64,000 bases of DNA, from the NCBI GenBank assembly GCA_002189035.1, contig NEEC01000010.1:1-64000 (forward strand), written 5' to 3'. The translations under genes were made by a program, and so were the position numbers. The notes under the pieces were generated by a model. That model searched no databases. It worked only from the letters and a program-made list of their open reading frames with translations, and had not been told where the DNA came from. Positions 1 through 64,000 of this stretch are shown here, piece after piece. This DNA is from Utricularia gibba. Taxonomy: Eukaryota > Plantae > Magnoliophyta. Each line of letters opens with the position of its first letter. Position 1 is the stretch's first letter.

Positions 1-3000
1 GCAAGCCTTCCGGTGAATCTACGTGACGATATTCATTCCAAGCTCCGTTGGATAGTGCCACCCTCGATAGCCAGCATATCAATGCTATCTTGACAGGCTG
101 CTGACGGGAATCGACAGTCCCGAGCTCACTTTTTGCTACATGGATTTAAAGAAGTTGAGTAGCTTATGTTGTATGCAGAACACGAGAAGTCCCCATCCGT
201 CGCAGAAAAGGGGCGTGGATAGATGTGAGTGTTGCCACTCCCTTCTCTGTGACCTTAAAATCCTATATTTTGTGTGCTTCTTGTGGTTTGTCTTCAGACC
301 GGAATGTCCTTCTTCGAGGTTCACTTCATTGTGGTGCACTCGGGTTGTTCCGCTTGTATTTCCTAACGAGAGGATATACGTTCGTGTCCTCCTTCACTTC
401 ATGGAAAGATGTGGGAGCACGCAGCAGATTATGGAGATTTGAAACAGAACACACATCACGAGGCAACCTAACGACGCAGCAACCAGCCCGACCTCGGTCT
501 ACCTGGAGCACCATCAATGAGCATGGCGTTGGAAGTGGCATACTCTACATGCAAAACGTAACCACCACCTCCTCTGACGTATGCTCGGTTCTCCTTGTAG
601 GTGGAGTGGATGGTGGTCCCGATGACGCGCCTCCTACATGCACCTCGAACCACGCAGGTAATGCAAGCACACGCAACATCATGCGTCTTCACTCCACAGC
701 AGGAGGCTCCATGCATGTTTCTAACAGCATCGATCATTCGCTCCCCTTCATTTCGAGCTTCACGAGATGGCTGGAATACCATCGAAACCCTGCATATCTT
801 TCCTGGAGCACCCGCCCAAGTGCGACAAAGCTCCTATTTTCTTAGGACATCCGCGTCATGGCCATTCTTCGTCTCAACTTGTTTTCCCAGAGTGGGCTCG
901 AAGGCGACGATCCGTTAACATGCAGCAAAGGAAGCCAACGCTCGCCAACAGAAGGTCACGCTTTGCGGAAACCATGCTCTCTAAAAGGCATTGCATAACA
1001 ATCCGAACGAGCTCACCAGCAGGAACTCAGGGAACGTGAGTGGGACATGATGAAAGGGAAGTATGAGGCGAATTCGCATTCCAATGTTATCACTATTTGC
1101 GATCCCAAAATTGAATCCAAAAGTTCGTAGCAGAGAGGCTGCAAAAAAACTACAGAAATCGGTTCTCGAAGGCCGTACCAGCATTCCAACATGAGGGGCA
1201 CATGCAAAGGGATCCTTTGGAGCAACAAACGGTGGTACGCATACGCGACCAGGGTTGCGCCCAAAGTCATCGATCCTGGATCGCGGCGTTGTGAACGTCG
1301 TTTTTCACAATCGTGTAGCTTTGTAGAACCATTCAAGCTGTAGAATGCAAGGTGCGCCTACATGTCCGGTGGTTCGAAGGAGCGTTCATCCGCATGAGGT
1401 TTCTGCGAGTCCAAGGGTTGGAATGCAGTCAATTAGCCATGGGAGTAAGAAAAAAAGACGAACAAGTCGAGAAACCCTCCAAAAAGGCGCGGTGTCTAGA
1501 ACACCTCCTTTGAGAATGGAGGGCGGATGGAACTTGCTCCGCATGCCGCGAATGGAGATATGCATACGAAAAAACACCAACATCGGGTCACCGACGTCGT
1601 TGCCAAGGAACTCTCTACAAGCACCGTGTGACGACCTCCTTTGCAGCTATTGGATCCCCCTGCGGAGTGTCTCCGTACCTCGAAAAAACGAGCTTTCTAC
1701 GGTAGCTCGTTTTCAGGAGCGCATGGCTCTTAAAACTCAGCACGTGGATTCGCAATGATGGCAAGGGAGAGCACGTCCAATGGCGTAGTTACCGCGCCGC
1801 AATCGCATTCGAGGAGAAAAGAAGTTGTTTGGAAAAGAATTGGGCATCAAGGAAGACCGTTCAAATAGGCTCACGAAATTTGGAATTGGAGCAGCTGTAC
1901 GTGTGACTTGCGTTGCTCCACCATTATGTGCGTCGATGGGTGTAGCGTGTTTGCGCAGTTTCACAAGGATACAGGGTGGCGAACAGTAGTTTGCAATAAG
2001 CATGAAGCGGGGGGTACCGCTTGTGCACAAAAAGCTATAAAAGCTGTCCTTTGTGTAATTTCCCATGGGTATGAACCAGGTGCCGGGTTCACACGCAAGC
2101 CTTCCGGTGAATCTACGTGACGATATTCATTCCAAGCTCCGTTGGATAGTGCCACCCTCGATAGCCAGCATATCAATGCTATCTTGACAGGCTGCTGACG
2201 GGAATCGACAGTCCCCGAGCTCACTTTTTGCTACATGGATTTAAAGAAGTTGAGTAGCTTATGTTTGTATGCAGAACACGAGAAGTCCCCATCCGTCGCA
2301 GAAAAGGGGCGTGGATAGATGTGAGTGTTGCCACTCCCTTCTCTGTGACCTTAAAATCCTATATTTTGTGTGCTTCTTGGTTTGTCTTCAGACCGAATGT
2401 CCTTCTTCGAGGTTCACTTCATTGTGGTGCACTCGGGTTGTTCCGCTTGTATTTCCTAACGAGAGGATATACGTTGTGTCCTCCTTCACTTCATGGAAAG
2501 ATGTGGGAGCACGCAGCAGATTATGGAGATTTGAAACAGAACACACATCACGAGGCAACCTAACGACGCAGCAACCAGCCCGACCTCGGTCTACCTGGAG
2601 CACCATCAATGAGCATGGCGTTGGAAGTGGCATACTCTACATGCAAAACGTAACCACCACCTCCTCTGACGTATGCTCGGTTCTCCTTGTAGGTGGAGTG
2701 GATGGTGGTCCCGATGACGCGCCTCCTACATGCACTCGAACCACGCAGGTAATGCAAGCACACGCAACATCATGCGTCTTCACTCCACAGCAGGAGGCTC
2801 CATGCATGTTTTCTAACAGCATCGATCATTCGCTCCCCTTCATTTCGAGCTTCACGAGATGGCTGGAATACCATCGAAACCCTGCATATCTTTCCTGGAG
2901 CACCCGCCCAAGTGCGACAAAGCTCCTATTTTCTTAGGACATCCGCGTCATGGCCATTCTTCGTCTCAACTTGTTTTCCCAGAGTGGGCTCGAAGGCGAC

Positions 3001-6000
3001 GATCCGTTAACATGCAGCAAAGGAAGCCAACGCTCGCCAACAGAAGGTCACGCTTTGCGGAAACCATGCTCTCTAAAAGGCATTGCATAACAATCCGAAC
3101 GAGCTCACCAGCAGGAACTCAGGGAACGTGAGTTGGGACATGATGAAAGGGAAGTATGAGGCGAATTCGCATTCCAATGTTATCACTATTTGCGATCCCA
3201 AAATTGAATCCAAAAGTTCGTAGCAGAGAGGCTGCAAAAAACTACAGAAATCGGTTCTCGAAGGCCGTACCAGCATTCCAACATGAGGGGCACACGCAAA
3301 GGGATCCTTGGAGCAACAAACGGTGGTACGCATACGCGACCAGGGTTGCGCCCAAAGTCATCGATCCTGGATCGCGGCGTTGTGAACGTCGTTTTCACAA
3401 TCGTGTAGCTTTGTAGAACCATTCAAGCTGTAGAATGCAAGGTGCGCCTACATGTCCGTGGTTCGAAGGAGCGTTCATCCGCATGAGGTTTCTGCGAGTC
3501 CAAGGGTTGGAATGCAGTCAATTAGCCATGGGAGTAAGAAAAAAAGACGAACAAGTCGAGAAACCCTCCAAAAAGGCGCGGTGTCTAGAACACCTCCTTT
3601 GAGAATGGAGGGCGGATGGAACTTGCTCCGCATGCCGCGAATGGAGATATGCATACGAAAAAACACCAACATCGGGTCACCGACGTCGTTGCCAAGGAAC
3701 TCTCTACAAGCACCGTGTGACGACCTCCTTTGCAGCTATTGGATCCCCCTGCGGAGTGTCTCCGTACCTCGAAAAAACGAGCTTTCTACGGTAGCTCGTT
3801 TTCAGGAGCGCATGGCTCTTAAAACTCAGCACATGGATTCGCAATGATGGCAAGGGAGAGCACGTCCAATGGCGTAGTTACCGCGCCGCAATCGCATTCG
3901 AGGAGAAAAGAAGTTGTTTGGAAAAGAATTGGGCATCAAGGAAGACCGTTCAAATAGGCTCACGAAATTTGGAATTGGAGCAGCTGTACGTGTGACTTGC
4001 GTTGCTCCACCATTATGTGCGTCGATGGGGGTGTAGCGTGTTTGCGCAGTTTCACAAGGATACAGGGTGGCGAACAGTAGTTTGCAATAAGCATGAAGCG
4101 GGGGGTACCGCTTGTGCACAAAAAGCTATAAAAGCTGTCCTTGTGTAATTTCCCATGGGTATGAACCAGGTGCCGGGTTCACACGCAAGCCTTCCGGTGA
4201 ATCTACGTGACGATATTCATTCCAAGCTCCGTTGGATAGTGCCACCCTCGATAGCCAGCATATCAATGCTATCTTGACAGGCTGCTGACGGGAATCGACA
4301 GTCCCCGAGCTCACTTTTTGCTACATGGATTTAAAGAAGTTGAGTAGCTTATGTTTGTATGCAGAACACGAGAAGTCCCATCCGTCGCAGAAAAGGGGCG
4401 TGGATAGATGTGAGTGTTGCCACTCCCTTCTCTGTGACCTTAAAATCCTATATTTTTGTGCTTCTTGCGGTTTGTCTTCAGACCGGAATGTCCTTCTTCG
4501 AGGTTCACTTCATTGTGGTGCACTCGGGTTGTTCCGCTTGTATTTCCTAACGAGAGGATATACGTTTCGTGTCCTCCTTCACTTCATGGAAAGATGTGGG
4601 AGCACGCAGCAGATTATGGAGATTTGAAACAGAACACACATCACGAGGCAACCTAACGACGCAGCAACCAGCCCGACCTCGGTCTACCTGGAGCACCATC
4701 AATGAGCATGGCGTTGGAAGTGGCATACTCTACATGCAAAACGTAACCACCACCTCCTCTGACGTATGCTCGGTTCTCCTTGTAGGTGGAGTGGATGGTG
4801 GTCCGATGACGCGCCTCCTACATGCACCTCGAACCACGCAGGTAATGCAAGCACACGCAACATCATGCGTCTTCACTCCACAGCAGGAGGCTCCATGCAT
4901 GTTTCTAACAGCATCGATCATTCGCTCCCCTTCATTTCGAGCTTCACGAGATGGCTGGAATACCATCGAAACCCTGCATATCTTTCCTGGAGCACCCGCC
5001 CAAGTGCGACAAAGCTCCTATTTTCTTAGGACATCCGCGTCATGGCCATTCTTCGTCTCAACTTGTTTTCCCAGAGTGGGCTCGAAGGCGACGATCCGTT
5101 AACATGCAGCAAAGGAAGCCAACGCTCGCCAACAGAAGGTCACGCTTTGCGGAAACCATGCTCTCTAAAAGGCATTGCATAACAATCCGAACGAGCTCAC
5201 CAGCAGGAACTCAGGGAACGTGAGTTGGGACATGATGAAAGGGAAGTATGAGGCGAATTCGCATTCCAATGTTATCACTATTTGCGATCCCAAAATTGAA
5301 TCCAAAAGTTCGTAGCAGAGAGGCTGCAAAAAACTACAGAAATCGGTTCTCGAAGGCCGTACCAGCATTCCAACATGAGGGGCACATGCAAAGGGATCCT
5401 TGGAGCAACAAACGGTGGTACGCATACGCGACCAGGGTTGCGCCCAAAGTCATCGATCCTGGATCGCGGCGTTGTGAACGTCGTTTTCACAATCGTGTAG
5501 CTTTGTAGAACCATTCAAGCTGTAGAATGCAAGGTGCGCCTACATGTCCGGTGGTTCGAAGGAGCGTTCATCCGCATGAGGTTTCTGCGAGTCCAAGGGT
5601 TGGAATGCAGTCAATTAGCCATGGGAGTAAGAAAAAAAGACGAACAAGTCGAGAAACCCTCCAAAAAGGCGCGGTGTCTAGAACACCTCCTTTGAGAATG
5701 GAGGCGGATGGAACTTGCTCCGCATGCCGCGAATGGAGATATGCATACGAAAAAACACCAACATCGGGTCACCGACGTCGTTGCCAAGGAACTCTCTACA
5801 AACCGTGTGACGACCTCCTTTGCAGCTATTGGATCCCCCTGCGGAGTGTCTCCGTACCTCGAAAAAAACGAGCTTTCTACGGTAGCTCGTTTTCAGGAGC
5901 GCATGGCTCTTAAAACTCAGCACGTGGATTCGCAATGATGGCAAGGGAGAGCACGTCCAATGGCGTAGTTACCGCGCCGCAATCGCATTCGAGGAGAAAA

Positions 6001-9000
6001 GAAGTTGTTTGGAAAAGAATTGGGCATCAAGGAAGACTGTTCAAATAGGCTCACGAAATTTGGAATTGGAGCAGTACGTGTGACTTGTGTTGCTCCACCA
6101 TTATGTGCGTCGATGGGTGTAGCGTGTTTGCGCAGTTTCACAAGGATACAGGGTGGCGAACAGTAGTTTGCAATAAGCATGAAGCGGGGGGTACCGCTTG
6201 TGCACAAAAAGCTATAAAAGCTGTCCTTGTGTAATTTCCCATGGGTATGAACCAGGTGCCGGGTTCACACGCAAGCCTTCCGGTGAATCTACGTGACGAT
6301 ATTCATTCCAAGCTCCGTTGGATAGTGCCACCCTCGATAGCCAGCATATCAATGCTATCTTGACAGGCTGCTGACGGGAATCGACAGTCCCCGAGCTCAC
6401 TTTTTGCTACATGGATTTAAAGAAGTTGAGTAGCTTATTTGTATGCAGAACACGAGAAGTCTCCATCCGTCGCAGAAAAGGGGCGTGGATAGATGTGAGT
6501 GTTGCCACTCCCTTCTCTGTGACCTTAAAATCCTATATTTGTGTGCTTCTTGCGGTTTGTCTTCAGACCGGAATGTCCTTCTTCGAGGTTCACTTCATTG
6601 TGGTGCACTCGGGTTGTTCCGCTTGTATTTCCTAACGAGAGGATATACGTTCGTGTCCTCCTTCACTTCATGGAAAGATGTGGAGCACGCAGCAGATTAT
6701 GGAGATTTGAAACAGAACACACATCACGAGGCAACCTAACGACGCAGCAACCAGCCCGACCTCGGTCTACCTGGAGCACCATCAATGAGCATGGCGTTGG
6801 AAGTGGCATACTCTACATGCAAAACGTAACCACCACCTCCTCTGACGTATGCTCGGTTCTCCTTGTAGGTGGAGTGGATGGTGGTCCTGATGACGCGCCT
6901 CCTACATGCACCTCGAACCACGCAGGTAATGCAAGCACACGCAACATCATGCGTCTTCACTCCACAGCAGGAGGCTCCATGCATGTTTCTAACAGCATCG
7001 ATCATTCGCTCCCCTTCATTTCGAGCTTCACGAGATGGCTGGAATACCATCGAAACCCTGCATATCTTTCCTGGAGCACCCGCCCAAGTGCGACAAAGCT
7101 CCTATTTTCTTAGGACATCCGCGTCATGGCCATTCTTCGTCTCAACTTGTTTTCCCAGAGTGGGCTCGAAGGCGACGATCCGTTAACATGCAGCAAAGGA
7201 AGCCAACACTCGCCAACAGAAGGTCACGCTTTGCGGAAACCATGCTCTCTAAAAGGCATTGCATAACAATCCGAACGAGCTCACCAGCAGGAACTCAGGG
7301 AACGTGAGTTGGGACATGATGAAAGGGAAGTATGAGGCGAATTCGCATTCCAATGTTATCACTATTTGCGATCCCAAAATTGAATCCAAAAGTTCGTAGC
7401 AGAGAGGCTGCAAAAAAACTACAGAAATCGGTTCTCGAAGGCCGTACCAGCATTCCAACATGAGGGGCACACGCAAAGGGATCCTTGGAGCAACAAACGG
7501 TGGTACGCATACGCGACCAGGGTTGCGCCCAAAGTCATCGATCCTGGATCGCGGCGTTGTGAACGTCGTTTTCACAATCGTGTAGCTGTGTAGAACCATT
7601 CAAGCTGTAGAATGCAAGGTGCGCCTACATGTCCGGTGGTTCGAAGGAGCGTTCATCCGCATGAGGTTTCTGCGAGTCCAAGGGTTGGAATGCAGTCAAT
7701 TAGCCATGGGAGTAAGAAAAAAAGACGAACAAGTCGAGAAACCCTCCAAAAAGGCGCGGTGTCTAGAACACCTCCTTTGAGAATGGAGGGCGGATGGAAC
7801 TTGCTCCGCATGCCGCGAATGGAGATATGCATACGAAAAAACACCAACATCGGGTCACCGACGTCGTTGCCAAGGAACTCTCTACAAGCACCGTGTGACG
7901 ACCTCCTTTGCAGCTATTGGATCCCCCTGCGGAGTGTCTCCGTACCTCGAAAAAAACGAGCTTTCTACGGTAGCTCGTTTTCAGGAGCGCATGGCTCTTA
8001 AAACTCAGCACGTGGATTCGCAATGATGGCAAGGGAGAGCACGTCCAATGGCGTAGTTACCGCGCCGCAATCGCATTCGAGGAGAAAAGAAGTTGTTTGG
8101 AAAAGAATTGGGCATCAAGGAAGACTGTTCAAATAGGCTCACGAAATTTGGAATTGGAGCAGCTGTACGTGTGACTTGTGTTGCTCCACCATTATGTGCG
8201 TCGATGGGTGTAGCGTGTTTGCGCAGTTTCACAAGGATACAGGGGCGAACAGTAGTTTGCAATAAGCATGAAGCGGGGGTACCGCTTGTGCACAAAAAGC
8301 TATAAAAGCTGTCCTTGTGTAATTTCCCATGGGTATGAACCAGGTGCCGGGTTCACACGCAAGCCTTCCGGTGAATCTACGTGACGATATTCATTCCAAG
8401 CTCCGTTGGATAGTGCCACCCTCGATAGCCAGCATATCAATGCTATCTTGACAGGCTGCTGACGGGAATCGACAGTCCCCGAGCTCACTTTTTGCTACAT
8501 GGATTTAAAGAAGTTGAGTAGCTTATGTTTGTATGCAGAACACGAGAAGTCTCCATCCGTCGCAGAAAAGGGGCGTGGATAGATGTGAGTGTTGCCACTC
8601 CCTTCTCTGTGACCTTAAAATCCTATATTTGTGTGCTTCTTGCGGTTTGTCTTCAGACCGGAATGTCCTTCTTCGAGGTTCACTTCATTGTGGTGCACTC
8701 GGGTTGTTCCGCTTGTATTTCCTAACGAGAGGATATACGTTCGTGTCCTCCTTCACTTCATGGAAAGATGTGGGAGCACGCAGCAGATTATGAGATTTGA
8801 AACAGAACACACATCACGAGGCAACCTAACGACGCAGCAACCAGCCCGACCTCGGTCTACCTGGAGCACCATCAATGAGCATGGCGTTGGAAGTGGCATA
8901 CTCTACATGCAAAACGTAACCACCACCTCCTCTGACGTATGCTCGGTTCTCCTTGTAGGTGGAGTGGATGGTGGTCCCGATGACGCGCCTCCTACATGCA

Positions 9001-10241
9001 CCTCGAACCACGCAGGTAATGCAAGCACACGCAACATCATGCGTCTTCACTCCACAGCAGGAGGCTCCATGCATGTTTCTAACAGCATCGATCATTCGCT
9101 CCCCTTCATTTCGAGCTTCACGAGATGGCTGGAATACCATCGAAACCCTGCATATCTTTCCTGGAGCACCCGCCCAAGTGCGACAAAGCTCCTATTTTCT
9201 TAGGACATCCGCGTCATGGCCATTCTTCGTCTCAACTTGTTTTCCCAGAGTGGGCTCGAAGGCGACGATCCGTTAACATGCAGCAAAGGAAGCCAACACT
9301 CGCCAACAGAAGGTCACGCTTTGCGGAAACCATGCTCTCTAAAAGGCATTGCATAACAATCCGAACGAGCTCACCAGCAGGAACTCAGGGAACGTGAGTT
9401 GGACATGATGAAAGGGAAGTATGAGGCGAATTCGCATTCCAATGTTATCACTATTTGCGATCCCAAAATTGAATCCAAAAGTTCGTAGCAGAGAGGCTGC
9501 AAAAAACTACAGAAATCGGTTCTCGAAGGCCGTACCAGCATTCCAACATGAGGGGCACACGCAAAGGGATCCTTGGAGCAACAAACGGTGGTACGCATAC
9601 GCGACCAGGGTTGCGCCCAAAGTCATCGATCCTGGATCGCGGCGTTGTGAACGTCGTTTTCACAATCGTGTAGCTGTGTAGAACCATTCAAGCTGTAGAA
9701 TGCAAGGTGCGCCTACATGTCCGGTGGTTCGAAGGAGCGTTCATCCGCATGAGGTTTCTGCGAGTCCAAGGGTTGGAATGCAGTCAATTAGCCATGGGAG
9801 TAAGAAAAAAAGACGAACAAGTCGAGAAACCCTCCAAAAAGGCGCGGTGTCTAGAACACCTCCTTTGAGAATGGAGGGCGGATGGAACTTGCTCCGCATG
9901 CCGCGAATGGAGATATGCATACGAAAAAACACCAACATCGGGTCACCGACGTCGTTGCCAAGGAACTCTCTACAAGCACCGTGTGACGACCTCCTTTGCA
10001 GCTATTGGATCCCCCTGCGGAGTGTCTCCGTACCTCGAAAAAACGAGCTTTCTACGGTAGCTCGTTTTCAGGAGCGCATGGCTCTTAAAACTCAGCACGT
10101 GGATTCGCAATGATGGCAAGGGAGAGCACGTCCAATGGCGTAGTTACCGCGCCGCAATCGCATTCGAGGAGAAAAGAAGTTGTTTGGAAAAGAATTGGGC
10201 ATCAAGGAAGACCGTTCAAATAGGCTCACGAAATTTGGAAT
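1..10241. repeat. Tandem array (megasatellite), ~2.09-kb monomer, 4.9 copies visible, continues beyond window start
   Basis: GCAAGCCTTCCGGTGAATCTACG recurs at 1, 2095, 4185, 6271 and 8359 (periods 2094, 2090, 2086, 2088). Copies differ only by scattered SNPs and 1-2 nt indels. The fifth copy stops at 10241. The short ORFs recur in every copy but none resembles a protein I recognise. Confidence 0.97.
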
Positions 10242-10747
10242 GACACAATTATATGAGATGTAATTGGTAAAGTGGATAAATTAAATTGAGAGTTATTTTG
10301 AGATTAATTTTGATTAAACTTAAAATAAAAGATCATATATAGATAAGATTTGGAACATATACATATCTCCACAAATAAGATCTTTACGGAGATATGATTT
10401 GATATGTTACCATATATCTATCAAAAAGATTTAGATCTTGACATATGCTCCATGGGTCTGCGTGCTCTCTGAGACGAATCCACAAGGAGGTGTTTTTCTC
10501 CACTAGTACCTGAGGAATTCAACCAGCATTCAAGAGCCTTGAGAAGGTTATCGACGAAGTGCTCCACGTGTGGATGCCATAGAGGCCATCTCCTATTGGC
10601 GGTTGGTGAACAACGGAGTCATCTGAAAGGTATTTCAGCATCCCTTAGTCTGATGTATACCGTATTCCAAGATCTGCGTTGGGGGTTTCTCAAAATTTTA
10701 AAATTCCGCTGCTTTTGAGAGATACGATGTCTACGAGAAACCCAACA
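10238..10747 (+). mobile_element. 5'-truncated 5' LTR of a Ty1/copia (Angela-like) retrotransposon
   Basis: Ends ...GAAACCCAACA at 10747, immediately before a PBS. Matches the reverse complement of the LTR copies starting at 33085 and 42732, and the forward copy at ~61090-61602. Confidence 0.9.
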
Positions 10748-10748
10748 G

Positions 10749-10760
10749 TGGTATCAGAGC
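10749..10760 (+). promoter_or_regulatory. Primer binding site (tRNA-iMet type)
   Basis: TGGTATCAGAGC one base after the LTR-terminal CA. Confidence 0.92.
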
Positions 10761-11848
10761 GAGGTTGCGGAATACGTGTATACGTTAGAATCTTTGTTGA
10801 TTTTGCGAGATGTTCTCGTATGTCGCCTTGTCGGTGAAAAGTTAAAATCTTTGCTGATTTGCGAGATGTTCTCGTATGTTGCCTTGCCTGCGATTATTGT
10901 GATAGCATGTGATTGCGAGATGTTCTCGTATGTAGCCTTGCTGACGATCATCATAATAGCATGTGATGCACGAAATCTGATTATTTTGGATTGTTTTGCT
11001 GCCTTAGGATGCACAAAATTTGATTCATGATTGATGCTTTCGAGAATCATATCTTACGTGTATATGCGCAGCATGATGATGCTTTATATGTGTGTAGTCG
11101 TGGGGCATGATGGCCTTTGCACGAATTTTGATCATGTTGATCATATTGGTGAATTATCGATGCATATGATGTTTGATAATTTATTTGTGACCAAGGCATC
11201 TAGGGTCAATTAGGATTTTCGAGCTTTATGTGTGAAAATCCAGGGATATGATGCGTTATGAACGAAAGGGCAAGGGTTGTCAAGATGCCTATTTGATAGG
11301 ATATTGATATCCATAATGCAAGAGTTGCATATGGAAAAATCCCCTTCTAAATAATTAAGCTTATTCCTTCCACTAACATAAGGAGAACGAGAGTCATTTT
11401 TAGTGTATAGAGTTGTTGGCTACCGTCAAGCTCTCCACTACACATGACATGTTCGAATTATGGAATTAGATTCACGGTGGGTTGGCTTAACTGATTTTAT
11501 CAACTTGTTGACTAAAGCCAAGGTTGGTAAAATTGGAGGAAAGGTTGAGGTAAATAGTTTTTACATTAAGAGTTGATGACTCAATGATGCAGTGGTTGTA
11601 TGAGAGATACAATTGGCATGAGATGACTACCTGTTTCATTCATTAAAACTTGTTGGCTACAGTCAAGGTGGAGATGAATGAAATGGGACACTATCCCACT
11701 AAGAAAATCTGATTTTCTCATTTTGTCAGTAAGGGGCTGCCATCTCGAAAAACATAGTGGGAGTATATCACATCTAATAAAGACCAATTAAATGTGATTT
11801 AAGGAACACTACATGATGTGTTTGCTTTCTCTTCTTCAGGTTGAAGAT

Positions 11849-12852
11849 ATGTCTTCCAGCGTGAATTTGAGATCCATTCTAGAGTCCAACAAGTTGGTTG
11901 GCTCGAATTTTACTGATTGGCACCGCAATCTGAGAATTGTTCTCAAGGCGGAGAAGATTGCTTACATCCTTGAGCAAGATGTTCCTGCACAACCCAGGGC
12001 TAATGCAGCTGAAGATGTTCGGCGTGCATATCAGAAGTATCTAGATGATGCTGAGCTTGTCTCCTGTATCATGCTTGCTTCGATGGCACTTGATCTCCAA
12101 AAACAGCATGAGGCGATGACTTGCCAACAAATGATAACACACCTCAAGGATCTGATTGGTGAGCACACACGACTTGAAAGGTTCAAGACATCAAAGCTGT
12201 TGTTCAATTGTCGCTTGGTAGAAGGATGTTCTGCTGCTGATCATGCGACATTGATATTGAGTTGCATTTAGAAGTTGTCCACTCTTGGTTTTGTGTTGGA
12301 TAAGGACTTGAGTATTGACTTAATCCTTACCCCACTACTTGATAGCTACTCACAGTTTGTGATGAACTATCAGATGAACAAGATGGATCAAACTGTTCCT
12401 CAATTGATTCAGTTACTCAAGTCTGTTGAGACAACTATCACAAAGGAACAAAAGAATGTCATGCTTGTCTCTTCAAGGAAAAAGGTTTCCAAGAAGAAGA
12501 GTCAAGACAAGAAACTCAAAGCTAAAAGTAAGATCAAGAAGAAGAAGCCTGTTGAAAAACCGGCTAAGGGTGAATGCTTTCATTGTGGGAAATCTGGTCA
12601 TTGGAAGAGAAACTGCAAAGCCTATCTAGAGTCAATCAAGGGCAAGAAGCAGAATGAGAATTCAGCTTCAGGTATACACATGATTGAGATTAATACTACT
12701 ATCAAGAATGGTTCTTGGGTGTTAGATTTTGGTTGTGGTGCTCACATTTGCACTAACATGCAGGACCTAATGAGTAGTAGAAACTTGAAGAAAGGCGATG
12801 TTGACCTAAGAGTTGGGAATGGTGCAGGAGTTGCTGCCATGGCAGTTGGGAC
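11849..12852 (+). pseudogene. Copia gag + protease (degenerate)
   Basis: MSSSVNLRSILESNKLVGSNFTDWHRNLRIVLKAEK is an Angela-type gag start. Also present: zinc knuckle CFHCGKSGHWKRNC and protease-like WVLDFGCGAHIC. In-frame TAG at 12269-12271. The frame ends at an inversion breakpoint at 12852. Confidence 0.9.
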
Positions 12853-14211
12853 AAGAAGTAGTATCCCATGGTTTCTTGTGGATATCCCAGAAAGAGACAC
12901 TTGTCAGATTTGTTCTCCAACTTATCTGACTTCAACCTTCTTACATAAGCAGGGCATCCCCAAGCTTTGAGGTAGGAGAAACTCGGTTTTCTACCAGTCC
13001 AAATCTCATAAGGAGTGGTTTCAACCGATTTCGATGGGGCTTTTTTCAAAACATGAGCTGCTGCCTCTAAAGCATATCCCCACATGGACTTTGGTAGTTC
13101 TGCAAAACTCGTCATGGATCGAACCATGTCAAGCAAAGTTCGATTTCTCCTCTCAGAAACAACATTGTGCTCAGGTGTATTAGGAGGAGTTCTTTCTGAG
13201 ACAATACCATTGTCCTTGAGATGATTCTTGAATTCATTACTCAAGTATTACCCACCACGATCTGATCGAAGTTTCTTGATGGAACGCTCAAGCTGGTTCT
13301 CGACCTCCATCCGAAACTCTTTGAACTTTTCAAAGGCTTCAGATTTTCGTTTCATCAAGTAAATGCGTCCATATCTTGAATGATCATCTGTAAAAGTGAT
13401 GAAATACGAGAAACCCCCTCTAGCAGTGATGCTCATTGGACCGCATACATCAAAATGTATTAAATCCAATAAGTTTTCAGCTCTTGCTCCTTTTCCAAGA
13501 AAAGGTTGCTTTTTCATTTTTCCCAATAAACAAGATTCGCATGTTTCATAAGATTCAAAATCTTCTAAGTCCAAATATGCCAATCGATATAAGTACTCAA
13601 CACGCTTCTTGTTTATATGGCCTAAATGACAATGCCAGAGGTAAGAATTCAAGACATTGTCAATCCTTGGCCTTTTTATGCACATGTTAATCTGTTCCGA
13701 ATCATGATGATCCAAAACATATATTCCGTTTACTATCGTAGCAGTACCAAATGCACATTCCCTCGTCGTATGGAACAACAATTGTTCTTTATAGAAAACT
13801 CGAAACCAATCTTGTCCAAACAAGAAATAGAGACGATGTTCTTAGACAATGAAGGAACACAATAAACAGAATCTAATTCAAGAGATAATCCAGAAGGTAG
13901 GGCGATGTGGCAAGTCCCAACTGCCATGGCAACAACTCGTGCACCATTCCCAACTCTTAGGTCAACATTGCCTTTCTTCAAGATTCTACTACTCATTAGG
14001 TCCTGCATGTTAGTGCAAATGTGAGCACCACAACCAAAATCTAACACCCAAGAACCATTCTTGATAGTAGTGTTAATCTCAATCATGTGTATACCTGAAG
14101 CTGAATTCTCATTCTGCTTCTTGCCCTTGATTGACTCTAGATAGGCTTTGCAGTTTCTCTTCCAATGACCAGATTTCCCACAATGAAAGCATTCACCCTT
14201 AGCTGGTTTTT
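12853..14211 (-). pseudogene. Inverted copia segment: zinc knuckle-protease-GAG-pre-integrase-integrase
   Basis: The minus strand encodes CFHC knuckle, WVLDFGCGAHIC, LWHCHLGH...CESC, FITFTDDHSRYG, LRSDRGG*YLSNEF, SERRNRTLLDMVRSM and KCLFLGYPQETMGYYF. There is a frameshift near 13750 and a premature stop near 13248. Confidence 0.92.
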
Positions 14212-14477
14212 TGTGGATGAATAGCCTAATCCTATGACATCTTTGTAGTTAAAGATTTTACTCATATTTTTGTTAAAGTGCTAATGACACTTGGTGATGA
14301 AATGTGCAATGGAGTTGCATACATCAATTAAACTTGTTTATTATGAGATATAGCACAAAATGCAAGACCAGCATCTTAAATTAAAATTATGTTTATACAA
14401 ACTACATGATGAAGGTCACCATAAAGCATGTGAATTACTAGAGTCCCCAAGCTTCTCTAGAGTGTCTAGGCATTCTT

Positions 14478-14636
14478 TGTAACGACCTATGCTTACCTTG
14501 CACGATATTGTCTATTTCGAGCATCCCACCCTCACGGCTTTAGGCTCTCCCCTTCCAGGAAAAAGGCCTCATTCAAAAATAGGAAAGGACCCCTCGTATA
14601 AAACTATCTCTCGACCTCGTCCGTAACCGATGTCGG
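14478..14636 (-). mobile_element. TRIM-like short LTR (degenerate)
   Basis: TGTAACGACC...TTGCACGATATTGTC...AACCGATGT is shared with copies at 26087, 28857 and 61746, and resembles the reverse complement of plant TRIM LTRs. Confidence 0.6.
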
Positions 14637-14639
14637 AGC

Positions 14640-15070
14640 TTATTGGTAAATTTTGAATTGTGTTCAAATTTATATGCTGTAGGAATTATGATAAGATTAT
14701 AATGTGAGATTCTTCAAGCATTTATGTTCACGTTAAAAATTTCCTAACTAAAGTATTTGTGAAATGAGGATATTACAAATGCCGATAAATTGACTTATAT
14801 TGAGTTCCCTAAATTGTTTATGTAATGGTTCTCACAATTGATGTAATGAGATTATTAGAAACAATGTGCGGGTGTCGATTAGAGAATCGATTCATTGGAT
14901 GATTCGTCTTTAAAATGGTACTATGGGAAACTAACCAAGTATCAGTAGCAAGATCTCCAATATGATAGCTGTACAATTAAATTTAGACTTGGGTCAATAA
15001 AGTTATCTTGATCTTAAGTTCGCATTTTTGCTCGTTACTAATGGGAGTCTAACTATGGCTTGCCTAGTAT
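14640..15070 (+). mobile_element. Internal fragment of the Angela-like LTR
   Basis: Aligns by eye with ~58160-58560 (e.g. GTGTCGATTAGAGAATCGATTCA, AAAGTTATCTTGATCTTAAG). Confidence 0.8.
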
Positions 15071-18000
15071 TTTCAAATCTTAAAACACTGAAAGCTATAT
15101 ATTATCAATGACGAACACTAAAAGAGGTACAATCATAAAATACGGAGGCAATCATGTAAACATAGATTTGCATGTAAAACATAGAGTAGAAATTCAGAAC
15201 TCATTGTCCTACTTACTTCCAACCAAATCTTCTTCTTCCAAATTTATTAAGTGTCACTTTCTATCCGATTTAGTACGTATTTTTGGTTATTAATTTAGTA
15301 TGAAGGTGCTTAATTGGAAACAAAATTAAGTGTTATTGCATTTTTATTTTAGAAAATACAATTATTTTGCTATTATGTGTTTTTGCATTATATTTTCTTT
15401 TATTATTGTATAAAAAACCAGATCATCTATAAAACATATGGGGAAAACATGACTTCTAAATAAGTTAAATTGACCATGAGTACGATAACACCTCTTGGTC
15501 ATCGTTTATTAGTAGTCGGCTACTAGTAATGTATTTTGACACAGAGGAAGGTGAAGAGCACCACCTCTTACCTCTTGGTTTGAGAGATTTAATTTTGTAT
15601 GATTGGAAGATTTTGTTAATGAATGGATACTCTCATGTCATATCTCATGTCTCTTTTTAAAAGCCAAATCATAAAGTTTTACATGGAGTGCATAAGTTAG
15701 AAGTTTTGGTTGAACTTACTGCAATGAGCAACACTTTGAAATTTGGTTTCCAATCCATCCCACATGAACAAGGAAGATATCATGGAGCTTCAACCTAAGT
15801 CCCCTCTCACATTGATCTAGTATTTATAATTCAAAAAATGTTTAAAGACAATGCATCCCATCATCATTGAAGTGGCATATATAACTATGGAAATTACCAA
15901 ATGCTGAGAAGAGACTACCTTGATTTCTATTTGAGACAACTAGCACCACCTGGACAAGCACCATCATTAGAGGACTCATATATTGTTCCTCAAAAAACAA
16001 TCGCCACCCCATCATTAGGGAACTCCTATATTATTTTTTATCAACCAAACCACAACTTGGAGGCTATGATAAAATCGCTTGCTAAAGCACTGCCAATATG
16101 TATCAGCACAAAAAGACATGAATGAATAAATTAAGAGCATGGAAATGAAAGTCACTCAATTGATACTGGCTATGAATCGATTGAAAACATGAGGACTACC
16201 GTCACAACCAATGAGAAACCCAAAGCAAATTTAACGCAATTTCCTAAAGAAGCGGGAATGATTTGTGGATCCTTATCCAGAGTTTAGGGTTTAGGGTTGA
16301 CAATGATGATGAAGTTAATGAAGACATTATCTTGAAAATCCTGATGGTTCCCTTGTCCACAACATTACAAGAAGTTCATTAAACCAAGTCATTGATTATT
16401 CCATCATCTATCTCTATTAGGCTTTGTAGAAAAAGTAAGGATAAACGTCGATTAAGAGCTTTATGGAGATGATATAGAAGGTTAATGTAACCATTTTTTT
16501 TCTGGATATTTTGATCAAGCAAGTGCCCCATATGCGAAGACATTGAAGAATTTGCCATAACAAAGAGATGCATGTCTTCACCATGTTAAAGTAAATGACA
16601 TTTCCAATTGGTCATTTTCATATGTTCATTTTTCCTCATGTAATTGCTACCCTTTCATTTCTTCTTTGCTTTTATTTTTCTCTTTAAATCAAAGTGCTTA
16701 AAATGAGGTACCTTACAATCTTTCTCCAATAATAGACATTATCTCTTCAAAATAACTTTCAAGCTTCTTAAGGTCCTTGTGATACATTCACAATAAAGAG
16801 GGTTGTGTATTGTTGGTTTAAGAAGATATAGTCAATATAGGTAAATAAGAAGATGTGAGTAAGGGATACAATAGAGTTTGTCAACCAAAAGCAAGAAATA
16901 CAAGCATATAAAGGAGAAAAAACAAGGTTTCAGGGAATTGACTACCGATTGAACATGAAGGATTTTTTGAAGAGTGATCTTGAAACTATCTTCATAATCA
17001 TAGTAGATTTTCTTATGGTATATGGAGCACCTCAGGTTTTTCACATTTTTCCAAGTAACACTTCTGCAAATCTCATTTATTGTTTTTAATTAATAAGTGA
17101 TTTTGTATCACTATAAAACACATATTTGCATTATTCTTTAAGATATTTTTTTATCTATTTTATGTTTCACTTTTTCATTACTTTCTATTTATTTTATATC
17201 TTTTATACCAATTTAATTTTTCTAGGGAGAAAATACATTTTATGCACTTTTGGATTTTTGGGCTAATTTTAGGAAAAAGCTAGACCCAATAATTTATAAG
17301 TTTGATAAAACACTAGAATGAGTACAAGAATGAAGATTTGATCGAACATCCAACACTTAGATAAAGATTTAAGATACTTTTGAAATAGTATGGATAAGAG
17401 ATAAATAGAATATTTAATCTAAGCCCATTAATAAAACCCAATAGAAGATTTAAATTTTTTCTCATATAAATACTCTTTTACTCAACTATCAGAGATATCT
17501 TTTGATCAATTTTTCTCTTACTTTTCATATTTTGGGGTTTTTAATACTTTACAGTCAAGCAGGTGCATGTAAACCATTATGATTAAGGATCCTAGTGAAG
17601 CCATGTTTAAATAAATCTCTACATGTGTGAATTTTTTAATATTTAATTTTAGGTTTTGATTTCATTTCTGTGATATTTTATTTATACTATTATGCTCTTG
17701 ATTACTATAAAATTCAAAGAGTGTGTTTTATTTGTGGTATGAGATATGATGGAATTTATTTTAATTGGGATTTAAAGATTGGATGAGATTTATTTAATTG
17801 GGATTTCATTATATTTATCTGTAGTTGCATAGAAAATAACATGTATTTATGTATTTTTGATTTAAATGACATAATTGCTCTCCTTTGAATTAAAAACTTA
17901 GACATTAATACCTAAGATTTCTTGTTCGTTTCAAAATTCTTTTAGGTTGAAGCATACGGTGATTGATGTTTTTTTTTCTTAAATTTGATTCTTGAAAAAT

Positions 18001-19472
18001 ATTTTCAACTTATATATTCCGTTTTTTGAATTTATTTGTTTGGTTTGACGAAAGCCATTTTCCGCATCGAATCATTAATCCATAAATAACTATGCACATT
18101 AAATCATGAGATGCATGAAAACAAAGCATTTCCTAAATGAAATTAAAAACCCAAGCCAGTAAAATATGAAACTAGCGGTGAAAAATAAGATAAATGTGTT
18201 TAACTTACATCAAATTTCGGGATTAACTTACTGTAAAACGTGAAAGTTTTCTCTCTCCAAACCAATCAAACTATATGAAAAGACATCAAGTTTTCCGATC
18301 AATAGTTGCAAATGAGAAGAAAAAATTGATGTGTAATTATGTGCACGAACAAGAAATTTTGGCAGGTCCCTAATAGTCGAGATCTTGAAACCTCAGAATT
18401 TGTTTGTTGATGTGTAATTATGCACACGAAAAAGAATTTGTTTGTTGATGGCACGAAAAAGAAAGGTTTCATTTTATGATAAAAATGAAGGAAATGATGG
18501 TATCTAAAAATAAATGCTCAATCGGATGTTATTGTTATTGGCCAAATTTTCTTGTGAAGGGTGATTTATAGAAGATATGATGGAATATGAGAAAACATGG
18601 ATGATGGTAATTTTACAAGTATATAGAAACTGTCCAGTAATTAAATAAGATAATATCGATATGAAATTGTTATTAGAATTTTCTTTTGAAAACAATGATT
18701 CAACAAGACTAGAAAAAAACAAAAATTTGATTTGAAAAATAATAAGAAAAGTAGCATCCATCTTAATCAAAACTCATTTAAATTTATGTATGCAAACTTT
18801 GAGAATTCACCTATTTGTACAAGTTATGAGGATGCTATTATAAAATAGTACTACTCAATGATCTTTATAATAGCATCCCTTATTTAGTTGAATTATATAA
18901 TTAACCACGCCATCATAATAATTTCACCTATTATGATAACTCATATCTAATCCTTACACCTGTATGAGATTAAGCCTCCTTTATGGGTGTCAACTCAGCT
19001 CGTGGTTCATGCGTGTTAAGGCTCAATTTCTATTTTCACATCTGGGCCTTGTTCATAAGGGAGCATCTTCTTAGGCAATGCGTTTGTAGGTGTTCCACAT
19101 ATAGATGTCTTTTCTCAAATATTTTGTACCGGAGTTTTTGTTATGTGAACATAATTATCTGGCTCCTTTAGGGTGTGTCATACTCGTGTTCTATTTATTA
19201 TTGGGTTCACGAATGTGGCTCCCTCTCTCAGTGCGTATCTTCTGAAATTATGAGTATGTGAAAAGCTAATTGAGGGTTCAAAATCAATTACGATAATTGA
19301 TACCGCATTGAGCATCGAGGATGAGATGTTTGAGCTTTTGTTGCAAAAGTTTCCTTACCTACAACACTGGTTTCACTAAACAACTCAACATTCTCTCAAT
19401 CGTCCCCCCACCCCCCGCGCCCCTACAGCTACTGCTGCGGCGTCAGCGAACGCTCTCCCTATCGACGCTGCA

Positions 19473-22257
19473 ATGATTAGTAATACCTCTCAGGCCTACC
19501 TACAAAGTAGATGTGTCTCCGAAACCAAGGCCCTCATCGCGGATCTCTGCCGTCAATTCTATCATCTGGGCTGGGTATCTGGAACTGGCGGCAGCATCAC
19601 CGTCAAAGTTCACGATGATTCCATTCCCAAAGCCCAACAGCTAATTGTCATGTCCCCCTCAGGTTCCTCCTCATCTTTAGGCGATTTTCGGACTTCCCAG
19701 GGTATCAACGATGCGTTTTCTTTCGTCTGTTTTGTAGGTGTGCAGAAGGAAAGGATGGTGGAAGAGGATATGTATGTGCTGTCCTCTGATGGTCACCTGC
19801 TGACTCAGCCTTCATCCAAACCTTGGCCGCATAAGCCACCTAAATGTTCTGATTGCGGACCGCTTTTCATGAAGGTATTAAAATACCTGACTTGAGTCAC
19901 CACCTTCAAGCTTCGTCCATCTTGTTCACTCTTACTGTCGCTATTCATTTAGCACAATATCATTGGATGCTCATCCCCGTGTAAAATCTTCTTGCTTCAA
20001 TACTTTGATTTCGTGGTCATTTGTCTGAACAAGCAGCTCCAGCATCAGTTGAAAAAGAAAGCTGGCGGATAAGTAATGAAATTCATCTTGCTTTGCATGT
20101 TTTTTATCTTGCATTATCTTTGTCCTCATGGTAATGCTGAATGGTTCCTTGAATATGTAATTCAATATTCCAAGCGCTATCATGTACTTTAGGCATACGA
20201 AATGGGTAATGCTGGGGCTGTCATTCACAGCCATGGTATGGAATCTTGCCTTGTCACGATGCTCAATCCATCTTCAAAAGAATTTCGGGTATGGATTTGT
20301 TCTTTAATCATGAAGATGAAAGTTGGCATTATCTATAATCCCTAAGATCCTTCGTTCTTTTTCTTATAGATTACCCACATGGAAATGATAAAAGGAATTC
20401 AAGGCCATGGATATTATGATGAACTTGTTATCCCAATCATAGAGAACACTGCACATGAAAGAGAGCTCACAGATTCTCTTGCAGATGCAGTACACTCGTC
20501 TTTCCTGCCTAGAAACTGTGTATACTTTTGATGTAAAATACAAACTTCATCACTTGATAGAACCATTTTACTAAAACATTGCAGATTATAGCTTACCCAA
20601 AGGCCACGGCTGTGCTGGTCCGCAACCATGGAGTTTATATATGGGGGATTCCTGGATCAGTGCAAAGACACAGGTGGTTTTTCAGGGGTTAATATATGTT
20701 AGGAACACATTTTTATGTGCTTGTCGTCAACTTCTGTGATAGTGATCATTCGTCCAGAACTATCTATCCTGTTCCCATCCTGAGTTTTGTTTTTTTAGAG
20801 GCATGAAATTGGAAAAGTGCTTCTTATGTCATTCCACCTTTTATGTTTGTACATTTTTTCATTTGCAAATTACATGTCCAGGCTGAATGCTATCACTATC
20901 TCTTTGATGCTGCCATTAAACTTCATCAATTAGGATTAGACTGGTCATCACCATCCCATGGTCCGATTGATCACTCAAAGGGGTTCGGAGGAAACAACTG
21001 GAACCCAGAGTGTTTGCAAAAGGAAAGGCTTGTGAGGAAGATAGTCACCCACCTAATGTGAGTACCATAGCCCTTTGATGTTACATAATGAGATATCGGC
21101 CACTACTACTTATTCTTGATTGAATAAAATTGGCCAACTGCAGCGCTGCATTTTGCTGGACATTGAAGGAACTACTACTCCTATTTCATTTGTAACAGAT
21201 GTTCTTTTTCCATATGCTCGTGACAATGCTGGAAAGCATTTGGAATTAACATACGATTCTTCAGAAACACAGGATGATATCAAGATGCTCATTGCTCAAG
21301 TGAGATGGCAATCCGGAATATCACATTTTCCCATTGCATTAAAAGTAATCGTTACACATTTTCTTGGATCAGATACATGAAGATCTTGAGAAGGGAATTG
21401 CTGGAGCAGTTCCCATCCCCTCCAATGGAAAGAAAGAGGATGAAATAGCTGCTTTGGTGGCTAACGTACAGGCTATGATCAAAGCTGATCGGAAGATTAC
21501 TTCACTAAAACAACTGCAGGTTTTATGGAAAATGATCTGGCTTATTATGGCTTTTGAGCTTCTAGTATTCAAATTTTTCTGTTTCATCCTCAGGGTCATA
21601 TATGGAAAACAGGGTTTCAAAGGAAGGAGATTGAGGCAATTGTATTTGATGATGTGCCTGCAGCTCTTGAAAAATGGACTGCTCTTGGAATTAAGGTTAC
21701 TCTTGCGCTCCTTTCTGTGCTCTACTTATAGGAAGCACCATTTTTAGTGAATGTGTTTTCGTTTTAGGTTTATATATACTCCAGTGGTAGCCGGTTGGCC
21801 CAGAGGCTCTTGTTCAGCAACACGAATTTTGGAGATTTGAGAAAACATCTCTCGGGTTTTTTCGACACCACTGTCGGGTAAGCTAGTTCTGACGAGATAG
21901 CAATTATAATTAAAATTTGCTTCCCAACTCTGGGTCCGTTTGCCCTTCTCACTTTTAACAACACGTCTGCTGGTTCAGTAACAAGAGAGAAACAAAAAGC
22001 TACAAAGAAATCACCGAGTCACTTGGGGTGGATAACCCATCCGAAGTTTTATTCATCACCGATGTCTACCAAGAAGCGGCAGCTGCGAGTGCAGCAGGTA
22101 TCCAGGAAGTAGTTTCTCAACTTTTGCTTATTTTGGTGATGATCATCCGCACATATGTGTTTCAGGATTGAATGTCGCAATCACTGTACGACCTGGTAAC
22201 GGACCTCTCCCAGAAAATCATGCATTCAGGACAATAAGGTCCTTCTCTGAAATCTAA
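19473..22257 (+). CDS. DEP1: Bifunctional methylthioribulose-1-phosphate dehydratase / enolase-phosphatase E1 (methionine salvage), 12 exons
   Basis: Exons 19473-19662, 19738-19874, 20193-20288, 20370-20489, 20585-20673, 20882-21057, 21144-21299, 21373-21519, 21594-21695, 21768-21877, 21979-22097 and 22166-22257, all GT-AG. MtnB motifs: [38 protein letters not shown] motifs: [18 protein letters not shown]. Stop TAA at 22255-22257. Exons 5 and 6 are each 1 nt short. Confidence 0.95.
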
Positions 22258-24183
22258 TGTGGAAATGCTGTCTCCTGCACTGCAAGGCTGCCAGTAATGG
22301 AAGGTTTTCTGTCTTTGTCTACTATTTGAGAGAAACTTTGGTGTTGTGTAATACACTATGCTGGCTTAGAATAAGTTGTGTCGATCAAGATCCTTGATGA
22401 TACACGTTTAATATATATGATCCTTTGGATACTCTCACGGATGGAAAACACTGATATTGTCCATATTATTAATATTTCTTTTGATCAAATTATTTAATAA
22501 CCGTCCTATCAAATCTTATAATTTTAGTAGTTAATTTATTTTCTTAATTTTAATATGTAAAATAGATTTAATTATAATATTATTATTTTAGTTTTAATTA
22601 TATTGATTTATCATATATTAGTAATGTCAAATATTTGACGAACATCGTTGGTCAAAATTAAATGTAAACATTGATCATTTTACAAGTTGAGTATGCAGTC
22701 TTAGGTAGCTTTGTTTTGAACATGCCCTCGAAGGCAGCCTTGATGTGCACTTAAAGGTGGTTTTATCTTGAAAACATGCTTGGGGGCAAGTTTGAGTGCC
22801 TAAGAAGGCAAGGCTGTTGCAAATCAAGTGCTTGATGTTTTTTCTATAACTGCATCCAAAAATAAACAAAGAAGATAAGTAAATAGTTACAAAAAAACTA
22901 CATATAATAAAGATGCAATTGAACCACATTCCATGTTCTGGGAAGAGGGTTGCATCCAAGGTCTCTAGGTAAGAACCTTGTTGATTCAACATAATCCTTC
23001 CCATTGCGTCTATGGCTTCCGTAGTTGCTCAGAGGTGAGAATATTCTCTAGGACAAACAATTCTGTTATGTGTTGCTTCCATTATGCACTAGTGTTGCAA
23101 TATTAGCATTTGAACTAGAGTTTGATTACTTTCATGATTGATGCATGAGCCCTTGTGCACATCTTCCATTGTTGTCTGCACTTGTTTTGGTGTGAGACAT
23201 TGAAGTAGATTTTTGTTTAGAGACTTCTAGTAGAGGGTTTTAACAAGTGAGTAGCCGCAAGCCACACCATCTTTATCATTAGGCAGGGCATCTATGGATG
23301 AGTATGCCCAATAATAATCAATCGAAGAAGAGGTAGAAGTTTGTAATTGGAGCAATTGCAATTGAAATTGAGGCTTTACCCATGCATCCCATGTAGATTG
23401 TGGTACCTAGAAAAATTTGAAAATCAAGATGTCCAATTATTCCAAGAAATCCGAAATGCATAGGCTTCATGTTTTGAGTTGTTAATTTTATGTGTGTGGA
23501 TTTAGCTCATCTTCATTCTTATTGATATTTGAGACTTTTGAGATGATTAAAAATGTCTTTTTTCAGCTAAGCCTTGATGGGGGAATCATATCAAAGTGTG
23601 ATGAGTATGAATGAAGAGGAAACTCATTGTGACATTGATGTATGAGGTGATGATGAAGATATATATTTAACTTAAAAAAACGAGATTATTTATCTTTAAA
23701 TTGGCATGAACATTTCAGTCATGATAGAAAAGTGACCAAGTTATATTGTGCTACCATATATGATCATGGCAAGCATGGCTCTACTTCAAATTATATGTGA
23801 TATTAGAAACAAGTATAAAGATAAAAGGACATAGTTCGTTGAGATAGTATTATGTACATCCCTTGAAATCTAGTGAGACCTTTTTCTAGAAGTAAAAAAT
23901 TCATTTATAAGTAATTTTCATCAATTTAGGTTGCAGCCTAGATTCACTTTAATATTAAGAAGAAAAGCGATTTGAAATGTTGAAGAATTCGCAAAAAAGA
24001 AAAGCATGTGTAGTCTATGTTTTTGAATGTATAAAATGCAAATTTGGATTAGTGTGTGATAGTTAGGATAGTATAAATGGGGAGAATTATATGGTTTTGA
24101 CAACTCATTAATCTTGATAATGCGTCTAATATTGCTACTACAACCTTGATATAAGATCTTCAATGAATTCAATTTTCACTGAT

Positions 24184-25492
24184 TATTGTGTGTCATTTAT
24201 TTCATAAATTTTAAATATGAATAACGTAAAATACAATTTAGTATTGTACGAGTGTCGATCTCATGTAATTGAATTTTGTGAAAAGTGTGTTAGCACTAAC
24301 TTATTACAAATTGTCATGAGTTTGTAAGAAAGGTTTTCAAATACCAAAATATGAATACAACGAAAGTAATAGATATTGATTAAAGGAATCAATTCCTAGG
24401 AAAGAGATTCCATTTTTTTCTTTGTCTTTTCTCGCTTAGACTTTCACTAGTTTCTTCCGAATATCTAGTTATTAGAGCAAAAAATAGTTTACTCACCCTT
24501 ACATTCTTTTACAACAAGGCACGAGAATAGCCTCATATGATTTTCTATTGGACGATTGAGAGGATAAAAAGATTGTCATTGATTGCCCTCAAAACGAAAT
24601 TCTGCATGTGTGCTTGGCTATTGCTAATAACCAATGGCTTGAGTATGATGTCACTACCCATTCATTAATGAAGTATTCCGATCATAGACAATTTGCTATC
24701 TTTTTTGAACTAATAGGGTTGGAGATAATGTTCTTCACCTTGTTCTACATCAAAATCCACGAGGAGTAACCGGCTACTCATGGACCATGACAAAGAATCT
24801 TTATAGAAATACTATAACATTACTCGTGGAAATATGTGAAATTAGGAGAAAGTTAATGAAGAACTGAGATTTGTACTCAAGACAATAAAGAAAACTTTAT
24901 CAATGCATAGAAATTAAGAAAGTCTAGCCACAAATGACCATAACAAATAGAAACGAAAATAGAAAAGTAGAAGTCTTCTTTCTTTCTATGGTGAAGAGGA
25001 AAAACAAAAGTTCAAGTGCCAAAAATAAGTTTCAAGTGTGGAAAGAAAAACGTTTTGTATAATGACTTCGAGATCTCCTTTAATTCACATCCCACGTGAA
25101 TTTACTTCTGCTCCCCTTCCTTCATTCTTTCTGTCTTGCACATTTAGTCAGGTTTCTTATTCGTGAAAGTAATCGTCCAATCATTACAACAGACTTTGAC
25201 ATGTCATAAGGCATGGAGCATGCACAACGTGAGTCTTCCACCTATCATGGATCCAAGTCATGTATAAGCTATAAAATGCTAGTGTTTTGTCCCCTACAAA
25301 TATCTTGCGACACTCTAACATTGCTTCCTACAACTTTTGGGTGAAAGTACACAAAAAACAGCATAAAAATATAATACTAACTTTTTTCATATAAAAATAT
25401 AATGTTTATTAATATAACTCCTAATTAGGTAACTTATTCCTAAATTAACATATAACAATATATAATAAACATGTAGAAAATGATGGTTAATA
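24184..25492 (-). mobile_element. Degenerate Athila-type LTR (same family as 35898-37203)
   Basis: Colinear with 35898-37203 through shared blocks (GTACGAGTGTCGATCTC, GCTACTCATGGACC, CCCACGTG, TAGAAAATGA) and of near-equal length (~1.31 kb). No TSD seen. Confidence 0.7.
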
Positions 25493-26086
25493 TATTCTTT
25501 CATACTTAAATTATGTTTGTCCTCAAGTATGATTTACAAAAATGATAGAACCTAAATCATGACGCATTACTAAAGTACCATCATCCTATTTCGAGTATTT
25601 GCTCCAATTTTTTTCCTATCCTTCCATCAAATTAAGGTTAGCCACACAAATAAGCATAAATCAGATAAAGACTTAGATCGGTGACTACTTAATACACTAG
25701 CATCATTGAGGTAAATAGAAGCAATAAGAAACATACACTATAGAGACTAAAGGACTTCTTTTCTCTCTATTTTTTCTTTGAAAGGAGTCTTTGCTTTGGA
25801 GAAGATTGTTTGGATTAAGAAACTTTATGTGTGGTGATTAATTATGGTTTCACTAAACAATGTTACCTTTGGCACCCCTTATGTCTTTTTTTTTGGTCTA
25901 TTCACTATAGGAACAACATAAATATGTGAAATGAAAGGAAATAGTTAGGCATATTCGTGGTGTGGTCTTTCCCAATAAGAGCTTGATATCTAAAAAGAAA
26001 AAGAATTGAAGTATTTTCTAGCAGCAAGGAAGTAACGAACCTAAATATGATCAATCCTAAAGTCCTAACTTTAATCAAACAAATGT

Positions 26087-26258
26087 TGTCACGACCCACC
26101 CTTTTCTTGCACGATATTGTCCGCTTTGGGCACCCAATCCTCGCGGTTTTACATTATCTCCTTTCAGGGAAAAGGCTTCATGCAAGATTCACAAAGTCCC
26201 TCTATTTAAGCACGTCCCTCCCCTGTCCATAACCAATGTAGGATATGTAACTGTCACA
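26087..26258 (-). mobile_element. TRIM-like short LTR
   Basis: TGTCACGACC...CTTGCACGATATTGTCC...CCCTCTATTTAAGCAC...AACCAATGT; same family as 14478 and 28857. Confidence 0.6.
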
Positions 26259-27725
26259 AGGTCCATAGCCTTATAAATGTAGCTGAGGAGAAAGATCAAA
26301 CAAACAAACAAGTAATGAATAAAAAAGTAACACATAAGTTTTTTTTACAAACAAACTAAACAAACAAACAAGTAACACATAAATGTAGGATATGTTTTTT
26401 TTACAAACAAACAAGAATAAAAAACGAAGCACAAAAAAAGTAACACATAAGTTCCAATGCTCAGAAAACACTAAAAATAAAAATAACATAAACTGCTCCT
26501 CCACAGATAAGTCATGGGGCAGTCTAGAGTGTGAAGCAACGGCAATGAAGGAGTCCAACTTGTTGGAGAGGGCATAAACCTATTCTTAGAGGCTTCGAAT
26601 GGCCAGGGGAAGAGTATCCTTGGTCAGGTAGGATTGGAAACTGCTCAATGGGATGTCTTGTGGTGCACTATAGGGATTGAAAATGGTTGGAGGCATGGAA
26701 GTAATGAATACGGATTTCAATATATAAATAATCGTTATGTACTTGCATCATAGAGTGCTTCTCGCTTGAGTATAGGACCTTTCACTCCAATGAGATCAAG
26801 TTTAAGAGGGATTATTCTAGAAGAATATGTATGTTTGAGAGATTAGATCACTAATATCAAATGCTACAAAGTAATGTTCCATGAGAATGCGTGATCTTGA
26901 CTTTTTCCTTTACTTTTTTTAATGCAACTAATAAAAAAATAAGTTTCTAACTTGTCAACATTTTGACACAGTCAATCCAATCTTGAATAAAAGGGGAAAG
27001 AAAACTTTTGTATCACGATGTAGCCGTATTTGTAGGGAATCATAGCAATTTGCGGACCCATCAAGCATAGGATTCACATTGTGCGATTCATGTCAATGGT
27101 GTGGTATAAAAGCATGTTTAATGTTAGGGTTACCACTTACCATTAAAACCCTCCTCCTTCTAGCACCACTTCATGAGAGAGAAGAGAATAGACTTCCATT
27201 GGCTCTTTTTCGTTAAATCTTGTAAGTTTCATTAAGTGATGTGTTTCTTTATTCCCCTTACTTCCTTTTCTAGTGGTGATTGATAGATGCCCTATATCTC
27301 GATGGTGATTCATTTGTATATTTCTTCGTGATGCGTGTTTAAAAGATTTGATTCTTCTTTGTTTGACATATTTTCATGCTTCACTAGATTTCTGCTTCAT
27401 AATTATCACATCTTAGTTAGTTGATATGTAGTTAAGCTTTTTTCTGTGGAATATGAATTAGATTTTATGGGGATTCATTGTGTGTTTTTTCGTAATTTTT
27501 AGGAAGTAGCTATGGATGAACAAGAGGAATCCCTAGAAATTGTAGTTGATGAATATCTTGATCCAAGTTTCCATTGTGGCAATTCATGGTCTGCCATAGA
27601 AGGTACCCTGATTTTATAGGAAATAGGATAGTAACTTGTACATTTTGTGAGAAGCAATTCACATCATCTTACTCTAGGGTATGAGTGCATTTGATGAAGA
27701 TGAGATAAAACATTGGAGGATGTCC

Positions 27726-28701
27726 TAATAACACATATTTTTGAGTGATGGAGTGCATGGAAATTACTCATATTGTGCTACAAAAGTCAGAAAAGTAGTA
27801 CACACAAAATCCAAGGAGGAAAAAGGGAGATTTTGGACAAAAAGGGAGAGAAGATGTGAGAGAAAAAAGATCTCTCTCATTGGAGACTCACGACATTCTT
27901 TCTGGAGAAGGTTTTTTGGGGGGAAGGAGGAGGAAGACGAACAGGAACGAAGCTGAAGTTTCAAGACTATTTTCTGTTTCAAAGGAATATTGTTCTTCGC
28001 TAAGAGTAGCTAGCGATGTTTCTAGTTTTCTGTTGACATTTTACATTCCTTGCTTGTTTATTTCTTGGTAGTTGACTGAGACATGAGTACATTGTGGATG
28101 ATGTTTTCTTTTCTATTTTCGTTTATCTCAAGTATGAGTGGCTAAGTACTTAGGGGTGCCTTGGGGTGGAAGGGGGAAAAACATGCTAATCAATCTTTAG
28201 ACCTAATTAGCCATAAGTCACGCCATTTCCTTAAAACCAGGATAGATCCAGGAGGGGGAAGTAGTGAAACCTAGCTTACACCCTAATTAGAGGTAGACCA
28301 AAGATTAGGGGAAAACAAGAATTCGGGTAGATCTAGATTTTTGTGTGTTAGTTGTATGATTTATGGTTTGTATGAGCTTGTTTAGTAATAAGCATACATC
28401 CCCTAGGAGTTTCAAGACATCACCCATTTCATTCCAAAAACAATCGAGCTCCAAAACTTATTACTTTTCTTTACTATATTCCGTTGTAATTCTGCCTTAA
28501 TCCTAGTTAAGACCAATTCTACAAATGTGATATTGGTTTCATGCATTAACTTTTACATAGCAAACACCTAACTCCTTGTGTTCGACCCTAGTCCACTATA
28601 CTCATATTTTCTATATGATTTGAGGTGAATTAGGTTTATAAATTTTATTTGATAGGAGAAATTTGCAAATTAACGACTTTGCACTAATTTTTCGTTTACC
28701 A
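27726..28701 (+). mobile_element. Solo LTR (Athila-like family B)
   Basis: Reverse complement of the copies at 38870, 41429 and 56673. Ends TAATAACAC (decayed TG) and TTTACCA. Flanked by a 4/5 TSD, TGTCC/TGTCG. Confidence 0.8.
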
Positions 28702-28856
28702 TGTCGAAATGCTGAGTCAATTTATCTAGATGAAATGCGAGATTTGGAGACTCAGACTGCAAGTTTAAGAGGAAAACTAAAGGAAAACACCCTTCTAGTC
28801 AAGCTGGATCATCAAGTACCATGATCGCCACAATGACTGCAACTTTAGAAACTAGG

Positions 28857-29020
28857 TGTTATGACCCCCCCTCACCTTGCACGATATTGTCTGCTTCGGG
28901 CACTCAATCTTCACAGTTTTATGTTCTTCCCTTTCAGGGAAAATGCCTTATACAAGATTAGGAGGGTCCCTCTATTTAAGCACATCCTCTCCTCCATTCG
29001 TAACCAATGTGTGAATGTCA
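28857..29020 (-). mobile_element. TRIM-like short LTR
   Basis: TGTTATGACC...CTTGCACGATATTGTC...CCCTCTATTTAAGCAC...AACCAATGTGTGAATGTCA. Confidence 0.6.
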
Positions 29021-32000
29021 AGGCTCAAATTCCCGCCTTATGAACTTAGGCCTTGATGCCATTCCAAATGAAGGAACATAAGGCCTTATTATCCTATTGA
29101 ATTGAACTCATAGGGAGATTGGATATAGTTTAGTGAAAATCACATAGGAAGAGGTGATTCGCATTAGCTGGGCACACACCCAGAATTCAGTTTTGAGGGC
29201 AATCAACAACAATCCTCTTATCCTCTTAATCGTTCAATGAGGAATCACATGAGGCTATTCCCGTGCCTCATTGTCAATCAGAGTATAAGGGAGAGTAGAC
29301 TATTTCTTACTCCTATAACCAATTATTCGGAAGGAATTTTTCCAGTTCTGCAGATGACTAATCAAGAACCAGAACTATGGATGATTAAAGAAGAAATTGC
29401 CACAAACCATGCAGGCTGACAAATTTGCATCATTTTTTTCAGACAAGAGGACTTTAAGATATGCCCATATCTGTTCTAGGCACTTTCAAAGTTAGCTAAG
29501 AGAGAGAATTACGAGCCAAACGATCATCTATGAGAGTTGCACATGGCTTATCCATCAATACGCTCAAAAGATGTAACCGAGAACCAAGTCAAGCTGCTGG
29601 TCTTCCCTTTTAGTCTCACTGAGCAAGCATTGGAGTGGTTGTTTGGACTACCACCTTCCTCTACTGCAACCTGGGAGCAAATGGTTCAAAAGTTTCTATG
29701 CGCCCCTAAGAAGAGCCTTCTCTAGAAGAAGAGCTTTATCCACAATGCAACAAATCACAAGAATATTATGATGGATTCAACTATATGTGCAATACTTGTC
29801 CACAGTATGGATTTACTGAAGGTCAAATCTTGTAGCATGGACTTACTAACCCCATGATTAGAGGACAGATGGATGTAGCTAGTAATGGGTCATCACTAGA
29901 GAACTACCACAACACTCATGCCTAAAGATTGATAGAACAAATGACTGCTAATTCTTACTCTACTTCCAACTGATATGACCAATCATAGCAATAACCTCGA
30001 GGAATTTCCCAGCCAGTAAAAGCAGTGCATGAAGTGGACAACTCTGAAGTTTTAGCTCAACTCGCTACAATGAGAGATACCTTGAAACTTGGCTTTTAAT
30101 CACTTCTTGAACAACAAGGAAGGTATCAATCATCTTCACCTACTTCTCATTCTCATCTAGAACCTATGATACATGAGATGCTAATGGAAGAGCTACATGC
30201 ATTCTATCAAAACCAAGGAGGAACCTACAATTATGGAAACTACTAGATCCCGAGAAGAGATCCCCTTGGTTTTTTCTAGAGACAACAAGTGCCTCCTGGT
30301 CAAGCATCATCACTAGGGAACTCTTCTAGTGTTCCTTAGAAAACTATCAATGCTTTGTCTCAACTTTTGCAAATCACTGGAGTTCTAGATCAAATCTCTT
30401 GTTCCTTATCAGCCAAACCATAATTTGGAGTCAATGGTGAAATCCCTTGCTAAAAGCACCACCAAAATGCATGGTGCTCAAAAGGACATGGATGGAAGAA
30501 TTACAAGCATTCAAACTCAAATCACCCAATTGGTGCAAGCCATGAACCAATTGTATACGTAAGGACTACCATCCCAGCCAATGAAGAACACATAGCACAT
30601 CATCACAACATCTTTGAGAAGTGGGAAGGATCTTCCAGACCCTTACCCAGGGTTCATGACCAAGGTGGGCAGGTCTGAAGAAAATGAATTTGTATTCTTG
30701 GACAGCAATGATGAAGTGGATGAAGAGATTATTTGTGAGAATCCAAATGGTTCTCTAGTCCAAAACATAGATGTGCTAACACCCCTTGAAGATTTGAAGG
30801 AGAGGGAGATGCAAGAAGTTGATCAACCCAAGTTTTTAGTGATTCCGCCACCCTTTCCTATGAGGCTTCGAAGGAAGACTAAGGGCAAACATCGGCTGAA
30901 GGCATTGATGGAGATGATGAAGAAGGTCAACGTGAACATCCTATTGCTGCACTTGATCGATCAAGTGTCCAAATATGCAAAAGTAAAAATTATTATTTGG
31001 ATACATCACATTCGTACAAAGTTGCACATATAATGTATCACATTTACAAAGTTATATATTTGGTGCATCACGATATAAAAATAACGGTATTCATTCATCA
31101 CGTTTACAAAGTTATATATTTTGATACATCATGTTCAAAAAATCACATAGTCTGTACATCGCATTTGAAAAATATACAAAAAAGCATCACATTTCAAAAA
31201 TAAACGATATAAAATATCAGATTTCAAATATCAAATATAAAAATGTAGGGTAATGCATCATGCTTCAAAAGTGGCGCTGAAAATGCATCACGTTTCAAAA
31301 GTTTCAGTTTTGGTCTAAAAATTATAAACAATTCATACAATATCCAAAAAATATCAAATTAGTTTCCTTTGAAAGCTATTTGAGAGACACATGTAGGAAA
31401 GAATATACATTAAGTTAATGAGCGTATATATTTTCTATTATTGACGGACACCTAATAATTCACTAGAAATTAAATCTTTTGAGTAAAAAATACAAAATAC
31501 TTTGTGTTTGATAATTAAATTCCATAATACAAAATTATAAAGTAAGTTTCTTATTTATTTAACTAAAAATTCTTTAGAGAATTTCGTTGGATGTTCATTA
31601 AAAGTTTATATAAAATATATAAGTTTATTGAAATAACGTATAATTTTTTTAAAGTTATTTGAATATTTTTTGGACATTGTATGAACCAAATAAACTATTT
31701 TACAATGAAAATTCTTATTGAATATATATTAAAAATTGTAGTTTTCATAAAATATTCTTTATAATTCATTAGATATAACAAAATTGAAAAATAACTATTA
31801 TTTATAGATATTCATTTGTATTATTAAATAATTCGAATTTTATAAAAATATTCTTTAGAATTTTCTCGTTTTTTTTACCTTTCGAATTAAAGTCTGCAAA
31901 TCTTCATCCATAGCAAAACATTTCACGTCTTCATAGTCGAACCACGCTGGACTCATCTAGGAAATCAACAGCAATGTTACTAAGACTACAATAGTTTTAC

Positions 32001-32036
32001 TAGCATCATTGATATTCAAACATTTACTTACCCATC

Positions 32037-32310
32037 TTATGTCTGAGGTGTAATGGAAAGTGGCACTTCGATCATAAATCGATGTATGTAGTAAAGAACA
32101 TATATGCCGCATTCACTCAACTCTGGCTCACGTGGTACCTGGAAATAGATCAATAGTTTAGAAACATATTATTCATACTAATTGTCTTGCATTACATACC
32201 TCCACTGGAATAAGGAGAATGTTCGTGAAAGTTTCCTCTTCTAAGTAAGAATTTTCGACCCTAGACTCGTACACATGCCATATGAACCTGGATACGTGTA
32301 AGGCGACTTA
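32037..32310 (-). pseudogene. Ulp1-like (C48) SUMO-protease C-terminal exons carried by the MULE
   Basis: Two exons joined over a 61-nt GT-AG intron (32139-32199) read ...TFTNILLIPVE|VPREPELSECGIYVLYYIHRF, which resembles the Ulp1 catalytic VPQQ.N..DCG.YVL motif. Confidence 0.65.
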
Positions 32311-33084
32311 AAACTAAATATGTATATTCTTGTAAAGACTCAAAGAGATTCATACATTCATAATTCTTCAGCTTTTGTCTCCATCATATTAGTAGACCCT
32401 ATGGAGTCTAAGTACAAGACACATCGTCTTGCTGGTTCAATGGCAGCAAAGTTGCATAGAATTAACATCCAAAAATGACTGCTAAAATGAAAAAGACAAA
32501 CTGATTAACACAAAAAAAAAGGTTTTGAAAAAGATCAAGCAAACCTTGAAATTGTTGGCACGACAAAGCATGGGGTGGAAAAGTTTTCCTTCCCATGAAT
32601 AGTTTTCCAAGATTCTTGGCTCGACGCTACTTAGTTGCAAGGGGGAATGATTTGGCTATCTTCCTAGATCACATCACTCATGAACGATAATCCAAATATT
32701 CAACCATAACTTTGAAAATAAATTAATACTTACGCCAATGCATAATCGAACATCAGATCATCGAGCATTCCATATGCACGTAAATGCGGAGGGCACCTAA
32801 TTTCTTCCTGCTTACTTGAGCCTTGAGGCCGCATTATCTGCTTTGGGTGTGTGGGAGTGGTTGATATTGTACTTTTTATTTTTATTCCATCTCCTATTGC
32901 AATTTGAACAACAACCTTTGTGCGAGCCTTAACATAAACCTTGAGACCTTCACCCTCAACATTAGTTTGCTGCCTCTTGTTCGACTATACACATAACAAA
33001 TAACGTGCAACGGCGACATAGTAGAATATAATTCAAGCTTATGACAGTGATAACAATCTTTCGGTCATTGATTGCAGTGGAACT

Positions 33085-34064
33085 TGTTGGGTTTCTCGTA
33101 GACATCGTATGTCTCAAAAGCAGCGGAATTTTAAAAATTTTGAGAAACCCCCAACGCAGATCTTGGAATACGGTATACATCAGACATAGGGATGTTCAAA
33201 GTACCTTTAAGATAACTCCGTTGTTCACCAACCGCCAATAGATGACGGCCTCTATGGTATCCACACGTGGAGCACTCCATCGATAACCTTCTCAAGGTTC
33301 TTGAATGTTAGTCGAATTTCTCAGGTGCTAGTAGACAAAAACGCCTCCTTGTAGATTAGTCTCAGAGAGCACGAAGACCTTGGAGCAGATCTCAAGATTT
33401 AAATTTTTTTCGATAGATATTTTTGACATATCAAATCATATCTATATGAGATCTTTTATTTTGAGTTTAATCAATATTAATCTCAAAATAATTCTCTATT
33501 TAATTTATCCATTTTACCAATTACATCTCATGTAATTGTGTCATTCTATTTTATATCGATGAGTGACTCCACTATTGTTTGTGACCCTATAGGCTTTCTC
33601 AATCAAGACCGTAATAATAGATTTTGTTGACCTCAAGTCTAAGCTTACTTGCACGGCTGTCATATTCGAGATCTTGCTAATGACACTTGGTTAGCATCCC
33701 ATAGTAGCATCTCGAAGATGAGCCATCCAGTGAATCGATTCTCTAATCAACACCCACACATAGGTTCTAGTAATCTCATTACATCAATTGTGAGAACCAT
33801 TGCCTAAACTATTTAGGGAACTCAATGTGTGCTAGCTTATCCGTATTTGTGATATCCTCATTTCACAAATACTCTAGCTCGGGAGATTTAACTTGATCAT
33901 GAGTGTTTGAAGAATCTCACATTATGATCTCATCATAATTTCTATAGCACATAGATCAAGTAGAGGATTTTATCAATGATATAAATTTGATCACAATTCA
34001 AAGTAAATATCAAAAGATAAGATTTGCCAATGAATTGATTGTCTCTAGAACACATACACTAACA
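33085..34064 (-). mobile_element. Angela-like copia LTR (980 bp) inside the MULE
   Basis: TGTTGGG...CTAACA termini; homologous to 42732-43904. The flanks GAACT/GTTAT do not form a TSD. Confidence 0.88.
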
Positions 34065-34659
34065 GTTATTGTGGTGGAAGGCCATCTTAACTGTCCAAGG
34101 ACACGATGTAGCGAGTAATCATATAACGCTCTGTATGAGTCTACATAATAGCAGTTGTCTACATAATTATGCATTGACCTTCCTAAGTAGTCAATGATAT
34201 TGATAGCATGACAACATTGTATATCTATTACAATGAATCAGCAATAATATTGTAACTGACATTAAAAAATCAGGCATATTTGTATGATAGAGCTTAAAAA
34301 ATCATGCATAATAGTATTAAAAACACATCCTAGCACAATACTGTAACAGACATTAAATTACTTGTGTAACAACCCACAAAAATCACCTCAATAAATCAGC
34401 AACAATGTTACTATAAAACACTTCAATAATAGAATTACAGACCTAAAAATTCAAGCACAATATTCTCAAAAACCACTTTGATTAGTTATTATAACAGACG
34501 TCCAAAAATACCGGCTCAATGAATCAATTATATTGCTGCAATAAAACACTTCAAGAAAGTATTAATACACTTAAAAATTCAGGCACAATACTATAAAAAA
34601 CTAGTACCTGAGCATCAATCAAGAATAATAATTCTTAATACATAGAATACGCACGTCGA

Positions 34660-37657
34660 ATATGCCAAATGCCGCAACTACATACTCTATTTGCCAAGTC
34701 AACTGTTCCAATGTCTTCGCCTACGAAACACTCCCAACGATCATGGGTGGTGCTATGTATTCGGCCATCTCATCTTTTCTTGGCCCTTTCTATTATCACT
34801 CCCAAAATGTTAAGCCAGATGACGTTTGCCATACATGTGGCCTCGGCACATCTTGTGACAATACACTCACACAATAAAACTCAAATTGCCTCAAACAAGG
34901 GGATTATCGGCTTCGACCTTGCCCTCAAAAGTGCAGCATTGAATGACTTAGTCATGTTATTCAATAGAGCATCAGAATTGCTAGATGGTCTAAAAAAAGC
35001 AATGCACCAATACTTGGGTGGGATACATAACATGTAGAGAAACGTTTTCTTGTTCATCTTCATCAGCGCACGCATCTCAGCCTCCCATCAAGCCCCAATG
35101 CTTGTTCCACAATCTTCCTCATTTGACTACATGCAATCACTTTCCCACCAAGCTTTAAAGATTCTGTTGTATATGGCTAATGCAGTGATGATGCTACATA
35201 AAAGAGGATCAAATTAACATAAAGTTATCTGTAAAAGCAAATGTGATTGTGTTGATTGTAGTTAGAACTACCTCATAGCCCGAAAATAGGTTGGTGACAG
35301 CTTCTCGAATAGATACATCGCGGTCAGACATAATGTGTATTTCATTCAACATCTCAATGTTCAAATAATCACATAACAGATTCAAAAACCACATCCAATT
35401 TCCTTTGTCCTCGCCTAGAACTGTCCAAGAAAATGGATATGTACCATAAAAGATATGGGCAAAGCTCAAAGTCCTCTTCCGCATCAAAGATGATACAAAG
35501 TGATCGGTCAGAATGGTTGGCAGTGATTTCTTCTTTTATTGTCCTTAGTGGTGGGCCATGATTAGTGATCGGCAGAACTGGAAAAATTTGAGGATGATGT
35601 TGTTGTTGTTCTTCGTGAATTGTGGGGACTCCAGTAGGTGCTTGAGCAGCCATTTCTTCGTCAGTAGATCAACCAGAAATCAATTCTCGCTCAATCTTCG
35701 GATCTAAAGGGCACAAGATGTCTCGATATGATCTCAACCTTCGGTGACCCTTTGGTGGAGCTGAATGCATAAAAACAGAGAAAAACATCAGCAAAACGGA
35801 AACAAAAGAAAAACAAGAAGAAAGGAAGAAAAAGAAAAACTATACACAACAATAAACACAAAAAATACACAACTCCCCGGTAATGGCGCAAAAAATTTGT
35901 TGCGTGTCGTTTTCTCAACAAATTTCAAATATTTATAAAATGTAAAACACAAAGAGGGTAGTACGAGTGTCGATCTCAGGGAGTTGTTTTTCGTGAAAAG
36001 TATTTTGTAAGGAACTTCTACAAAATGTCATGGTTTTGTAAAAGGGGGGTTTTGAAGTGCAGAAATGAAAGATACAACGTAAGTGATGAGCCTTGACTAT
36101 GAGACGTAGTTCATGGGAATGAGATTCCATCTCCTTCCTTTGTCCATACTTGTCTTTGTTTTCACTGATGTCTTCCAAATAGCTAGTTATAGGAGCAAGG
36201 AATAGCCTACTCTCCCTCACACTCTAATTGAAAGGAGGCACGGGAATAGCCTCATGTGATTCCCCTTTGGACGAATAGGATGACAAGAGGATTGCCTTCG
36301 ATTTCCTTCAAAACCGAATTGCGTGCGTGTTCCCAATTCTTGCCAATGGCCAGTGGCAGGCTCGACGTCACAACCTGTCCACTGTCGTGGAACCTAGGAC
36401 GCAAACTATCCGCTACTTCCCTCGAACCGGTAGGGTTGGAGTTGGTGCTCTTCACCTCGATCTTCACCAAAATCCGTGAGGAGTGGCCTGCTACTCATGG
36501 ACCTTGACTAGTAGTCATTACATAAAGACTGCAACAAGATATGTGGAAGTATGTGAAATTCGAAATGAATTTAGCGAAGAACCAAGTGTATTGCTCAGGA
36601 CTTGGAAGGAAACTTCATCTTTGCCCAGAAACTAAAGGGTTTTAGCCACAAAGGGCCATGAAAATAGAAACGAAATTGGAAGCTAAGTGTTCTTCCTCCT
36701 TGGAGGGGAGAAAGAACTGAAAAGTTCTAAGTACAAAGAGAAAATGTCCAAAGTCCGAAAATAAGTGTTCCAAGTTGCTTTTATATCACTCCCCACGTGC
36801 AGTAATTCCTTCTAGTCCCCTTCCCATCATTCCTTCATCTTTGCGCCAGCAACTTTCCTTTGCGTGCAAGTTAGTGCCCAATCATTTTTGCAGACTCTGG
36901 CATGCAATAAGTCAGGGGTCTTGACCAGTGTTAGTCTTCCGCCCAGAATCATTCCAAGTCATGTACAAGGCATGAAAAGTAAGAGTCTGATCTCCTACAA
37001 TACTCCTACAACACTCCATGACTGCCTTCTGCCATGTCTTGGTCAAAGTGCACGAAAAAGATAGATAAAATATATAGAAAATAGAAAAATAGGATTTTTC
37101 TAGGAAAATCAATTACTTATCAATATAATTCCTAATTGGGCGACTTAATACTAGATTAAGACATAATAATTCCTAATAATAAACTAGAAAATGACACTTA
37201 ACAACCACATACAAACTTGAGATATTGTGCATTGTTTTTGGACACATAAAACTCGAATCCTTCTTCAATGCAAAAGTTGGTTAACACAATATTAGCTCCA
37301 TCTTTGATGTATTAAAGCATGAATACAATAAGGATAAGAGGATCATATATACTATGGTTTCAGATTCATACAAATAGAAGTGTTGTACATTAAATCTTCT
37401 TCTATCAAATGTCTATTAGGGTGAAATGTGGGGGAATTCGAATCAAGGAATGAACTTATTTCATCAGCACCTCCCATATATGAAATAATTTGTAGTTCAC
37501 ATGCATTCCAATCTTCCTTTTTGACAAGTGTTTTCTCTTCAAAAGGAAAATTCGAATCTGTATCATCCTCGCTCCAATCGATACCATCATCCATATTTCC
37601 AAAGTCATCATTTTCATCAATAGGAATATCATTGATATCTTCATCTGTTTGAAACAT
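34660..37657 (-). pseudogene. MuDR-type transposase remnant split by an Athila LTR-gag fragment
   Basis: Acidic N-terminus plus FCIEEGFEFYVSKNN (Mutator DBD-like) at 37204-37657. MULE core GEDKGNWMWFLNLL...IMSDRDVSIREAV at ~35270-35440. IPPKYW...LLNNMTKSFNAALLRARSKPIIPLFEAI at 34881-35075. Confidence 0.85.
35440..37203 (-). mobile_element. Athila-type 5' LTR (35898-37203) + PBS + gag start
   Basis: 35874-35895 is the reverse complement of TTTTTTGCGCCATTACCGGGGA, close to the Athila tRNA-Asp PBS TTTTGGCGCCGTTGCCGGGGA. The gag start RTIKEEITANH...DFELCPYL matches the forward gag at ~29380-29480. Confidence 0.82.
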
Positions 37658-38869
37658 TGTCTACAAAGAACCTCCTCATATAAAACATTACAATAATTTC
37701 ATAACCACTATAAATGAAAGTGAAATATCATGAACATTATAACCATCTCACTACTTAGAAAATAGTGTTTTGATAATCAAGCACGAACAATAGGCATAAG
37801 CAAATAAGCAGAAAGAAACATGAAAGAAGTCTAACATAGAACGGGTTGGTTGTATGCAATAGCAGTGGAAAATGAGACTCTATTGCTAGAAAATGAGTTC
37901 CATACCTCAAGTGTGGTACATGACCGAGCAGTGGAATCCGTATTACTAAAAGAAAAAAAAACTGCAATTCATATCTACATAAGGCTAATGGATATTTTAA
38001 TTAATTTCAAAACCTGTTGTTTTAGAAATGTAATATTTGAAATGTTTTTGTTGATTAGTTTTCAAAACGTGATGTTTCTGTTGAGTAATTTTCAAAATGT
38101 GATGTTTTGTTTGAGTAACTTTAAAAACATAACAGTTTAATTCTCTAATTTTATCAACGTGATAAACTGGTATCGAAAAAATTTCTAACGTGATGGACTC
38201 AAAGTGAACCTGTCCCTATGCAAAAATGTTGAAAGACTTGTGAGACCCTAAGAAGAAGGCAAAGATGGAAGAGGTGATTCCTATGATTGAAAATATTTCA
38301 GCAATCATCCAGAGAACAATTCCATGAAAGTGTAAGAATCCTAGTATTTTTCCATACGTATGACTATTGATGATACAAAAATTTTAGTTTCCAGGTGTGA
38401 TTTAGAAGCATCGATTAATGTTATGGCTAGGTCTCTTTATGTTTCTCTTACATCTAAACTAGGTAAACTTGACCCACTAGTATTGTTTGTCAATTAGCTG
38501 ATAGGTCACATGAGAAGCCTAATGGTAGAGTTGATGATGTCTTTGTTCATGTTAAAGATTTGATTTTTCTTACTGAGTTTTTCATTATGGAAATCGAAAA
38601 TCCTATGATTGTGGAGTTGGTCATTTTGGAATGACCGATTATGGCTACCACAAGTACTGAAATTGATGTCCAAGCAGGCACAATCTATCTATAGTTTGAT
38701 GGAAAGGTGCTGCACTTCTGTCTAGACAATCAATCTATCAATGAGATTTGTTCGATTTCTACATCTGATGCAAATGTAGAACACTTAGCAATGGTCCATG
38801 AGCAAGATCTCTTGCTCACATGCATTATTGAAAACTTTGATTTTGACAACATTTCATTTTCTGACCTTG

Positions 38870-39928
38870 TGATAAATGAAAAATCTTGCAATGTTGTTAA
38901 TTTGCAAATTTTGTCTATCAAATAAAATTTATAAACCTAATTCACATAAACTAATATGAAAAATATGAGCATAGTAGACTAGAGTCGAATACAAGAAAGC
39001 TTGGCGCTTGCGATATGAAAGTCAATACATGCAATCAATGTCACGTTGATAGATTTGATCTTAATTAGGACTAAGGTAGAGTTGCTATAAAATGCAGTAA
39101 AGAAAAGTAGCAAACTTTTGAACTTGGTTGTTTCTAAGATGAAATGAGTGATGCCTTGGGACTCTTAGGGGATGTATGCTTGTCACTAAGCATGCTCACA
39201 CAAACTATAAATCAAACAACTAACAAACAAAGTCTAGGTCTACATCTAATTAGGGTTGTTAAGATGAGTTTCACTACTTCCCCCTCTTAGATCTATCTTG
39301 ATTTGTTAAGGAAGTGGCATGACTTATAATTAATCAAGTCTAAAGATTGACTAGCATATCTCATCCCATTTTACCCCAAGGCATCCCTCTAAGTACTTAA
39401 CCACTCATGCTTAAGGCAAATGCAAATGGAAAAGAAAACATCATCCACTTTGTACTCAATTCACAGTCGATTACAAGAAAATAAACAAGTAAGGAATTTA
39501 AAAGGTTTAACAGAAAACTAGAAATGTCGCTAGCTATTCTTAGCTAAGAGTAATATTCTTTCGAAACAGAAAATAGTCTTCAAACATCAGTTTCGTTCTT
39601 GCTTTGTCTCCTTTTGTGTCCAAAATCCACCTTTTTCATCTCTTTGGATTTTGTATTCTTCTTTTCAGACTTCTGTCTCATCCTCTGCCACTGCACTGTT
39701 CATATCCGGTTCCTTGAGATTCATGTTGTCGACAAGTGCTGCATTACTCAAAGAGATCTATTAGAACTAAGGGTGGGACTAAATCGTAGATTTAGTCTCA
39801 ACTAAGACTAAAAAAACACAACTACGATATTATTCACCAAAATATAGAACTAGGCAGTAAAGCTTAAGTTTTGTAGCACAATATGAGTCATTTTCCTATT
39901 CTCGATTACTCAAAAATATTTGTTATCA
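38870..39928 (-). mobile_element. Solo LTR (family B) in the Athila pol
   Basis: TGATAAATG...TGTTATCA with a perfect 5-bp TSD, CCTTG (38865-38869 and 39929-39933). Confidence 0.9.
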
Positions 39929-41428
39929 CCTTGAGCTTTTGAGTTATCTTGATTACTTTTCAGGAAAATCTGAACTTTCCGACATTGTTTTTCTGAGTAT
40001 GAAAATGTCTGAGACACAATTGATTTCTTTTATTATTCATGCCCCATTACTAGAGTTAAAAACCCTACTTGAGCATTTAAAGTCTTGTTGACAATGAGAC
40101 TTTACCTGTTATTGTCTCTAGTACACTAATCCTTGAATAGGAGAAAAAACTCTAGAGTGTGCTTCAGAAGCACAAACAGGCAACAAAGCCAATTCGCCAG
40201 TCTCAAAGGAGATTGAACCATCCAATGATTGAAGTGGTCAAAAAGGATATTCTTAGGTTGTTGATGGTATGTATAATCTATCCTATTTCGAATAGTAAAT
40301 GGGCTAGCCCTGTGTAGGTTGTCCGAAGGAAAACATGGATCACAGGTATGGCCAATGACTAGGGGTAAATTCTTCCTAAAAGAGTGCATAAAGTTGAACA
40401 CAGCCACCAAGAAGGATCACTACCCACTTCCATTCTTTGACCAGATGCTAGAAATACTTGTTGTAAGGAGCCACTACTGTTGCTTGTATGGTTACTCCAG
40501 TTTCCATCAAATACCCATGACCCTTGAAGACCAAGCAAATGTTGTTTTTGTTTGTCCTTTTGGTACTTTTGCTTACCATAAAATGCCTTTTGGATTGTGC
40601 AATGCACAAGCAACATTTCAACACTATGGGGTTAGTATTTTTTCAGAATATGTTGAAAACATTATTGAGGTTTTTATGGATGACTTCACGGTTTGTGGAA
40701 ACAGTTTTGATGAATATCTTGATAACTTGTCACTACTTTTGAATTGATGTATTGAGACTAACCTTATTTAGAATTATTAGAACAAAGGTATCATTTTAGG
40801 ACATTTTTCTACCAAAGGGGAATTGAGTTTGATAAGACGAAGATTGAGGTAATCCAAAAATTACCTTACCCCATTCTTGTGAGAGGTGTACATTTTTTCC
40901 TTGGACATGTTGGACTTTACTGTAGATTTATTCAGGATTTTTTGAAAATTTCATCTCCTTTGTATACTTTATTGCATAAGGATGTTGAGTTTCATTTTGA
41001 TAGAGATTGCAAAAAAGATTTTGATGTTTTGAAAGAAAGGCTTGTCTCACCTTCCATTATTCATGCTCTAAATTGGAGTCTACTATTTGAACTAATGTGT
41101 GATGCAAGTGATGTAGCTCTAAGTACAGTTTTGGGACAAAAGGTGCAGAAGAAATCTCATGTTATCCACTATGTATCCAAGTGCCTTGATGATGCCCAAA
41201 AGAGCTACACCACAACAGAAATGTTGGAGATTGTGTTTGCCTTGGAGAAATTTAGATCTTATTTCTAGGAGCAAAAGTTATAGTCTAAATCAAAAGCCCG
41301 AGAGCTCGTAACCGATAACGAAACCCAGTTTGCTGAAGGAAAGATTGATGCTTTTCAAGACAAGTTTTAGTCAAGCACAACTTCACTTCGGTTTATCATT
41401 CTTAGAGCAATGGCCTCACAGAGGTAAC

Positions 41429-42600
41429 TGATAAATGAAAAATTATGCAATGTCGTTAAATGCAAATTTCACCTATCAAATAAATTTATAACCTAATATA
41501 CCTTCAAGCATAAACCAATTATGAGCATAGTGATTAGGGTCGAACACGAAGAGCAGGTGCTTGCTATGTGAGTGTTAATGCATGTAATCAGTATCACGTT
41601 GGTAAAATTGGTCTTAGCTAGGAATAAAACAGAACTACGATGGAATGCAGTAAGGAAAAGTAACAAGTTTTGGGCTTCGGTAGTTTCTGGGATGGAATGG
41701 ATGATGCCTTGGGACTCCTAGGGTATGTATGCCTATCACTAAACAAGCTCACATAAATCAAAAATCATACAACTAACTCACAAGATCTAAGTCTACCCGG
41801 ATTCTTGTTTTTCCCCCTAATCTTTGGTCTACCTCTAATTAGGGTTGTTAGTTGGGTTTCACTACCTCCCCTCCTGGATCTATACTAGTTTGCTAAGGAA
41901 GTAGTGTGACTTATGATTTATTAGGTCTAAGAATGGATTAGCATATTTCTCCCCTCTTCACCTCAAGGCACCCCCTCTAAGTGCTTAGGTACTCATGGTA
42001 ATGGAAAGTAAAACATCTTCATAGCAAATACTAAGCAATATCTTGGCTATAAATGCTAAAAAACAACGAGAAATATGAAGTAAAAGTAGGACAGACACTT
42101 CGTTCACACAGGAAATCCAAATCTAGTCTCAACTAGGAAGAGTAAACATGAAGAACGAAAATAATTTCTCAAGAGAAGCTGTGTTCTTCTGGTTCGTCGT
42201 CCCCTCCTTCTTTCTCTAGAAAAATCACTAGAAACTTGTTCATGAGTCTACAAGGGGAGATCTGCCTTCTCTCTCATCCTTCCTCCCTTTTTGTCCAAAA
42301 TCTCCCTTTTTCCTCCTTGGATTTTGTGTGTACCACTTTTCAGACATTTGGACTCATCTTCTGCCACTACAAAGTGCATATTCGGCTCCTTGGGATTCGT
42401 GTTGCGACCTGCATTGCATTGCTCGAGTAAAAATATTAGAAGGTTGAGACTAAATCGTAGATTTAGTCCCAACTAAGACTAAAATAACACAATTGCAGTA
42501 CTTATGCGCAAAAATATAAAACTAGGTAGTAAAACTAAATTTTTGTAGCACAATATGAATCTTTTCCATGCACTCAATCACTTAAAAATTTGTGTTATCA
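41429..42600 (-). mobile_element. Solo LTR (family B) in the Tat integrase
   Basis: TGATAAATG...GTGTTATCA with a perfect TSD, GTAAC (41424-41428 and 42601-42605). Removing it restores GLTEVTNRTL. Confidence 0.92.
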
Positions 42601-42731
42601 GTAACAAACCGAACGCTCAGACAATGTATGAAAACCAAACTTGATGATTTTGGAGGGTCATGGGCGGATCGGTTGGATGAGGTGCTATGGTCATACCAAA
42701 CCACCCCTCAAAACACTACGGAAGAATCCTC

Positions 42732-43904
42732 TGTTGGGTTTCTCGTAGACATCATATGTCTCAAAAGCAGTGGAATTTTAAAATTTTGAGAAACCCCCAA
42801 CGCATATCTTGGAATACGGTATACATTAGACAAAGGGATTATGAAATACCTTTCAGATGACTCCGTTGTTCACGAACCGCCAATAGCAAACAGCCTCTAT
42901 GGTATCCACACATGGAGCACTCCATCGATAACCTTCTTAAGGCTCTTGAATGCTGGTCGAATTTCTGAGGTGCTAGTAGAGAAAAATGCCTCCTTGTGGA
43001 TCAGTCTCAGAGAGCACGAAGACCTTGGAGCAGATCTAAAGATCTAAATCTTTTTGATAGATATATTGTGACATATCAAATCATATCTATATGAGATCTT
43101 TTATTTTGAGTTTAATCAATATTAATCTCAAAATAATTCTCTATTTAATTTATCCACTTTACCAATTACATCTCATGTACGATGAGATCATATCTCAAGT
43201 AATTGCATCAAAACCTAACAGTAAGTCCTGGGCCCAGGGTAATGACACTCAAATTGTTTGAGTAGGTCATTGAGTGTTAGTGCTTGAATGCAATTATAAG
43301 TTCGATACATCTGAAAGACACACACCTATGTTCTGGTACCGAATGAGATATAAGCATGATGAAAGCTGTTCATTGCATGGTGGCTGGTCATGGAAAGGCT
43401 CAATCAGTTCACCTGATTATTCTTTAATCTTGGTGAGCTTAAGATCAAGATAACTTTGTTGACCTCAAGTCTAAGCTTACTTGCACGGCTGTCATATTCG
43501 AGATCTTGCTAATGACACTTGGTTAGCATCCCATAGTAGCATCTCGAAGATGAGCCATCCAGTGAATCGATTCTCTAATCAACACCCACACATAGGTTCT
43601 AGTAATCTCATTACATCAATTGTGAGAACCATTGCCTAAACTATTTAGGGAACTCAATGTGTGCTAGCTTATCCGTATTTGTGATATCCTCATTTCACAA
43701 ATACTCTAATACTCTAGCTAGGGAGATTTAACTTGATCATGAGTGCTTCAAGAATTTTACATTATGATCTCATCATAATTTCTATAGCACATAGATCAAT
43801 TAGCGGATTTTATCAATGATGTAAACTTGATCACAATTCAAGGTAAACATTAAAGGATAAGATTTGCCAATGAGTTGATTGTCTCTAGAACACATACACC
43901 AACA
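42732..43904 (-). mobile_element. Solo LTR (Angela-like copia, 1173 bp) in the Tat integrase
   Basis: TGTTGGG...CCAACA with a 4/5 TSD, TCCTC/TCCCC. Removing it restores EES-PFLLVYGSEA. Confidence 0.92.
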
Positions 43905-45451
43905 TCCCCCTTCTTATTGGTTTATGGATCGGAAGCAATATACCCAATCGAATTAACGCTGAAGAGCTACATTGGAGTTGGAGTTGTTGGAGGAAAAAAG
44001 ACAGAGTATTTATAGACGACTAGGGGCTTACCAGAGGAGAACTGAAAAAAATTACTACAAGCCGGTATCCTCAAGGGAATTCTCAGAAGGAGACTTGGTG
44101 CTCTGATGCATTCAGCCACAAAGACATGTGGGAAGGCCCTTATCGGATCTCAAGGGTAATCGGAAAAGGAGCTTATCACCTAGAACAGCTAGATGGCATG
44201 GAATTTCCAAGATCCTGGAATGCCACACATCTAAGGAGATTCTACGTCTAATCGGCTTAATGTCAATCCCTATCACAGGTTCTTGCAGGTTCTGGTATTC
44301 TCTCCGTCAAAACACCCAAGTAGCTATAAATTCCTCTTAAGTGGAGATGAATTGAAAAAATCCTAAGCTCTGGCTAAGTGACGTAAGCCCAGGCAAAACC
44401 TTCTAAGTCTAAATCGAAAGCCCTTGCAGTGTCACGTAAGCGCAGGCAAACCTTCTAAGTCTGCATCCCCTGATGGGCACAGCAAACCAACTGAGGGCTT
44501 CCCCCGAATTATATGTTCCTACAAACCTAGGCCCCAATAATAAGGATAAGCCCTGGTACAACTCGGGCACCGGTTCCCCTAAATCGTTCACGTAAAGCCC
44601 TTAAGTACAAACCTTACTGCTTAATCTCTAGACGGCAAGAGCACCAAAAGCAAATCCACCCCTATTTAAAATAATGGGGTTTTGGCCAGAAGAGGGCCCA
44701 ATCGGAATGGGGAAGTTGTTCAGCCCAAGAGAGGTTCCGATCTACTTCCCTAGTAGTGGTTCGGCTCGCGTAAGGAAAGACTAAGGCAAGTAAAAATCAA
44801 AAAGCCCAACCAAATGGTTGGCAAAAAGACGCATGACTTCCGAGTCACGCGAGCCCACACAAACCCTCTAAATCTAAGCTCCGCGATGGGTATAGCGAAC
44901 CGACTTGGGACTCCCCCCAAAGCATGTGGTTTCCAAAACCCAGGCACTAATAACAAGGGCAAGCCCTAGTACAACTCGGGGACCGGTTCCCCTAAACCAT
45001 TAACATAAGCCCCGAAAAAAGCCTTAAGCAGAATTCTTGATGCCGAGTTTCAAAACGGCAGATAAACTCAAAGCAGATCCGACTATATCCCAAAAACATA
45101 GATCTGGACAGGAAAGGGCTTTTTTGGATCGGATATGTAACTCATCCTAAGAGAGGTTCCGAGTTACGTCCTTAGCAGCAATCGCACACAAGCAAGAAAA
45201 CGCTTAGGCGGAAAGCCCAACCAAACGGTTGGAAAAAACACACAACCTTCAAAACAGTTAATCAAGTAGATACGAAGGGAGAAAGTGCTCCCAAAAAAAA
45301 AATAAAACCAAGTACCCAAACCGGGGAATTACAAGCCGTTTAAACCCCAAATCGGGGACAAAAATATCAATTTCGAAAACTAAAGTTCACAAGGAAGAGG
45401 TGGATCAGTAGGAGGACCGAGAGAAGGGCCAACATGCCCCTCTAGCCTCGT

Positions 45452-47400
45452 TCACAACTTGGCTGCATTTTCACGTTGGATCCTTGCCCGAATCAATGCT
45501 ATTAGACGCTCCCGATCCTCCTCAAATCCGAATTCCAGAGCTTGATATACGTCCACGATAACGTCCAGCATATTCTCGTCCTTCCTCAAGGGATCGACCA
45601 TGTCAAAGTGTGGATTCGTGATCGAGAGGCCGAATTTCCGACTGAATTGGTGTCTTTGCTGATAGAGGAGCAAGCCAATCAGATCTCCTGCGTAGATATC
45701 AGATAGCTCCAACGCACACCGAGTTGCCGAAATTCTCTAGAAGCACCCACCGAGATGCTTCATGATTAAGTAACTCGGCCTCCAATGCTGCGATGCGATC
45801 TTTGGCCTCGTTTAATTCAGCCTCCACCTCCTCAAACCTTACTCGGAAGCCTTCTCTTTCCGATTTAGCGTCGTCAACCGCTTTCCCCATTTCTTCAACT
45901 ATGTTTTGCAACTCTTCCTCTTGGTGATCACGCTTTCCAAGAATGCTCCTCAGTGAACTTCCTTCCTCCGTCAGCAGCTTTATTTTGGAATCTTGAGCCT
46001 CAACATGTTTTTGAAGCCGAAGAACCTCCTCAAGTTGGGAACCGATCTTCTTGGCCATTCCCCACCCGAAAGTTAAGGCCTGGAGAAGGATTATTAAGTT
46101 AAGAGTTGGCTATACATAATGCCGAGAAGGAAGAATATAAATACCTGCCAGATCCCCTTAAGCACCATTTCCGACTGATTCGGCACAGAATCCTCTAGTA
46201 TTCTCCTTAATTCGGTTGGAACCGAAGATGAAGGGAACGCCGAATTGCCCCTTACCTCTATCGGAGCAAGGCCCCTCCCTGCCTCATTTGGGGGAGCCAA
46301 TGTAGAAGCGCCTGCCGAATGGAGCCTCGCACCGAGAACCGGGGCTTCATTAGGATCAAGCGAAGGAGATAGCTTTTCCTTTTCCTTTCCGACTGTGGGA
46401 GGAGCAGTCGGCTCCCGAGTCTCGGAAACCTCAACATCCTGATTCTCTCCTGAACGAAGATCGCCAGCATCAGAGTGAACCTCCAGGGATCCAACCTAGA
46501 AGGGGAAGTAGCAAAGTAAACATCGGGAAATCTATATTTACAGATAACAGAAAATAGACCTGTACAGAAGGTGCCGCCTCGGGCTCCTACATCCTCTACA
46601 TCTCGGCAGAGAAGCGGGCCATGACCGAGTCTTCCAGAGCACTTCTCCGGGCCATCTCTTCAGCTGCAGTCAAAAATCGAGGAAGCAGTTACGATACATT
46701 GCAGATGTTGAAACTTGGGGAAGTAGAATCTAACTACCTCTTTTTTTTTAGAGGATCTATGGGCAAGCGTCTTCACCCTCTTCTCTTTCTTGGTGGCAGC
46801 GGTTTGAGCAGTTGAGGGACGAAGCTGGAATAAGGGGAAGATTCGGAGAAGGACTACAAGGAGGATTTTGTGAATCAGTGCCTTCAGAAGGTACGATATT
46901 GGGCAAGTGGGAGTTGTGAGAACGATTGATAATACCTGACTGATGAACGTTAAGAATGATGTTGCTAAATGTCACGGTCTAGCACATTCAACGCATCAAA
47001 AGAAATTTATAAACCTAGCTATTCTACTACACAAATGAGATCGGCCATCCATAGGGGACTTTGCTTTAAGAACCGCTATCTTGAAAAGGTGAAGAAAAAC
47101 TACCAAAGTCATAGCCGGATCCATACCAGCCAAAAAAAACAAAAAGGTAGTGAAACAAAAGATAGAATTCGGGGCGAGGTAGTAAAGTGGGATGGCAAAA
47201 GTGTGAAGAAATTGGACTATCAAAGGGTGGAGGGGGGAGCGTAAACTGCTTTCAAAATAAGCGAGAGGAATCGGTAGGCTGAAAGGGGAAGGGGGCTTTC
47301 ACCTATCCCCCAAGGGATTTCAGTATCCTGGGCATGAGAAACGATGTACTCCTCGAGAATTGAGTACCGAATACGAAGAGAAGCGATGTTTAAGTAGTTG
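45452..47400 (-). pseudogene. Antisense extra ORF of the Tat/Retand element (Transposase_28-like N-terminus + coiled coil), fragmented
   Basis: IVQFLHTFAIPLYYLAPNSIFCFTTFLF at ~47000-47220 resembles the FL..F.I.L..LTPNSI gypsy antisense domain. Heptad-rich EEVLRLQKHVEAQ...LEAELL at 45699-46058. Broken by frameshifts. Confidence 0.7.
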
Positions 47401-50400
47401 GATCTCCTACCCATTTTCAGAAAAAGGAAAGAGGAACCTAACCCAGGAGCCAAGCAAAGCCAAGAATGAGAGAAGAAGTTAGAAGGAGAGAAGGGAGTCT
47501 GGAAGAACCTTAAAGAATCGAATGGAAAAGATGAAAAAACGACTAATACCTGAAAGATTTGCAGTTTCCGACGAGTTTTACGGTGGCGTAGGTGGGGGAT
47601 GAACACGAGGGAGCACAGGTAGTGCGGAAATCAAGTGAACAAAGGGAGCAAAGGGAAGAAATGATGGGAGAAGCACGCATTTACAGAGGAGGTATTCGGG
47701 AGACGAAATGGCACGTTGTTTGGGGTGCCTAGAAGGAGCGGGAAAACGAATTGTGGCGTGGAGGTCGACATAAAATGGGTGGAGATTCACTCACGGGAAA
47801 GCGGCATGCCCGAAATCGGTATAGTAGTAATTCTGATCCACCGACTTGCCCCAAAAGGGCCAATATCGATAAATCAGAGGGGCTGAATGATAGGGTACAA
47901 ATCGAATGAGTATAATCGGCCTCTAAAAAGCTGCCAAAAGGTGCTCTTATGGGATAGCACAAAACAATAGACCGATAATTGTCAGAATCTATCAGCAGCA
48001 GCTGTTTTGCGTAGTTTTAAAAGTGATCGAATTACAGCAGAGCAGATGGCGGTTTTCTGAAAAGTAGGATTACAGCATAGGCGCAGAAAGCGACCAACAA
48101 TCATAGAAATCAGGATTCGGTCAAATCGACCTCATCTATAAGTAGGAGAAGTCCTGAAAGGAAAAGGGTTCAACTCTAAGCCCTGCAACCTGTATTTTTC
48201 CCCACGCCCGTCTAGCAAAGGTATTTTCTGGTGAGTTCCGTTAGTTCCGTGGTTTTTTCGTTCTCCAACGATTTCCACGTAAAAAATCTTTGTCCTTCTT
48301 TGTTTTCGTTAAACGCACTAAGCATAAAACCCATACCTGAGTTCGACGCCTCTGGGCGAACTCCACAACACGAAAATCGGTTCCGACCCCAGTGCTAATT
48401 TTCGCCCTTAACAATGTCAAAACCTAATTGGTTATTAGCATATCTATGTGTGGTACTTGTTCTTGCTCCCTATTTTCTGAGTTATTGTCCCTTTATTTAT
48501 TTATAATTCAGGTGCTAAAAATGAGGTGTCCACATCTAGGAATTTAGGGTAATACTGTCAGATTTTTTTTTCAAAATTCTTTATCAAAATAATTGGGATT
48601 TTTTTTATTGTGAAAATATCTGTTATTTTAAAATTAATATTTTAAAATAACAGATATTTTCCTTATTTTTTTGTTTTGATGAAATTATTTTTTAATATAT
48701 ATTTTATTTTGAAATATTTCTTTCATATTTTTAATTAAATATTTTAATTCTATCTCCGTTACATATTTTCAGTTAAATATATTATTTAAAAATAAAATTT
48801 TTTCACACCTATAAATATCATTTAAATTTCATTATAAACTAAATATACCTTTAAATGATTATGTTTATAGAATACTATTTCCTTTTATAAATATACCTAA
48901 TATTGAGATTGGGGGAAACAAAATAAATCAACTTATGTAATAGAGTCTACTACCACACTATTGGAGAGACTAGATGAAGTTTTCTTTCACTTTTTTCTTA
49001 ACTCGTTTAAGTAAAAAAATCAGAAAGTTTTTTCTGGCTTCTAAACTTGTTCTAATTTACTAAATCATTATTTTCTTATTCCGAATGTCTAATTACCCAA
49101 CAATACAAAAATCATAAAATCAATGCTTATAATGTGCAAGTGCATTTACAGATTTTTGAAATTCAATTATATTCATATTTGAAAAAAACATTTATTTATT
49201 AAAATCGCATTTAATGCCTAGTAAAATAAAACATCATAATCAATGATGGTGCAAATGGAAAAAATAAGAGCTAACTCGGGGAACAATAAATAAAGCCAAA
49301 TAATTCAATTTAAAAAAATACAAATAGTTAATAAAAAGGAATTTATGTAAAAAAATGAACAAATACAAGTATTTTAACAAAAATACAAGATAAAGCAGGT
49401 GATTTGATTAAAAATTCTACTCACACAGATATTTTAATAAAATAATCGTCCCATAATCACTTTTCTAATTAAATCAGTTAATTCTACAGATTCGATAGTT
49501 AATTAAATTATAATTAATGTATGAGGACGGGAATCATAATCAAATGTATGACATGGGATTTTATTATTAAATTCCTTTGTATTTTTCATATTTTATAGTT
49601 GAGCAGTACAAATATAGTCCAAATAAATCAAATCAGTCTGAGAAATTTCCAGAAAAGAAGTGTGTGCCTAGCAAAAATGGGACGCTTGACTGGAACCGAG
49701 CACTAGACAGACACTCAATCAGTACTGAACGTTGGAGGGTCATTCGGTTGTCCGAATGAAGCTCAATTGTCAATCAATCTCTTGATCGATTGAAGGTCAC
49801 TTGGTAGGTAGGAAATCGCTCAATCAGTATTGAGCGAATGGTTGGGTAGAACACACCCAATCAATATGAGATGATGCACAATGCATCGATCGATTGGGCA
49901 ACGCTTACAATGGTTAATGCAATGTCGGTTCAGAGCGTGTTGAGTGTTACCAAGTGTGGGGGAGGTAGAAAGACATACAGAGAGATGCATTCTGATGGGC
50001 CTAACTAATTGGCCCAATTTAATTTCATCTTTTTGGAATATTATTCGTAATGGACAGTGAAAAATGTTGGAAGGAATTTAGAAGGAAAATTCTCCAAATT
50101 CTTTTCAAAAGTCTTTTCGTAATAAAGTGGAGTTTTATAGAGATTTGATCTACCAAATGACTTAAATGCTTATGCACCTCTTTTTTTTTTCTTTTTTCTT
50201 TTTTTTATTTGGCTTCGCTTAACGTGGTATTTGGTTGCTGTCTTCTTCAAGTTTGTTTATCTTTCGAAGCGGTTGATGTCGTTTTGGTAATCTATTTTAG
50301 AGGAGTCCACCGATCTTTCCCAAAAATATCTCCAGGATTTTTTTATAGCCCTCAAAATGTTGGCCATGCATACCCTAAACCATGCACATGATGATCTTTG

Positions 50401-51425
50401 CTTGTAGTAGGATCAGATAGATCATTTTACTAAAAAAATATTTTTGATGTATTTTTGTATATGTACTGTTGGTAATTTTTTGTTTTAGAAAAGTGTACAT
50501 TTTGTTATAAGTTTGTTTTCTTTATATATATGATGAATGTTTTTGTATGGTTTAAGTATTTATATCTCAAACATAAAAACAATGTGTGGGTAATTAGCAT
50601 ATTTATGTCGAGGGAAGTTGACTAGAGCTCCAAGTTGTAAAGAATCTATCAGGGTTGACAAACAATAAAGGAGATTAAATAATGTAGTGCGAGTCCGTAT
50701 TTGGTGGAATCGAAATGAATTTAATTTCTTATGAGAAGCAATAAAGATCAACGGCGAAACATGACATTTTCCCACCCTTGATTTACCGTAACAATTTGTC
50801 CTTGTGTTCCTACAATTCATTCTTAATTATGCAGCATGATGATTTTCTGCTCCTTCCCTTCCTGAAGTAGTTGACTAAAATAATAGGGCATATGAACTGA
50901 AATATTCGCATGCTTAAATAATGATAATGCTCACCAAATGCATTAAGAAAAAGGAATCAATTGCTTGCCTCGACTCTAAACAGTAGAGAAATCTAACTTT
51001 TAGTCGTAATTTGTATTCCTAATTTGGATTTGGTGTGCGAGCCACTGATTTATGGGAAATTAAGATGGGTTGCTTCTTATGAAATCACATAAGAAAGAGT
51101 ATGACTAGCTTGTTTGTATGCTTTCCCCTTCATCTAGGGCGAATCGTATGAGAGCGAGTTAATTGTAGTCTATAGGATTTTGATGACTAAAGTGAAAGCA
51201 TCGTGAAGTCGTAATCATCTCTTCGTCATTTTTATTTATTCAAACTTTCTCCTTGTCATAAGTCAAAATCAATTTCCCTCAACTCAAGGGAATAACTGAG
51301 GAGCGTGGCTATGATATGATTTTCAAGAGTTCTCATTCGAGTAGGTTTCAAGTGAAGTTATGTGTAATGTTAATGAGTTTAATTTAAATGCTAAATAGCA
51401 TTCAAACCTGCTCTTGGCAGCCACA

Positions 51426-53423
51426 ATGTTCTCATTTCTTACTAAGAATCTCATACTCCTCTTCATTTTCATGCTTTTGCTCTTTAGCCAACAATTCGAT
51501 GGTGCCCTCTCACATGAACAAGATCCACACGATGATAGCGATCATATGGAATTTTACAAGTTCATCAAATGCCATGTTGGTAAAGGTAATATTTGTCATG
51601 GACTTGTAACATTCCATGGAAAAGAGCGTTTTTATTGTTGTAATTCTCATTGTTGTGATGTGCTTAGTGACACAAACAACTGTGGTGTTTGTGATCATAA
51701 GTGCAAGTCTGGAGAGAAATGTTGCAATGGGATCTGCAAGAACATTAGAAGCGATAGTAACTATTGTGGAAGTTGTTGGAATCGATGCAAGTCAAGTGAG
51801 AGATGCTGTAATGGTAATTGCAAAAGTCTTACACAAGATAAAGATCATTGTGGCACATGTGGCAATAAGTGTATGTTGAATGAAAGATGTTGCAGCGGAA
51901 TTTGCACCAACATTACAAGTAACAAGAATAGTTGTGGTAGTTGTGGTAACAAGTGTGATTCGAATGAAATATGTTGCAGTGGACATTGTAGGAATGTTAA
52001 GAAGCACAACAACCACTGTGGCACTTGTGGGAATGGATGTAAGTCTCCAAATGTATGTTGTGATGGTATTTGTAGAAACTTTAGTATAGATAATGACCAT
52101 TGTGGAAATTGTGGAAATAAATGTGGTCCTGAGCAAAGATGCTGCAATGGACAATGTAGGAAAATAAAAAAGGACAATAAGCACTGTGGAAGTTGTGGGA
52201 ATGGATGTAAGTCTCCAAATGTGTGTTGTGATGGTGTTTGTAGAAATTTTAATATAGATAATGATCATTGTGGAAGTTGTGAAAACAAATGTGGTCCTCA
52301 TAGAAGATGCTGCAATGGACATTGTAGGAATGTTAAGAAGCACAACGACCACTGTGGCACTTGTGGGAATGTATGTAAGTCTCCAAGCATATGTTGCGAT
52401 GGTGTTTGTAGAAACTTCAATATAGATAATGACCATTGTGGAAGTTGTGGAAACAAATGTGGTATTCATAGAAAATGTTGCATTGGACATTGTAGGAATG
52501 TTAAGAAGGACAACGATCACTGCGGCAATTGTGGGAATGGATGTAAGTTTCCAAACGTGTGTTGCAATGGTGTTTGTAGAAATTTTAATATAGATAATGA
52601 CCACTGTGGAAGTTGTGGAAACAAATGTGGTCCTCATAGAAGATGTTGCAATGGCCATTGTAGAAAAATTAAAAATGATGATAAGCATTGTGGAAGTTGT
52701 GGAAATAATTGTGCCTTAGGGTTCAAATGCTGCAGTGGAATTTGCAAGAATGTCAAAAGTGACATCAACCATTGTGGTAATTGTGGCAATAAATGTAAGT
52801 TTAATCAAAGGTGCTGCAATGGAGAGTGTAGGAACATTAACAAGGATAACAAGCATTGTGGAAGTTGTGGGAATGGGTGTGCTTTAGGGTTCAAGTGTTG
52901 CAATAAAGTTTGCAAAAATATTCAAAGCGACAACAATAATTGTGGTCGCTGTAAGCGCAAATGCAAGTTAGATGAGAGATGTTGCAATGGAAAGTGTATG
53001 AAGATTAAATCAGATTGTGGCATATGTGGGAATGGGTGCAAGTCACGAGATGAAATATGTTGTGATGGGGTTTGCAGAGTACCTAAAAAGGACAATAAAC
53101 ATTGTGGTCGTTGCAACAATAAATGTAAGTTGAATGAAAGATGTTGCAATGGACATTGTAGGAATATTAAAAATGATAGCAATCATTGTGGAAGTTGCGG
53201 GAGACGTTGTGCACCAGGTTTCAAGTGTTGCAATGGAGTTTGCATAAATATTAAAAACAATAACAATAATTGCGGTCGTTGTAAGCGGAAATGTAAGTCG
53301 GGGCGCACTTGTTGTGATGGCAGTTGCAAGAATCTCTTTAAGGACAGGAACAATTGCGGGCAGTGCAACAAAAAGTGTAATCCGGGTGAGAAGTGTGAGA
53401 ATGGATTTTGCGGATATGGATGA
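51426..53423 (+). CDS. Secreted STIG1-family cysteine-rich protein with 21 tandem modules (665 aa, single exon)
   Basis: ATG at 51426 with a hydrophobic signal peptide (MFSFLTKNLILLFIFMLLLFSQQFDGALS). Two N-terminal Cys, then repeats of CC-x3-C-x9-CGxC-x3-C-x5, then a STIG1-type tail, KCENGFCGYG*. No stop or frameshift in 2 kb. Confidence 0.92.
   Translation: MFSFLTKNLILLFIFMLLLFSQQFDGALSHEQDPHDDSDHMEFYKFIKCHVGKGNICHGLVTFHGKERFYCCNSHCCDVLSDTNNCGVCDHKCKSGEKCCNGICKNIRSDSNYCGSCWNRCKSSERCCNGNCKSLTQDKDHCGTCGNKCMLNERCCSGICTNITSNKNSCGSCGNKCDSNEICCSGHCRNVKKHNNHCGTCGNGCKSPNVCCDGICRNFSIDNDHCGNCGNKCGPEQRCCNGQCRKIKKDNKHCGSCGNGCKSPNVCCDGVCRNFNIDNDHCGSCENKCGPHRRCCNGHCRNVKKHNDHCGTCGNVCKSPSICCDGVCRNFNIDNDHCGSCGNKCGIHRKCCIGHCRNVKKDNDHCGNCGNGCKFPNVCCNGVCRNFNIDNDHCGSCGNKCGPHRRCCNGHCRKIKNDDKHCGSCGNNCALGFKCCSGICKNVKSDINHCGNCGNKCKFNQRCCNGECRNINKDNKHCGSCGNGCALGFKCCNKVCKNIQSDNNNCGRCKRKCKLDERCCNGKCMKIKSDCGICGNGCKSRDEICCDGVCRVPKKDNKHCGRCNNKCKLNERCCNGHCRNIKNDSNHCGSCGRRCAPGFKCCNGVCINIKNNNNNCGRCKRKCKSGRTCCDGSCKNLFKDRNNCGQCNKKCNPGEKCENGFCGYG
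51636..53393 (+). repeat. Coding tandem repeat, 84-nt unit x21, with a 168-nt higher-order dimer
   Basis: 1758 nt = 20 x 28 aa + one 26-aa unit. Units 5-12 alternate between RNVKK...CKSPNV-like and RNFNIDNDH...CGPHRR-like types. Confidence 0.95.
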
Positions 53424-56400
53424 TTATAATATTCATATTTATCTTTTGATAATGATTGTGAAGGATTATTTATCTTCTTATTCATGTGAACAATGTACTC
53501 GTAGTTACTCCACTCACATAAATGGTTATTTAGTTAGGAAATAATTATAGTAATAGTGCGTATCTTGATTGTATTCTATTGTAATGTCTGATACTTGTTT
53601 CCAATTTATTTGTTAGGGGATGGATTTCATGATCACTAGTTTGGGTTAGTGCATAATTTTTTTATTCTTTATTCTAATTCGACTTCAATAGGTGAGTTAT
53701 TTGTATTAAGTAGAAACATCAGTCTGATTAGTGGTGTATATTATCACCATCCTTTAAATTTGAATAGCTCACCACAACAAGCAACTTTGTAGTTAGCACC
53801 CACTAGTTCAAGGGAACTCTAAAACTCCATAATTTTCCTGAAACCATTATCTACTTGGTCTTTGGTGTTCTTTTTTTTTTTTAGCAGAATTTATCTATTT
53901 TCAGTACTTGTGAGGAACTTAAACGATTAATTGATATAGTGTCATTTTCAAAAAGTTTCTTTTCTTGAATACATTATGAATAATAGTGAAATTGCAATGA
54001 AGAAGGGAAGGTCATCACAATCAACAAGTATCAAAACCCAACTATAGTAGGAAAAATCCGAACCCTTCATGGCTCGACCAATTTCCATTATGGGTTTGTC
54101 AAACATTTTAACACCCACCTCACATCACTGCATGAATTAATCAAGAATATGTTCAATTTCAATTGATAGTAATCACAGGACTATGTTTTCAAATATTTTT
54201 AAGATAATCTAACTTTGCACCTTTAATTGCATTGTATGATATTTCTAGAACATTTTAAATTTAATATGATGCTTCTAGAAAAGGAATTTTATACATAATT
54301 TTTTAGTGCGAGGAGGCTAGCCTATAGCATACATTAATGAAAAGTTTGGTGGAGAGCCACACCCAAATATCCAATATAGGATAATGAACTCCATTTATTT
54401 GACACCTCTTACTCATATTTCAATACATATTATGGTCGAAAAAATTCCATTCTAAAGATGTTCAAATTTTTAAGGTCTTTTAATTTTAAGTATTGTTCAC
54501 ATTCTTGTGAAAAGAAAATTGCACCTATTGGCACTAGATAAAAAGATCCACTAAGAGCAAGAATTTGAGGTGAAGACCTTAGTAAAGTGGTTGCATACTA
54601 TTGTAAGAGTTGCATGAAACTCAACTTGTAGAAAGCTATAGGAAAAGGAGGTTTTTGCATTCTTCTCATGTATTTCTACAAATATGAATATAAACAATAC
54701 GTGAGAATGCAAGTGGGTAATTAGAAAAGAAAGCCCTTTTTAAGTAGAGGTGTTAGAGCTCTCACATAGTTGTTGGAGGATGCCACTTTCCTTCCTGGAA
54801 TCTTATGAATACAAACATCTTTAGCAATTATACGTCGAAGATGATAAGGAAAAAATATCATATAGCATAATTGCAATGCCCAATAACATTGTTAGCCATT
54901 GCAAAAGGAACATAGGAACCATCTTGTTGTGGTTAGGAAATTTCTCTTCCACAAGCATTCAAATTTTTGTAATTTTTCATTTGAGTTCTATGTTTGTGAT
55001 TGTTTCTTTCTTATGATTAAGTAATAACATGAAGAATAGTAACCCTAGTCGATTTTCTTTTCTGGCTGACTGTTCAAGTATATCCTCCGACGGTAACAAT
55101 TTGTAATATCCCTTTTTTGAAAAGATCTCATGGGGATCTCGATACAGTGTGAAGTGTCATGTGGAATACTTGGTTTTTTATTTGGTGACGGTTCATCAAC
55201 ATTTATTGGAATACTTGTTCGTGTAGTGTTGTCATGCTATTCATTAAGAATGCCTGTATTGGGTTTACTTGAAAATAGATATCATGAAACCCCTTAGCAT
55301 AAAGTGCAAAATGCCTAGTTAGAAAGAGCCTAATGATGCAGAGAAATTCTTCCAACTGTCATGGGTCAATAAATCTTTTCTCTTCAAAACATTTACAAAT
55401 AAAGAAAATCAACAAATATTGAACAAAAAAATAAATCAAGTGTAGGTTAATCAAAAGATAGTGTTGTGATTTTGCTGTAAGTTCTATGCATAAGCTAGGT
55501 TAAACAAGGGTTAATTAAAATGTATTGAAGTGCAGGTAATGATGACGTTTATGAAATAAGTCACTTCAAAAATTAATTTCAAAGGAGTAAATACATAAAA
55601 GAAAATAATAATTTGATTGAGTAAAATTACTAAGCAATACTTGCTAACCATTTTTATTGAAAATCACATGTACTCATTTAGAGCTTGTAAACACATGTTG
55701 AATTTAAAAGTTACTACCACTAATACAAAAGTAAATATTTCAACAAAAATAGGAGTTAAGAGACTATTTCAATTCTTTTTCTTCTTCAGATATATCAATG
55801 ATAGAAAAAATCTCCTCATCCTTTTTGTTCCCTAGAATCCTTCTTCTTTCCGTAGGTGCACAGCACCAACACTGTAGTCCTCATCCCTGTTTTCCTTCCC
55901 CCTTAGGTCGCACCCTTTTTTTCACCTGTTTTCTTTTCTCTTTCAGCTTCTTGCCGAATCTTGTTTTTGCTACTGAATTTATTTTCATGTAGTGAATTAC
56001 ATGTTCAGCAAACAAATACTTTTTGATGGGACAAACCTTTAGTTTGCAAAACCTAAAGAAATTACCAACCATCAAGTTCCATTGCTAGGGAGTTAGGTGC
56101 TTTTTAGTTATTGTTGCTATGCGTTCTTTTGCAAGTGAAAGTCTTTTCCCATTTAATCCAAAGATTTAGAAAACCACAAGAGACCAATAGAAAAGTGCAA
56201 AGGAGAAGACGAATCAGGCAACCAAAAAGGGAGCCATTGCACACGAATCAACCGTGGACACAAATGATGTAAGAAAACAGTGTAGGAATATTATTATCTA
56301 GATTATTCTTATCACATAATCTTCATCGATTTTCCAAAAGAAGCAACTACATTTGTTCTCCAACTAGGGATAATCAATCTTTTACCAAAATTTTTGGAAA

Positions 56401-56672
56401 CGTAAAAGCAACAACACTTGAAGCATTTTTGTTAGTGCGGTTCGACCAAATGAAGTGAAAAGACAATATGCTTTGAAGAAATCTTCAGTTTACACATGAA
56501 GGAGATTCAATGGAGTGGTCCAACACATTGAAATCAAGAAACATAATGGCATAGACTAAAATCAAAACGACATAGGAAGTACTTTCCATTCACTAAGGCT
56601 AAAGAGTTGAGGAGAAGAATTCAACTCTTGGGTATGAAAAGCACATCTTGATTAAATTTCTTTTAGAAGAAT

Positions 56673-57857
56673 TGATGAATGAAAAATTTAGCACATGTCA
56701 AGAATATGCAAATTTTCCAATCAAAGAAAATTTATAACATAATTCACAACCAATCATATGAAAAATATGAGCATAGTGGACTAGAGTCGAACACAAGAAG
56801 CTAGGTGCTTATTAGGTGAAAGTCAATGCATTCAGATTTTGTCACAGTTAAGAGATTTAGTCTAAGCTAATATTAAAGCAGTTCGATGATAATGTGCAGA
56901 AAGATAGTAAACGAGTAAAAGCATATGTTTATGCAAAATAAAAGATATTAATACCTTGGGACACTTAGGGGTAACATGCTAATGACTAAAAATATCGCAC
57001 CCAAACCTAAAATCATTCGCCTAATAAGCAAAGACTCAAGTCTATCCAAACCCATAATTTTCCTGAATTTTTGGTCTACCTCTAATTAGGGCTATTTATG
57101 ATGAAAACCACTACCTCCCTCTCATGTAATGATCCCGGTTTGTTAAGGAAGTATATTGATTAACTGGTAGTGTGGCCTAGTGAACAATAAACATGCTCAT
57201 CCTCCTTTGTCCCAAGGCACCCCCAAGTGCCTCGCCACTCATAACAGAGAAAATGAAAATACTTTCATGACATTTCATAAATATTATCTTGGATCTAAAG
57301 TTCAACAACAACATAAAACACATAACAGAAACATAAATAGCAAATAGTTGTCGTGAAAAAGCTAAAACAACTTCTAGCTAAAAATAGTGTCCTTCATAAG
57401 CAGAAGAACGCTTCAAAAGATGGTTTGGATCATGGGTTCGTCTTCATCATCCTCAATGGTTCTGCTACGACTTTCTAATGTATCTGCCTCCCAAAATTGT
57501 GTGTGGCGTGCTCTTTAATAGGGGATAGTCTTCTCTTTCTTCATTATTCCATAAATCTACTTTTCTTCTTTACATTGGGATTTGGTGTACTTTTTTCAGC
57601 TGTTGTCCCCTTTTCATGATGCCTCCAATGTTCACTTTTCAGCTATTTGGGATTTGGGATGTTAAAATGTATTGCATTGCTCAAAAAAGTGATTAGAACT
57701 AAGGTTGGGGTTAAATCATGATTTAATCCCAATTAGGAATAAAAGGCGCATACGATGCTGATAATCACAAGAATGCAGAAACACACAATATAATCCGAGT
57801 TTTAAAATAAAATATTAATCATTTTCCTACCTTACAACACTGAAAAATGTGTTATCA
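56673..57857 (-). mobile_element. Solo LTR (family B, more diverged)
   Basis: TGATGAATG...GTGTTATCA, colinear with 38870 and 41429, with a 4/5 TSD, AGAAT/AGGAT. Confidence 0.8.
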
Positions 57858-58050
57858 AGGATTATTGCTACTGATGAGAACTGAATTAGATGTTGTTGCA
57901 ATAGGCAGCATGAGAACACTCATCCCTACCCAATCCTGTACGAAAATTAAAGAGATGATGAAATATTCTCAACATTCCTATTCTAGAAAGAATGTCTACA
58001 GCCTAAATTTTGATAGTAGAGCTCACTGTAATAAGGAAAGATGCACCAAG

Positions 58051-58790
58051 TGTTGGTGTATGTGTTCTAAAGACAATCAACTCATTAGCAAATCTTATCT
58101 TTTGTTGTTTACCTTGAATTGTGATCAAGTTTACATCATTGATAAAATCCTCTACTTGATCTTGGTGTTATAGAAATTATGATGAGATCATAATGTGAGA
58201 TTCTTCAAACATTTATATTTAAGTTAAAAACTCTCTGGCTAGAGTGTTTGTGAAATGAGGATATCATAAATACGGATAAGCTGGCACACATTGAGTTCCC
58301 TAAACAGTTTAGGCAATAGTTCTCACAATTGATGTAATGCGATTACTAGAACCTATGTGTGGGTGTCGATTAGAGAATCGATTCACTGGATGACTCATGT
58401 TCGAGATGCTACTATGGGAAGCTAACCAAGTTTCAGTAGCAAGATTTCAAATATGACAGCCGTGCAAGTAAGCTTAGACTTGAGGTCAACAAAGTTATCT
58501 TGATCTTAAGCTCACATTTTTGCTCATTTCTAATGGGAGTCTAACCATGGCTTGCCTAGTATGGATGAGTAGGGATGTGACTCCTTAAGGTTTGAGATAG
58601 TTGATTGATCAATAAAGTATTCATCACTCATGTTAGCGATGAGATCATATCTCACGTAATTGCATCAAAGCCTAACAGTAAGTCCTAGGCTCAGGGTAAT
58701 GACACTCGAATTGTTTGAGTAGGTCATTGAGTGTTAGTGCTTGAATGCAATTATAAGTTCGATACATTAGAAAGACATACACCCATGTTC
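58051..58790 (+). mobile_element. Angela-like LTR, 5' part
   Basis: Starts TGTTGGTGTATGTGTTCTA, the reverse complement of the 43904 end. Homology is lost near 58790. Confidence 0.85.
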
Positions 58791-58948
58791 TGCTCCTGCC
58801 TAGGCCTGGGTGAAAATCAAAGAAATGTGGAACATTCTCGTCACTCTTATTTCAGAAATAACATGTATAGCCAAGTGAATTCTATTGGAGGAAGCTCAAT
58901 GCCATATGGAAAGCTGAACAAAAATTTTGAGAATGTGAATGAGATGGA

Positions 58949-60337
58949 TGATAAATGAAAATTCCTAATATCGTTGCAATAAAAATAGAAATCCGTATCA
59001 AATAAATTTACAAGCCCGAATCTACACAAAATACAAATTTAAAAAACTTGTATAGTGGATGTCGGGGTCGATCACGAAGAGCTTATGTTTGCTAAGTGTT
59101 TTAGTAAATGCATGATTCGAAATAACAGTAGATCTTAGTCTAAGCTAGGACTAGTAGTGGCAAGTAAGTTCAGTAAATGGAACCAGGTTTCAATGCGAAA
59201 GCTAATGAGTACTGGTTTCAACTCAGAATAACACGAAGATGCCTTAAGGGTCTGCAGGTGGTGCTATGCTAAGGTACCTAATTTAATTTACCATATTCCT
59301 ACACTCACAACTTCAAATAACCAAAGTCTACCAAGGTCATTCATCATATTTTCGGCTAAGGTAGTCCCAAATATCATAACCAATATTTCAATTAGGTATA
59401 CCTGCATACAAAGCATATAGAACTAGATCTATCCGGTTCTACTGGTTCTACCCCAAATCAAGCATCTAAGTTGATTTGTTGGTTTGCCTCTAAATCAAGC
59501 ATCTAAGTTGTGAAGCTACTTATTCCCCTCCTTAGTCTACCATGGATTGATGGAAATAAGAGCTAAGGAACAAACATAAATTTTATTATTAACCCTAAGC
59601 ACACACCACCATACTTTACCTTAAGACATCCCTAAGGCTTTAGCTACTCATATTTTGAAAGTAAAACACAATTTCATTCAGATAAGCTGGCGAAAATAAT
59701 AGGAACATTGTAAGCAAGTCAAATACAGAAACTCGAAATGTTCAGAAAATGAAAGGAAATAAAGATTGTTCTGTCGCCCGATTGCTATTGTTCACGACCC
59801 AGAACAGTAGCGCAAGACTGGGCTCTAGAGCTGCTCTTGACGATGAAGGCCTTCTTCCCCTCTTCTGGTTGGTGTTTTTTGCATTGGGGAAGAAGCCCCC
59901 TTGCATGCGTTCTCTCTCTTCCCTTGCTCTCGTTGCTGTTCTCTGCTGTCATTGCACTCTCTCTCCTTTTCGAAATGAAATATCTCCTCTCCTTCACTCC
60001 ATTGCACTGTTCCTGACACCAACACTGTTCTCGGTCTCAACTTGCAGGCTGCAGGTGGCATAATAGTGCTCTTTGTCCTTCTTAGGCTGCTGGGCCCTTT
60101 CATACTTGTCCCACACGTTTTTGAGTCTGATTTTCTGTTGATCTTCCTGCTGAACTCAGTCAAACATTAGCACAAAGATGGTGGACTAAATCAAAGGATT
60201 TAGTCCACTTTTCAACATAATCACATAAAATTAATATAAACACTGCATAAACATGAAAAACTACATTTACCTAGCCTAAACCACAATAAAATATATCTAT
60301 TTTGTATTATAAAATTCAGACAAAATGTGTGTCATCA
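58949..60337 (-). mobile_element. Athila-like LTR of a related family
   Basis: TGATAAATGAAAA start shared with family B and a ...GTGTGTCATCA end; the interior is different. No TSD. Confidence 0.55.
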
Positions 60338-60724
60338 CACTATGCTACAACGAAACAAGATTTGTCCCCAAGTCCTAGCTAAGACTAATAGGAAACTAAC
60401 TTCATTAGCGCCAATGGTAAACATAAACAACTTTGATAAAATTCGGATGACTCCGTACCAACAAAAGATTCATTTGTACGCTTGAAAAAGAACCCAATCA
60501 TTCTACTCCAGATAGGTGCATGAGTTGTAGGAGTGCTGGTGTGCATGTCATGTTATCATTCAATTGTGCATGAATGAATTTCTCTTGGAGAGTGTTTTCG
60601 AAGATTACTTCCTCAAGTTGATTCGTTCAAAAACCACTTAGGACTATGGTTGCCAACTCTTTTCTTTCTCTCTTTTTTTTTTCTATTTTTTTCGATAGTG
60701 AAGGGCAGCTTGTTCTGGATTGAT

Positions 60725-61602
60725 CCCGGTATGATTGATCAATAAAGGATTCATCAGTCATATTAGCTATGAGATCTTATCTCAGTAATTGCATCAAAGC
60801 CTAACAGTAAGTTTTGGCCCTAGGATAATTACACTCAAAGAGTTTGAATGGTTCATTGAGTATGATGAAAACTATTCATTACATGGTGGTTGGTCATAAA
60901 AAGGCTCAATCAGTTCACTTGATTATTTTTACATCCTAGGGATCATGATATGTTGTTAGACATCACTCATGATCGATAATGATAGATTTAATTAATTAAG
61001 AGTTAATTAATAAATTCATTATTACGGCTTTGATTGAAGAAGCCTATAGGGTCATACATAATATTGAAGTCACTCATTGATATAAAATAGAATGACACAA
61101 TTACATGAGATGTAATTGGTAAAGTGGATAAATTAAATTGAAAGTTATATTTGAGATTAATATTGATTAAATTCAAAATAAAAGATTTGATATAGAGAAA
61201 ATTTGGAGCATATATATCTCCACGAGATAAGATCTTTCCGGAGATTTGATTAGATATGTTATCAAATATCTATATAATGTAATAAGAAAGATTTGATCCG
61301 TAGAGATTTTCATATCTTCATTCTCTCTGAGATTTATATACAATGGGCGACTTTCTCTAGCACTTGAGGAGATCGACCATCATTTTGTGGCCTTAAGAAG
61401 GTTATCAATGGAGTGCTTCACTTGTGAATACCATAGAAGCCATCTATTATTGGTGGTGGTGAACAACGAAATCTACTGAAAGGTATTGTCAATATCTTAG
61501 AATTTGATGTATACTGTATTCCAAGATTTGCGTTTGGGGTTTCTAAAAAATTTTTGAATTCAGCTGCTTTTCTGACATGTGATGTCTACAAGAAACTTAA
61601 CA
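60725..61602 (+). mobile_element. Angela-like LTR, 3' part
   Basis: Overlaps 58600-58740 in content and matches 10238-10747. Ends GAAACTTAACA. Confidence 0.82.
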
Positions 61603-61669
61603 CCCTCTCGTGCTCTTAACAAATGTGAGATATCGTAACCAGGCCCGTAACCTTACATTCTTCCGCTCG

Positions 61670-61790
61670 TAAACACTTATCGTCCTCACTAAGTGTCACC
61701 TCATCCCACTATTGGTACAATCTCATGTTTGGATTTGATACCAAATGTTACAAACCGCCCTTGCCTTCCACGATATTATCTACTTGAGAA
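61670..61790 (-). mobile_element. TRIM remnant: internal segment + PBS + LTR end
   Basis: TTTGATACCA at 61734-61743 is the reverse complement of the PBS TGGTATCAAA. It abuts TGTTACAAACC...CACGATATTATC, the TRIM LTR family seen at 14478. Confidence 0.6.
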
Positions 61791-62004
61791 CCTGAGATCT
61801 GATAAGGATGATATCTATACAACTAAGAATGAGAGGACACTAGAGGTTCATGATCTAGAGAGGGATCAACATGATGCACATGTGACTCTACATGATAGAG
61901 TTACATGTCTTACAAAGGAAAATGAAGAGCATCGCTACAAGCTAGAGTGGTATGCAACTCATTGGGCCTTCATTGAACTATTATTCAGTGACATCGAGCC
62001 ATAA

Positions 62005-62867
62005 TGGAAGCTAATTATCTTGGATGTAAATGATGTGTTCATAGGCATCATGTAAGGGTCTCGACCATCAAGCTCAAGAATCTCTTGGAAAAAAATCATA
62101 TATAGCCAATCAAGTATTCCATTGACCATATTTCTATCTTTTATATGCATTTGTGTATTAACACTTTATAAGAAGTGTTCGCTTTTTTCATTTAATGTAT
62201 ATAGTGTATCTACATCCATATGACCATGAGTTTATTAGATAGTGCTTGGATAACTTTGATGTAGGTATTTGGCCATCTCGTAGTGGATGACATTTTCACA
62301 TCATCTTTTTTCTCATTTAGAATTGCCAAAATGCTTGATGTATGATGTCCTTTGTAGGAATCAATTAGAAGCAATCAATCAATGGGTCTTTCAACCATCA
62401 TTATTCGACACACTAATTTTTGTATGGGACCAATCAATGACTATGGAAACAAGTGCATAGGTTCACACCAATCCTATCATCATGGTTTATTTGAAGGAAT
62501 TGAGTCACTTATGGTTTGTAAACAATGGGTTGAATACAAGATACAATTATCACAATACCTTCTTGATTGATGACTTACCTCAGAAGTTAATTGGAAATCC
62601 AATAAGTTATTTTTGCTATTCGAAACTAGCATGTGTCATGTTATATATGAAAACTTACCCTACATTTTTCAGGAAAACAATGCTATTTTTCCAGTCTTTT
62701 ATGTGCATACTAATAGGAAGGATGTATCACTAAATAATTGTGACAAGATAGGAATTTTTCTTGAAGGATTGCTTCATGGTAAAGATGTTTCGAGCTTTGT
62801 CAATAACTTCCCATATGTGACGGGCATCCTTTTGCGGGATTGTTATGCATTCCTTGCAAATGATTAA
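62005..62867 (+). pseudogene. FCP1/NIF-like (HAD) phosphatase-domain pseudogene
   Basis: Colinear motifs: KLIILDVNDVF; HPYDHEF..*CLDNFDVGIW; FVWDQS; VYLKELSHLW; NTFLIDDLPQKLIGNP; NAIFP; IFLEGL. They match my recollection of plant FCP1-homology proteins (LLVLDVNGLL / FDVGIW / LKEL.KLW / LLDDSPYK.L.NP). Stops and frameshifts are present. Confidence 0.6.
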
Positions 62868-64000
62868 AACCTAGTTGATGTTGTTGTGAACAATTATACA
62901 GTAGTTCATGGTTGTTTAGTTTATAGTTTATTAAGATTATTATTGTTTAGAACAAATAAAAACTCAATTTAAAATATTTCAAATGATTAAATGATGTATA
63001 ATATAAATTTAAAATAAAAATATGTATTCGATCTAAATACAATAAATTTAGAATTAAAAAATATACAATCTATTTAAATGACAACTAAAGATCAATTGAT
63101 AATACAAATTTAAAATTAAAAAATATTTACTCAATACAAATAACACGTAAAGATTATTGTTAATATAATTTAAAATTTAAAAAATATGTGCTCGATCCAA
63201 ATAACACATAAGTATCGATTGATAATAGAAACTTATAATAAAAAAATATACATTCAATCCAAATAGTAGAGAGGATTTTTCAGACTCTTATCATGGCTAT
63301 GAAAGGCACTTGGGACCATTTCTATACATTCATAACTGCCATGAAGGGGGTCTAGAAATGGTCATGGAAAAGAGATAATGTTTATCAAGCAACGTCAACA
63401 TCTTATGTGGGTGCTTGAGATACACAAATGTTTTTCCAAACTCTTGTAACAATTGCTAAGGGCTCATGGAACCACTTCTAAACCCATAGCACATGTTAAA
63501 GGTGTCTACAAACATTTCTAAAAGATATAGAATCTTTTCCGATCACCCCCAAAGTTATTGTGGGTGCCTAGAAGCACAACTAAATAAATTATCATTTATT
63601 TTCGGTTATTGAATATTCATTCAATGCCCAATAGATAAGGGATAAACAAAAGGCTTCAGATGGTGAGCGTCATGGTTTATAGAGGATTAGGGTCACTCAA
63701 TAGAGTTCATTAGGGATGTGTCCATAGTTGCTACATTGTTTGGCTCTCTTTCTATCTCTACCTTTACTTTCATGCTATCTTTTGGAAGAACCCTTTTTCC
63801 AAAATGAGGGAACATATCCCCATGCCAAAGATGTGGTCATAAAAGCACAGCAAAAAAAGAGGAAGTCTTATTTTATCACTTAACTTTATTTAACTATAGA
63901 TTTTTTTGGCGAAGGAGAACATCCACAAGAAGAAAAAAATCACCTCTTGTTCTTGGTACTTTATGGGAATATGTTCATAATGAATTATCTTCTCCTGATG

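Follow-up and report, generated by a model that had tools for sequence, protein, structure and literature searches.

STIG1-family proteins have been studied as small secreted ligands, with STIG1 and LePRK2 acting in pollen tube growth, GRIM REAPER (GRI) and PRK5 in cell death, and KERBEROS in the embryo sheath. Tomato STIG1 is described as binding PRK/LePRK ectodomains and PI(3)P (PMC6275014 and reference 72 therein). KERBEROS, a STIG1-family member, is needed for an extracellular sheath (PMC8207604), and the family also includes receptor ligands (PMC6275014, PMC6547358). In Arabidopsis GRI, the pro-region gives rise to the 11-aa GRIp peptide after cleavage by metacaspase-9 (PMC6547358, PMC12122906), and the GRI-processing protease cuts after basic residues (PMC12122906).

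The 64,000-nucleotide stretch of Utricularia gibba DNA analyzed here (contig NEEC01000010.1, hereafter the window) carries an ORF of 665 aa that starts with the ATG at 51426 and stops with the TGA at 53421-53423, the nearest in-frame stop on its 5′ side being 51396 (Table 1). We assign a probability of about 0.6 to the reading that this is a genuine plant STIG1-family gene of the GRIM REAPER-like branch, expressed and maintained by selection, whose product acts as an extracellular multivalent rod. In 20 shuffles of the window, the longest stop-free run was 186 codons, against the 665 aa of this ORF; the second-longest non-overlapping ORF of the window, of 231 aa, is a retrotransposon gag fragment. 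Antisense ORFs of 298, 110 and 100 aa gave no Pfam match. Because a Cys codon never reads as a stop on the opposite strand, the simplest explanation for these ORFs is that they are by-products of the repeat.

Table 1. Features of the STIG1-family locus, given as positions in the window
Feature	Position	Strand	Basis
Complete single-exon coding sequence, 665 codons and TGA	51426..53423	+	ORF list, translation, Pfam Stig1, RNA contigs
Putative signal peptide, approximately residues 1-25: Lys7, hydrophobic core 8-20, polar stretch ending FDG	51426..51500	+	Kyte-Doolittle windows
Short pro-segment, acidic and His-rich, residues 26-48	51501..51569	+	BLASTP
STIG1 head, residues 49-85: C-x7-C, then CC-x3-CC	51570..51680	+	BLASTP, 51-53% identical to the heads of canonical proteins
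Array of 20 complete six-Cys modules, residues 86-643, pattern CGxCGxxC-x5-CCxGxC-x9	51681..53354	+	Module split, column conservation, direct repeats, TRF
Core and youngest part of the array, residues 170-421, types A and B alternating	51933..52688	+	Identity, TRF, module charge
STIG1 C-terminal tail, residues 644-665, 22 aa, five Cys, ending CGYG	53355..53420	+	Pfam, BLASTP
Span of seven short contigs from four RNA-labelled runs	51569..53289		Contigs mapped to the locus

The predicted product, of about 70 kDa, is strongly cationic, with 105 Lys and Arg against 54 Asp and Glu (net charge about +51), and contains 131 Cys (19.7%), 14.3% Asn, 10.5% Lys, 5.4% Arg and 4.8% His (32 residues), together with three N-glycosylation sequons and 16 dibasic sites. 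The first-pass annotation had described an intact single-exon ORF with a signal peptide and 131 Cys in 665 aa, rich in Lys, Arg, Asn and His; the ORF list, the translation, the Kyte-Doolittle profile and this composition agree with it on each point. Mean hydropathy reaches 3.57 over residues 8-20, and no further hydrophobic stretch is found in the rest of the protein (Kyte-Doolittle maximum 0.73); the protein is thus predicted to be secreted without a membrane anchor. The signal peptide is called here from Kyte-Doolittle hydropathy, and its end at about residue 25 is approximate. Compared with that of canonical GRIM REAPER-like proteins, the pro-segment is shorter by approximately 21 aa (21 gap positions in the BLASTP alignment with a 160-aa Arachis protein) and is devoid of the SRFL...KKG stretch present in the canonical matches. 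Head cysteines at positions 49, 57, 71, 72, 76 and 77 number one more than in canonical heads, and this extra residue (C76/C77) makes the Cys total odd, a detail that was absent from the first reading of the DNA.

Pfam Stig1 (PF04885) matched the protein with 395.7 bits (cut-off 24.1; E = 6e-121) in 11 stretches, the best of which aligns residues 599-664 with profile positions 19-84 of 85. In BLASTP alignments with canonical GRIM REAPER-like proteins of 154-182 aa, the head reached 51-53% identity and the tail 50-54%, and the cysteines are aligned. The proposed STIG1 family identity, for which an HMM search had been suggested as a check, was confirmed by this profile match, the head and tail alignments and the predicted fold described below, and the STIG1 tail claimed at the C-terminus was recovered by the Pfam stretch and its identity to canonical tails. 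Members of the family have about 140-180 aa and 16 conserved Cys; at 665 aa and 131 Cys the protein departs from this size and is therefore a variant within the STIG1 family. The protein also scored 161.2 bits (cut-off 100) with the NCBIfam model MXAN_6577-like (NF041328), a bacterial naming subfamily; this score reflects the shared module, and the plant head, the plant tail and the base composition argue against direct membership.

The module register was defined by splitting the protein at each CGxC, which gives 20 full six-Cys modules and a five-Cys tail. The 21 six-Cys modules previously counted are valid in a register starting at CC but not with the CGxC split, while the roughly tenfold expansion stands. 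In the CGxC register the protein has 20 full modules, canonical proteins one. Module length is 28 aa in 18 of the 20, 25 aa in one and 29 aa in another, and the six Cys columns are invariant in all 18 regular modules. DNA identity between modules ranges from 50 to 92%, TRF detected periods of 84, 168 and 336 nt, and a direct-repeat family spaced 84/168 nt extends over the array. Within the core, type A modules are near neutral (net charge -1/0) and type B modules are basic and His-rich (net +4/+5, or +2 for the first one, residues 170-197), each with 3-4 His except the second (residues 226-253), which has only one. In DNA, core copies of one type share 81-92% identity and units spaced 56 aa apart 83-89%, and the TRF period of 168 has 85% matches; the core copies were duplicated as 168-nt two-module units.

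The array arose from the single complete internal six-Cys module of a canonical protein of about 160 aa, which was multiplied to 20 copies. Amplification was confined to this internal module, because the head and the tail are 50-54% identical to those of canonical GRIM REAPER-like proteins. The process was repeated unequal crossing-over, most steps involving two-module (168-nt) or four-module units, with the ancestral signal peptide, head and tail retained during the expansion.

The top-scoring database matches are bacterial or metagenomic arrays, which, together with the 161-bit MXAN_6577-like match, could point to an artefact of assembly expansion, to bacterial contamination or to a Myxococcota-type repeat gene acquired recently by horizontal transfer. 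Several observations make any of these origins barely credible. First, the modules are diverged and only 50-92% identical, so the array does not result from identical copies having been collapsed or expanded during assembly. Secondly, fractions of 0.97, 0.82 and 0.62 of the sampled words recur in DNA sequenced independently from this organism (three samples, two studies), so that the assembly expansion envisaged by the first-pass annotation as a counterargument did not materialize. Thirdly, head and tail are of plant GRI type, at 50-54% identity versus at most 50% for any other match, GC3 is like that of the plant flanks (32.7%, with a GC content of 37.8%, the flanks being alike), and plant retrotransposon fragments lie within the window. 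The gene stands alone amid transposon debris in a gene-poor, transposon-rich region. Its carriage as transposon cargo was considered and rejected, as no flanking inverted or long direct repeats were found within 44-60 kb. No TATA box was detected in the 400 nt 5′ of the ORF, and Rfam gave no match in the window.

In four runs labelled 'RNA?' (two studies), picked because they contain this stretch, all seven contigs, which carry no strand information, fall inside the ORF at a word depth of about 4-5, and none from the same runs was found in the 1.4 kb upstream or the 2.1 kb downstream. The contigs contain no splice joints over the ORF, and their sole variant, C>T at 51893, is synonymous (TGC to TGT). 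The gene thus appears to be transcribed, and the lack of expression that had been named as an objection to the proposal is not what these runs indicate.

The array contains no frameshift, no stop and no lost Cys, where neutral expectation at d = 0.1-0.3 is 10-30 stops and 31-72 lost Cys, and pooled pN/pS among modules is 0.20-0.34. Because of this ratio and of the zero stops and lost Cys against the neutral figure, purifying selection on the array is supported, as had been suggested for the reading frame and the Cys positions. The low RNA depth, the gene-poor and transposon-rich surroundings, the lack of any known orthologue or annotated homologue above 50% identity and the absence of the protein from protein collections would also fit a recent expansion that is confined to this lineage and has little or no function, a weakly transcribed by-product of unstable tandem DNA headed for decay. 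This is improbable given the pN/pS and the absence of stops, frameshifts and Cys losses; moreover, the copies are not young, because their synonymous divergence is 0.16-0.7 and more.

AlphaFold2 models of four and eight modules were obtained with pLDDT values of 94.4 and 93.2 and pTM values of 0.75 and 0.66, respectively. Confidence remains above 90 across the module junctions (94-98 in the inter-Cys stretch) with no drop, which suggests that the array is a continuous rod and not beads on a string; the stiffness of this predicted rod and its disulfide connectivity are both deduced from the AlphaFold2 confidence values. Foldseek matched the model to all seven reviewed plant STIG1/GRI entries, themselves models, with E = 2e-8 to 6e-7. 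The modelled modules superpose on the AlphaFold model of Arabidopsis GRI with an rmsd of 0.6 Å over 64 aa (44% identity), and also on the models of tomato STIG1 and tobacco STIG1; for most canonical members the rmsd is 0.6-1.2 Å. The PDB gave no sequence match, a best Foldseek E of 0.58 and, in a wide VIA-align search, no Z ≥ 2; to our knowledge, the STIG1 family has no experimental structure.

The selectively maintained gene would encode a product made solely of disulfide-knotted modules, each with one β-hairpin, that acts extracellularly as a single uninterrupted rod, stiff and multivalent. Its candidate partners are anionic or repeated: de-esterified pectin, phosphoinositide-bearing membranes, microbial surfaces or PRK-type receptor ectodomains. 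The rod would serve as a scaffold in matrix, adhesion or defence, not as a GRIp-type hormone peptide precursor. The N-terminal pro-segment, which is the source of GRIp in Arabidopsis GRI, is shortened here. More tentatively, a flowering-plant lineage could have made a new extracellular material from a peptide-hormone or ligand precursor, in the form of a rod of about 70 kDa with about 65 disulfides and alternating charge, possibly cross-linked via its single unpaired Cys, for adhesion, a sheath or surface defence. The Cys content of 19.7%, the 32 His, of which most type B modules hold 3-4, and the listing of MopE repeats, which bind Cu, next to Stig1 in a number of bacterial Atlas clusters might instead evoke metal binding or redox buffering, in which reduced Cys and His would chelate metals as in metallothioneins. 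We regard this as very unlikely, as the signal peptide directs the protein to the oxidizing secretory pathway, and six Cys at invariant spacing in a confident STIG1-like hairpin-knot model fit disulfides, not free thiols.

Some plant Cys-rich multi-domain precursors are cleaved into several peptides, such as the Impatiens Ib-AMP and Nicotiana proteinase-inhibitor precursors. By description, these have a signal peptide, tandem small Cys-rich units and basic residues between the units, as here; their sequence is unrelated, and they possess distinct cleavable linkers, none of which is evident in this protein. By the same kind of cleavage, a polyprotein precursor cut at basic residues between modules would release about 20 small six-Cys antimicrobial or signalling peptides. 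Many of the 16 dibasic sites do lie in the stretch from a module's last Cys to the first Cys of the following module (RNVKKH, RKIKKD), cationic Cys-rich peptides are typical of plant antimicrobials, and GRI itself is processed after basic residues (PMC12122906). However, conserved module takes up all of the 28-aa period, with no separate linker or propeptide, and the pLDDT of the inter-Cys stretch is 94-98. Type A modules have no dibasic sites, so cutting would be irregular, and large bacterial proteins contain these modules in arrays that are not cut. We thus consider a polyprotein unlikely.

No protein more than 50% identical was found among 1.84 billion representatives, and the named annotated angiosperm relatives have 134-188 aa. 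Among 279 fetched relatives, the longest contiguous array has up to 22 modules, and the protein described here has the highest Cys content. The top long matches are mostly metagenome or MAG proteins; Myxococcota and metagenome proteins frequently contain 13-22 such modules in an array, and shorter arrays, of about 5-9 modules, occur in mosses. The longer plant-named AlphaFold DB entries among the cluster matches have 202, 429 and 610 aa, the last two of which look, from their gapped alignments, like several separated domains rather than a contiguous array. The novelty is therefore that no annotated angiosperm protein with such an array was found, the module arrays themselves being already known in bacteria and mosses. 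The earlier statement that no STIG1 of this size had been described holds for annotated flowering-plant proteins but not beyond them, given the long arrays common in Myxococcota and metagenomes and the arrays of about five modules in mosses. A literature search found no published work on multi-module plant STIG1 proteins, an exact protein look-up in assemblies and protein collections returned no record, and a search with the N-terminal 169 aa gave no match with a word index that is too insensitive for such a composition. It is possible that the protein is absent from the collections through tandem-repeat masking before gene calling, in which case similar genes could be missed in other plant genomes.

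A natural 20-fold concatemer under purifying selection would make the six-Cys core an autonomous, stackable building block in both plants and bacteria, and the STIG1 family recruitable beyond the role of monovalent ligand. The protein also offers a test object for the module fold, the disulfide map and partner binding by the Cys-rich core itself.

Besides the multi-domain precursors compared above, three groups of known proteins are closest to this one. The canonical plant STIG1 family (tomato and tobacco STIG1, Arabidopsis GRIM REAPER, STIG1-like 1-4 and KERBEROS) shares with it the signal peptide, the acidic pro-segment, the head Cys pattern, the module CGxCGxxC...CCxGxC, the tail CGY[AG] and the single exon. 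Its members have 143-174 aa, 16 Cys and one full module, in contrast to the 665 aa, 131 Cys and 20 modules found here, along with a pro-segment about 21 aa shorter and lacking SRFL...KKG, an odd Cys count and a net charge of about +51. In the moss Ceratodon purpureus, KC19_5G113300 (341 aa) and M758_10G087300 (470 aa) are likewise secreted plant proteins with several tandem STIG1 modules, and the former also ends in a CGYG-type tail, with 49% identity over the last 79 aa; however, these proteins have only about 5-9 modules, a long non-Cys N- or C-terminal region and less than 50% identity overall. Finally, the Myxococcota MXAN_6577-like proteins (NF041328) and their metagenome relatives carry the same six-Cys module in long tandem arrays with a similar predicted fold. 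They are encoded by G+C-rich genes, usually have 700-2000+ aa with a wider and irregular module spacing, do not have the plant head and tail, and are at most 43% identical among the best matches listed. Peptidase, fibrinogen-like and further extracellular domains are linked to their arrays, whereas the Utricularia protein consists of modules only.

Translation and a hydrophobicity scan confirmed the ORF of the first-pass annotation, an intact frame encoding a signal peptide and 131 Cys in 665 aa (19.7%). Asn makes up 14.3% of the protein, Gly 11.6%, Lys 10.5%, Arg 5.4% and His 4.8%. The nearest upstream in-frame stop lies at 51396, and whole-window shuffles yielded at most 186 stop-free codons. 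A strong hydrophobic core occupies residues 8-20, with no further hydrophobic stretch along the protein, which is therefore predicted to be secreted and soluble; it carries three N-glycosylation sequons. Cutting at every CGxC separated an N-terminal head and a C-terminal tail from an array of six-cysteine modules (CGxCGxxC-x5-CCxGxC-x9). When units begin at CC, the same array gives the 21 six-Cys units counted previously. Across the 18 regular modules, the six cysteines and G2 never vary, and G17 is constant except for one Lys. TRF found periods of 84, 168 and 336 nt in the ORF, and tblastn found no second copy of the gene in the window.

Features of the window and of the 665-aa protein (residue numbers refer to the protein)
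Feature	Position	Strand	Details
STIG1-type ORF	51426-53423	+	ATG at 51426, TGA at 53421-53423, 665 aa
Head	residues 1-85		CGxC cut
Array			CGxC cut; 20 complete six-Cys modules: 18 of exactly 28 aa, one of 25 aa, one of 29 aa
Tail			CGxC cut; 22 aa, five Cys, ends CGYG
Type A modules	start at residues 198, 254, 310, 366		87-92% identical to each other
Type B modules	start at residues 170, 226, 282, 338, 394, 450, 560
Type C modules	start at residues 422, 478, 588
Antisense ORF	51792-52688	-	298 aa, spans repeat core
Tandem macro-repeat	1-10400		unit ~2.09 kb, at least 5 copies, many segments 100% identical
Copia-type retrotransposon fragments	11813-13823
Gag zinc knuckle (Copia-type)	12275-12970	+
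Integrase and GAG-pre-integrase (Copia-type)	12753-13823	-
140-aa ORF	19473-19895		class II aldolase/adducin N-terminal domain, E = 4e-9
RVT_1 (reverse-transcriptase) fragment	40319-40747		E = 1.4e-7

The proposed STIG1 family membership was upheld by the Pfam Stig1 profile (PF04885), which matched the protein in 11 stretches with 395.7 bits (E = 6e-121). Compared with canonical Stylosanthes, Arachis, Humulus and Stephania proteins, which measure 154-182 aa and include two with the name GRIM REAPER(-like), the head (residues 38-113) showed 51-53% identity and the tail 50-54%, every Cys being aligned in both, so that the STIG1 tail was also borne out. Canonical proteins have a single full module of 6 Cys between a head and a tail of 5 Cys each, whereas here the full module occurs 20 times, in line with the roughly tenfold expansion proposed earlier. 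AlphaFold2, supplied with a 79-row alignment of module runs, modelled four modules with one beta-hairpin each (pLDDT 94.4, pTM 0.75); an eight-module model reached pLDDT 93.2 and pTM 0.66, and neither model showed a confidence dip at module junctions. When compared with AlphaFold models, the four-module model matched each of the seven reviewed plant members of the STIG1 family (143-174 aa; E = 2e-8 to 6e-7), the closest, predicted against predicted, being Arabidopsis GRIM REAPER (rmsd 0.6 Å, 44% identity over 64 aa). No solved structure resembling the modules was found by sequence, Foldseek or VIA-align. Both the family assignment and the module expansion are thus supported.

The concern that the array might be an assembly expansion was contradicted by the data. 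Modules are 50-92% identical in DNA, and an assembly error would yield identical copies; moreover, the sampled 31-mers of the ORF were present at 0.97, 0.82 and 0.62 in same-organism DNA runs (three samples, two studies). Although the top-scoring database matches are bacterial arrays, contamination or recent transfer from bacteria is excluded by the plant-type head and tail, a GC of 37.8% and GC3 of 32.7% matching the flanks (33-36%), and the plant Copia-type and reverse-transcriptase fragments in the window.

Modules follow the order (B A) x4, then (B C)-like pairs, and units 56 aa apart in residues 170-421 are 83-89% identical, a pattern that fits growth of the array through successive unequal crossing-over events involving units of two and four modules. 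Core type A modules have a net charge of -1 or 0 and core type B modules +4 or +5, apart from the first (residues 170-197, +2); the latter contain 3-4 His each, except residues 226-253 with one. Charge consequently alternates along the array, reading -1, +5, -1, +4, -1, +4, 0, +5 over residues 198-421, within its youngest part (51933-52688).

The selection suggested by the first-pass annotation gained support from divergence among modules. Same-type copies differ by 0.16 to >1 at synonymous sites, with dN/dS mostly 0.08-0.46 (one pair 0.57) and pooled pN/pS of 0.20, 0.34 and 0.30 for types A, B and C. Of the single-base changes possible in the ORF, about 5.1% produce a stop; at a divergence of 0.1-0.3 per site, neutrality predicts the gain of 10-31 stops and the loss of 31-72 Cys codons, against none of either observed. 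These values support selective maintenance of the ORF.

Five RNA-labelled runs contain 5-19% of the ORF words. Four of these five were mapped on 50000-55500 and gave seven contigs of 179-279 nt (word depth 3.5-5.9, no more than one mismatch each), all inside the ORF at 51569-53289. The 1.4 kb of upstream and 2.1 kb of downstream sequence covered received none, and there was no splice joint; the sole variant in the contigs, 51893 C>T, is synonymous. Coverage has a gap at 52.2-52.8 kb, the stretch richest in repeats, in which short-read assembly breaks down. An unspliced message is probably transcribed at a low level, judging from strandless contigs of low depth in runs labelled 'RNA?' and chosen for containing an ORF stretch.

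The gene stands alone: neighbouring ORFs between 45 and 63 kb contain no Pfam domain, neither inverted nor long direct repeats flank it within 44-60 kb, and no Rfam family matches in the window. The long antisense ORF and two shorter ones have no Pfam or family match; the simplest reading is that the repeat generates them as by-products, since a reverse-complemented Cys codon (Thr or Ala) is never a stop. Elsewhere, the macro-repeat, missed by TRF because its period exceeds 500, has a first copy extending beyond the window start, and its ORFs of 190-222 aa have no Pfam match. The opposite orientations of the Copia-type fragments suggest nested or rearranged elements, and the RVT_1 fragment adds to the evidence for the region being transposon debris. 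The 140-aa ORF may be a host-gene exon or gene fragment.

From the signal peptide without anchor, the six invariant Cys per module, the high model confidence and a net charge of about +51, we infer only that the mature protein would be a stiff, disulfide-stapled, polycationic rod, working as a whole outside the cell through multivalent binding. Processing into modules from a polyprotein precursor is mildly argued against by the absence of linkers between them. The family's roles are compatible with such a rod: STIG1 of tomato binds PI(3)P as well as the ectodomains of LePRK1/2 (PMC6275014 and its reference 72), metacaspase-9 releases from Arabidopsis GRI (GRIM REAPER) an N-terminal 11-aa peptide, GRIp, acting on PRK5 (PMC6547358, PMC12122906), and the endosperm-derived embryo sheath requires KERBEROS (PMC8207604). 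A shortened pro-segment argues against a GRIp-like role: running from the signal peptide to the first Cys, it is about 21 aa shorter than in canonical relatives and lacks their SRFL...KKG stretch. The head also has one Cys more than canonical heads (C76/C77; 51651-51656), CC standing where GRI-like proteins carry C then R. The total of 131 is thereby odd, so that one thiol may be unpaired and might, speculatively, form an intermolecular bond.

Among 1.84 billion cluster representatives, 3757 matched at E <= 0.001, of which 54 reached E <= 1e-30, none being more than 50% identical. The protein itself is absent from protein collections, perhaps through tandem-repeat masking before gene calling, and database absence is thus weak evidence of rarity. 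A literature search found no description of a multi-module plant STIG1. Named angiosperm matches are all of 134-182 aa. In AlphaFold DB clusters, a 202-aa entry matches four modules (TM 0.89), and 429- and 610-aa 'STIG1' entries give gapped matches. The best matches are metagenome or Myxococcota proteins of 700 to more than 2200 aa, and the NCBIfam MXAN_6577-like model scores 161 bits. By a loose module pattern, three fetched relatives contain 22 (P0126), 21 (P0139) and 19 (P0132) contiguous modules, but more widely spaced and set in larger multidomain proteins, whereas the giant protein is modules only, with the highest Cys content among all 279 fetched proteins. In Atlas clusters the module is joined with extracellular domains, among them peptidase M66 and fibrinogen-C. 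In a search of 365-1160 aa, the only match from a plant-scale chromosome was from a moss, Ceratodon purpureus, whose 341- and 470-aa proteins carry about 5-9 modules, the former with the same tail. The earlier statement that no STIG1 of this size was known therefore seems to hold for annotated flowering-plant proteins, where the architecture appears new, but not more widely. The giant protein is a variant within a known family, its array architecture already occurring in bacteria and, as a shorter version, in mosses.
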